The notes under the pieces were generated by a model. It saw nothing but the letters and a program-made list of their open reading frames with translations, searched no databases and had not been told where the DNA came from. Shown one piece after another: positions 1 to 46,743 of a DNA stretch of 46,743 nucleotides; the first letter of the stretch is position 1; every line of letters starts with the position of its first letter. This DNA comes from a virus (lineage: Duplodnaviria; Caudoviricetes): IMG/VR virus record IMGVR_UViG_3300027994_000009, positions 1-46,743 of that record, one strand, 5' to 3'. Both the position numbers and the translations under genes were made by a program.

Positions 1-321
1 TACTGCGAACCCCATCCACGCTTGGGAGCCTGATAGGTTCACCTGTAACCAGCTATATAGATTAACAATAGCTAAACCATTTGCTCCGATTGCTACTGTT
101 ACAGTATCTGTAGTTGTTGTCAGATCCACATAGGACGTGGACGTTGTGCTCTCGGCAGTCGCAACCAAGGACGCAGCTGCGCCAGTTGCTAGTTTTGTAG
201 GCGTAACTTTTGCCGTACCAATTACTGGGGCTGCGGCTGTTCCAGCTAAATCACCTGCAAGCTGTATCTTTCCCTTAGTTATACTAGTTGCGTCTGGTGT
301 TGGTGAACTAATCTGTGGCAT
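1..321 (-). CDS. Tail-fibre-like protein, runs off window edge (not in ORF track)
   Basis: ATG at 321 after GGAG; reads MPQISSPTPDATSITKGKIQLAGDLAG..., resembling the DAT..KG.IQL fibre repeat. Confidence 0.6.
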   Translation of the reverse strand, partial: MPQISSPTPDATSITKGKIQLAGDLAGTAAAPVIGTAKVTPTKLATGAAASLVATAESTTSTSYVDLTTTTDTVTVAIGANGLAIVNLYSWLQVNLSGSQAWMGFAV

Positions 322-329
322 ATTTTCTC

Positions 330-1313
330 CTAAATTGACGTTTCTGTAATTCTGGCAGACCCTACTGCAGACAACCATATTCCTGTCACGAGTCCTGCAT
401 ACTCTGCACCAAGTATAGTAGTGGTCCCAAGTGAGGGAAGATAGATGGTAAATGTAGTGCTGGAAGCTGTTGCAGCGTATGCAATATACATATCTGATGC
501 TGAATCGTTGTAGATAACGAGTGTACGACGAGCAGCATTAGCCGCTCTTAATGTCACACTTGTAATAGATGCTGTCACGTTCGCCAGTGACGCCGTATTA
601 GAAGGAGCATCGCGGATAAACAGTGTTCCATTAGTATCCGTAGAAATCGAGCTATAATCTCCGTTAGCTGATGTCATAGCAGTAGCAGCGTTATCATTAC
701 GTACAGCGAGAGCAAGGATTCCCGTGTCTCCTGAGGTATGAGCCGCATCTTCTGCCTTACCTAGCGAAGTAGCAGCAACACCAGGCACAAGTGAAGTAAC
801 GGTAGTCGATGCGACCGTTACAGCCCCCGCAATAGAGAGCACCCCAGTACCTGTCGTACGAAGACGGTCCCACGTTGTACCGTTAAAACCATGCAAGAAT
901 CCAGAGACTTGTTCAAAATCGTTCTCGTTAGAAAGAGCATCTTGAGGGCGTTGAGATGATGGCTTTGTAACGCTCCAGTGGAACACAGTTTGAATCCTGA
1001 GAGAAGTGGTAAGTGTAGCACCGTTTGTATAGACTAATCGGAAAAAGCGAGCAGAAGCTTGAACTGAAAATACTTTACCCGTAGTTGCAGGTACGGTGAA
1101 TACATCTGTTATATCCCAGTTTGTACCGTCGGAACTTTGTTGGAGCGATAATCCGTCAATTGCCGATACGTGTGAGCTAAAAACAGTAACTTGAATAACG
1201 GCGTAAGAAGAAACGTCCTCACTCGTTCCTGTAAATACAGCACCAGCCGCAAGGTTAGATGTTGTTGAGTTAGCGGTTGATATTACATTTGGTGGTATTG
1301 GTGAGTAGGCCAT
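330..1313 (-). CDS. Virion fibre/accessory structural protein (327 aa)
   Basis: Thr/Ser/Ala/Gly-rich, TAATG-coupled to the fibre gene. Confidence 0.55.
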   Translation of the reverse strand: MAYSPIPPNVISTANSTTSNLAAGAVFTGTSEDVSSYAVIQVTVFSSHVSAIDGLSLQQSSDGTNWDITDVFTVPATTGKVFSVQASARFFRLVYTNGATLTTSLRIQTVFHWSVTKPSSQRPQDALSNENDFEQVSGFLHGFNGTTWDRLRTTGTGVLSIAGAVTVASTTVTSLVPGVAATSLGKAEDAAHTSGDTGILALAVRNDNAATAMTSANGDYSSISTDTNGTLFIRDAPSNTASLANVTASITSVTLRAANAARRTLVIYNDSASDMYIAYAATASSTTFTIYLPSLGTTTILGAEYAGLVTGIWLSAVGSARITETSI

Positions 1314-2674
1314 TATATTATGCTCCAGTTAGTGTTGTTTGAGATGAGATCTATAGACGCGCCAGGCTGCAAAGTTACTGCGCCACCATCAGCTGTCTCA
1401 GCTCCAGTAAAGGCAATTGCAACAGGTGCAGTGTGACTATTTTTTAATGTATATCGGTTGGTATTTCCTACAGCCGTAGGAAGAGTCACAGTATGAGCGC
1501 CAGCAATAATGTATACATAATCAACTGCTGATGTTGCCCCTGCGCTGACATTTCCCGAAGTAACAGTAATGCTTCGTGTTATCCCCGATCCACCACCTCC
1601 ACCAGAGTACTGAGGAATATTTAGAACATTTGCTATTAAAGTAGCTGCTCCACTTGTTCCCGTAGTTGTAAGGGTAATTGGGGCTTGGTAGTCTGTTCCT
1701 GCAGTTGCCGATGACACAACACCTGATCCATTAGCTTTGAGAAGCCCTGAGACCGTCCCTGCGCCACCTTTAGTAGATGGAACAACGTTATTATAGGTAG
1801 ACGTAATTGCAGTCGTCCCTGAGCCTGTTATATCACCTGAGATTGTGATGGTTTGGTTGGCAGTAAGATAGGTACTCGTGTCAACTGATAGTGCGCCCGT
1901 ACCCCCTGAGGTTTTTACAAATCCGTTAGAGGTAAGATTCGAGAGGGTTGCTATATTTTGACTAGTATTTACCGTTACGGTATTGGTAGTACGAGTAAGC
2001 CCAGTCGAAAATGTAAGAGGTACTTCGGGAGTTGTACCATTTGAAGCTGCAGTAATTAATCCTTTTGCGTTAACTGTAAATGAACCATACGTGAATGATC
2101 CGACATTAGAGTTAACTGTTGCAAGAACTGTAGTGTTTGTATTGTTTGCTGTCCCGTTAAAAGAACTTCCTGCACTCGTTACATCACCAGTTAGTATCCC
2201 TATCGTTCGGCTGTTTTGTAAGGCAGTAGAGGTTCCAGAGTTTCCTGTGATAGTTGTCTGATCACCTGTGTTAGTTCCAGATAGGTTAGACCCAGTAACT
2301 GCCCCAGAAGCTGATACTGATGTTGGAGTAATAGCCCCTAAACCAATTGTAAGGCTCCCTGACGTGGTTATGGGACCACCAGAGACACTTACACCATTTG
2401 CCCCTGTTCCGTTAACAGAAGTAACCGTACCAGTGCCAGATATGGTAGACCACTCTGTAGCATAATCTACGCCTGAACTCTTTTTTAGGTATTGCCCTGT
2501 AGTTCCACCTGAAGGTATACCAACACCCGAAGGACCCGCTGGACCGACTGCATCAACGTCCACGCTAATAATAACGTCAGGCGCTAATGTAATCGGTACA
2601 GATATAGGAGCAGCCAATGAAATGTCTACGTTTAAAGCATCGTCAAGATCTACGTTCACGTCAATTGGCTGCAT
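1313..2674 (-). CDS. Tail/head fibre protein, short allele (453 aa)
   Basis: G/T/S-rich repeats, GPAGP linker; first about 135 aa shared with 39002-42229. Confidence 0.7.
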   Translation of the reverse strand: MQPIDVNVDLDDALNVDISLAAPISVPITLAPDVIISVDVDAVGPAGPSGVGIPSGGTTGQYLKKSSGVDYATEWSTISGTGTVTSVNGTGANGVSVSGGPITTSGSLTIGLGAITPTSVSASGAVTGSNLSGTNTGDQTTITGNSGTSTALQNSRTIGILTGDVTSAGSSFNGTANNTNTTVLATVNSNVGSFTYGSFTVNAKGLITAASNGTTPEVPLTFSTGLTRTTNTVTVNTSQNIATLSNLTSNGFVKTSGGTGALSVDTSTYLTANQTITISGDITGSGTTAITSTYNNVVPSTKGGAGTVSGLLKANGSGVVSSATAGTDYQAPITLTTTGTSGAATLIANVLNIPQYSGGGGGSGITRSITVTSGNVSAGATSAVDYVYIIAGAHTVTLPTAVGNTNRYTLKNSHTAPVAIAFTGAETADGGAVTLQPGASIDLISNNTNWSII

Positions 2675-3018
2675 TATATATCCTTAGTTACATCTTGGAC
2701 AAATTCAATGTCCTGCTGTTTTGTACTTGAGACTTTTCCTAGTGGTGATACTGCCTGAATATCGTACACATACTGCCCAGGAGTGACCCTGGTATCAGTA
2801 TTTGATAGGGCAATAGTTGCAACATTACTGAGTATAGTAATACCGTTTGTAATATCTTTGGCGATTATCGCATCGGTATCGTTGTCTGGAGTTAGGCCAT
2901 TGATGTCTTTAACAGTAAAGAATACCTGGTATCCCGTAATATCCATCGGAAAAGTAACGATGAGACTTCTGTCGTCACCACAGATTAAAGCGTTCTTCTT
3001 GGTCAGTTTAGTTGCCAT
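2674..3018 (-). CDS. Small structural adaptor, BppU N-terminal-like (114 aa)
   Basis: GDDR..IV / DITGY.VFFTVK / PGQYVYDIQ pattern; directly upstream of fibre gene. Confidence 0.5.
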   Translation of the reverse strand: MATKLTKKNALICGDDRSLIVTFPMDITGYQVFFTVKDINGLTPDNDTDAIIAKDITNGITILSNVATIALSNTDTRVTPGQYVYDIQAVSPLGKVSSTKQQDIEFVQDVTKDI

Positions 3019-3039
3019 TGTTTCTCCTTAATATTTGGA

Positions 3040-3057
3040 GGGAGACCCCACTCTCCC
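3040..3057 (-). promoter_or_regulatory. Hairpin GGGAGA-GTGGGG-TCTCCC downstream of head genes
   Basis: 6-bp stem; copy at 42595-42612 has a compensatory A-T to T-A change and the same loop. Confidence 0.75.
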
Positions 3058-3064
3058 AATTTAA

Positions 3065-3448
3065 CTACGCAACTCTTGCCCAGGTACCGATTACTTCTTG
3101 TACAAAGTAACCACCTGTGCCTGTAGCACCACTACCAAGAAGAGTGATTTCGTCACCAGTCTTAGCTGTAGCCTTTGTGTTCACTGCACCTTTGTTTACA
3201 GTAGCGGTATAACCGTTTCCTGTAACACCATCAGCTGCTTGTGGAGCAACTGTGATACCGACTTTACCGTCGTATGATCCACCGTTACGGATAGTAAATA
3301 CTGCACCGTCGACTGTAGCTGGGAGGGTAATAGTAACTCCATCAACTGTGACGTTCTGTACAATACCACTGTCTGCAACAGTAAGAGTCTTGTTAGCCGT
3401 TACGGTCACGTTTGAGCGATCGTAGTGAGCTTGAATCGTATTTGCCAT
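3065..3448 (-). CDS. Putative capsid decoration/minor structural protein (127 aa)
   Basis: Beta-rich composition, follows capsid gene, conserved in second copy. Confidence 0.5.
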   Translation of the reverse strand: MANTIQAHYDRSNVTVTANKTLTVADSGIVQNVTVDGVTITLPATVDGAVFTIRNGGSYDGKVGITVAPQAADGVTGNGYTATVNKGAVNTKATAKTGDEITLLGSGATGTGGYFVQEVIGTWARVA

Positions 3449-3460
3449 TATATTTTATCC

Positions 3461-3811
3461 TTATTTCTTATTAGCAGATTTTACTTCTGCTGCGTTTTGT
3501 TCTGGAAGTTTCTTAGCTTCTTCAGCGGCTTTTTCAGCCTGTTTTTCTGGAGCTGAGAGGGATTCACGTACTTCTTTTTTAGCGTCTGCAGCAGATTCAC
3601 GGTACTCTTCAGTCTCCGCTTCTGTTGCTGCACGCCAACCAAGGTGGATGAAAGCATCGGCCTGAGCTGGATCAACAGCTTCGAGGAATTTCTTCTCACC
3701 AATCTTGTTGTTTAGCTCGTCTGTTGCTTCAAATACATAGACACCATTCTTGCTAACATCGCCAGTGACGCCGTTAACTTCTTGTGGTGCAATTCCTTTA
3801 GGAATAGCCAT
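3461..3811 (-). CDS. Hypothetical head-associated protein (116 aa)
   Basis: Strong RBS, directly after capsid gene, conserved in second copy. Confidence 0.5.
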   Translation of the reverse strand: MAIPKGIAPQEVNGVTGDVSKNGVYVFEATDELNNKIGEKKFLEAVDPAQADAFIHLGWRAATEAETEEYRESAADAKKEVRESLSAPEKQAEKAAEEAKKLPEQNAAEVKSANKK

Positions 3812-3838
3812 AGTATTATTCTCCTTTATTTAACTTAA

Positions 3839-4672
3839 TTAGGCAGCCATAACAGCGTAGATTGCTTTTCCACGGTTCGTTGGTATAAAGGCGTCGTAGT
3901 ATCGGCGTCCTTCAACAACCCATCCGTCAATACCCTGTACTTCATTAAGAGTACGGATCATGTCGAACTTAGTTGGGGCTACAAGTACGTCATCGGCTGT
4001 GAATAGGAATTCAGTGTTAGCTGGGAGGTAGCTTGCTGGAACGATGTGAATTGTAATTCCATCGACAATTTTAACGTCACCACTCTTTACGTCTTTGTAT
4101 GCTTCGTCAGAGGCAACCTTGAACTCAGCGTCTCGGCGGAGAAGGTTGTAATATGTACGAGTCATGAAGACGTGGATGTTCTCGTTCTCGATCAATGCGT
4201 TAGTAAAGTAAACGTTAGCAGCTAGGTAAGTCTGGTAAGCGTTCACGTTAGTAACGACAGTAACTTGTGATTGTGAGTTCGCTACAGCGTAAGCTTGTAG
4301 TGTTGCAAGACGGTACTTGTCAGTAGTAGGGATAGCGACTTCACGAACTTGTCGTTTAACGCTTTCACCAACTTCTGTAACCATCATGCTGTCAGCCCAG
4401 TTACCACGGTCGATTGAGTATGTCCATGCTTTATCTTGTGAAAGGGTAAAGGTTTGTGTACCTGTTCCCAGTTCGACTAGTTGTCCGAATCGGTTTGAAC
4501 CGCCACGAACGTAGTCAGTTTCTGCTACAACACTTACGTTGTAGATTGTTACAGACTGGCGACCATTAAAGTCAAGGCGGATACCTTTGTTAATGATGTC
4601 GTTAGTCTTTGCTTTCACGAAGTATCGTTCGTCAAGAACCTTCAGTGAAGCACTAGCGAAATTTTGTGCCAT
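3839..4672 (-). CDS. Major capsid protein (277 aa)
   Basis: Follows scaffold; size and motifs (TFTLSQDKAWTYSID, GRRYYDAF) typical of HK97-fold capsid proteins. Confidence 0.8.
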   Translation of the reverse strand: MAQNFASASLKVLDERYFVKAKTNDIINKGIRLDFNGRQSVTIYNVSVVAETDYVRGGSNRFGQLVELGTGTQTFTLSQDKAWTYSIDRGNWADSMMVTEVGESVKRQVREVAIPTTDKYRLATLQAYAVANSQSQVTVVTNVNAYQTYLAANVYFTNALIENENIHVFMTRTYYNLLRRDAEFKVASDEAYKDVKSGDVKIVDGITIHIVPASYLPANTEFLFTADDVLVAPTKFDMIRTLNEVQGIDGWVVEGRRYYDAFIPTNRGKAIYAVMAA

Positions 4673-4689
4673 TATTATTCTTTCTTTAG

Positions 4690-5487
4690 TTAGTCGTCTA
4701 AGCCCTTAAGCAAGATGTCCATAATAGGATCAGTCGTTGCTTTCTGAGTCGTAGATTCACCCGTTGTGTCAGCGGCAGCAAGTTCCCTTTCGGCAGCTTT
4801 TTTTCCGTTGATCTGACCTCGTTGTGCGCCTCGCTCATGGATCTTAGACAGTGTTTCATAAAATTTGTACGGGAGAACATTTGCCTGTACGATCTGGCCT
4901 GTCTTAGGATCTGTCTGAATACCTGAAACATTCATGTATTGTTCAGCTGCAAGCTTTGCAAAGTCTTCGTCGTAATCCTTACTCTCTGGATTAAAGACTG
5001 GGAAGTCATACAAGACTTGCATAGATTCCATATTAAGGTCGTTCGTGAGTTCTACTACGTGGGTGTTGTACTCCTTGACAGCATTCTCTTGGCGCATAGC
5101 CTCGATCTTGGCGTCAGTCTCGTCCATACCCTGTTCTTGTAGTTCAGCCGCAGTGAGGGGCTTGTACACTTGGGCATTTAACTGCTCCACTTGTCGTTGC
5201 AACTCACGCTTCTCACTTACAAGAGTACGTATGCGGTTCTCGGCGTTGTTCTTTGCCTTCGGCTTTCCTTCTTCTGTTTCCTCTGCGTTAGATTCCTCAG
5301 ACTCTTCAGTGTCCCCACTGTCTTTGGTCTCCTCGGCTTCCGTTTCTGGAGCTTCAGCCTTTTCCTCTTTGGTTTCTGCAGGTGACGATTCTGCTGGTGT
5401 AGTAGGATCTACGGTGTCGTTACCTTCGTTGTCGAAACTTAGGGTAATTTCTTCGTTAGCGTCATTAGTGCTAGAATTTTCATCCAT
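4690..5487 (-). CDS. Capsid scaffolding protein (265 aa)
   Basis: Acidic N-terminus, AENRIRTL coiled coil, lies between portal and capsid genes. Confidence 0.7.
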   Translation of the reverse strand: MDENSSTNDANEEITLSFDNEGNDTVDPTTPAESSPAETKEEKAEAPETEAEETKDSGDTEESEESNAEETEEGKPKAKNNAENRIRTLVSEKRELQRQVEQLNAQVYKPLTAAELQEQGMDETDAKIEAMRQENAVKEYNTHVVELTNDLNMESMQVLYDFPVFNPESKDYDEDFAKLAAEQYMNVSGIQTDPKTGQIVQANVLPYKFYETLSKIHERGAQRGQINGKKAAERELAAADTTGESTTQKATTDPIMDILLKGLDD

Positions 5488-5590
5488 AGCGGCCTCCTTT
5501 ATTGTTTAACGTTCGTAGCGTGAACGAATCGAGAGTTGGATAGGCTCTATGCCAGCGTCGAGTGGGGTCGACACCAGCATACAAACTACC
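5488..5590 (-). promoter_or_regulatory. Structured leader of scaffold gene, with 13-bp hairpin (5549-5580) and loop CCCCAC
   Basis: Stem closes only with G-U pairs on minus strand; leader near-identical in second copy. Confidence 0.7.
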
Positions 5591-5899
5591 CTACTTACCC
5601 AAGAATCTATCCTCCAAGTTGATGAGGTTATCTATCTCACTCAGCACTAGGGCACGGAACTTCTTGTTTGCCTCTACTAGTATCTGTACTTGGGTTGGTG
5701 GCATAGAAGCCTCAACACCCAGCTCTGAGATGGAGTCTGTTTTCTGTACGACATCTTTAAAGTGCGTGATAAGATCTTTTACGATAGGGTATGACTTCTC
5801 AAACTTAGCTTGCTCTTCGCGCTCTTCCGCATCCTGCTCTTTGGGTATAGAGTTGAAGTCGTCGAAGGCTGCTCCGTCATTAGGGTATGAATCTTCCAT
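5591..5899 (-). CDS. Hypothetical protein after portal (102 aa)
   Basis: TAATG-coupled to portal; conserved in second copy. Confidence 0.6.
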   Translation of the reverse strand: MEDSYPNDGAAFDDFNSIPKEQDAEEREEQAKFEKSYPIVKDLITHFKDVVQKTDSISELGVEASMPPTQVQILVEANKKFRALVLSEIDNLINLEDRFLGK

Positions 5900-7890
5900 T
5901 ACTCACTCCTCTCAGCTTGGCCAATTATCTCTGCTACTTCTTCAATTGGTACATCTTCACGCAACATCACAATAGCTTGGGCGATAATCTCGTTGTCAAA
6001 GCCCCGTTCTTGCAAACCTTGAATCAACTGAACTTCTTCATCTGTAAGTCCTTCGTAGTCAGCCTCGTCTATGACACCGTCAGCTAGTGGGTCTGGAAGC
6101 TGCGTGAGGGCTTCTTGTGGCGCTTCTAGTGACTCCTGTGGGACTTGTGCTAGCTCGGGTGGTAGTTGTTCCATCTGAGGTGGTAGAGCTTCACTACGAA
6201 GCTGTGCAGCCATCTGTGCTTCTTTTGCCATAGCTTGGTCTTGTGCGAACTGGTCGGCATCAATTGCAAGTTTCTCCTGATCCTCCACGCCAGTAAGAGC
6301 TGTATATTGATTCCATAGTTCGACGGCTTTCTCTGGGTATTGTTGGAGGATACCTTGAAGTAGTGGACTCGCTTCAATGCGTTGGAAGAATGAGTCAAGA
6401 GCTTCAAGTTGTGCTTCTGTGCTTGCCTTGTCTGAGGTGCTCGCGTCGACCTCAAACTTAAGCGATTCTGTAAACTCATCCCAGTCGATGATATAAACGT
6501 CGTCTTCATCTACAGCAGTAGGGTCAAGGTCGCGTACTTTACGGGCTGTTTCCTTGTCTAGTTGGATTTCTTCAATACCATGCTTATTAGCAAAGGTAAG
6601 GTTAAGCATTGATTCGAATACGTCTGAGATCCACCGTTCGTATTGTTTACGCATATAGTTGTCTGAAATACCAAGTTTTAACTGCTGTGCTTGAACACCA
6701 GCACTCGTCTTAGAGAATCCTGGGTTGCCAACTTCTGCACTGACAGAGGTATCACCGTTGTTATTCATAGCAATGATCTGAGACTTAAAGAGGCCGTAAT
6801 CGTTTGTAAAGTTGTTGAGGGCGGTCGTGTCTAGCTTTGCGCTCTCGATAGAGTTGTTCGGGTTATTCCCAAGATCCCAGATGGCGTTAGGCTGTAGTTT
6901 AAGTTGAGACTTGTTGTAGTCACCCCGTTTGATAAGAGGGGGAGCGATCATAAGAGCACGATTATACTGGTAGCTCTGAAGCATTGAGTCAATTACGTTC
7001 TGTGTACCGCCAGATAGTTCAACAACTCCACGGCCTAGTGGGTTTTCAAAGTCAATGTTTGCGTAGAGCACCTGAATAGGCATAACACCACGTGGGTCTT
7101 TGTTCTTCATGGTTCGCACAAATAGATCTGGGCCTGTTGCATAAGATAAGAACTCAGCACCAATTCCATTCTGGAAGCCGTGAATAATCTCTATCCCTTC
7201 GGCTCGAGTGTTACGCTCTTTCTCACCTGCAGACTTAGCAGCATCTTCTTTCTCAGTACACCAATCTGTAAGCTTCTTTAGTTCAGCAACATCCCATTCA
7301 CCTTCATACTTCTCGCCATTAGCCTTAGCAGTTTTACGAAGTTTCTCTTCCTTCTTGATGATGGCTTCGATGTCAGACTCTTGATACCACGCACGAATAA
7401 ATGTGTACGCACAGTCGTAGAAGGTGAGTTTACCTTTCTCAAGGAAAATATCTTTAATGTAGATAAGACGGAAGTCTCCACCGAAATACTCATTGTTGTG
7501 ACCGAAGAAGGTCATAGAGTAGCATGAACCGAAAGTTAACCCTTTACCAACTGTTCCCCAAGACTTTTGTAGTACGTCAGCTTGGGCGTTAGCATTAGGA
7601 ATAATCTGGTCTGTTAGGATGAAGTTCGCAACGATACTTTGAACATCTGATTGTGTGGTAGTAACCTTGCCAGATGGTACTTGCTGGATGATACGCTTAG
7701 GAAACTCTTGGATAATAGCTGCAAGTGTGCCGTCAGTGTTCTTTGGATACGCTTTATTGATGCCAGGATGAGGTCGGTTACGGGCGATGCGTTCGTATTC
7801 ACTAAGAGGATCTTGAAGAGGACTCATGTAGTCTTTCGAGTCGTCCCATTTCTTCTTGAAATTCTCTTTAGTAAGATAAGCTTTAGCCAC
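5899..7890 (-). CDS. Portal protein (663 aa)
   Basis: Size, position between terminase and scaffold, Gln/acidic C-terminal tail as in P22-like portals. Confidence 0.75.
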   Translation of the reverse strand: MAKAYLTKENFKKKWDDSKDYMSPLQDPLSEYERIARNRPHPGINKAYPKNTDGTLAAIIQEFPKRIIQQVPSGKVTTTQSDVQSIVANFILTDQIIPNANAQADVLQKSWGTVGKGLTFGSCYSMTFFGHNNEYFGGDFRLIYIKDIFLEKGKLTFYDCAYTFIRAWYQESDIEAIIKKEEKLRKTAKANGEKYEGEWDVAELKKLTDWCTEKEDAAKSAGEKERNTRAEGIEIIHGFQNGIGAEFLSYATGPDLFVRTMKNKDPRGVMPIQVLYANIDFENPLGRGVVELSGGTQNVIDSMLQSYQYNRALMIAPPLIKRGDYNKSQLKLQPNAIWDLGNNPNNSIESAKLDTTALNNFTNDYGLFKSQIIAMNNNGDTSVSAEVGNPGFSKTSAGVQAQQLKLGISDNYMRKQYERWISDVFESMLNLTFANKHGIEEIQLDKETARKVRDLDPTAVDEDDVYIIDWDEFTESLKFEVDASTSDKASTEAQLEALDSFFQRIEASPLLQGILQQYPEKAVELWNQYTALTGVEDQEKLAIDADQFAQDQAMAKEAQMAAQLRSEALPPQMEQLPPELAQVPQESLEAPQEALTQLPDPLADGVIDEADYEGLTDEEVQLIQGLQERGFDNEIIAQAIVMLREDVPIEEVAEIIGQAERSE

Positions 7891-7926
7891 TGTTGTTCCT
7901 TGTTGAAGTGACCCTGGAACGTACAG

Positions 7927-7971
7927 TAGTCTTGATGTTTAAATTATAAGGTTATGCTATTAGTTACACAA
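7927..7971 (-). promoter_or_regulatory. Late-type promoter for portal operon
   Basis: TTGTGT-17-TATAAT followed by TTAAACATCAAGACTA. Confidence 0.6.
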
Positions 7972-7972
7972 A

Positions 7973-8353
7973 CTATCGCTCGAAGTCATTTTCGTAGCCG
8001 TCATTTTGGCTCTGCTGCCGCAGCCTTAGATCAACCGTAGAAAGCATATAGTGTGGCTCTTGGTTATCTGTAATTACGATGAAATGTGGCATGTCTTTAG
8101 TAGGCGTAGAGTATAGCTGTTTGAACTTCTCTACCTGCTTACGATGCTCACGGTTAAACCACTCCTTCGAGTATTGGGGAACTGCGTCGGTATCTTCGCT
8201 TCTTAACGCGTAGTCGTCTAGAAAATTCTTCTTGGCTTCTAGAGCCTCATCGAGTGTGTCATAAAGTCCGACCTTGTGTGTAATGCCATTGCGGTGAATG
8301 CGAACACGGAACTTCCCCACAACAACCCAGTAATCTATACCTCGTGTATCCAT
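7973..8353 (-). CDS. AP2-like DNA-binding domain protein (126 aa)
   Basis: GKFRVRIHRNGITHKVGLYDTLDEALEAK matches AP2 pattern. Confidence 0.55.
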   Translation of the reverse strand: MDTRGIDYWVVVGKFRVRIHRNGITHKVGLYDTLDEALEAKKNFLDDYALRSEDTDAVPQYSKEWFNREHRKQVEKFKQLYSTPTKDMPHFIVITDNQEPHYMLSTVDLRLRQQSQNDGYENDFER

Positions 8354-8574
8354 TATGCTCGATACTCTCTCTCTAGAAATCTGTGTCCCTTATCCGAATA
8401 GATACGTCGGAAGGTAACTTCTTTAGAATCCTTGTGCTCACGTTGAAACTGTATGATCTTTGCAAGCTCCTCTGAGTCGTCCTTAGTAAGCTCTTTAACT
8501 TTAATCCACTTATGTTTGACCACTGATTTACCGTTCTCATATTTATCTAGGGTTCGTTCTTCTCCAAAGTCCAT
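8353..8574 (-). CDS. Hypothetical protein (73 aa)
   Basis: AAGGAG RBS; coupled to next gene. Confidence 0.55.
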   Translation of the reverse strand: MDFGEERTLDKYENGKSVVKHKWIKVKELTKDDSEELAKIIQFQREHKDSKEVTFRRIYSDKGHRFLEREYRA

Positions 8575-8584
8575 GTTTGTCTCC

Positions 8585-10087
8585 TTAGTAAATTAAGCTA
8601 TCTATTGTGCCACTGTTGTATTCTGGTTCATCATCGTACGGTCTTGTGCTGGCTTGTGTCTGATAAGCAAGCGAGTCGCTAGCGTCATCGTTGGTAGCCT
8701 TTGGAAATAGTTTTAGCTCTTCTTCTACATCCTCACACTGATTAACACCATCAATTGTAATGTGATAGATGTTACCCCGCTCATATCGTGGGACTAGTGC
8801 TTCAATCCTAAGCTCTTTCTGAGTACCACCATGCTTTAGTAGCTCGATATACGGATACACACCCCTTGTCTTCATCTCCTGCTCCCATAGAGCTTTAAGA
8901 CCTTGAGTAAACTGATTGTCCTCTATGCCGATCTTATGCAGCCCATACCGCTGCCAGTTCGTAAACATCATATCTATGAGCTGGGTTGCACTCAGCTTCA
9001 CCCTATAACTAATGACATTCCAGTTACCATCTCGATCGACGAAGTTAATAGTGATGCCTACAAAGTCCTTACCTTGCTTGATGTCATCTCTACCCCTTGG
9101 GTCAATAGTCATAGTATTATAGGTTTCCATACCTTGGACATCTTTAAGATCTCGGTACTTGAACCACTCCTGTTTAAATTTCCTATTCTCTTCATCTATG
9201 GGTGTCTGTTGGTACAGTGCGCTAAACTCGTACGATCCCATTGCAGACTTCATGGTATTGAGCTTTTCAAGTGAAAACTTAGCAGGCCATAGTGGTTCGC
9301 CTTCTTTGCGATACTCGTCATCCTCTGTAGCGATAGCTTTGAACTGTACTATCTCCCAATCATCGTAAGGCTCACCTACCTTCTTTGATGCAGCAGCATC
9401 TCTCAGTACACGTCCTGCCAGGTCGTCTTCATGCCATCTCGTGAGGATAAATAGAATCATTGAATTGCCCTCTTGTCGTGTGTAAAAGGTAGACTGATAC
9501 CATTTATACCTAGATTCACGTACAACGGGGCTGTCTGCTTCCTCCCTGTTCTTGAATGGATCGTCAATGATGCCTATCTTGAATCCACGTCCTGTTAGAG
9601 CACCGCCTACACCCACAGCTGTATAGCCACCTTTTTTTCCTGTACGCCACTTACCTTTTGCTTTGGCATCTGGCATGAGTCTAGTATCAAACATAGTCTG
9701 GTATTCTTCACTATTCATAATAGCTCTCGTGTTTTGTCCAAAGTCCGTTGCTAGTTCATCTGAGTAAGAAGACGTAATAAACTGCATCTCCTCATCCTTA
9801 CCCAGTACCCATGAGGGGAACTTCTGAGTTACCTCTTCACTCTTACCATGTCGAGGAGGCATGAAGAACATGAGGCGCACGTTCTCACCAGCAAGCATTC
9901 TTTTATATCCATCCTCTAGCTTACGTGCGATGATCCTGTGAAACCACTCTAGTTGGTAGTTTGGATCAATAGCAATACAGTACTCGGCAAATGAGCCGTT
10001 CTGTGCAATCTCTTTAAGAATCGCTACGTTCTGCTCTTGCTCTAATAAGCTGTTCGGCTTGTTCTGCACTGATAGATACTCCCCCAC
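8585..10087 (-). CDS. terL: Terminase large subunit (start probably GTG at 10069)
   Basis: Walker A MPPRHGKS, Walker B IIDD, nuclease motifs TIDP and NDDASDSL; GGGGGAG precedes 10069. Confidence 0.92.
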   Translation of the reverse strand: MGEYLSVQNKPNSLLEQEQNVAILKEIAQNGSFAEYCIAIDPNYQLEWFHRIIARKLEDGYKRMLAGENVRLMFFMPPRHGKSEEVTQKFPSWVLGKDEEMQFITSSYSDELATDFGQNTRAIMNSEEYQTMFDTRLMPDAKAKGKWRTGKKGGYTAVGVGGALTGRGFKIGIIDDPFKNREEADSPVVRESRYKWYQSTFYTRQEGNSMILFILTRWHEDDLAGRVLRDAAASKKVGEPYDDWEIVQFKAIATEDDEYRKEGEPLWPAKFSLEKLNTMKSAMGSYEFSALYQQTPIDEENRKFKQEWFKYRDLKDVQGMETYNTMTIDPRGRDDIKQGKDFVGITINFVDRDGNWNVISYRVKLSATQLIDMMFTNWQRYGLHKIGIEDNQFTQGLKALWEQEMKTRGVYPYIELLKHGGTQKELRIEALVPRYERGNIYHITIDGVNQCEDVEEELKLFPKATNDDASDSLAYQTQASTRPYDDEPEYNSGTIDSLIY

Positions 10088-10412
10088 TTATGTTTTGGTC
10101 TACTTCTGTTTTCTCCACGTATCCGTGTTTTCCTGACAAAATAAGCTTGGCAATAGACGCGTTGTACCTATTAGCAAGCGCATTCTGTATCAACTTTTCG
10201 GCCTGTCTTGACCTCAGTTCCTTAACGATGTCAGAAAACTCTTCGTTTTCCTTTTCCCATTCGTATACTGTTTCACGTGAAATGTGTAGATATAAAGCTA
10301 AACCCTCAATCGTTGGAAGGAGGGTTGCAACTGATACATCAAAGGTTGTAAGAAATTTTTTAGCATCTTCAATCAGCTCGTTATTAAGTTTTGTAGGGCG
10401 TCCACCTACCAT
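10014..10412 (-). CDS. terS: Terminase small subunit (132 aa)
   Basis: GRPTK start, HTH (PTIEGLALYLHISRETVYEW), upstream of terL. Confidence 0.85.
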   Translation of the reverse strand: MVGGRPTKLNNELIEDAKKFLTTFDVSVATLLPTIEGLALYLHISRETVYEWEKENEEFSDIVKELRSRQAEKLIQNALANRYNASIAKLILSGKHGYVEKTEVDQNISGGVSISAEQAEQLIRARAERSDS

Positions 10413-11486
10413 TATCGGAGTACCGCTCCTGCTCTACTTTTCATTTCGTCTAAAAAGGGTTGAAACGATTCTCTGGTTTTCGTTAAATCGTCGATCTGTT
10501 TCTGAGATAGATCGAGAGCACCTACGTATATGAGTTGTTGGAGTTGGATATCCATATTCAACCACGACTGGCATAGATCGTTGAGCTTATCGTCTGGAAT
10601 TGACTTTAGATTAATCATTAAGAGTTTCACCCTCTATATCCAAAACAGACTTAGAATGGTCAAAAGGTGTAGGTAAAATATCCACAACATCGTATTGTAT
10701 AACGTCACCATCTTCAATAGCCTGTTCTAAAGTCTTGTCACCCCACATAAGCTTTAAACCTACAGACATTAAAGGCTATCATCCTCAGCTAAGATTGCTT
10801 TGGTCTTCGCAATAATCTGCTCGGGGTCTTCTTGCTTGATGCCCTGTTTGATTTGGCTTGCCCTGATTGTAAGACTGATAGAGTCACCCATTATTATTCT
10901 CCGTTAGATACTCGCATCATACCATAAGGATTATTGGTTGTCTACTACTTATTTCTTGATGTCAATGTCTTCGATACTAATATCCTTTGGGTCATAAGTA
11001 ACCGTCTCTTTACCGAATACTCGGCCATCTTTTATCTTTGTGATCTTAATGTCGGTTCTCTTGTCTCCATCCATGAATGTAAGGATCTGAGATTCTTTAG
11101 GATGTGTATCACGGTAGATAACGAGCTTTTGGATAAAGTCCTCACTTAAGTCACTTGTTAGCTCTATGGGGCGTTTCATAAGTGCATAATCCCCGCTATT
11201 ACAAACGCGAACAAAGCAAGCTCCGCTAACATAACAACCAAGAAAGTTGCAGCGAGTACTATTCCCATAGTTTTATCTTGTTTCATTATTCTATGTTCTT
11301 AACTTTCTTAGACTTTGGTTCTTTAGGTACATATCCGTCTGCAAACATACTCGTGCTTCGGGACTCTTCTAACTGGTATTCCCGTTGGATAGCTTCTATA
11401 AGCTCGTGTGTCTCGGCGTAGGGTTTAGATCCTAGGTAAGCGAGTACTTTGTTAACTAGTTCTGTAGTGATTGTAAATTCGTTCAT
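10412..11486 (-). other. Cluster of small hypothetical ORFs (10412-10630, 10949-11179, 11286-11486 and shorter ones)
   Basis: Tightly packed co-oriented ORFs. Confidence 0.5.
10916..10944 (-). promoter_or_regulatory. Sigma70-type promoter upstream of terminase block
   Basis: TAGACA-17-TATGAT with extended -10 TG. Confidence 0.55.
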
Positions 11487-14465
11487 GATTTCTCCTTATT
11501 GTTTTCTTGTTGTGACTTTGCAGAGCTTATGATTTCAAGTACCTGCTTGTAGTCAATCCATAATGTTCTACCGAAGTTTAGGAAGTTTCCACTCGTAGGA
11601 TGTGTTGGGTTTGGTAATGCTTCGATGATAACATCGAGGATGTCGTCAATAGTAGCCTCCATGTAGCTCGAGCTTTCCATCGGCCAAAGGTCATACATCA
11701 ACTCTTTTATTTCTTCTCTTAGCCCATTCACTCTTGGTTTCTCCCATACTTAGATAGTATCTTACTTTTCAGTTCTTCTACTGCATAGTACTCGTGTTCA
11801 GATTTGATCGCAGCGGCCAACGTGTTATACAGTTCTCTCTTCAACTTTTCGTCTACCATTACCTTATCGAGCAAAGGGTTAAGTCCAAGTCTAAGGATAT
11901 ACCTTACCCTGTCTTCAAAAACTTCGTCCTCTTCTCGTAATTCGTTAGAATTCATAGCTTAATCTTCCTTAGTTTTTCCTCAAGTACACGTATCTGATTA
12001 GAGGTTTTATCGTACTCTTCTCCAAGAAATTCGTACATAAGTGACGTATAGGCCATAGGGAACTCCTCTAAGTTTTGAGAAGTGAATATTCTAAAGTATA
12101 TACGTTTGAACTTGGGCATGTGCCTCAGGCGAATGCTCGCCATAAAGCCATTGATGTTAGATTTCCTCTTACGTAACTCTTCTAGTTCTTTCAGTGTAAT
12201 CTCTATGGGTATCGCGGTCATCTCTTCTCCTCTGTGTTGTAGAGAGCCTGAATGGCTTGCTTAGCTTTCTTTATATCTTCCTCAGTTTCTTCATCGCGCC
12301 CCTCATAACCTCCGTACTGATTAGCTGTTGCAATAACAAGATTCTCGAGGATTTGGTCTAGATTACTTTCTGTAGGCATTACAGGGGTGGAGTGTTCTTG
12401 TTCAATATGTTGTCTGAGATAGGCGTAGTCGTGACAAGAAAAATCACATTGCTTACATTTATTGACCATTATTCTGTTCCTCCTTAAATGTCTTACTTTC
12501 TACCTTCATCTTTAGAAACCTTGGTTCACCTTTATGTTCTCGCTCATTATGCTCATCTATTGCCTCCCTAACGCCTTTACGATAACCAGTGAACCAACAG
12601 AACCAAAGGAAGTTACTCACTATAAGGGCTATCAGCAAGAATGTCTGCATTACTTGTTCTCCTCTTTAGTCTGGAGGGCTTGAAGCTCCTGTTTTTTCGC
12701 TTCACAAAATACTTTAGCCTCTATGTAACCCATAGCACCCATAGTATTAGATAATTCCTGCACCGCCTTTATTTCCCTATCCCGAAGCAGCCAATTCAAG
12801 TCTTTCTTAAACTTCGTGAACCTTTCAGACTGTAATATCCACTCATCTTCGCCCATTAGGTTTATTAAGAACATATCTAACCGTCTTTCTTCTGTGTCTA
12901 TTATGTGAGTCATAAAACCCTTGCTCCGTAAAAATGATATGTGGCAACTTCACCGTCAAAATTAATAAGTCGAAAGTATAGGCTTACATTGTGTGCGTCT
13001 TCCACAGATGCGTCGCCAACAAGAGCAAATCCAGTGTCCATAGCTGGCGTACCTTCCATTTCAATCTCTTTTTCCCAACCACTAAAGTTGAAAACTGCTT
13101 TATATTTCGGCATCTTTCCTCCCTTCTTCTGATAAACCTAAATGTATCATCAGCCCCTTTAATAGTTGCCGATCTGATGTTAGATTGCTTGCCGTACTTA
13201 GTTTGTTAAGCTCCTCTCTTACTGATGCTTTTGATATGAAGTCTTGGTTTATGATAGCCATGATTTCACTAGCAGCACCAGATACATCATTGCTCTCACC
13301 TAAGAAGTTTAGTATCTCGTTTATTTCTCGCCTTGTGTCTTGTTGTGTCATTTAGTATCCTCCTCTAATCCTGCACGTTGTTTGCTACGGAGTAAATTAA
13401 ACTCGTTGTGCAAAGGTAGATCTTTAACGTCATCGTCCCCTATAATCCGTCTCACCTCGTCTTTAAACAGGGTATCTAAAGCTTCTAGGGCTTCATCGTT
13501 TAATATCCGTTTCATGTTTGTCACTGTGCCATTACCGTCTCTGTAAACATCATACGAAGAACATTTTTCGATAATAGTCCTAGCCTTGTCTTTAAAGTCA
13601 GACATTAGTGTTTCTCCTCTGTTAACTGAGATGCAAAACTCTGAAATGCTTCGTGCAGGGCTTCTACCATAGGTATTCCTGAGTCGTTGAGCTTCATGGC
13701 ATCAGTGGTAATCTTATAAATTGTTTCCCTCTTCGCCTGCTCCATATTTGTATCTATAATTGCTTGAATGGCCTCTTTAAAATCATCATCGTTTATCTCG
13801 TCATAGTGAATCTTTGCCCATATCTCTTCTAACTCAGTATTAACGTTTGTCATTAGATAGCCCCTTGATCTCTTTCCCTTTGGCTTGAATATAGCTAACA
13901 TTTACAGCCTTACGTGGCACTCCTTGAGGGTAGCTCAACATCGTGATCGCCTTGGACTCTAACTCATCAAGCAACTGTTCTTGTGCTTTGGTAATTTCGG
14001 ATTGGATAAGCTTGTCTATCTTTTTTACAGCTAGCTTCTTCATATTTGACCGATATAGATCTGGGTGTGGCATACCCCCCTGATTAGATGTCAAGTGAAG
14101 CACATTAGTTTTTGCAACTTTCTCGCCAGCATGGATGGATAATTCAGTTATTCTATCAATCTGCTCTTCTCTCGTAATATCAGCCATTACTTAGTTCCCC
14201 ATAGTGATTGACGTTGCTTATCTATCTGCCTGAAACCACCTTGTGCGAATGCGTCGTCGTAGCTGTCTACAGTGTCGAAGTCCATATCGTGGTGCGTAAT
14301 CATGTGCACTAGTAGGTGTTTATCTACTGCCTTTTTGATGGCTTTCCTTAACGTCTCTTCGGTGCGGTCATCCTTGGGGTCTGAACTATGTACCGATGTC
14401 CAACCTGCCCTCTCTCGGTAGTCGGAAAAGATAGCGTCTAGCTCTTTGTTAAAGTCTGTACTCAT
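11483..14465 (-). other. Run of 12 overlapping small ORFs (63-115 aa), several apparently paralogous
   Basis: ATGA/TAATG or short overlaps; recurring helical motifs. Confidence 0.65.
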
Positions 14466-14579
14466 GACTGTATCACTCCTAAAATCACAAGGGTTAATAC
14501 TACTAACACTGCTCCTGAGATCTCCATAGCTCCCTTACGTGGGGTTTGAATGTATCTTGGCTTGTAGTTAATACTTTTG

Positions 14580-14792
14580 CTACTCATGGAGGTCTTTCCC
14601 CTTTAGGTCGTTTAGTTTCTTCTTTCGGGCTTCTACACCTATGCGGCTAAAGGCTTTCTTTTCTTCTTCGGTCATAACACGTTTGCTTTTTTGGCCGCCA
14701 ACGCCACCTCTACGTTTGAAGAACATGGGATCTAGTCTCTTTTGTTCTGCTGCACGTACCTTGGCTGCTTCGCTTCGTTTGTTTTCTGTCAT
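14580..14792 (-). CDS. Small basic protein with KGG-like motifs
   Basis: FFKRRGGVGGQKS and AFSRIGVEA; ATG at 14792 follows upstream stop. Confidence 0.4.
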   Translation of the reverse strand: MTENKRSEAAKVRAAEQKRLDPMFFKRRGGVGGQKSKRVMTEEEKKAFSRIGVEARKKKLNDLKGKDLHE

Positions 14793-14793
14793 C

Positions 14794-15012
14794 TTATTTT
14801 TCCACCTTTTTAACATCTTCCATTGTCCAAGATCCGTTTACTGTCTTCGTGAAGAGTTCACCCCTTTTGAGGTAGAGAATCTCTGTAAACTTAACGTCCT
14901 TCCGCCTCGTTGTCTTTTTAGTACCTCCGAGAGAGTAACCATAGTTATGATCGATCTCTTCTTCTACGTCATTTGTTGTGTGTTGAACCTTTATAACCTT
15001 GATCTTACTCAT
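14794..15012 (-). CDS. Hypothetical protein (72 aa)
   Basis: Co-oriented ORF. Confidence 0.5.
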   Translation of the reverse strand: MSKIKVIKVQHTTNDVEEEIDHNYGYSLGGTKKTTRRKDVKFTEILYLKRGELFTKTVNGSWTMEDVKKVEK

Positions 15013-15168
15013 CTTATATTCTTTCTGGTGGGGTTATTCCCCTTACAATTTCTTTTACTGTCGCGTACTGGGTCTTGTACATAAGGGCTAGTTCTTCTAG
15101 ACAAAAGCCTTCTCTGAATAGTGATCTAATACGCTGCTTGTGGGTGAAGTGGATCTTAATAACGTTTC

Positions 15169-15558
15169 TCATAGGGTTGTTACCCATTCGCCGTTAACAA
15201 GCTCAATTCTCGGCCGTACAATCTGAGCAACTCTATCTTCATAACTGGAATGTCGCTCTACTTCGGCCTTGTAACGCTTCGTACGGCGTCTTAGCGCAGT
15301 AGGTGAGTATTCTATCAAACCTAGCTCATGGAGCTTTCTACGCGCCCTAGCTGCGGTCTCAGCATGCATTACTCGGGTAAGATTCCAGTACAGGCTCTTT
15401 GTTTGGTCAAAGCCTTGCTTAAGCCAGATCGCTTCGAGTAGTTTGTGCTCGTCGTCTTGAACGCCTTGGTTGTCCTTTATTACTTGGAGGACGTACTGTT
15501 CATTATTAGTAAGTTTATTCATTTTCTCGCCTTCCCGTATATGTAGCCAGCTATCCAA
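15169..15558 (-). CDS. Hypothetical, possibly winged-helix DNA-binding protein (likely start MNKLT)
   Basis: LTNNEQYVL and ETAARARRKLHELGLI pattern. Confidence 0.4.
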   Translation of the reverse strand: MDSWLHIREGEKMNKLTNNEQYVLQVIKDNQGVQDDEHKLLEAIWLKQGFDQTKSLYWNLTRVMHAETAARARRKLHELGLIEYSPTALRRRTKRYKAEVERHSSYEDRVAQIVRPRIELVNGEWVTTL

Positions 15559-15920
15559 CCGATTATGAAGAACACCCCAAGGAGTATTGATTTTGCTATG
15601 ACGCTATCACTCACAATCCAAACTCTCCTCTTTTTCTGCAGCAGCTTCATCGGCTTCTATCTGAGCTTGGGCACGCATCTTATCGTCTAAAAGTTCTCTA
15701 GTCTCGAAGTCCATTATTCATCCACCTCGATCTCATTTCCCTCGTCCCAACCACAATTCAAACATTCGGCGGAGCCTGTACCGTTATTAGTGATACCACG
15801 TTCTTCGTCGGCAGGGTCGCCGTAGCCACAGTTCGGGCATTCAGAATAGTCCATTACTCTTCCTCCTCTAATAGTTCAGCTAGTTTCTCACTTAAAGGGA
15901 GGATGTTGGTGTTAAAGAAG

Positions 15921-16139
15921 TTAAGCATTACCTTTTCCTCCAGATACAGAACTACCAAATTCTCTTAATATGTTTTCTAGATCAAGTTCTTCATACATGA
16001 CTTTCTTAATATTTTTGATTGCTTCTTTATCAATAGTCAAAGGGTCTATTGTTTTAGAATCTGCAACAATGGCGTGATTTATAATAGCTTCTAGCTTTCT
16101 ATCAAAATCTAAAGACGAACCCACGTTACGCCTCCACAA
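15921..16139 (-). CDS. Hypothetical protein (72 aa)
   Basis: ORF; resembles small-ORF family. Confidence 0.45.
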   Translation of the reverse strand: MWRRNVGSSLDFDRKLEAIINHAIVADSKTIDPLTIDKEAIKNIKKVMYEELDLENILREFGSSVSGGKGNA

Positions 16140-16284
16140 TCTTATTATTACGGTAGTCCCAACGACCCTCAGCCTTGGCTTCTTTTTCTGCTTGGGCTTT
16201 AGTAAGGATACGGTTAACGGATACCTTAGCTTGTTCGTGCTGGGCTTTTTGTTCTTCGGTGATGTTCCATTTAAGTTCTTGCAT
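16126..16284 (-). CDS. Hypothetical protein (52 aa, MQELKW...)
   Basis: GAAAGG RBS before ATG at 16284, just downstream of a promoter. Confidence 0.55.
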   Translation of the reverse strand: MQELKWNITEEQKAQHEQAKVSVNRILTKAQAEKEAKAEGRWDYRNNKIVEA

Positions 16285-16312
16285 GATAACCTTTCTTGTT
16301 AATCTACTTAGA

Positions 16313-16341
16313 AGTATACAGCAACGGTAAGCGAAAGTCAA
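16313..16341 (-). promoter_or_regulatory. Sigma70 promoter with 15-bp operator (16324-16338)
   Basis: TTGACT-17-TATACT containing ACTTTCGCTTACCGT. Confidence 0.8.
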
Positions 16342-16364
16342 ACAAATTAAATAAAAAGACCCGT

Positions 16365-16976
16365 TTAGGATCTCGTTACTTCGTCAAATATGTACTTACC
16401 AAAGTCTGGATGGACTGCGTTTCTTAGTAGCTTTCGCTGGTTCTTCGTGCCCTCTGGTAAGGTGATTCTGTACTCTGCCGCTAAAGTCTCCTTTGATTGG
16501 TCTGTGATGCGTCCAGCGTATCCACGGCTAAAGTTTGACTCGTTTATAGGCTTATTGCTCCATACAAGGTGTCTATCTATCACCGCAACAGGCGATACAA
16601 GGGGCTTGTAGTAAGGGATGACATTTTCGACAACCCAGTCGCCCTTATAGAACTGATCTAAAAATATGATCTCTTCATATAGCTTCATGTCAGGATACAC
16701 TGGCTTGCTCTTCACAAGGGACATTCTCATACGTGAGTGGCTTGGACATGGAGGACTTGACCATATAAAATCGAATTCTTTGTAGTGGTCTAAAAGGTAC
16801 TGGTGAGCATCTGCAACAATAATAGTATCATTTGGGTAGAGTGCTGCATAAGCCTCAGCAATATAAGGCTCAAACTCTACAGCCGTAACCTCATGTTCGT
16901 CACCCCAAAGATTTCTATTGCCGCCAATTCCTGCATATAGGTTAAGGATTCTCATCGCTCTAACCACTCGAACCAT
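16365..16976 (-). CDS. Compact DNA cytosine-5 methyltransferase
   Basis: Motif I LNLYAGIGG, motif IV SSPPC, motif VI VENV. Confidence 0.85.
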   Translation of the reverse strand: MVRVVRAMRILNLYAGIGGNRNLWGDEHEVTAVEFEPYIAEAYAALYPNDTIIVADAHQYLLDHYKEFDFIWSSPPCPSHSRMRMSLVKSKPVYPDMKLYEEIIFLDQFYKGDWVVENVIPYYKPLVSPVAVIDRHLVWSNKPINESNFSRGYAGRITDQSKETLAAEYRITLPEGTKNQRKLLRNAVHPDFGKYIFDEVTRS

Positions 16977-17090
16977 AGCTGCTCATAAGTAAGGTGTTTT
17001 CTCCCTACCCGTCTTAAACGGTATATTTGAAGGTCTAGTAGTGTAGCTTCTAAATCCATTGGGTTCTCCTTTTGTTATGTTCATGTATCT

Positions 17091-17201
17091 ATTGAGTAGA
17101 AGCGAGAGGGCTTTAGACCGCTGTCCTAAAGTTTACTACTAACCTCGTATACAAGGAGTTTCGTACGGTTGCCGTAGCTTTCCCTCACGGCTATACTCAA
17201 T
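17091..17201 (-). ncRNA. Stem-enclosed structured RNA, unit 1
   Basis: ATTGAGTA/TACTCAAT plus GAGGG/CCCTC closing stem; internal hairpins; boxA-like motif at 17203-17213. Confidence 0.6.
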
Positions 17202-17227
17202 CTTTTAATGTACCTTGGTTATAAGTT

Positions 17228-17320
17228 TGGGGAGTTGTAGGAATCGAACCTACTCATGAACAGTCCTTTTTCGCTATTTCTAGTTACTTGCCGTGTGCCT
17301 TCCCATCTGGCGCAACCCCC
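17228..17320 (-). ncRNA. tRNA-like element (unit 2) in outer stem 17217-17335; anticodon arm non-canonical
   Basis: Acceptor GGGGGTT/AACTCCC, D arm GCC-AGATGGGAA-GGC, T arm GTAGG-TTCGATT-CCTAC. Confidence 0.7.
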
Positions 17321-17350
17321 GTGTTTCCTATAACCTGTTTACTCTTGGAA

Positions 17351-17457
17351 GCTAGAAGCCGCTGTTGGCTGGAGTTTCACCGCCTTGCGTAACCTCTCGG
17401 TAACTGTATGCTCGTTTAAACGTCATCTCCCATCTAGTGGGTCACGTCACTTCTAGC
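17351..17457 (-). ncRNA. Stem-enclosed RNA, unit 3
   Basis: GCTAGAAG/CTTCTAGC stem; GAGA tetraloop; T-loop-like GG-TGAAACT-CC. Confidence 0.55.
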
Positions 17458-17463
17458 CTTTGT

Positions 17464-17550
17464 CTATATATAAGCATGGCTCATCATATACGTTTAGCTC
17501 GAAAGCCTTACGAAGCCGCAGATTACTCTTTTGGCAGCCCTCTTATATAG
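17464..17550 (-). ncRNA. Stem-enclosed RNA, unit 4
   Basis: TATATAAG/CTTATATA plus GGCT/AGCC; GCT-TTCG-AGC hairpin. Confidence 0.45.
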
Positions 17551-17552
17551 TT

Positions 17553-17618
17553 CGTTGCCAATAGTTCTGGCTCCAACATTACTTGTAAGCAGTAGCTATT
17601 ACGGTCTGATGGGCAACG
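17553..17618 (-). ncRNA. Possible stem-enclosed RNA, unit 5
   Basis: 7-bp CGTTGCC/GGCAACG ends, abutting unit 4. Confidence 0.3.
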
Positions 17619-17826
17619 TTCTTATTATACTGGACGTGGGAGCTTTAGTATTTCGAGGACTTCGGTTAGCTCGCTAATAAGCTGTTCAACTTCTTTCTTA
17701 TCTAGCCCAATACCTCCGACTACGGCGTAGTGGCCTTTGTGAATTTCAGTTATCATCCTCATTATATACTCCTTATAGTTCGTTAATCTTGGTCATCGTA
17801 TTCAGACTTTCCGTCTTCGAGGTTAT

Positions 17827-18120
17827 CTAGTCAGCGGTGGGGTCGATGTTTGGGATAGGGAAGTCGAAGTTCTTAAGTAACGCCATGGCTTTAAAGGCAG
17901 CCTCTCTGTCTTCATCGCTCACCCTATTACTTGCAACCATCGTCTTAAAAACAGAGTATAAATGTGCTTCAATCATTTGCTCTAGTATTTCAGCGGCTTG
18001 ACCCGTGCTTAGCTTCCATTGGCGCTCAAGCTCGTCTAACTCTCTCACTTTTGTCGTAAGTTCCTTTGCAAACGAGTGGATAGATTCCATAGGTGATAGT
18101 AGCTTAATCTCTTTACTCAT
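17827..18120 (-). CDS. Hypothetical helical protein inside the RNA array (97 aa)
   Basis: GAGGGAG RBS, clean ORF. Confidence 0.6.
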   Translation of the reverse strand: MSKEIKLLSPMESIHSFAKELTTKVRELDELERQWKLSTGQAAEILEQMIEAHLYSVFKTMVASNRVSDEDREAAFKAMALLKNFDFPIPNIDPTAD

Positions 18121-18146
18121 GTCTTCTGTATCTCCCTCTTAGTTTA

Positions 18147-18230
18147 ATTCAGTCAACGCAAGGCTATATAAGCCGCTTTCGCTCGTATCATCAATTGCGC
18201 GACGCTTATACAGCCATGTCTTAACTAAAT
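18147..18230 (-). ncRNA. Stem-enclosed RNA, unit 6
   Basis: 10-bp and 12-bp helices fully paired only with G-U on minus strand; GC-GAAA-GC. Confidence 0.65.
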
Positions 18231-18456
18231 CTTTAATCACAGAGTGCTAGCAACAATCCCTTAGCCACCACAGGAATGACCCTAGTGAACTAAACAGACA
18301 GCTCAGACTAAATAAGAGTCAGCTCTAGCATCTGTAATTGCAACTAGCTCGCTAACAGCAATCTACGTGGCTCGGTCATATTTCAAAACCGCAACATGTG
18401 ATTATTGGTGATGTCACCCGAGTCGGTTGCTACCAGCACTCTGTGATTAAAGATTT
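18227..18456 (-). ncRNA. Stem-enclosed RNA, unit 7 (230 nt)
   Basis: Perfect 22-bp inverted repeat 18227-18248/18435-18456 extended by AGCAAC/GTTGCT; boxA-like motif at 18454-18464. Confidence 0.75.
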
Positions 18457-18463
18457 TAATGTA

Positions 18464-18844
18464 CTACCACCAGTTACCAACGTCGTTACCGTTTATTGTA
18501 ACTCTCGACTGCCAAAACTGCATAGCCTTATTCCAGCTGCCGTACCGTGAGAGCATATAACGCTCCCAGTAGGCATCTTGGCAAGCATAATCAGTTCGCC
18601 AATTAGGACAATCTATTTCTAGCTGCCCGTTACAGTCCTGTCCTAATCCCTTACATCCTTGGCTATTCTCAGCATCAAGACGGTTGCTTGACTCCTTGAA
18701 ATAGATAAATGCCTTGGCCTCTGCTTCTTGTGTATCCTCGCTGAATACTGGTGAAGTGCTCAGAGGCTCTGTGACGACTGTTTGTATAGGTACTTCTACC
18801 GTCTTTGGTGTTTCAACAGTAGCGACGGTGTCTACTGGGCTTGT
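18464..18844 (-). CDS. Apf-like lytic-transglycosylase domain in -1 frame, no canonical start (not in ORF track)
   Basis: AKAFIYFKESS...GLGQ...YMLSRYGSWNKAMQFW...NWW* matches Apf/lysozyme-like pattern. Confidence 0.75.
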   Translation of the reverse strand, partial: TSPVDTVATVETPKTVEVPIQTVVTEPLSTSPVFSEDTQEAEAKAFIYFKESSNRLDAENSQGCKGLGQDCNGQLEIDCPNWRTDYACQDAYWERYMLSRYGSWNKAMQFWQSRVTINGNDVGNWW

Positions 18845-18850
18845 TTTGAC
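18798..18850 (-). promoter_or_regulatory. Candidate -1 frameshift signal: G-TCA-AAA, 6-nt spacer, H-type pseudoknot
   Basis: Stem 1 CAGTAG/CTACTG, stem 2 ACCGTC/GACGGT. Confidence 0.65.
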
Positions 18851-19047
18851 ACTTGTTTCAATGTCTGTACTTGGCTGTTAACCTGTGCTTTGATGTAATC
18901 GTTCACATTGGTCATAGCGATACCGCCACCAATAAATGCTCCGACAACTGTTGCAAGCCAAACGACTGCGATAATGAGTGTCTTTACTTTAATGGTACGT
19001 GCGATCTTCTCTTGTTCTACAAATGTTTCTAGTTTCTTGTTCTTCAC
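18832..19047 (-). CDS. Single-pass membrane protein (71 aa); N-terminal part of frameshift fusion
   Basis: GTG at 19047 after GAAAG; TM segment LIIAVVWLATVVGAFIGGGIAM. Confidence 0.7.
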   Translation of the reverse strand: MKNKKLETFVEQEKIARTIKVKTLIIAVVWLATVVGAFIGGGIAMTNVNDYIKAQVNSQVQTLKQVSKQAQ

Positions 19048-19066
19048 TTTTTTCTTTCTATTTTGT

Positions 19067-19223
19067 ATTAAGCGTACGGACTTCCCCAGCACCGTGTCCC
19101 TAACCGCCTGTCCGCAGAGCGAACTCCGTCGGATGCCTGATAGTTTGTGCCAGCGGTCTTCCTTAGCCAAGTCGCGTACTTGGGAACGGTCAGCTGTTTG
19201 CCAGGGGAATCTGTACGCTTAAT
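19067..19223 (-). ncRNA. Stem-enclosed RNA, unit 8
   Basis: 11-bp perfect ends plus TTCCCC/GGGGAA; internal CCAAGT/ACTTGG and GAG-TTCG-CTC; boxA-like motif at 19224-19234. Confidence 0.7.
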
Positions 19224-19234
19224 TGTTAATGTGT

Positions 19235-19382
19235 ATTCGACTGTATGGTGCTAGTAGCAAGATGTTTGACCCGTTAATTAATCGGGCTTTAGAGTCCTTA
19301 GACTCACTGGATTTAACTTAGTATAACCAGTTCCTTGTCGTCATACCTGTCTTGCTTACTACCAGCACTACTACAGTCGAAT
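19235..19382 (-). ncRNA. Stem-enclosed RNA, unit 9
   Basis: 11-bp perfect ends, further 12-bp helix, three internal hairpins; boxA-like motif at 19389-19399. Confidence 0.7.
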
Positions 19383-19493
19383 CTTGTTTGTTAAATTGTT
19401 GAACCTTGATTTGCCCTATTTCGTTAGCTTATGGGCTGGTGCATTTTTCCCGATCTTGGTTCTTCGTTGTATGGCCTTTCGGGTCATATATTA

Positions 19494-19522
19494 ATACTAG
19501 CACAACTTTCGCTTACCGTCAA
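19494..19522 (-). promoter_or_regulatory. Sigma70 promoter driving the RNA array, with operator at 19505-19519
   Basis: TTGACG-17-TAGTAT with extended -10 TG. Confidence 0.7.
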
Positions 19523-19532
19523 TACATAAACG

Positions 19533-19970
19533 TTATGAAATGTCTTTTAGTGCCTGTCTCCAGATAAGAACTTCTAACTTTCTGTCTTTTTTCTTGTAGG
19601 TATTTGACTGGATTATAAGCTGGTCTACCATAGGTTGCCCTTTTTGCTCTACTTGCCATGCTAAATGTTCTGCGGGCTGACTTGTAAAATACTGATGGCA
19701 TCCATAACACAAAGCGTCGCAATTCATTGGCTCAAAACGTGTACCTTCTTTAGCTCTTCCCATAAAGTGAGAGCACTGGAGGGCGTTTGTGGGAGGCTCA
19801 TAGTGTCTGCCGCACCTTTTACAGTTCCATCCGTCACGAGTCCTTATATACAAGCTAAAGGCCTTATCTGCTGCGTCTATCTTAACCATTGTGTTTCTTC
19901 TTGAAAAACACTTGACCGTCGAAGTACCAACCCGTTGATGTCGTTTGCAGAGGTTTGATACAAATTCCAA
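19533..19970 (-). CDS. NinG/Rap-like endonuclease (likely start MVKIDAAD)
   Basis: FSLYIRTRD..CKRCG..CSHF..TRF...NC..LCYGCH. Confidence 0.75.
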   Translation of the reverse strand: MEFVSNLCKRHQRVGTSTVKCFSRRNTMVKIDAADKAFSLYIRTRDGWNCKRCGRHYEPPTNALQCSHFMGRAKEGTRFEPMNCDALCYGCHQYFTSQPAEHLAWQVEQKGQPMVDQLIIQSNTYKKKDRKLEVLIWRQALKDIS

Positions 19971-20044
19971 ACATAAATGGTGTGAGTTTTGAAGCTCTAC
20001 TATTCAAATCGCAGTATGGACTATTGAGCATACTTTTTGGATAT

Positions 20045-20302
20045 TTACTCCTCATCAGTTTCACCCAGTGATAGCTTCTTTTTATAGTCATCTTTATACT
20101 TCCAGCCTTGCATATAGCTCAATGCAAGTGAACGTTCTTCGTGACGAGCCTTTGATACCTCTTGTTCGACATACACTTCAATAGCTTCGTACAGGTCGGG
20201 TTTGTCATAGTTGAAATCAAAGTACAGTTCTTCGACTATTTTTTCTATAAGTGATTTGGGATCTAGTTTCTTACTGTCTAAGTGGGGGGAGTTAGCTTTC
20301 AT
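20045..20302 (-). CDS. Hypothetical protein (85 aa)
   Basis: ATGA-coupled ORF. Confidence 0.5.
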   Translation of the reverse strand: MKANSPHLDSKKLDPKSLIEKIVEELYFDFNYDKPDLYEAIEVYVEQEVSKARHEERSLALSYMQGWKYKDDYKKKLSLGETDEE

Positions 20303-20658
20303 TTGTTCCTCACAATTAGGTTAATATCTCCGAGCCTAGTATCTTGTACGTCATCGATTGCAATAATTCTGTATTTCTTTGCTATATTTTCGTGGTCAAG
20401 TTTGGAAGCAAATGTAATCTTATCCACCAATCCTGGGAGTAACCGATTAACTATAGTTCTTGCATAGTCAGCACCGCCGCCAGACCATACTACAATCTTA
20501 ACGTTTTTCCATTTCTGATTTACAAACATAGCCAGCATGGTACGCATTGTATCGTATGTCTTCTCCTCATCAATCAATGTACCGTCTACATCAAAACATA
20601 CGGCTACTTTTTCCATACCGTCCCCAAAAGGAAGTCCTAAATCCTTATTAATGCCCAT
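20299..20658 (-). CDS. Minimal HAD-superfamily hydrolase (119 aa)
   Basis: FDVDGTL, VWSGGG, K and IDD motifs. Confidence 0.75.
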   Translation of the reverse strand: MGINKDLGLPFGDGMEKVAVCFDVDGTLIDEEKTYDTMRTMLAMFVNQKWKNVKIVVWSGGGADYARTIVNRLLPGLVDKITFASKLDHENIAKKYRIIAIDDVQDTRLGDINLIVRNK

Positions 20659-20681
20659 TCTTGCTCTCCTTATACTTGTAG

Positions 20682-21152
20682 TTAGACATCTCGTGTCTCT
20701 TTTAATATCTGGCTAGTAAACTCTAGTAGCCTACTATCCCCTGTCTCTAAATCAGCAGCTAGTGACCTTATCTTTTCTAGATTGTCTATTTTCTTCGCGT
20801 CTAGAACCTCTCTTTTAATTCCAACAATAGACCTCTTTATGTGTGTCGCAACTTTAATATTGACATTTAAATGGTATTGGAGAGACAGGATGGACGTATC
20901 TGGTTCTACTGTCAGGAGGTAAAATGCAACAAGCCACTTTGAAACAGGAGTCTTTGACTTGTTAAAAACTGTCCCACCAAGAGGCGCTATGTGATATCCA
21001 CAATCATTACAAGCATAAGATGCTCTTCCTCGTATCGGCGAGAATCTAGCTGGGTTACTGCACTTCGGACATACTCTTGACTCTCCTTTCCCAAGCTTCA
21101 CCGATAGGAGAATATCTAAAATCCCTTGCTCACTGTATGATGAGTTATTCAC
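20682..21152 (-). CDS. Zinc-ribbon/HTH protein resembling IS1595 transposase N-terminus, no DDE domain
   Basis: CPKC...YACNDC...GTVFNKSKTPVSKW..AFYL. Confidence 0.65.
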   Translation of the reverse strand: MNNSSYSEQGILDILLSVKLGKGESRVCPKCSNPARFSPIRGRASYACNDCGYHIAPLGGTVFNKSKTPVSKWLVAFYLLTVEPDTSILSLQYHLNVNIKVATHIKRSIVGIKREVLDAKKIDNLEKIRSLAADLETGDSRLLEFTSQILKETRDV

Positions 21153-21904
21153 TACTCATCCCTACTGAGATATTCAATATCTCCAAAATATTCCCTGGTC
21201 TCTTTTGATCTACCAAAGTTATATAACTTATTAAACGCCTTGAAGTATTCAATTTCAGTGCTATAGCTTTTCACTATATCCAGTCCACGCGCACTCATCA
21301 GTGATAAGAACCTGTCATGGTCATACCTTTGGTCAGTTGCAAACTTAAGAAAAGCTAGTGCAAATGATTTCTTAGTATAGTCATCGTGATAATACCCTAC
21401 ATCTCTTAGCTTACTCAGTAGGTCGACAGACCTGTCTTTGTCTGGTATCAAAAGAGCGCCATTTTTGAAAATCTTTGTTGAAATAGGTTGATATAGCGAT
21501 AGATACTCTACGAGAATAGAGTGGCTATTACAAACACCCAGACTTCGCATATCAAGGTATGTCTTATAGTTTTCATTTCCAAACTCTGCAAATGACTTTG
21601 CATAGTCCATGAAGTTCCATTGCTTACTGTTAGAGTTGAGCCTCTGAGTGTCTAGGATTGTGAGGTTTGGAGCTTTGATGAAATATACTGGGAGCTTAAG
21701 CTCTTCTAAGGCTTTGAGGCGATGCTGTCCATCGATGACCTCCATCTGATCGTTTACCAAAATTGGGTTAAACTTAATACCTTCTGGGTTTTGCTGGATA
21801 GACCTCTTAAGCGCATTGACGTGGGAGCGGTTAACGTCCCTGTTTCCAGTCAGTCTCTTAAATTTCTTGTACACGTTCGTAGATAAGTATTTCTGAGTAC
21901 TCAT
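21152..21904 (-). CDS. ParB/Srx-like domain protein (250 aa)
   Basis: NRDVN..HV..L..SI, PILVN, IDGQHRL. Confidence 0.75.
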   Translation of the reverse strand: MSTQKYLSTNVYKKFKRLTGNRDVNRSHVNALKRSIQQNPEGIKFNPILVNDQMEVIDGQHRLKALEELKLPVYFIKAPNLTILDTQRLNSNSKQWNFMDYAKSFAEFGNENYKTYLDMRSLGVCNSHSILVEYLSLYQPISTKIFKNGALLIPDKDRSVDLLSKLRDVGYYHDDYTKKSFALAFLKFATDQRYDHDRFLSLMSARGLDIVKSYSTEIEYFKAFNKLYNFGRSKETREYFGDIEYLSRDE

Positions 21905-22076
21905 TATTCTTCCTCCAGCTGAGATTCAGGAAATCCACCCCAGTCGTCACCGAAGTCTACTATATACGGTGCGTATGCGTCTTTAGGATGAATCCAAGCA
22001 ATGACACCATGTTTCACTTCTTTAGTTGTATCAAATGGGCTTACCATTGTTTTGACTTTATCTCCTATCGCAAACA

Positions 22077-22691
22077 TTATTCTTGACTTTCTAGCGCATT
22101 GGCTACATTATGTGCATCTTCTATATTGTCGATCGTCTCTTTACCGATTGCAAACTTGACGAATGCCGTACGGTCTTCTCTATCTTTATACCCTTGGGCT
22201 ACCAGTTCAGCGTTAATATCAATCTTAGCTTTTACAAGCGGATCTCCTACGCCCATGGGTTCTGTTCCTGCTTCTATCTCTTCTGTACGGTTACGGATCT
22301 CTTTTGTGGCTTTAGGTTTTATTTGCTCTCCTGCTGCATCCGCATCTTCATCGGTAATAAGTCCTAGCATTGAACTAAGTGAGTAACGACGTAGGTATGT
22401 AATTGCACTTCCCATTACTTGAAAGTCATTCATACTATTTAGTTTTACGCCCTGTGGGATATCTACAACGCCCTCTAAGGTCTCTCCACTCTCAACATGG
22501 TACAAGATAGTCTTTACGCTATTCCCAGCGAGAGGTTGCGAATAACCAAGTCCGTTCTTACTAAGGAGCGGCTTAATGATGTCATTGATCTTTCCTAGGT
22601 CTGCAAACTTGTAGTTATACCCTTTTGCGTTTTTATAAATGTTCGGTACTTCTTGCTGGAATGCTGCAAGTGCTTTGTATAGGTTTTTCAT
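22077..22691 (-). CDS. erf: ERF-family single-strand annealing protein
   Basis: GYNYKFADL, GSAITYLRRYSL..MLGL..DEDAD. Confidence 0.88.
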   Translation of the reverse strand: MKNLYKALAAFQQEVPNIYKNAKGYNYKFADLGKINDIIKPLLSKNGLGYSQPLAGNSVKTILYHVESGETLEGVVDIPQGVKLNSMNDFQVMGSAITYLRRYSLSSMLGLITDEDADAAGEQIKPKATKEIRNRTEEIEAGTEPMGVGDPLVKAKIDINAELVAQGYKDREDRTAFVKFAIGKETIDNIEDAHNVANALESQE

Positions 22692-22824
22692 TGTATATTT
22701 TCTCCTACAATTGAGGGTATTACACCGTACAACAGTGCGTGTTTCTGGTTAACGTCTAACTCGACTTGATATTCCTCTATCCATTTAAGGATAAAGGTTT
22801 CAACGGCCTGTCTTTTTTGTTCTT

Positions 22825-23007
22825 TCATTTTGTTTCCTTCTCTACTGACTCATCTTCGACGCGCATAAAAATCTCCCGTGCTTCCCACATAGCATCCCCG
22901 AACCCCTTGTAATAGTCGTCGGTTACTGCCTTGAGATCCTTGGCTTTACGAATTACATCCGATGCATCTATTGTCTTCTCTTTAAACTTATCGTATTGCT
23001 TACTCAT
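22825..23007 (-). CDS. Hypothetical protein (60 aa)
   Basis: AGGAG RBS. Confidence 0.5.
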   Translation of the reverse strand: MSKQYDKFKEKTIDASDVIRKAKDLKAVTDDYYKGFGDAMWEAREIFMRVEDESVEKETK

Positions 23008-23029
23008 ACCTTCTCCTCTATATAAACCA

Positions 23030-23731
23030 TTACATAAATCTCCACGTCACACGATTGATAACATTCGTCATTGCGGCAAGCTTTATGGGATAGACCTTGA
23101 CGATGTCTTTTGCTTTTAGACCCGCCTTTGCAAACATTCTTATGTCTCGCACGTCTTCCTCGTTGAGTTTTCTTTTTCCGTTGTGGCTACCGTCTCTTTT
23201 TATAAGTCCAGTCTCAAGCGCATGCTGCGTATTCTGCTTGTATGTACACCATTCAAGGTTCAAAACATTTGCATTATGTTTGTCTCCATCTAGATGGTTT
23301 ACGCATGGTAGGTTGTCTGGATTTGGTAGAAACGCCTTAGCAACTAGGCGATGAACGGCATAGTGTTTAAACTTAGCACCACTCTGTATAACTAGGTACT
23401 TATAATCTGTTACTAGTAGTTTTCGTATACGCTCTCTAGTTAATCTCTTATAGTTGTTGCGACAGTTTAAATAACGAGGCATTAGCTTCACCCTACCCAG
23501 GTTAGACACTTGGTGGTTTTCAAGTTCAGCTATGGGCATCCATATTTCTTGACTGTCTTCTGTATATACGTTAGTAGTTATATACGCGTTTAAGTAAAAG
23601 CCATATCCCTTACACATTGGTTCATTGTCATTTCCCAATTGAGTACCAACTAGTGTAGTGTTTTTAGTAACTTTCGGATAAAGAAGTTCGTGAATATATT
23701 TGCCACTTCGTTTATTCATTAGGTGCTTCAT
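23030..23731 (-). CDS. NUMOD4-HNH homing endonuclease
   Basis: EIWMPI..QVSNLGRV; VHRLVA..VNHLDGDK.N..NLEW. Confidence 0.85.
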   Translation of the reverse strand: MKHLMNKRSGKYIHELLYPKVTKNTTLVGTQLGNDNEPMCKGYGFYLNAYITTNVYTEDSQEIWMPIAELENHQVSNLGRVKLMPRYLNCRNNYKRLTRERIRKLLVTDYKYLVIQSGAKFKHYAVHRLVAKAFLPNPDNLPCVNHLDGDKHNANVLNLEWCTYKQNTQHALETGLIKRDGSHNGKRKLNEEDVRDIRMFAKAGLKAKDIVKVYPIKLAAMTNVINRVTWRFM

Positions 23732-23852
23732 TAATTATTCTCCGACGGGTATATCACCCAGTTATAGCCATTTTGGGTATGGAGTTCGTTGTACTGTTGT
23801 ACGTAAGTAACATTAATGCTCATGTGATAACCTTTCTTGTTAATCTGTCTCT

Positions 23853-23881
23853 AGTATAGCACTTTCGCTTACCGTTAGCAA
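23853..23881 (-). promoter_or_regulatory. Leftward early promoter with operator at 23861-23875
   Basis: TTGCTA-17-TATACT. Confidence 0.7.
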
Positions 23882-23889
23882 TAGGTATC

Positions 23890-24020
23890 TGGACTTTTAT
23901 TGCTTTACTTGGTATAGTGACTGTATCTGGGAGATCTCTTATTGCATAGCGTCCCACCACGTTATGCTGTTGATGACCTTTCACTCCTAGAAAAGAAGAA
24001 GCCCTTTTCGGGCTTTTTTC
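23890..24020 (+). ncRNA. Promoter plus about 95-nt small RNA plus terminator
   Basis: TGGACT-17-TATAGT; two nested stems with G-U on plus strand; loop CCCACC. Confidence 0.55.
23999..24019. terminator. Intrinsic terminator, probably bidirectional
   Basis: AAGCCC-TTTTC-GGGCTT, T-run on the right, A-rich on the left. Confidence 0.7.
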
Positions 24021-24536
24021 TTATTTAAGAAATATCTCCTCATAGCCAATGCGTGCGGACAGTGCCTCTTCGATGGTTGTGTAGTTGCCTATATTATATC
24101 TCTTTCCGCTTAACACTATCCTTGTTTGGTAAAAACCATACTTTGTCAGGGATATGTTGTAGTTAGTACCAGTACTTTTACGGACGTTGATCTTCGGGAA
24201 AGCTAAGCGTGACTGAATATATCGTACGGGCTTCTTGTTCGGTCTACGCTGGTTGTTTGCCTGCTGCTTTGCCGTAGCCCAACGACAATTACCTGGTTCA
24301 TAGTTACCGTCGTTATCAATACGGTCAATACTAAGACTCGGATTTGGTTTCGTGCCCATATCGTCTATAAAATTTTCAAAACTGTTACGCCATCTATCAC
24401 AGATAGTAATACCCCTTGCTCCGTAGAGGTGGTACTTAGAGTGACTGGGCGTATAACACCTTTCTTTCATGTGTAACCACGCCATATACTCCGTTGTCTT
24501 GCGTCCGTCTGGGCGTTTTCTGTTATACTTATCCAT
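24021..24536 (-). CDS. HNH-like endonuclease with C-terminal AP2 domain
   Basis: W..MKERC, YGARGI, SIDRIDNDGNYEPGNCRWAT; IGNYTTIEEA. Confidence 0.8.
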   Translation of the reverse strand: MDKYNRKRPDGRKTTEYMAWLHMKERCYTPSHSKYHLYGARGITICDRWRNSFENFIDDMGTKPNPSLSIDRIDNDGNYEPGNCRWATAKQQANNQRRPNKKPVRYIQSRLAFPKINVRKSTGTNYNISLTKYGFYQTRIVLSGKRYNIGNYTTIEEALSARIGYEEIFLK

Positions 24537-24786
24537 AGTAGTTCCTTGTTTACCTTTAGTCGGGTCAAGGGGCTGCTTTTAATTACAGCCTCTTGTAGAT
24601 AATTATACCATTGCATTAAGCTTATGTTAGGTTTATTATTTCCTTATTAGCAATGTACTACGGTATAGCTACGTTCTTTCAGGTTGGCACACTCTACAAT
24701 GCAAATCAGGATACACACCTTTTTGTCGCTTTTTTCATATTCATAGCTTCGATAGTGCCAGCTTCATCGAAGTAAACAAAAACACT

Positions 24787-24824
24787 AAATAGCAGCCCCT
24801 CCTAATGTAATGGCTGCTATTTTT
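24787..24824 (+). terminator. Intrinsic terminator
   Basis: 11-bp AAATAGCAGCC/GGCTGCTATTT plus T-run. Confidence 0.55.
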
Positions 24825-24897
24825 ATGGTATACTAAAGCCTCGGACTAACCGAGTACCTGTCGCCAGCCTTAGTGTATTTTGAGCTGAGCCGTAATT

Positions 24898-24929
24898 ATA
24901 GACCTTACCGCACTTGGGGGTCTATTTTT
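24898..24929 (+). terminator. Intrinsic terminator
   Basis: ATAGACCTT/GGGGTCTAT plus T-run. Confidence 0.55.
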
Positions 24930-24937
24930 ATTTCTTC

Positions 24938-24966
24938 TTGCTCGAATAATGCTTATGCGGTATGAT
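24938..24966 (+). promoter_or_regulatory. Rightward promoter for replication gene
   Basis: TTGCTC-17-TATGAT. Confidence 0.55.
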
Positions 24967-25100
24967 AGAAGAAGTATCACTCGTATTGCAACCTGTGACT
25001 ACTACATAACAAAGTTAGTGATTGCGGGTGTATTCCGTTCGTGCTATTATTAATTTAGCAATACGAGTTTGGCCCCAATCGAAAGAGAGGGGTCTTCTTT

Positions 25101-25559
25101 ATGGAGAAAGAACCAAGTTACTATGCTGTCATACCAGCCAGAGTCAGATATTCAAAAGCTCTAACAGCGAATGCAAAGCTATTATATGGAGAAGTGACAG
25201 CACTCTGTAGTGATAAGGGCTATTGTTGGGCGTCAAATAGGTACCTCGCAGACCTATACGACGTGTCGGAGAAACAAGTTAGTCTGTGGGTGAAGCAGCT
25301 CGTCGAAGCTAACTTTATAGAAATGTCACTAACTAAGAGCAAAGATGGCACTTTACGAAAACTGTATATTTTGGAAGAAAAGGTAATACGGGCATTACAA
25401 AAAGGTAAAGTGGCTAACAGAGGCAGCACCCCACCAAAAGGTAATACAAGTATTACACCTATTAATACAAAGAGTAGAGATTTTGTTATTTCTGGATATA
25501 AAACACCCGCTCAACTCGGTATGCCAGACCTAGGTGGTTATAAAGATGTTCGAGAATAA
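25101..25559 (+). CDS. Phage replication initiator-like HTH protein (152 aa)
   Basis: YYAVIPA.VRY..L..NAKLLYGE..AL...GYCWASN.YLA. Confidence 0.8.
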   Translation: MEKEPSYYAVIPARVRYSKALTANAKLLYGEVTALCSDKGYCWASNRYLADLYDVSEKQVSLWVKQLVEANFIEMSLTKSKDGTLRKLYILEEKVIRALQKGKVANRGSTPPKGNTSITPINTKSRDFVISGYKTPAQLGMPDLGGYKDVRE

Positions 25560-26103
25560 GGTTGACCTTACCAAGGTTTATGGAGTTAAGAGAGTAGCAT
25601 ACAAACCATCTCCCACTAGTGGAGAAGCTCGAATTGTAAAGACTTTCGATCCTACGACGGCCCGAAAGAAAGCAAAGAAAAAAGCTGAAGAATCTAAAGT
25701 TATCGATGCCAGCAAAACCTGGTATGAGTATCAAGAATTAAGGCAAACAAAACCCTTCAAATACTGGTGGTGGGAACAGAAGGCTAGACAGAGAGGACTT
25801 TGTTATTACTGCCTTAAAGATCTAGACTATGGAGTTATAAACGTGGAACATGTGAAGCCCATGAGTGCTGGCGGGACGAACGACTATAACAACCTTGTAC
25901 TATCCTGCCAACCATGTAATAAAGCAAAAGGTTCAAATGTACTTTCAAAGAGTAAACGTAAACAATTAAAAGCGAGTATGGAAGAAGCTTTAAGAGTAAA
26001 GAAGTTTATAGACGATAATATATATCTTATGACGGACTTTGAGATTGGAGTCTGGGCAAGTATGAGAGAGATGGATAAAAAATTTCGTGATAATGGCGTA
26101 TAA
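25534..26103 (+). CDS. HNH endonuclease
   Basis: CYYC..VEHVKP.S.GG.N...NLVLSC..CN..KG. Confidence 0.85.
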   Translation: MVIKMFENKVDLTKVYGVKRVAYKPSPTSGEARIVKTFDPTTARKKAKKKAEESKVIDASKTWYEYQELRQTKPFKYWWWEQKARQRGLCYYCLKDLDYGVINVEHVKPMSAGGTNDYNNLVLSCQPCNKAKGSNVLSKSKRKQLKASMEEALRVKKFIDDNIYLMTDFEIGVWASMREMDKKFRDNGV

Positions 26104-26131
26104 TAAGCTTATCTTTAAAGGAGATTAAATC

Positions 26132-26305
26132 ATGACAATCATACTAGCTATCGCACTAACACTTGTATTCGCCTACTCACAAATGCATTACGCGTTAACT
26201 ACATTCTGGAGCAACGTAGCGGGGCGTATTGCCGTATCAGCAGTATTTGCGGTGCTCGTCTCAATATTCGTAGGTGTGTTCACTGCAGGGGCTTTAAATG
26301 CCTAA
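26132..26305 (+). CDS. Small two-helix membrane protein (57 aa, not in ORF track)
   Basis: AAGGAG RBS; MTIILAIALTLVFAYS... Confidence 0.6.
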   Translation: MTIILAIALTLVFAYSQMHYALTTFWSNVAGRIAVSAVFAVLVSIFVGVFTAGALNA

Positions 26306-26330
26306 TACCATAGAATACGGAGCAGCGTAA

Positions 26331-26486
26331 ATGAGTATACCTACTATTCTACTCATAATCTTAGCTATATGGCTATTTGGAGCGTCACTATTAAAGGTAG
26401 CGTTCTGGATCATATGTGTTGTAGGAGCCGTGCTTCTTATTAGTGCAGCATTAACTTACTTCCGAGATAAGAAACAGTTAAAATAA
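26331..26486 (+). CDS. Small membrane protein (51 aa, not in ORF track)
   Basis: GGAG RBS; MSIPTILLIILAIWLFG..., basic tail. Confidence 0.55.
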   Translation: MSIPTILLIILAIWLFGASLLKVAFWIICVVGAVLLISAALTYFRDKKQLK

Positions 26487-26519
26487 GAGTTGGCTTCGGC
26501 CTACCGCTTGTGGACATTA

Positions 26520-26552
26520 AAAAGGACTCCTCAACCAATTAGGAGTCCTTTT
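26520..26552. terminator. Bidirectional terminator between convergent blocks
   Basis: Perfect 12-bp AAAAGGACTCCT/AGGAGTCCTTTT. Confidence 0.8.
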
Positions 26553-26745
26553 ATTATGCAGTAAGATCTGCCTCTACTATATATCTAATCGACCGATCGT
26601 ACAATCCACTTAGAGTCTTCATGGTCAGGATTTAAGTAATCGTCCTGTGAAGCATCATAAAGGCCGAGGTTACCAATAAGGTGTCTTACCCGTGCAAGAC
26701 TTTCCTCACTCATTACGATTTCCATTGGTTCATTATGGAGTTCCA

Positions 26746-26988
26746 TTATTTTAACGTCTTCGTATCAACTACTAAACTAGCAGATTCTGTCTTACCTGCA
26801 CTCGCAATACTCGTTAGGATTGATATAAGTCCCGCCATGCCGCTTACAGACAATAGGACGACGATTTGTATATCTAATATTCCAAGCACACCAGAAGCCG
26901 TTAGAAGAGCTACAGCAGCTTGTGCGATTGTCTTGATTGATCGTTCGATTGCGTCTACCCAGAATGTTTTACTAGTTAAAAAGCTCAT
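26746..26988 (-). CDS. Holin, r1t-like family
   Basis: FWVDAIERSIKTIAQA..., two TM segments, next to endolysin. Confidence 0.85.
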   Translation of the reverse strand: MSFLTSKTFWVDAIERSIKTIAQAAVALLTASGVLGILDIQIVVLLSVSGMAGLISILTSIASAGKTESASLVVDTKTLK

Positions 26989-27710
26989 TATTTGTTCCTC
27001 ACAAACAGGGTGTCCCCTGCGTTTAAAATTGGTGTATAATTTCCCGTGGCTGGGTTGTTGATAGCTGAATTAACAGTTGTCGCTAGCCACTTCTGGAAAC
27101 CTTGTGCCTCAATACCACCATTAATAGTGGCGTAGAAGGCATTGTTAAGTTTTTGGTCTTTCCAATATTTCTCCCACTCATCGTCACAATCCCCATTAAG
27201 GGCGTTCTGTTTACTATATACTCCGTTGCGACCTAGTACCGAGTACCAAGTAATACGGAATGTTGTTAGGTCTACATTCTCCATTGTATTCTCCTCTATT
27301 ACTTTTACTTTACCAATCCACTCACTCCAACCCAAGTAGGTGCATGACCCGTTAGCCTTCGCGTATATCCGCATCAGATCTTCTATATTGGGGTGAATGT
27401 ATGCTGTTGAATGATACCCTGCCTGTGTAGATGAGGCTACACGCCCGTCTTCCAGCTGTATCGCGACATGGTCGTTAGGGTTATTACCTAGTTTGAAATA
27501 CACTGCCCCTCTAAGTCCTCTAGGAAGGGGTTCGTTGGGGTGGTTACCGTTATTAGCCTTCCAAGCAGCTGTGGCTGAAGGATACACACCAAATGTCGTA
27601 GGATTAGAAGGCGTTGGGAGTGTGGCTTGCCCTACAGTCCCCTCTACAAAACCTTCACATAGTCCACCTACGTAAGGGATGTCATAGTCTGGAAGAACTG
27701 ATTGTTGCAT
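26988..27710 (-). CDS. Endolysin, CHAP/NlpC-P60-like peptidase
   Basis: GLCEGFV (Cys), SATAAW, DHVAI (His); coupled to holin. Confidence 0.7.
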   Translation of the reverse strand: MQQSVLPDYDIPYVGGLCEGFVEGTVGQATLPTPSNPTTFGVYPSATAAWKANNGNHPNEPLPRGLRGAVYFKLGNNPNDHVAIQLEDGRVASSTQAGYHSTAYIHPNIEDLMRIYAKANGSCTYLGWSEWIGKVKVIEENTMENVDLTTFRITWYSVLGRNGVYSKQNALNGDCDDEWEKYWKDQKLNNAFYATINGGIEAQGFQKWLATTVNSAINNPATGNYTPILNAGDTLFVRNK

Positions 27711-27718
27711 AAGACTCC

Positions 27719-28375
27719 TTAATTACAAAGTAACTTTATACCGAGGACGTCTATTTTGCAAGACTCTTCAGGGGGAGGCGTGGTTTCTTTCTCTTGTGGT
27801 GCTGGAGGGGTGGGTTGCTCCTCTTGAAATGGAACAATAACAGTTTGTGGAGTAGGAATACTAAGAGTACTCGCGACAGGCTTAGCCCCAAGGATACGGA
27901 GTTGCTCATAAATGTTATTTAGTTGGGCACTCAGCTCTTGCCCTTTAATAGTAAAGACTTGGTCGGTGGTGTATTCGATCTTTACAGGTTCTCTTAAAAC
28001 AGAAGGATAGTAACGAGTGACAAACTTGAGTTTATACGTCCCGTCCTTAATGTGTGAAGGAATGTCGATGGTTCGTTTTACAACCGCGCAGCCTTTTTCT
28101 CCCAGATCATCCGTACTCGATAGGAATATGTCTGACTTAGTTGCATCAGTAGCATCTACAAAATACCTCGAAGCAGTGCCAGGTACGGCACTAGAAACGT
28201 TCTTACAGCGGTCTATGACAAATGACATTTCCCCACCAGCTTTAAAACTATCCCCTTCTATACGGACGCTATTAATTTTAAGCGGCTCTACAGGGGCAAG
28301 CAGAAGGAATAGAAAACCACCGACTAGTGCGATAAACAGTACTAGCAATGCCCTTGGGAGAGTAATGTATTTCAT
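27719..28375 (-). CDS. Membrane-anchored protein (218 aa)
   Basis: N-terminal TM, beta-rich domain, Pro-rich tail. Confidence 0.55.
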   Translation of the reverse strand: MKYITLPRALLVLFIALVGGFLFLLLAPVEPLKINSVRIEGDSFKAGGEMSFVIDRCKNVSSAVPGTASRYFVDATDATKSDIFLSSTDDLGEKGCAVVKRTIDIPSHIKDGTYKLKFVTRYYPSVLREPVKIEYTTDQVFTIKGQELSAQLNNIYEQLRILGAKPVASTLSIPTPQTVIVPFQEEQPTPPAPQEKETTPPPEESCKIDVLGIKLLCN

Positions 28376-28707
28376 GAGAATATACCAATCTTATTAATTT
28401 GACTAGCGACTGCCACGATTGCCCCGACGATAAGACCACCTATAAGTATCTGTGTCCATCGCGAGTTAAGAGCCGCAAAGAACTTCACAGCTGGTTTAGC
28501 GTTGTTCATGAAATTTTCAACGCTTTCCTTCCACAGAGCATATGCTTCTCTGTCCTTATCATAGTCTGATTTCGAAACGAAAGACATACCTTTAAGTGTT
28601 TTCTTGATATCTGTAAGAGTTGGAAGCACTGTCTCCTCCATCCGCTGATCTACACGGTTAACCTTATCCCGTAGGTCTTGGAAGTCCTTATCTGAATTAG
28701 TCTGCAC
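28372..28707 (-). CDS. Coiled-coil protein with C-terminal TM (111 aa)
   Basis: Hydrophobic C-terminus, lysis region. Confidence 0.55.
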   Translation of the reverse strand: MQTNSDKDFQDLRDKVNRVDQRMEETVLPTLTDIKKTLKGMSFVSKSDYDKDREAYALWKESVENFMNNAKPAVKFFAALNSRWTQILIGGLIVGAIVAVASQINKIGIFS

Positions 28708-29155
28708 TCGGGCACTCTATCTTCCATATTGCAGCCAGATCTACACACGAAGTCTCTACGCTCCAGGTACGCCATGTAGATAGCCTTGTCTCAAAGTCAC
28801 CAGTCTCAGGGTTAACGCGGCTATACTGTATAGGCGCATCCTGGCCGTCAACCCCATCTTTACCATCTGCGCCAATGAGACCCGCAAGGGGTACTTCTTT
28901 TACTATGACGGTATTAAAGCTTGTAGCGTTTATTCCAGGTTTCCCATCGGCTCCGTCTCGATAATCTATCCCCTTCTTGGGAGTGTATCCGTCTGCACCG
29001 TTGTAGACAACTGGACTCTTGGGAAGTTGAGAGACCTCTGACTTGAGGTCTGATAACTGCTCACGAGTCTGAATAGAATTACTAAAAGATACTATATTTA
29101 ATATAGCTAAGACTACTAGCCCGAAGGTTAGCGTCTTTCTCACTAGTTGCCCCAC
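28697..29155 (-). CDS. Membrane-anchored protein with short collagen-like repeats
   Basis: TM, then GADGYTP.KG.DY.DG and GADGKDGVDGQD. Confidence 0.6.
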   Translation of the reverse strand: MGQLVRKTLTFGLVVLAILNIVSFSNSIQTREQLSDLKSEVSQLPKSPVVYNGADGYTPKKGIDYRDGADGKPGINATSFNTVIVKEVPLAGLIGADGKDGVDGQDAPIQYSRVNPETGDFETRLSTWRTWSVETSCVDLAAIWKIECPSAD

Positions 29156-29484
29156 TCGAATAACATGGTAGGAGGAGAAGCCACATTAGTCGTAAGGTTA
29201 AAATTTATGTTGTTACCACTAAATCCAGTGTGAGTACCTTCTATAACAACCGTACCTGACGTATCTTTAATACGGATCGCTTTTGTAGTATTCATATTCT
29301 CCCCAGGTGCTGGAAAGCTATATTGAAACGATCCACCCACAAATGAGAACCCGTCGAAGTCTTTATAAGATGTGTTTCTAAGATGAATCTTCACCCACGT
29401 AAAGCCCGATGTCGCAACTCCCACATTAATAGACTTAGCACCTGTTCCCGCTGTAAATCCACCGCTACCACCGTCTGCTGCCAT
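29143..29484 (-). CDS. Hypothetical structural protein (113 aa)
   Basis: RBS, beta-rich composition. Confidence 0.5.
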   Translation of the reverse strand: MAADGGSGGFTAGTGAKSINVGVATSGFTWVKIHLRNTSYKDFDGFSFVGGSFQYSFPAPGENMNTTKAIRIKDTSGTVVIEGTHTGFSGNNINFNLTTNVASPPTMLFEWGN

Positions 29485-29501
29485 AATATCTCCCTTGTTA
29501 A

Positions 29502-30518
29502 TTAAGCTGCTTCGTAACTAAACGCACCAACAAAGTAGTCAGACGTTCCCCAAGTGAATGGGACTGTTGCTGAAAGACCACTATATTGACCGTACGTTGA
29601 AGCAGTACCTAGAATAGTTAATTTTGCTACTGTTGTTGAACCTATTTGAATGACTCCGTAGTATCCAGTAACACCGAAGTCTTCTATATAGTTGTTCCCA
29701 ACAATAGGTTGAAGTGGTGAAGTTGCATACCGTGCCGCACCTGTAACGGGAAGGCTAAGGGTTGGGTTTGAACCCATAGAGCTTGTTGAACCCATTTGGA
29801 AGGCGATGTTACACGTGATTGTTTTACCAATTTGGCTGTAGAATGCACTTACAGTTCCGTTACCCACAGTAAGGTTTGTCCATGTTGGTGTCCATGCTAC
29901 CCAGCTGCCTGTGTTAACTGTGTTACCGCCGACTTTTAGAACACCAGTTCCCTTAGGTGAAATACTAAAGTCGATGTTCGTATCACCACCTGTAGCTGTA
30001 AGTGTAGGAGCATTACCTGTTGCGCCGTTCGTAATAGTAAATTCATTCACTGCCGACGCGGTAGGGGTAAGCTTGAGAAGTTCGTTTCCGTTCGTGTCGT
30101 TAATGGCCGTAATAAATTTAGAGCTAGTAAGAGTAGAAGCTGAGGTAAGTGTATGTGCGCCTGTTTGCGTGTGCTCGACTAAGATTCCCTCGACTATAGA
30201 ATCAGCCCAGTCAGAAGTAGGAAGACAAACAACTATTGTTCCAATAGGGTAAATGTCATCTGAGCCACCAGTGAGCTGAAGTTGTGTAATCGTTGTACCG
30301 CTTACAATACCTACCCAGTCAGATTGTGACCCTGGAACGATGTTATTCTGCGTGTCGGTCGTGTATAGCTGGAAGTTAACAGGTGTGTCTGTTGGCCAAC
30401 CGTTAAGTGCGGCAGTGGAGATAGAAGAGGCAGCCAATGCTTTCTGTGCTGTGAGGGTTGTAGCTTCCGCTCTTGTACCGTTACTTGCTTTGTGGAATTT
30501 ATCCGTAATTAAGACCAT
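29502..30518 (-). CDS. Tail fibre/receptor-binding protein (338 aa)
   Basis: Thr/Gly-rich; W.AWTP..YSQIGK..LSLPV head-domain pattern. Confidence 0.65.
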   Translation of the reverse strand: MVLITDKFHKASNGTRAEATTLTAQKALAASSISTAALNGWPTDTPVNFQLYTTDTQNNIVPGSQSDWVGIVSGTTITQLQLTGGSDDIYPIGTIVVCLPTSDWADSIVEGILVEHTQTGAHTLTSASTLTSSKFITAINDTNGNELLKLTPTASAVNEFTITNGATGNAPTLTATGGDTNIDFSISPKGTGVLKVGGNTVNTGSWVAWTPTWTNLTVGNGTVSAFYSQIGKTITCNIAFQMGSTSSMGSNPTLSLPVTGAARYATSPLQPIVGNNYIEDFGVTGYYGVIQIGSTTVAKLTILGTASTYGQYSGLSATVPFTWGTSDYFVGAFSYEAA

Positions 30519-30539
30519 AGTTTATCCTTTTATGCTTTC

Positions 30540-30568
30540 ATTATAATTTTAGTTTAATCGTTATGCTA
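30540..30568 (-). promoter_or_regulatory. Late-type promoter
   Basis: TAGCATAAC-14-TATAAT. Confidence 0.45.
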
Positions 30569-32542
30569 ATCATCAGAATCAATTAGGCCGATAGTTACAT
30601 ACTCGATAATAACGTCAGACAGTTGGTAGGCTGTATTTGCAGTGGTCGTATCCACTGACCACGTCACCCAGTTCATATCTTCTTCGATTTCAATAGCGAT
30701 CTTTTCACGTGCGTTACCGTATGAGATAGGCACTTCTAAGGTAGTAGACCAAGGAAGAACAGACCATGCAGCCTCGCCCCAACCAACGGCGGTTGAGACA
30801 CTCGAGAACGAATCAGAACCCACTGTGGCTAGCTGAGCGTCTTCCGTTTTTCCAGACACAGCAACATTAATGATTCCCCTTGGTCGAAGGAATACAAACG
30901 TCACTCGTGTAACAGTTGCCCAGACTTCCCCGTCTTCTGAGAATCTTAACTGACCAGAGGTAATATTGGTCGGGAATGCAGCCATGTTATCCATCGTTGC
31001 CTGAGAATCTGTTAATTCAAAAATGATATTGTCTTTTAATACTAAGTGGTGTGTATTACCAAAATTATCTTCGTAAAGGCTCATCCAATCAGCTGAGATG
31101 TTAAACGGAAGCATCCATGCACCTTGTCGATCGAGGTCAAGTACCCAGATCTGGTTATTCGTAGCTGAGCCTACAGGAAGCGCCCAATAAATACGTCCAT
31201 CGTAAGCAAGACCGACGCATTCGTTCATAGCCTGAATATTAAGGTTCACTACGTCAGGTTGGATTGTTTCTGAGACTGTCGTAGTAGAGAGGATGTTCTG
31301 TAGTTGGGGCTTAGTTCCTGTCGTTTTGAAACCACCACGTGATGGATACCATAGGGCGTCTCGATATGAAACAACACCGTCGGGCGAGTCTGTTCCATCT
31401 TGGCCGTTGTCTTCTTTCACATCAAAGTAAGGGATAACTTCGTCTCCTACTGTCACAGAGGCATTTGTCATGGTGTAACGTTTACCCGCACCGTTTGTAC
31501 CGCGACATATAACCATTGGAGTCGGTGTACCTTGGCCTGTTCTAAAAGGCTTAACGACTACAGGGAACTCTTTTGTACCTCGTCCAATCTCTACCCAACC
31601 ACCACCACCATAAGGCGAGAAGTCTAACGCGGCGATTCCTGAGCCACCGTACCGCACATACCGAGGGTTGTCTGCATCCCCAGTGAGAAAAACCTGACCA
31701 TTAATAACCGTACCCCTTGTAACTTTTGGCCCTTCCGTCGTGTCGGAAACAGGTGCGGTGCGTGTCACATCTTTTGTGGCCGTCCCATCGTCTTTATAAG
31801 TAAGCCCCGTAATAGCAGAAGCAATGAGATACTGTTCGTCGGCCGTCTCACCTACGTATAGGTTGTAGCTTTGAGCACTTGGAACGGCACTCCAGCTAAC
31901 AGTCAAATAGTTTGTTGTCGAGTCCCACGCTCCACGAACGAGCGAAACCTGTTGACTAGCGATAGGGGATGCGGCAGTTTCACCAACTGTTGAGTTCGCG
32001 GTAATCGTATAGTAGTAAGTATAGGTAGTTCCAGAAAGCCCAGTAGGAACGATTGTGGGTATCGTAGGGGTCGCTAAAGCTACAAAAGGTACAACTGTTT
32101 GAGTTGGGATATTAACGTAGCTAAGAGCGTCTACGCCGTTCATAACAAGCATCTTGTCGTCTATTTGAACAAAATGAGCAGGAGCTGAGTTATCATACGT
32201 TTTGCCATTGAGGATAATCCAGTTTCCACCATCTTTAGAAATAGTCACCTTAGTAACATTAGATACGTTTTGAAGAGTGATAATCCATTTATCAAGAGTT
32301 ACAGAGTCCAAGAACTCACCAACCTCACCCAAGATAGTCCCTAGAGGTGTTTGGCCATACTGCACTAGAGAAGGTCGAGGACCAACCGTACCATCTTGGT
32401 ATACGAGCACGTTCGCCGCACCAACAAGCCCCTTAGAAGGAGTACGCCCAACGTCTAGTGTAGAATTGTAGCCTTCAATCCAAGAACGCGTACTTAAACG
32501 CTCGATCTTAGGGGGTTTAATCTGTTGAGGGATGAAGCTCAT
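30566..32542 (-). CDS. Podovirus tail nozzle/stabilisation-like protein (658 aa)
   Basis: Beta-propeller-like composition, follows adaptor-sized gene; positional inference. Confidence 0.6.
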   Translation of the reverse strand: MSFIPQQIKPPKIERLSTRSWIEGYNSTLDVGRTPSKGLVGAANVLVYQDGTVGPRPSLVQYGQTPLGTILGEVGEFLDSVTLDKWIITLQNVSNVTKVTISKDGGNWIILNGKTYDNSAPAHFVQIDDKMLVMNGVDALSYVNIPTQTVVPFVALATPTIPTIVPTGLSGTTYTYYYTITANSTVGETAASPIASQQVSLVRGAWDSTTNYLTVSWSAVPSAQSYNLYVGETADEQYLIASAITGLTYKDDGTATKDVTRTAPVSDTTEGPKVTRGTVINGQVFLTGDADNPRYVRYGGSGIAALDFSPYGGGGWVEIGRGTKEFPVVVKPFRTGQGTPTPMVICRGTNGAGKRYTMTNASVTVGDEVIPYFDVKEDNGQDGTDSPDGVVSYRDALWYPSRGGFKTTGTKPQLQNILSTTTVSETIQPDVVNLNIQAMNECVGLAYDGRIYWALPVGSATNNQIWVLDLDRQGAWMLPFNISADWMSLYEDNFGNTHHLVLKDNIIFELTDSQATMDNMAAFPTNITSGQLRFSEDGEVWATVTRVTFVFLRPRGIINVAVSGKTEDAQLATVGSDSFSSVSTAVGWGEAAWSVLPWSTTLEVPISYGNAREKIAIEIEEDMNWVTWSVDTTTANTAYQLSDVIIEYVTIGLIDSDD

Positions 32543-33264
32543 TAGTCATCCCATCCAAGTGGTTGGCCTGCCGAATTACCATACCAACCTGTAGCCGCAT
32601 AAGTAGCACCCCAAGACTCACCGAGAACAGATGGAGCCATAGGAATTTGATCTAGTTGGGCGTCATTCTTTTGCTTCATCTTAATCATAATGTTATTCGC
32701 TTTTTGAATGAGAGCTGGGTACTGAGAAAGCTTCGTAACAGTGTTACGTACCTGTTCTGCAGCGACAGCGTATACAAGCCAGTTAGGATCATCGACTAAA
32801 ATGTCGTCGTTAGGATTAATAAGCGGATCGAGTTTCAGCGTAACAGGGACAATAACTTCACCGCCGTACTCGTTGTCTCCTGATACGAACGTTCGGGCGA
32901 ATACTAGTTCTCCATCTATCACCGTACAAGTGTTGTTATAACGGTACTGTCTAAATTCCTCTGGTGTGACGAGTGACCAGTAGCTTACGTTTCCATTTGT
33001 ACCTGTAATAGTTATATAGTCGCCTTCACGCTTTGAAAACTCGTAGATGTCCTCGTCCATATCAACGCGGTCAGACGTAATGTTTCCTAGAGATAATCTC
33101 TGATAACGACTGTTCCATTGAATATCTGGTTCAGAAAGCCAATCATCCTGAAGAACATTAGCAAGTGCTAAGAACTTAGTGTAGCGCGGTGACGTTGGGG
33201 CTAGAATAGCCGTTTTACCGTTGCTTGTGAGGTAGACTTTTTGAATAAATTGAGTAACGTTCAT
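32542..33264 (-). CDS. Head-tail adaptor-like protein (240 aa)
   Basis: Size and position before nozzle gene. Confidence 0.5.
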   Translation of the reverse strand: MNVTQFIQKVYLTSNGKTAILAPTSPRYTKFLALANVLQDDWLSEPDIQWNSRYQRLSLGNITSDRVDMDEDIYEFSKREGDYITITGTNGNVSYWSLVTPEEFRQYRYNNTCTVIDGELVFARTFVSGDNEYGGEVIVPVTLKLDPLINPNDDILVDDPNWLVYAVAAEQVRNTVTKLSQYPALIQKANNIMIKMKQKNDAQLDQIPMAPSVLGESWGATYAATGWYGNSAGQPLGWDD

Positions 33265-33282
33265 GAGTATTTTCCTGTCTTA

Positions 33283-33311
33283 ATTATAGGTATATGCATA
33301 TGGTTATCCTA
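33283..33311 (-). promoter_or_regulatory. Late-type promoter
   Basis: TAGGATAAC-14-TATAAT. Confidence 0.45.
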
Positions 33312-36300
33312 CCTTCTGGGCTTTAATGCCTTTTCCAGCAGAAGAAAGTAGCTTACGAATCGCAGCAGTTGACTGAGTACGCTTAAACCCACCACTCGCT
33401 GGAGCTTTAAATCCAACACGTCGAGTACCACTACTTGCAGTCTTTTTTACAGATGAGCTAGGAACTTTTGAAGTATCAACTGCGCTTTTTGCGGTTTCTT
33501 TCTTCTTGTCATCGGCAGCGTCTGCCTTAGCTTGCTCTGGAGATATAAGGTAGTCTTCTATACTCCGTGTACCGTCTGCAAGTGCTTGCTGGTTTTTTGT
33601 AAGTTTGGTTGGCTCATACTTATCATTAGGATTTTCAGTGTCTGCCTTATTATAAAGTACAGCCTGTATGTCGGTCTGTAGTCTATTTAATGCTTTTGCT
33701 CTCTCTTCTTGTGGCAATTCTTTATAGCCATCGGTTTGAGTAAGTTCTTTTCGTGCTTTATCGAATGTATCTGTGATTGCGTCTTTTGTCTGTTTGGCAG
33801 TAGCACCATAAAAACGTCCTGTAATAGACTCTTCGATTGTTTTACCTTGAACTTCTGAAGGGGCGATCGACCCTGTGGCGGCAAGTAGAGAGTCGACTTT
33901 ATTGACAATGTTTTGACCAGCTCCACCAGCAGATGTCTTTATAGCGTTATCAATAACTCTTGGGGAAGTATTTGTCAGCTTACCTACCACTTTAGCGGTT
34001 CCACTTGTGTAATCACCGTACTGTTCAGCTGCGGGAAGGTTCCTTTGGCTCTCTGGGACAACATCACTACCTGTGTATAGATTCTGGTTAGTCAAGGTTT
34101 CGATCGCTGGCTTGAGTGCCTGAGGTATAACTTTATTGGCTATATCTCTACCTGATCCTACATCAATAGAGGTTGTTGTACCGATAAGGTCTCCGAGGAC
34201 TTTCCCAATATTAACTTCACCGTTACCTGTGGCTGTCTCAAGAGCAGAGCGAGCAATATTATTAAGCCCTGCAATCTCTTGAGATACGGGGATCTTGATG
34301 ACGTTCCAACGTCCAGTTTCAGGGTCTTTTACTGGATGCTCTGGTACGATGATAATGTTTCCTTCTTTTTCGTAGTCAGATATATCCTCGTATGCTGCGA
34401 GTCTTTCAGGATCAGAAAGATTCCAAGCCGTCGTTGTTAGGACGGGGAGTGTACCGAGCAGTGCAACCTTGGTAACTGTCTGAACGGGGTGTTTAGTTAG
34501 AGTACGGTTGAATGTCCGCGCTCCTTGTATTCCAGCGTTAAGGTACGGTAACGCGCTGTTGAGGACTGCACCCCATTCTCCAGCTCTAGCAAAGTTCACT
34601 GTGTTGTTCCGAGCAGCGTTAGCTCCGTATCGAACGGCATCAGGCGCGCTCAGACCCTTAGCGAGGGCTGCGTCTTTGTTTCCATAGTACTGAAGGGCAC
34701 GGCTAAACTCTTCACTTCGTCCGATAATATTTTCAACTGCGCGCAAGAGTTCTCCTGGATGAGTAGCTGTATACGCTATGTTGGTGGCCGCATTCTTTTC
34801 AGCCCTAATACGTTTAACCGTTTGAACTGGGGCATCTCTAGCAATATCGAACGAAGTACCACCAGCACCTTCGCGTACTAGTTCTTTATAAGACTTACTG
34901 TTATGGTTCAACGCCGAGGCCGCGGCGCGTTTCATTACCGTTGGGTTGAATACAGATGAACGTAGGGGATGTTCAGAGTTAATAGCCGCAGACACAAGGT
35001 CTTTGGCGACGTTAGCAAGCGTAAATCCTACGTTAACGCCAGTAGCACCCAACCTTAGTACGCGAGTAGGAATACGAACAATCTTACCTAGCAAGCCAAT
35101 CTGCTCTTTATTTAGCGCCTTAGCAGCAGCTGCAATCTCGGGAGACGTCTCGAATCGTTTCACTTTACCGTTATCTAAGTAAGATATAACAGACTTCGAG
35201 CCTACTGTCTCATCAGGCTTCATCTCTCTAAGGTTGAAAGGGTTATCCTTCAGATCTTTGTAGCTAGCGAGAATAGCGGCGGCCTTGTTTCGTTCACCTT
35301 GAGCAATAACATCTGTTGTCTTATTTGCAATGGACGCTAGTGGACTTTCTATATCCCGTTCTGATCCCTTAATGCGTTGGACAACTGTCTGCTGACCAAT
35401 AGAAGCCTTGCCACCACCTATCAGCTTTGAAGTATTAATTTCATCTTCGCCGAAAATGCGATTCGCTGGTACATAGTTTGGATATTTTTTCTTTAACCCG
35501 TCCGCGAGTTCTTTAGATATAAGTCCGTACTCCACGCTTAGGTCAAGCAACCCATCGTTGTAAGATTTTATTTCCTGGGAATATTGCTCATATTTTGGAC
35601 CTAGTTGCTGAACTAACTTTGCATCGGAATCTAGGTTACGCCCTGTTTTAACACCATTTGCTTCCAAGTCGGCAGCATGTTTCGCAATAAGATACTGGTC
35701 AAACTCATTTGTGTCAGGAACTTTTTGGATCACCTTTGCTAGACCCCTATCGTTTATATATTGTCCTGCGATAGTATCTGCTCTGATGGCGCGGTCAAGC
35801 TGCGGCGTAATATGGTTAGCGTCGCTAATTTGAATGTTCGCACCATCTTTATTGGCACGCTTAAGAGTACCTTCAATAGGTGCAAAACTGTCGATAAGCT
35901 TAGTGTTAATTTCGTTTTTAACCTTTGAAATGCCCGTTAGTGATTTCTGACCCCGAGATTCTTTTTGTGAGTTAATTTGATCACGAATGTATCTTTGGAC
36001 ACTTATATCTTCAGTAGGAACTAAGCTCTCAGTACTGGGCTGGGTGGGGACTTGTTCTGGAACAATACCTTCAACTGGGATTGTTTCTTGTTGGCTTTGC
36101 TCTAGTTTGTTGGATTGTGGCAACGGTTCTTGGCCGTCCGAAAGGTTAGGTGTCTCCTTCTTTCCTCCTGGTATTTGAATAGATCCGTTCTGAGCTACTC
36201 TACGTTCAATAGCTTTACGGGTATTTGTTTTCTCTACCATTAACTGGGCCATTGCTTTGGATACATCCCGACGAGCTGGAGAGCCAGCGGGCAGTGTGTC

Positions 36301-37056
36301 GAATTTCTGGGCTAGGTTGCTGTACTCTGTATCATACTGCAGAACTGCAGGATGCTGAGAGGCAACAACTGATGGTCTAGTCTCGTTAACGGCTTTTGCG
36401 GTTCCCTTAGAAACTGCGCGTGCGAGGGGTGCAGCTACATCTAGTGCACCTTGAGTTACTCCACTAAGTAAAGCGGCTTGTCCACCCTTTTTAAGAGCTT
36501 CACCTAGATCGCCTCCTTGTCCTAATACCTGAGCGCCTGTTGCAAGTCCTTGTGTACCCCCATAGAAAGCGGTGTCTTTTGCTGCAGTCTTTAGTATCTC
36601 TTTAGCACCTGCTCCTCTCGCTAGGGCTACTGGGTTAAGAAGAGAGGTGGCGTCGATACCGAGCTGTGCGCTCTTTCCAGCGACATTAAGTATATCTTTA
36701 ATATCACCACGGCCTGTAGCTATCTTTGTGGCGCTCTCATCCACGTCGCTCGTTCCGATAATGTTGTTACCTTCGATGTCTTTTTGACTTTGGATAAGTT
36801 TTCTAAACTGTTCTGCACCCTTACCACTAGCGAGGCTTTTATCCAACTCGAGAGTTTGTGCAGCTTTTTGCTGAGCATTAAGGAAAGGGTTAGTCTTAAT
36901 ACCAAGGTCACCAATAACACCCCCCCCTTGTACCGCGAGGTCTGCCAAACCACCTGCACCCTGTTGGACACCTGCACCTACCGTTTTAGCGAAGTTGCCA
37001 AGGTTTCCTAGAAGCTGGTCTAAAAACGACTCTTTCTTTTTCTTGGTATCGGCCAC
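33304..37056 (-). CDS. Large internal virion/ejection protein with LPD38-like domain (1250 aa)
   Basis: VNFARAG..PYLNAGIQG, YEDISDYEKEGNIII..IKIP, P.IE.LTN.N. Confidence 0.65.
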   Translation of the reverse strand: MADTKKKKESFLDQLLGNLGNFAKTVGAGVQQGAGGLADLAVQGGGVIGDLGIKTNPFLNAQQKAAQTLELDKSLASGKGAEQFRKLIQSQKDIEGNNIIGTSDVDESATKIATGRGDIKDILNVAGKSAQLGIDATSLLNPVALARGAGAKEILKTAAKDTAFYGGTQGLATGAQVLGQGGDLGEALKKGGQAALLSGVTQGALDVAAPLARAVSKGTAKAVNETRPSVVASQHPAVLQYDTEYSNLAQKFDTLPAGSPARRDVSKAMAQLMVEKTNTRKAIERRVAQNGSIQIPGGKKETPNLSDGQEPLPQSNKLEQSQQETIPVEGIVPEQVPTQPSTESLVPTEDISVQRYIRDQINSQKESRGQKSLTGISKVKNEINTKLIDSFAPIEGTLKRANKDGANIQISDANHITPQLDRAIRADTIAGQYINDRGLAKVIQKVPDTNEFDQYLIAKHAADLEANGVKTGRNLDSDAKLVQQLGPKYEQYSQEIKSYNDGLLDLSVEYGLISKELADGLKKKYPNYVPANRIFGEDEINTSKLIGGGKASIGQQTVVQRIKGSERDIESPLASIANKTTDVIAQGERNKAAAILASYKDLKDNPFNLREMKPDETVGSKSVISYLDNGKVKRFETSPEIAAAAKALNKEQIGLLGKIVRIPTRVLRLGATGVNVGFTLANVAKDLVSAAINSEHPLRSSVFNPTVMKRAAASALNHNSKSYKELVREGAGGTSFDIARDAPVQTVKRIRAEKNAATNIAYTATHPGELLRAVENIIGRSEEFSRALQYYGNKDAALAKGLSAPDAVRYGANAARNNTVNFARAGEWGAVLNSALPYLNAGIQGARTFNRTLTKHPVQTVTKVALLGTLPVLTTTAWNLSDPERLAAYEDISDYEKEGNIIIVPEHPVKDPETGRWNVIKIPVSQEIAGLNNIARSALETATGNGEVNIGKVLGDLIGTTTSIDVGSGRDIANKVIPQALKPAIETLTNQNLYTGSDVVPESQRNLPAAEQYGDYTSGTAKVVGKLTNTSPRVIDNAIKTSAGGAGQNIVNKVDSLLAATGSIAPSEVQGKTIEESITGRFYGATAKQTKDAITDTFDKARKELTQTDGYKELPQEERAKALNRLQTDIQAVLYNKADTENPNDKYEPTKLTKNQQALADGTRSIEDYLISPEQAKADAADDKKKETAKSAVDTSKVPSSSVKKTASSGTRRVGFKAPASGGFKRTQSTAAIRKLLSSAGKGIKAQKVG

Positions 37057-37070
37057 ATGAAACTCCTTTG

Positions 37071-38129
37071 TTAAACTAAACCGAGCTTCTTCCTCTGGTC
37101 ATCGCCAAAGATATTAAAGTATTGTCCTGCCGTGCGTTGAGCTGGTGTTTGACCTTGTGCTACTTTGATTCCACTCGTATTGTATTGGTCAAGTGTTGGA
37201 GCTGTAAAGGCTACGTTCTTAGCCGCAATCGCAGGGTTCGCACCTAGTTGGTCGATCTGACTTAGGAGTGAGCTTACACGGTCGTTAAATGGTGCAATTG
37301 ACCCACGAGCTTGTGCATAATTCTGTCCTTGAGCCTGAGCGCGTTGAAGTGCAATGTTAGATAACGTTTCATTAAGGCCAGCTTCAGTTTGTAGAAGCCC
37401 AGCGTTAAGTTGGTTTTCTTGTACAGTTCGTTGACGTCCAAGATCTTCTTGCGCTGAACCAAAGGCTTTTTTACGGTCTTCATCTGCAATGTCGATGTTC
37501 TGTAGGTTACGTCCGAATGAAGTCTGGATAGCTCCCTGCTGTTGGTTGCCTTGTCGTGCTACTGCAAGAGGGGCAGCGAACTGTGCTGCACTCGAAGAGT
37601 TACCAAGAAGACGTCGAAGTCCTTGTGCCTGACGGGAAACTGTTTGGTCAACGTTAGATCGAGCAGCCACGTTGTCGTCGATAGTGCGTTGCTTAGTAAG
37701 ACCTGCATCTCGTTCAGCCTGTGAATTAGAACCTAAAAGGTTGTCTAAGGCGCTCTGGTAAGCTCCTGCAATGTTGCCCTGTCCGATTCCTCTTTGAGCA
37801 TTAAGTCGATCGATAGCCTGACGAGCCTGAGCCTCTTGATCGTTATAGTAAGCAATTGCTGCTGGGTCAAAGCTGGCAGCACCGCCTGCAGATAACTGAC
37901 TCGATTGGTTTGCGGCTGCATCCCCTGCCCGTTCCATATCCCCGAATAAGTTATTGCTTGCCCACACTGGCGCTGTAAAAGGACTGAACGTAGGGTCTAC
38001 AATTTGGTTTGCTATTTCCTGTTGTTTGGTAGGTATCTGACCCGTGCTTCCTAGGCGTTCAGACCAACCTAATTCTGGTGCTCCTACCTTATTACCAACT
38101 GATGCTACCAAATCTCCTAAAAATGACAT
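37071..38129 (-). CDS. Putative ejection/pilot protein (352 aa)
   Basis: Gln/Ala-rich helical protein preceding the large virion protein. Confidence 0.5.
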   Translation of the reverse strand: MSFLGDLVASVGNKVGAPELGWSERLGSTGQIPTKQQEIANQIVDPTFSPFTAPVWASNNLFGDMERAGDAAANQSSQLSAGGAASFDPAAIAYYNDQEAQARQAIDRLNAQRGIGQGNIAGAYQSALDNLLGSNSQAERDAGLTKQRTIDDNVAARSNVDQTVSRQAQGLRRLLGNSSSAAQFAAPLAVARQGNQQQGAIQTSFGRNLQNIDIADEDRKKAFGSAQEDLGRQRTVQENQLNAGLLQTEAGLNETLSNIALQRAQAQGQNYAQARGSIAPFNDRVSSLLSQIDQLGANPAIAAKNVAFTAPTLDQYNTSGIKVAQGQTPAQRTAGQYFNIFGDDQRKKLGLV

Positions 38130-38201
38130 GTATAAATTCTCCGTGTAATAAAATGTGATTTTATCGTCCAGGGTTCCTTAGATCGACTACTCATATAGAT
38201 A

Positions 38202-38246
38202 TAGTCTCGATGTATAAAGTATAGTATAGGTGCTCTCGTTACACTA
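38202..38246 (-). promoter_or_regulatory. Late-type promoter
   Basis: TAGTGTAAC-14-TATACT-TTATACATCGAGACTA, aligns with portal promoter. Confidence 0.6.
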
Positions 38247-38438
38247 ATGGTTGATGTTTGGCAACACAATTTCTAGTGGTCGTTCGATCTGGTACGACTG
38301 GTCTACGCGCTCTACCTGTACGGTGACTGTTTTAGGTGAAAGCAACGCGTATAGAATAAGTCCAGTCACTATAACTTGTATAGTAACAAATACAACAAGG
38401 AACTTCTTGTTTACGATAAACTCTTTATCTGTAGCCAT
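38244..38438 (-). CDS. Small single-TM protein (64 aa)
   Basis: Hydrophobic stretch, TAATG-coupled. Confidence 0.5.
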   Translation of the reverse strand: MATDKEFIVNKKFLVVFVTIQVIVTGLILYALLSPKTVTVQVERVDQSYQIERPLEIVLPNINH

Positions 38439-38992
38439 TACGCAGCTATCCCTATTAGTTGTAATTTAACTACCACGCCGTCAGGAATGCTCGCCATAGC
38501 CGCAGAACCTAAGACGTTTATCGAAAGAACAGTGACCCCATTAAAGCCTTGCTTCGTAAAAGTAATAGCTACCGTCTTGTTACTTGTCACTGTAGGGAGT
38601 CCTTGGGCGTATACTCCTGAGCTGTCTATGAAGTTTGTTTGGATTGAGTCTGGGAAGATAGTCGAACACAACGCCGTACCACCAGAGGTTCTGGTTGCTC
38701 CTTGCGTCGTAACATATGAAGTGGTCGACCCACCTAACGTATTAACTGTTTCTGTCCACATCACAACATCGCCCGTATTTGGTGTTCCGTTCTGAGCGAT
38801 GCCGTTAATGTAATAACGGATAGCTGTTTTCTTGTCAATCTTGTCGTTTAAAAGGGATTCTACCGTATACACTGCGCCCGAAGACGGTACTTTGGCGTTA
38901 TCGTTTAACATCGGCACAACGGTTGACAGTGCTGCGACATCCATTTTTGTGTCATCGTGTCCTGCGTTCATCTGATTAAATGCTTCTGGCAT
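38438..38992 (-). CDS. Fibre-associated protein (184 aa)
   Basis: Follows the long fibre gene; RBS. Confidence 0.5.
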   Translation of the reverse strand: MPEAFNQMNAGHDDTKMDVAALSTVVPMLNDNAKVPSSGAVYTVESLLNDKIDKKTAIRYYINGIAQNGTPNTGDVVMWTETVNTLGGSTTSYVTTQGATRTSGGTALCSTIFPDSIQTNFIDSSGVYAQGLPTVTSNKTVAITFTKQGFNGVTVLSINVLGSAAMASIPDGVVVKLQLIGIAA

Positions 38993-39001
38993 ATATTCTC
39001 C

Positions 39002-42000
39002 TTATGTTCCTATGAAGAAAAAACTAAATGTTTGGTTTGCGAACGTGGAAGCAGCGACGTTACCCGTCGTGATATTAGCGGCTGTAGCTGTATAGGTGTT
39101 TACACCGACCATCTGTGCTGCTGTTCCGTTCATGGACTGTAATGTAGCCATACCCATCTGTACCGTCGTGAAGAAGCTTGTAGGGAAGGTAATGCCGTAG
39201 TTGTTACCGTTCGTAGAGGCGAGAGTAGCTGCGGTTGTTCCCCAAAGCATCTTGATACCACCAAGGTTCATGTAGTACATCGTACCACCAGCTGTTCCTG
39301 CATTGGCTTGTGAACTTGCCACGAAAGATAATGCGGTAAGCCCTAGTTGACCGCCACCAGCTGCGTTTGTGTGGTTATGAGTGGCGTTTGTAAATGAAGC
39401 GATGGTAGGGGTGGTGAGTGTCTTACCCGCAAGAGTTTGCGTAGTAGTGGTATCTGCGAGAGTAATCGTACCAGCTGGGTATGTGGCATTCGTTGTACCA
39501 GTGACTGTGTGGGTTTGTGAGAATGCTCCTGAGGTTATAAGCGAAGAACCGTCAGCTACTGTAAGGGTAGAAGAAGTGGTAGGTGCTGTGATAGCCACCT
39601 TGTTAATTGAAGTCGCTGTAGCTACACCAATTGTAGGAGTCACTAGAGTAGGGCTTAATCCGAATACAAGGTTTCCTGAACCTGTTTCATCGGTCATTGA
39701 TGTTGCAAGCTGAGCTGAGGTAATAGACCCCGATGCCGTACCGTAGAGTGTTCCAGATGTAGGCAGGGTAACGTTCGTAGCCGCGGTACTTGTCAATGTA
39801 GTAGAAAAAGCACCAGCGGTAGCAAAGGTTGAACCAGTAGGGATAGTGAGCGTTCCTGCTGAACCCACAATAAGCAGACCGTTATACGTTTTATTCGTAA
39901 GTGATTGTGAATCTGAGATACCGACGTAGGCGCTACTTGGAACAGCGTTTGAGTTGATTGACACAACACCATTTAAGTTAGTACTCGAAGCGGTGATGGT
40001 TGTACCACTCTTAATAATCTTACCTGTAGTACTGTTGAACGTCGCTAGTCCGTCAGCTGTAGCCGAAGCTGGTCCCGTAACGTCTCCGCTCCCAGCCGCT
40101 GCAATAACGATACCTCGTCCAATATTCACCAACAGAGAAGTTGTAGAAAGTGCTTTACCAATTGGCTTACTTACCTGTCCTACCGTAGTAGGCTCAGTGG
40201 TCGTAAGTGTTCCAGCTGTTGTGGGTGAGAGGAAGTATACAGAACCTGAGGTTAACCCAGAAAGTCCCGTAATTGGCCCACCGTTCTCTGTAAGGATGAA
40301 AGAGTTTGCGTTAACGACTGTAGAGACAATCCCCTCAACACCTGCGTTAGCAGCTGCGTCGGCTTTGGAAGCTACATAGGCTGTTCCGTTCCAGTACAGC
40401 GGTGTTCCTACTGTGAAGCCGTGAGCCGTTTGAGAGACGGTAATATCAGTAGCTGGAGCGCCATTAATGGTAATAACTGGAGTAGTAGTCGTATTCGCGA
40501 CTGATGCATCCGTGTTGGCCGAGGTGACTGATGTGACTGAGCCACCGCCTCCACCAGAGTAGATAGGGATGTTTAGCGTATTCCCAACTAACGTGGCTGC
40601 TCCAGAACCACCCGTGGTAGTAAGAGAAAGGGGTGCTTGGTAGTCTGTTCCTGCTACTGCGATGCTTGGAACACCTGTAGTTGTAGTATTCTTTAAGATA
40701 CCCGTTGCGAGTCCTGAAAGAGCTGTTCCGTTAATCCTTGTAACAGTAGTGGAGTTCGTGTTAACCGCTGAGCCATCGAAGTTTGAACCAGCCGACGTTA
40801 CGTCACCTGTAAGTGTTCCAATTGTACGAGGAGTACTAAGCTTCGTTGCATTGCCTGCTGTGAAAGAAGCTCCCGTACCCGAGATGTTCGTCCCCACAAG
40901 TGTTAGAGGGGTTCCAAGGGCGTTAGATGCACCCGATAGCGTTACTACACCCGATGTGGTGATAGGGTAAGCTGTTCCTGCTGTTCTAAGCCCAGCGTTA
41001 GAAAGGACTGTTCCAAGATCGACAGTTGCGCCTTGGGTCGTAAAAGCTGCTGGTGGTTGTGGCATCATGTAAATAATACCTGTAGTTGCGTTTGAGGTGA
41101 GGACAATGCCAACCCGCGCAATAAAGGCTGGGTTAGCAGGTATGGTTGAGGTAAGCGAACCAGGTGTAGCTCCGACGTATACGATAGCCCCAGCGGTGAA
41201 AGCTGCGGTATTTACGTCTCGTACCTTCCCTTGAACAGTTACATAGCCACTTGCCCCATTTGCAATACTTTCGGTGGTCAAGCCATATACCTGAGAACCA
41301 GCTGAGGTTGTATTAATAGCTGGAGTTATGTTCGGAACACCTGTTGTTTGTCCACTAATATAGACAGGTACGCCGTTGGCAATAGTACTACCCGTTGCGT
41401 TGTTAACTTTTACACGCGTCTCTGCGCCAAGCTGTAGGTTGACGTTCGCATCCGCGTTCATGAAACTTAGCTCATCTTCTGTTGAATCATAGTAGAGTTT
41501 ACCAGCCGAATACGAAGGCGTTGAAATGGCTGTGAACGTAGCACCAGCCGAAAGAATAGGTGCTGGAGTGAAGGTCTTAGTTCCTGTGATAGTCTCTGTT
41601 CCTGCAAGGTGTACGTCCAGAAGGTCGTTAGAGGCTATCTGAGCCACTGTGTAAGCTGTAGTGGCGAGTTGTGTTGTATTCGTCCCAACCGTCGCTGTAG
41701 GAGCTGTAGGAACGCCCGTGAGACCAACCGACGATTTGATTGTAGGGTTTGGGTATGTGCCTGTGAGGTCGCCACCAGCTGAACCGTTAGGAGGGAGAGA
41801 CGTTGGGATAACTTGGTCACCTGTATTCGTACCAGATAAGTTCGTTCCTGTGACTGTTCCAGTAGAAGCAACACTTGTAGGAGTGATGTTCCCTAGCCCA
41901 ATTGTGAGACTTCCTGATGTGGTGATAGGAGAGCCAGAAACTGAAACACCGTTAGAGCCTGTAGCTCCTACTGAGGTGACTGTCCCGCTTCCCGAAGCTG

Positions 42001-42229
42001 TAGCCCAAGTAGTATCATAGTCGCCATTTGAGTTCTTCTTGAGTACTTGACCTGTTGTTCCCCCTGTTGGGATACCTACTCCTGCAGGTCCTGCTGGACC
42101 AACTGCATCAACGTCCACGCTAATAATAACGTCAGGCGCTAGTGTAATTGGTACAGATATAGGTGCAGCCAATGAAATGTCTACATTGAGGGCGTCGTCA
42201 AGATCTACGTTCACATCAATTGGCTGCAT
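39002..42229 (-). CDS. Tail/head fibre protein, long allele (1075 aa)
   Basis: G/T/S/A-rich modules (LTGVPTAPTA..TNTTQLATT, VHLAGTETITGTKTF); C-terminal LWG..ITFP.SF fibre domain. Confidence 0.75.
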   Translation of the reverse strand: MQPIDVNVDLDDALNVDISLAAPISVPITLAPDVIISVDVDAVGPAGPAGVGIPTGGTTGQVLKKNSNGDYDTTWATASGSGTVTSVGATGSNGVSVSGSPITTSGSLTIGLGNITPTSVASTGTVTGTNLSGTNTGDQVIPTSLPPNGSAGGDLTGTYPNPTIKSSVGLTGVPTAPTATVGTNTTQLATTAYTVAQIASNDLLDVHLAGTETITGTKTFTPAPILSAGATFTAISTPSYSAGKLYYDSTEDELSFMNADANVNLQLGAETRVKVNNATGSTIANGVPVYISGQTTGVPNITPAINTTSAGSQVYGLTTESIANGASGYVTVQGKVRDVNTAAFTAGAIVYVGATPGSLTSTIPANPAFIARVGIVLTSNATTGIIYMMPQPPAAFTTQGATVDLGTVLSNAGLRTAGTAYPITTSGVVTLSGASNALGTPLTLVGTNISGTGASFTAGNATKLSTPRTIGTLTGDVTSAGSNFDGSAVNTNSTTVTRINGTALSGLATGILKNTTTTGVPSIAVAGTDYQAPLSLTTTGGSGAATLVGNTLNIPIYSGGGGGSVTSVTSANTDASVANTTTTPVITINGAPATDITVSQTAHGFTVGTPLYWNGTAYVASKADAAANAGVEGIVSTVVNANSFILTENGGPITGLSGLTSGSVYFLSPTTAGTLTTTEPTTVGQVSKPIGKALSTTSLLVNIGRGIVIAAAGSGDVTGPASATADGLATFNSTTGKIIKSGTTITASSTNLNGVVSINSNAVPSSAYVGISDSQSLTNKTYNGLLIVGSAGTLTIPTGSTFATAGAFSTTLTSTAATNVTLPTSGTLYGTASGSITSAQLATSMTDETGSGNLVFGLSPTLVTPTIGVATATSINKVAITAPTTSSTLTVADGSSLITSGAFSQTHTVTGTTNATYPAGTITLADTTTTQTLAGKTLTTPTIASFTNATHNHTNAAGGGQLGLTALSFVASSQANAGTAGGTMYYMNLGGIKMLWGTTAATLASTNGNNYGITFPTSFFTTVQMGMATLQSMNGTAAQMVGVNTYTATAANITTGNVAASTFANQTFSFFFIGT

Positions 42230-42573
42230 TATATATCCTTAGTTACGTCTTGGACAAACTCGATGTCCTGTTGTTTTGTACTTGAAACTTTGTTCGCTGG
42301 TGAGACTGCTTGGATGTCGTATACGTACTGACCAGGTGTTACACGTGTATCAGTGTTAGACAGGGCAATAGTCGCTACATTTCCTAAAATCGTAATGCCG
42401 TTTGTAATATCCTTAGCAATAATCGCATCCGTGTCGTCGTCTGGTGTCAAGCCGTTCACGTCCTTAACAGTGAAGAATATCTGGTATCCCGTAATCACCA
42501 TCGGGAAGGTAACAATAAGACTTCTATCGTCACCACAGATCAAAGCATTTTTCTTGGTCAATTTAGTGGCCAT
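42229..42573 (-). CDS. BppU-like adaptor, copy 2
   Basis: Near-identical to 2674-3018. Confidence 0.5.
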   Translation of the reverse strand: MATKLTKKNALICGDDRSLIVTFPMVITGYQIFFTVKDVNGLTPDDDTDAIIAKDITNGITILGNVATIALSNTDTRVTPGQYVYDIQAVSPANKVSSTKQQDIEFVQDVTKDI

Positions 42574-42618
42574 TGTTTCTCCTTAATATTTGGAGGGAGT
42601 CCCCACACTCCCGTTGAA

Positions 42619-43002
42619 CTAGGCTACTCGGGCAAATGTACCAATGACTTCTGAAACGAAGTATCCACCTGTACCAGTTGCACCACTACCAAGAAGAGTG
42701 ATTTCGTCACCAGTCTTAGCTGTAGCTTTTGTGTTTACTGCACCTTTGTTAACAGTAGCGGTGAAACCGTTTCCTGTAACGCCGTCAGCAGCTTGAGGTG
42801 CGACTGTGAAGCCGACCTTTCCATCGTATGATCCACCGTTACGGATAGTAAATACTGCACCGTCAACTGTTGCAGGAAGTGTAATAACAACTCCATCAAC
42901 TGTGACGTTCTGTACAATACCACTGTCTGCGACAGTAAGAGTCTTATTAGCTGTTACGGTCACGTTTGAGCGATCGTAGTGAGCTTGAATCGTATTAGCC
43001 AT
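42619..43002 (-). CDS. Putative decoration protein, copy 2
   Basis: Near-identical to 3065-3448. Confidence 0.5.
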   Translation of the reverse strand: MANTIQAHYDRSNVTVTANKTLTVADSGIVQNVTVDGVVITLPATVDGAVFTIRNGGSYDGKVGFTVAPQAADGVTGNGFTATVNKGAVNTKATAKTGDEITLLGSGATGTGGYFVSEVIGTFARVA

Positions 43003-43014
43003 TATGTTTTATCC

Positions 43015-43365
43015 TTATTTCTTATTAGCAGATTTTACTTCTGCAGCGTTTTGTTCTGGAAGCTTTGCAGCTTCTTTTGCAGCTTCTTCAGCTTGTCGTT
43101 CTGGGGCAGTCAGTGTTTCACGTACTTCTTTTTTGGCTTCTGCAGCAGATTCACGATACTCTTTAGTCTCGTCTTCTGTTGCTGCGCGCCAACCAAGGTG
43201 GATGAAAGCATCGGCTTGAGCTGGGTCAACTGCTTCGAGGAATTTCTTTTCTCCGATTTTGTTGTTTAGCTCGTCTGTTGCTTCGAATACATAGACACCA
43301 TTCTTGCTTACGTCGCCAGTGACGCCGTTAACTTCTTGTGGTGCAATTCCTTTAGGGATAGCCAT
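43015..43365 (-). CDS. Head-associated hypothetical protein, copy 2
   Basis: Homologous to 3461-3811. Confidence 0.5.
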   Translation of the reverse strand: MAIPKGIAPQEVNGVTGDVSKNGVYVFEATDELNNKIGEKKFLEAVDPAQADAFIHLGWRAATEDETKEYRESAAEAKKEVRETLTAPERQAEEAAKEAAKLPEQNAAEVKSANKK

Positions 43366-43390
43366 GTAATATTCTCCTTATTAACTTAAA

Positions 43391-44224
43391 TTAGGCAGCC
43401 ATAACAGCGTAAATAGCCTTACCACGGTTGGTAGGGATAAATGCGTCGTAGTATCGGCGTCCTTCAACAACCCATCCGTCAATACCCTGCACTTCGTTCA
43501 AAGTACGGATCATGTCGAACTTAGTTGGAGCTACAAGCACGTCGTCAGCTGTGAAGAGGAACTCTGTGTTAGCTGGTAGGTAGCTTGCAGGTACGATGTG
43601 AATTGTAATTCCATCGACAATTTTAACGTCACCGCTCTTAACATCTTTGTATGCTTCGTCAGAGGCAATCTTAAACTCAGTATCACGACGGAGTAAGTTG
43701 TAGTATGTACGAGTCATGAAGACGTGGATGTTCTCGTTCTCGATCAATGCGTTAGTAAAGTATACGTTAGCAGCCAAGTAGGTCTGGTAAGCGTTTACGT
43801 TAGTAACAACAGTAACCTGTGATTGTGAGTTAGCTACAGCGTAAGCTTGTAGTGTTGCAAGACGGTACTTGTCAGTTGTAGGGATAGCGACTTCACGAAC
43901 TTGTCGTTTAACGCTCTCGCCAACTTCTGTAACCATCATGCTGTCAGCCCAGTTACCACGGTCGATTGAGTATGTCCATGCTTTGTCTTGTGAAAGGGTA
44001 AAGGTTTGTGTACCTGTTCCCAGTTCGACTAGTTGTCCGAATCGGTTTGAACCGCCACGTACGTAGTCAGTTTCTGCTACAACACTTACGTTGTAAATTG
44101 TTACAGACTGGCGACCATTAAAGTCAAGGCGAATACCTTTGTTAATGATGTCGTTAGTCTTTGCTTTCACGAAGTATCGTTCGTCAAGAACCTTCAGTGA
44201 AGCACTAGCGAAATTTTGTGCCAC
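43391..44224 (-). CDS. Major capsid protein, copy 2 (GTG start)
   Basis: Differs from copy 1 at DAEFKV/DTEFKI. Confidence 0.8.
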   Translation of the reverse strand: MAQNFASASLKVLDERYFVKAKTNDIINKGIRLDFNGRQSVTIYNVSVVAETDYVRGGSNRFGQLVELGTGTQTFTLSQDKAWTYSIDRGNWADSMMVTEVGESVKRQVREVAIPTTDKYRLATLQAYAVANSQSQVTVVTNVNAYQTYLAANVYFTNALIENENIHVFMTRTYYNLLRRDTEFKIASDEAYKDVKSGDVKIVDGITIHIVPASYLPANTEFLFTADDVLVAPTKFDMIRTLNEVQGIDGWVVEGRRYYDAFIPTNRGKAIYAVMAA

Positions 44225-44243
44225 GATTGTTATTCTTTCTTAG

Positions 44244-45047
44244 TTAGTCGTCTAAGCCCTTGAGCAAGATGTCCATAATAGGATCACTCGGTGCTTTTTG
44301 AGTCGTTGACTCACCCGTTGTGTCAGCGGCAGCCAGTTGCCTTTCAGCAGCTTTCTTTCCGTTAATCTGACCTCGTTGTGCACCACGCTCGTGGATCTTA
44401 GACAGTGTTTCATAAAATTTGTACGGCAAAACATTAGCCTGCACGATCTGACCTGTCTTTGGATCTGTCTGAATACCAGACACGTTCATATATTGTTCAG
44501 CTGCTAGCTCTGCAAAATCCTTGTCATAATCCTTACTCTCTGGATTGAAGACGGGGAAGTCGTATAAAACTTGCATTGACTCCATATTTAGGTCGTTCGT
44601 AAGTTCCACTACGTGTGAGTTGTATTCCTTGACGGCGTTCTCTTGGCGCATTGCCTCGATCTTGGCGTCAGTCTCTTCCATCCCTTGTTCTTGTAGCTCG
44701 GCAACGGTGAGAGGCTTGTACACTTGGGCATTTAACTGCTCCACTTGTCGTTGCAACTCACGTTTCTCACTTACAAGAGTACGTATGCGGTTCTCGGCGT
44801 TATTCTTTGCCTTTGGCTTACCTTCTTCTGTTTCCTCTGCGTCGGATTCCTCAGACTCTGTAGTGTCCCCACTATCCTCGGTTTCCTCTGCTTCCGTTTC
44901 TGGAGCTTCGGCTTTTTCAACCTCTTTGGTTTCTGCAGGTGACGATTCTGCTGGTGTAGTTGGTTGCTCTACGGTGTCGTTACCTTCGTTGTCGAAACTT
45001 AGGGTAATTTCTTCGTTAGCGTCATTAGTGCTAGAATTTTCATCCAT
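44244..45047 (-). CDS. Scaffolding protein, copy 2
   Basis: Homologous to 4690-5487. Confidence 0.7.
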   Translation of the reverse strand: MDENSSTNDANEEITLSFDNEGNDTVEQPTTPAESSPAETKEVEKAEAPETEAEETEDSGDTTESEESDAEETEEGKPKAKNNAENRIRTLVSEKRELQRQVEQLNAQVYKPLTVAELQEQGMEETDAKIEAMRQENAVKEYNSHVVELTNDLNMESMQVLYDFPVFNPESKDYDKDFAELAAEQYMNVSGIQTDPKTGQIVQANVLPYKFYETLSKIHERGAQRGQINGKKAAERQLAAADTTGESTTQKAPSDPIMDILLKGLDD

Positions 45048-45151
45048 AGCGGCCTCCTTTATTGTTTAACGTTCGTAGCGTGAACGAATCGAGAGTTGGA
45101 TAGGCTCTATGCCAGCGTCGAGTGGGGTCGACACCAGCATACAGGCTACCC

Positions 45152-45463
45152 CTACTTACCCAGGAATCTATCCTCCAGGTTAATGAGGTTATCTACTTCT
45201 GACTGAACTAGGGCACGGAACTTCTTGTTAGCCTCAACTAATATCTGAACTTGGTTAGCTGGCATAGAAGCCTCTACGCCTAGACTAGAGATGGAGTCGG
45301 TATCACTGATAACCTGTTTGAAATGGGTAATGAGGTCTTTTACAATAGGGTAAGACTTTTCAAATTTAGACTGCTCTTCACGTTCTTCAGCATCCTGTTC
45401 TTTAGGAATGGAGTTAAAGTCGTCAAATGGTTGACCATCGTTAGGGTAAGTATCGTCGTTCAT
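45152..45463 (-). CDS. Hypothetical protein after portal, copy 2
   Basis: Homologous to 5591-5899. Confidence 0.6.
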   Translation of the reverse strand: MNDDTYPNDGQPFDDFNSIPKEQDAEEREEQSKFEKSYPIVKDLITHFKQVISDTDSISSLGVEASMPANQVQILVEANKKFRALVQSEVDNLINLEDRFLGK

Positions 45464-46743
45464 TATTCATCCCTCTCTGCTTGACCAATTATTTGTGCAA
45501 CCTCTTCGATGGGGACATCTTCCCGTAGCATCACAATCGCTTGAGCGATGATCTCGTTATCGAAGCCACGCTCTTGTAGCCCTTGGATGAGTTGTACCTC
45601 TTCATCGCTTAGACCTTGGAAGTCTGCTTCATTAATGACGCCATCTGCAAGTGGATCAGGTAGCTGGTCTTCTTGAATATCCATAGAACTCATTGGCTGT
45701 GGCTCCATAGCCTCTAGTGCCTGTGGTGGCAGTTCTGTCATCTCTGGCTCTTGCATAGCTTCACCTTCTGGGATCATTGTAGGGTCAATCTGAGGCATCT
45801 GGGCATTCGGGTCGACTTGTGGCTGTACAGCCTGTGCTGCCTGTGCTTGTTGTGCGGCCGCCTGGTCGGCTGCGAACTGGTCAGCGTCGATGGCAAGCTT
45901 CTCTTGGTCTTCTACACCAGTAAGAGCAGTGTACTGGTTCCATAGTTCAACAGCTTTCTCTGGGTACTGCTGGAGGATACCCTGAAGAAGTGGGCTAGCC
46001 TCGATGCGTTGGAAGAATGAGTCAAGGGCTTCAAGCTGCGCCTCTGTACTTGCCTTATCTGATGTGCTAGCATCCACTTCAAATTTAAGAGATTCAGTGA
46101 ACTCATCCCAGTTAATGATGTAAACATCTTTAGCATCTACTGCAGTAGGGTCAATATCACGTACTTTACGAGCGGTCTCTTTATCTAGCTGGATCTCTTC
46201 GACACCATGCTTGTTAGCAAATGTGAGGTTAAGCATAGACTCAAATACGTCTGAGATCCATCGCTCATACTGTTTACGCATGTAGTTGTCTGAGATACCT
46301 AGCTTGAGGTTTTGAGCTTGAACACCTGCGCTTGTCTTAGAGAAGCCAGGGTTACCTACTTCAGCAGAGACAGAGGTATCACCGTTGTTGTTCATGGCGA
46401 TGATCTGAGACTTAAACAGTCCATAGTCATTTGTGAAGTTGTTAAGAGCAGTTGTGTCTAGTTTGGCACTCTCGATGCTGTTCTGTGGGTTATTGCCGAG
46501 ATCCCAGATAGCATTAGGCTGAAGCTTTAGTTGAGACTTGTTATAGTCACCTCGTTTAATAAGAGGGGGAGCGATCATAAGTGCACGGTTGTACTGATAG
46601 CTCTGGAGCATGGAGTCGATAACGTTCTGTGTACCGCCAGAAAGCTCCACAACACCACGTCCAAGAGGATTCTCAAAGTCGATGTTAGCATACAGTACCT
46701 GGATGGGCATGACACCACGAGGATCTTTGTTTTTCATTGTACG
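45463..46743 (-). CDS. Portal protein, copy 2 (5' part outside window)
   Basis: Matches copy 1 from MKNKDPRG; variable Gln/Pro tail. Confidence 0.75.
   Translation of the reverse strand, partial: RTMKNKDPRGVMPIQVLYANIDFENPLGRGVVELSGGTQNVIDSMLQSYQYNRALMIAPPLIKRGDYNKSQLKLQPNAIWDLGNNPQNSIESAKLDTTALNNFTNDYGLFKSQIIAMNNNGDTSVSAEVGNPGFSKTSAGVQAQNLKLGISDNYMRKQYERWISDVFESMLNLTFANKHGVEEIQLDKETARKVRDIDPTAVDAKDVYIINWDEFTESLKFEVDASTSDKASTEAQLEALDSFFQRIEASPLLQGILQQYPEKAVELWNQYTALTGVEDQEKLAIDADQFAADQAAAQQAQAAQAVQPQVDPNAQMPQIDPTMIPEGEAMQEPEMTELPPQALEAMEPQPMSSMDIQEDQLPDPLADGVINEADFQGLSDEEVQLIQGLQERGFDNEIIAQAIVMLREDVPIEEVAQIIGQAERDE

Follow-up and report, generated by a model that had tools for sequence, protein, structure and literature searches.

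A phage array of stem-enclosed, exchangeable cargos that resembles miniature rRNA processing cassettes

Introduction

What does a phage operon produce when most of its non-coding DNA lies between ends that pair with each other? The window analysed here, the whole 46,743-nt stretch of IMG/VR record IMGVR_UViG_3300027994_000009, belongs to a podovirus-like phage and carries an array of nine stem-closed units and four ORFs on one minus-strand operon. The initial annotation had described a promoter-driven series of structured RNAs and interpreted it, by analogy with rRNA precursors, as a polycistronic cassette processed into separate small RNAs with exchangeable cargo. We confirmed the observation, which was largely right and understated the array, and found the interpretation partly supported. 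Our data suggest that the units are probably miniature rRNA-style cassettes, in which NusB and NusE would aid folding, RNase III would excise the cargo, and recombination between the arms would swap it.

Results

Nine stem-closed units occupy a minus-strand operon

We reproduced both the coordinates and the end pairing of the nine units (Table 1), including the perfect 22-bp closing stem of unit C and the closing stem common to units A and C. The units contain 1105 of the 1415 nt (78%) of non-coding DNA in the operon and, since the four ORFs occupy about 42% of positions 17091–19522, fall into three clusters. When folding was compared with shuffles, the minus strand was the better folded in eight of the nine units. 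The position of the promoter was kept in six of the eight relatives checked. Directly after it lies a leader unit that the initial annotation had overlooked and that is a possible cis-acting antiterminator.

Table 1 Features of the array and its surroundings (L numbers denote loci of related phages; z, minus-strand folding score against 100 dinucleotide shuffles, partly circular because paired ends were the selection criterion for units)
Feature	Position	Strand	Description
Sigma70-type promoter, extended −10	19494..19522	−	9/12 in a generic scan, TG; same place in L001, L003, L005, L006, L007, L018
5' hairpin and leader unit (19401–19462)	19401..19488	−	Fold; 96% identity in L011; related leaders in L001, L155
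Unit A	19235..19382	−	z −7.8; carrier with variant outer arm, common inner stem and 3x2 internal loop; cargo about 95 nt, 89% identity in L242 in a different carrier, and combined with the common outer arm in contig loose ends
Host-type boxA	19220..19236	−	10.9 bits, rank 2 in window; overlaps start of unit B
Unit B	19067..19223	−	z −3.1; common outer arm, multibranched cargo; 98% identity in L011, both changes leaving a UUCG stem paired
71-aa membrane-anchor ORF	18832..19047	−	Homologues in L001, L005, L007
Start-less ORF, −1 frame	18464..18874	−	Presumably lytic-transglycosylase-like
Host-type boxA	18450..18466	−	13.1 bits, rank 1 in window; overlaps start of unit C
Unit C	18227..18456	−	z −6.8; 22-bp stem, 3-nt bulge, common inner stem, cargo about 170 nt
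Unit D	18147..18230	−	z −4.4; inner-arm type carrier, small cargo; arm type nested in L236, L237, L242, L027
97-aa ORF between clusters	17827..18120	−	No family match
45-aa ORF	17625..17762	−	In the ORF set scanned with Pfam and PHROGs
Unit E	17553..17618	−	z −1.5; short carrier, conserved 5' bulge, variable upper stem; closing stem also in L001, L005, L011, L254, L257, L457
Unit F	17464..17550	−	z −0.8; conserved three-way-junction RNA with GNRA and UUCG hairpins; recurrent cargo family
Unit G	17351..17457	−	z −2.1; inner-arm carrier, multibranched cargo; arms enclose a different cargo in L237
Unit H	17217..17335	−	z −1.6; carrier around tRNA-like RNA (about 17229–17320); arms enclose other cargo in L001, L007, L011
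Host-type boxA	17199..17215	−	9.4 bits, rank 5 in window; ahead of unit I
Unit I	17091..17201	−	z −3.4; carrier, multibranched cargo; arms enclose other cargo in L011, L254
35-aa Arg/Trp-rich ORF	16952..17059	−	Last element of the array; 12 distinct homologues
C5 methyltransferase gene and intrinsic terminator	16356..16976	−	Predicted transcript end

The array is not CRISPR-like, as had been stated: regular direct repeats, the criterion for CRISPR and TIGR systems, were absent, with two-copy families only among the 20 largest repeat families listed, and no Cas or Nop-domain partner gene was found among the 66 window ORFs scanned with Pfam and PHROGs. A density scan for 12-bp inverted repeats set the array apart weakly (7 versus 1–6 per 2.5 kb). 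PADLOC returned methyltransferase matches and one 14-bit zinc-ribbon match, and no others, for eight nearby ORFs.

The start-less ORF, which we take to encode a lytic-transglycosylase-like protein, had no Pfam or PHROG match, is probably reached by a −1 frameshift at about 18845, and has no counterpart in the cultured phages searched. The 35-aa ORF belongs to a conserved family without a match to a named one, and its peptide is a candidate RNA-binding partner; for this ORF and the 97-aa ORF, the ESM Atlas yielded nothing usable. The phage also encodes an Erf-like annealing protein, as well as a nuclease of the NinG/Rap type.

One carrier encloses many unrelated cargos

In relatives, one near-invariant closing stem, hereafter the common carrier, was found in 37 units whose cargos form 34 clusters, range from 67 to 674 nt and include structured RNAs, tRNA-like RNAs, small ORFs with ribosome-binding sites and HNH genes. 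An identical 16-nt 3' arm, which was no part of the search that collected these units, is present in 31 of the 37; it accompanied the 5' arm in 32 of 44 metagenome matches and in 0 of 20 bacterial-genome matches. The exchangeability proposed for the cargo thus holds at the sequence level, with 34 unrelated cargos in one carrier and recurrence of cargos A and F in other carriers. A slot that carries cargo F in L027 is occupied by tRNA-Cys in L028, and in L241 a carrier is placed ahead of a tRNA cluster. The cargos, originally interpreted as separate small RNAs, also include ORFs and a true tRNA, so the cassette is not an RNA-only device.

The arms themselves also vary. At least 22 distinct outer arms, in units chosen for pairing, differ in sequence and remain paired, hybrid arms occur in L001 and L011, and nested carriers form multiway junctions in L027, L236, L237, L242 and a Saccharibacteria prophage. 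Cargos are empty or very short in L242 and L247, and the stretch read for the NinG neighbours L020–L024 contained no array. A finder combining boxA with an arm yielded 65 units from 177 sites; because random controls gave 70 of 400, it was used solely to collect units, and its measure of arm pairing, 171 of 176 cells, is circular. A 14-nt pattern scan gave mostly chance matches; two of 120 loci were new and stem-closed, one of these by chance.

Most mismatches had been reported as G-U on the minus strand and read as a sign of selection on RNA. For the closing stems this strand bias was not supported: a strand-symmetric count gave 7 G-U versus 6 A-C mismatches in the window and, for relatives, 35 of each in 27 distinct carriers. 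Across 30 carriers, positions 1–11 were nearly all paired and irregularities were highest at position 13; clustering of A-C mismatches at positions 11–15 was not significant (p=0.07). Common carriers, 24–28 bp long, contain an internal irregularity after one turn, and the closing stems of units E, G and H reach only 7–11 bp, which is short for RNase III.

Host-type boxA elements precede many stems in the register of host rRNA operons

The AT-rich spacer that precedes many stems corresponds in sequence to boxA as found in the rRNA operons of Patescibacteria. Its register is that of the host as well: in host rRNA leaders, the 3' end of boxA starts the processing helix. A matrix trained only on 28 boxA sites from the likely host group placed three array unit starts first, second and fifth in the window, and 22 of the 37 common carriers scored at least 6 bits, compared with 1.2% of controls. 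These findings strengthen the rRNA-precursor analogy of the initial annotation. Of the 41 genomes sampled from the Saccharibacteria order, 40 had NusB and 39 had RNase III, and the two genes were mostly separated by no more than about 1 kb. Integrated relatives occur in Saccharibacteria and in actinomycetes, the latter including prophages of Pseudarthrobacter sp. H2 (L027), Arthrobacter sp. KNU40 (L028) and Naasia lichenicola (L461); a capsid profile search of genomes gave matches, and a single-sequence capsid search gave none.

Cargo RNAs are under RNA-type selection

Selection at the RNA level lost its G-U argument and gained support from cargo motifs and covariation. GNRA loops occurred 22 times in sense and 3 times in antisense orientation (shuffles: mean 8.3, maximum 18), T arms were found in 6 of 60 cargos versus 0.02 in shuffled ones, and T-arm motifs numbered 37 in sense and 1 in antisense. 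Of the loop motifs noted originally, GNRA and T-loops therefore proved specific to the sense strand; the excess of UNCG did not reach significance (8 versus a shuffle maximum of 8). Cargo F, for which a model found three further homologues, showed two-sided changes in 4 of 15 pairs in 10 phages, with 95% of the cells in the ten-sequence alignment paired, and a T-loop family of 12 sequences covaried in four of five pairs.

The RNA in unit H has an acceptor stem, a D arm and a T arm, and no other T-arm motif occurs on the minus strand of the window. Its anticodon loop is remodelled and 27 nt long, and a CCA in register is not encoded; neither ARAGORN nor Rfam called the RNA. The window contains no canonical cloverleaf tRNA genes, and relatives have canonical ones in L028 and L241 and atypical ones in L005. 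An intron-bearing tRNA in unit H and a tmRNA in unit C were called by ARAGORN at relaxed thresholds only, where its output amounted to noise; for unit C there were four overlapping calls, no tag was recognised and no T arm was found. In agreement with the earlier failure to recognise a named system, Rfam matched nothing in the window, rRNA included, and only tRNA in 47 locus scans of relatives; no GOLLD, ROOL, riboswitch or ribozyme reached the gathering threshold in either set.

The idea that cargos mimic rRNA sequences arose because unit I matches 23S rRNA over 13 nt and cargo F has an H81-like loop. We did not accept it after comparing counts of conserved rRNA words with shuffles: 45 versus 32 at k=9 (2 of 100 shuffles as high), 10 versus 6.9 at k=10 (16 of 100) and 3 versus 1.6 at k=11 (21 of 100). 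Cargo F was also rejected as a captured host RNA, with one weak match (E=0.0013) in 141 Saccharibacteria-order genomes and, in 141 actinomycete-order genomes, only the prophage itself.

Discussion

How might such an array work? In the reading that we consider probable, a cassette consists of an unrelated RNA or small gene and the long helix that closes around it, often with a copy of the host boxA ahead, and host NusB/NusE and RNase III would fold and cut each cargo from one long phage transcript. Nus factors bound to boxA may keep the 5' arm attached to RNA polymerase and thereby let it anneal with the 3' arm, a mechanism put forward for the leader-trailer helices of rRNA (PMC10250234, in part). 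RNase III, whose site lies in the helix (PMC5725501, in part), would cut about one helical turn from the base, at an A-C mismatch or small internal loop, and the products would be end-clamped, exonuclease-resistant RNAs. The conserved arms could double as recombination homology for the Erf-like protein and NinG/Rap, with an HNH gene in some slots, and because of this homology cargo turnover would be fast. Several observations count against this reading: the closing stems show no G-U excess and no significant A-C clustering, and those of E, G and H are short for RNase III; 15 of the 37 common carriers score below 6 bits for boxA; only three of the nine window units have a clear boxA in front, that of A being degenerate and D–H having none; relatives integrated in actinomycetes retain a Patescibacteria-like boxA, on whose scale the Arthrobacter rRNA boxA reaches 0.2 bits; and the near invariance of one carrier exceeds what RNase III requires.

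The helices could instead be insulators of folding that stay uncut, the cargos forming domains of one long transcript that act in cis or together (antiterminators, ligand sensors, ribozymes, protein sponges) and boxA serving antitermination only. The short closing stems of E, G and H, the multiway junctions of nested carriers and the conserved leader directly after the promoter would suit this explanation, and folding without cutting is possible because in E. coli the importance of the leader-trailer helix does not depend on RNase III (PMC10250234, in part). We nevertheless regard it as unlikely, since a true tRNA and ORFs with ribosome-binding sites, which need or profit from release, are among the cargos, and the common carriers are long with their irregularity one turn in. 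Fewer chances still are given to a permissive tRNA-operon junkyard, in which decayed tRNAs, host fragments and selfish elements would accumulate, mostly neutrally, in a processing scaffold. Most cargos are indeed singletons, cargos C, D, G, H and I have no homologue among the fetched loci, some cargos are empty or very short, and some relatives have no array; against neutrality, the loops of cargo F and of the T-loop family are invariant and their stems show compensatory pairs in phages of 41–58% G+C and across host phyla, cargo F is no host housekeeping RNA, and the rRNA words shared by cargos are not above shuffles.

It is very improbable that the arms are primarily DNA-level signals, such as terminal inverted repeats or integron-like or recombinase sites, by which cassettes would move from phage to phage, with arm folding in the RNA as a by-product. 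Near invariance across divergent phages, the missing G-U strand bias, HNH genes as cargo, the hybrid arms and an IS1595-type zinc-ribbon ORF at 20682–21152 would favour such signals. Yet the many distinct outer arms differ and still pair (in units chosen for pairing), every unit has the orientation of the promoter, and boxA lies on one strand, outside the 5' arm only. Beyond the 3' arm there is nothing complementary to this motif, which differs from the geometry of attC, and no integrase or transposase catalytic domain was found among the 66 window ORFs scanned with Pfam and PHROGs.

Within the cassette reading, the cargos might serve counter-defence or host takeover. Since cargos turn over and many of them are tRNA-like with a destroyed anticodon arm, we tentatively propose a role in an arms race, in which they would be decoys for, or compete for, the RNA-targeting defences and the translation factors of the host. 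A still more speculative extension is a general platform for small-RNA expression, copied from the host rRNA operon and shared among phages as an RNA-based counter-defence arsenal; its repertoire of anticodon-less tRNA mimics, aptamers and decoys would be large and fast-turning, and common to phages that infect Saccharibacteria and phages of the actinomycetes that host these bacteria.

Accessory hotspots for proteins are known in phages, and the array represents one for RNAs. Its fixed, searchable carrier exactly delimits dozens of new structured RNAs, which covariance searches miss because each is rare, and turns the role of phage non-coding RNAs and broken-looking phage tRNAs into a testable list. 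The cassette reading would show that boxA and the leader-trailer machinery, thought to be mainly dedicated to rRNA, are reused as a modular RNA-production device, and the carrier could provide a natural clamp for small-RNA expression. Saccharibacteria are hard to grow; relatives integrated in cultured and harmless actinomycetes make these ideas testable.

We found no description of an array of this kind in the literature searched, and several known systems share parts of its design. Integron cassettes and the boundary sequences of mosaic phages likewise place conserved short flanks around hypervariable tandem cargo, but the flanks of the array are complementary and enclose rather than separate the cargo, which is mostly non-coding, and the window has no integrase. 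The tRNA clusters of T4 and T5 supply extra stable tRNA-like RNAs, and in L028 and L241 true tRNAs and tRNA-like RNAs similarly share one late operon; in the array, by contrast, each RNA has its own carrier, most are not tRNA-like, and the content varies in nearly every genome. Host RNase III splits the polycistronic early transcript of T7 at local hairpins between genes. The boxA of lambdoid nut sites recruits Nus factors (PMC10250234, in part). Phage use of RNase III and of boxA thus has precedents, although the array has long-range helices around each cargo in place of local hairpins and single nut sites, and no N-like protein was identified in its phage. GOLLD, ROOL and viral candidate structured RNAs are also structured phage RNAs near tRNAs (PMC10690425, in part), whereas those of the array have no Rfam match. 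The main text of PMC10690425 mentions no boxA, RNase III or array, and single cargos may figure in its supplements. In the cistrons of rRNA operons, too, boxA lies immediately before a long helix that surrounds a structured RNA (PMC10250234, in part), and the boxA type and register of the array are those of Saccharibacteria and other Patescibacteria. Compared with these operons (rrnTAC, RNase III), many array units have no boxA and RNase III cutting is predicted; the array is phage-borne and consists of many short units, whose cargo is not rRNA and is exchanged between genomes.

Nine stem-closed units in a minus-strand phage operon

The window is a single phage contig with genes for terminase, major capsid protein, holin, an Erf-like annealing protein, a NinG/Rap nuclease and HNH; ORF annotation recognised no long-tail genes in it. 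The head/portal block is duplicated at its ends (2479-7110 and 42034-46737, 82-88% identical), which probably reflects a junction there between two related phage genomes. The array is situated far from this probable joint, and contigs of sequencing run X1, which may be the window's source, span 16379-20500 without any difference from it. Every gene around the array lies on the minus strand.

Features of the array locus and of one RNA family in relatives' loci (L numbers)
Feature	Position	Strand	Remark
Promoter	19522-19494	minus	
Unit A	19235-19382	minus	
Unit B	19067-19223	minus	
Membrane-anchor ORF	18832-19047	minus	overlaps start-less transglycosylase-like ORF
Transglycosylase-like ORF	18464-18874	minus	without start
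Unit C	18227-18456	minus	
Unit D	18147-18230	minus	
Unit E	17553-17618	minus	
Unit F	17464-17550	minus	
Unit G	17351-17457	minus	
Unit H	17217-17335	minus	
Unit I	17091-17201	minus	
35-aa Arg/Trp-rich ORF	16952-17059	minus	12 distinct homologues
Terminator	16374-16356	minus	
ORF with IS1595-type zinc ribbon	20682-21152	minus	
T-loop RNA family	L003:3320-3429, L006, L027, L002, L158, L164, L165, L177, L181, L197, L207, L266		

The nine units proposed in the initial annotation were present, each folding as its own stem-closed domain. Folding z-scores fell below -3 in five of nine (against 100 dinucleotide shuffles; partly circular, the units having been picked for paired ends), and the minus strand gave the better fold in eight. 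Near-complete tiling of non-coding DNA had been described; the units do take 1105 of 1415 non-coding bases, but in three clusters with four ORFs between them. The description of most mismatches as G-U fails in the closing stems: G-U and A-C mismatches number 7 and 6 in the window, and 35 each across 27 distinct carriers (enclosing helices) of relatives. An Rfam scan of the window gave nothing at gathering level; relaxing the cutoff to E = 5 added just two matches, both ascribed to chance, and ARAGORN found no tRNA genes in the window.

The transglycosylase-like ORF lies in the -1 frame in 20 of 21 relatives with an overlapping upstream ORF found, and in those relatives an A-run (mostly Ser/Leu-Lys codons) stands a few codons ahead of the stop; the overlap is likely a conserved programmed -1 frameshift. 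The 35-aa ORF, often the first gene following an RNA cluster, encodes a candidate RNA-binding partner. A domain search of the zinc-ribbon ORF found no transposase catalytic domain.

Carriers are reused around changing cargos

Relatives' loci, collected with proteins neighbouring the array, retain closing stems while the enclosed cargos differ, bearing out the exchangeable cargo initially proposed. When the 5' arm of the most frequent closing stem was used as a scan query, 38 distinct units were recovered, or 37 after removal of one row spanning two units. These 37 units measure 67-674 nt and sort into 34 clusters by cargo; in 31 of the units the 16-nt 3' arm is identical. This arm was present at 32 of 44 metagenome matches to the 5' arm, the other 12 being four variant arms, two at a contig end and six chance-like, and at none of 20 bacterial-genome matches. 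Cargo content is mostly non-coding; small ORFs with an RBS occur in L170 and inside other carriers (L006, L165, L186, L252), and promoter-plus-HNH inserts in L005, L156 and L162. Arm recombination is seen in L001, where the unit B outer arm is joined to the unit A inner stem; both L242 and contigs of run X2 place cargo A within a different carrier. Carriers are also nested, with two or three inner helices, whose arms are those of units D, F and G, within one outer helix. In a Saccharibacteria prophage (L305:8623-9050) a boxA-led carrier surrounds an ORF directly upstream of the capsid block; thus the use of carriers extends beyond the array.

Cargos carry signs of selection as RNA

Motif counts and covariation indicate that cargos are selected as RNA. 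GNRA hairpins in 60 cargos numbered 22 in sense vs 3 in antisense, where shuffles gave 8.3 on average and 18 at most; T arms occur in six of the cargos, vs 0.02 in shuffles. In a set of 100 oriented sources that includes duplicate contigs, 37 T-arm motifs (31 distinct) lay in sense and one in antisense; the sole one on the window minus strand is in unit H. Many of these cargos resemble tRNA with an altered anticodon arm (H, L006, L018, L189, L200, L213, L217, L223, L237 and L254). A slot filled by cargo F in L027 contains a canonical tRNA-Cys in L028, and in L241 a carrier precedes 11 tRNAs (ARAGORN). The stem-enclosed tRNA at L005:5557-5626 has an uncommon anticodon, ATG, and was called as His. 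The Rfam scan of relatives' loci returned tRNAs only.

Covariation among homologs, initially suggested as a check, was found for cargo F, with two-sided changes at 4 of 15 pairs and 95% of cells paired across 10 phages, six of whose sequences were found by a pattern fixing part of the sequence. Three measures exceed all 500 shuffles, a control that relatedness can inflate, and the model retrieved three further homologues. The T-loop RNA family does not occur in the window and matches no Rfam family; across 12 sequences, 4 of its 5 pairs covary. Its loop residues are invariant, and its hosts are low-G+C phages and Arthrobacter-group prophages. Another cargo family (L003:3467-3740, L007:5065-5200, L167, L471) combines a tRNA-Leu-like D-arm start with a long variable interior. 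A second conserved leader RNA type, right behind the promoter in L005, L078, L165, L240, L254 and L266, occupies the position equivalent to window 19401-19462 and is possibly a cis-acting antiterminator. Cargos as rRNA mimics at the sequence level and cargo F as a host-derived RNA were tested and found unsupported.

The probable host and its rRNA bracket

Among the eleven genomic loci closest by capsid, five are from Saccharibacteria MAGs, one is from a Paceibacterota MAG and three are from actinomycete isolates. In a Saccharibacteria contig, a ~38-kb relative with an integrase-like ORF, the same methyltransferase as the window and boxA-led nested carriers sits between duplicated tRNA-Asn ends, flanked by non-phage genes. 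Higher-G+C relatives in Arthrobacter-group and Naasia chromosomes have the same carriers and cargo F. The window's G+C of 43% and its boxA type favour Saccharibacteria as the probable host. Phages common to Saccharibacteria and their actinomycete hosts have been predicted (bioRxiv 2022.11.22.517103), and such sharing was shown in one case (PMC13578794).

In 23S leaders of sampled Patescibacteria and, within the Saccharibacteria order, in 16S leaders too, boxA runs directly into the processing helix. A matrix derived solely from 28 such host sites (16S leaders 12/12; 23S loci 16/20), applied to both strands of the window, ranked 18466 first, 19236 second and 17215 fifth, all minus-strand unit starts. 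It scored at least 6 bits in 22 of 37 carriers vs 1.2% of controls; only three of the nine window units have boxA in front. These sequence matches indicate that the carrier copies the host rRNA bracket. A search of 41 Saccharibacteria-order genomes (one unpublished, on which no result hinges) detected NusB in 40 and RNase III in 39. In most of them nusB and rnc adjoin (within ~1 kb, one strand; e.g. G419:C3:280959-282356), which suggests that boxA-dependent folding is coupled to RNase III processing in these hosts.

Proposed mechanism and alternatives

We consider it fairly probable that each boxA-led helix forms an rRNA-type cistron in miniature. Nus factors would assist annealing of the carrier arms, RNase III would free the cargo from the transcript as a stable product clamped by the helix, and cargos would be exchanged by recombination between conserved arms, sometimes driven by HNH cargos. 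In E. coli, NusB on boxA is proposed to keep hold of the leader until the trailer has been transcribed, and the leader-trailer helix contains the RNase III site (PMC10250234); a loop model also appears in PMC5725501. In 30 carriers positions 1-11 are near-fully paired, with a mismatch peak at position 13, mostly A-C (clustering p=0.07).

That the helices are folding insulators, left uncut, is unlikely; the E. coli helix matters also without RNase III (PMC10250234). The array as a neutral junkyard is more improbable still, and least probable are arms serving as DNA-level cassette ends. Within the rRNA-type cistron reading, the weakest step is what cargos do: as they are hypervariable and include tRNA mimics lacking an anticodon, we tentatively propose that they counter RNA-targeting defences as decoys or competitors.

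The main text of a viral structured RNA catalogue (PMC10690425) is without boxA, RNase III or arrays, and its supplements may list single cargos. A full-text literature search, covering a minority of subscription papers, found no description of numerous novel RNAs housed in one conserved carrier with interchangeable contents. T7, T4/T5, integrons and boundary sequences are the systems with which the array is to be compared. The component parts are already known; their combination into such a carrier appears to be new.
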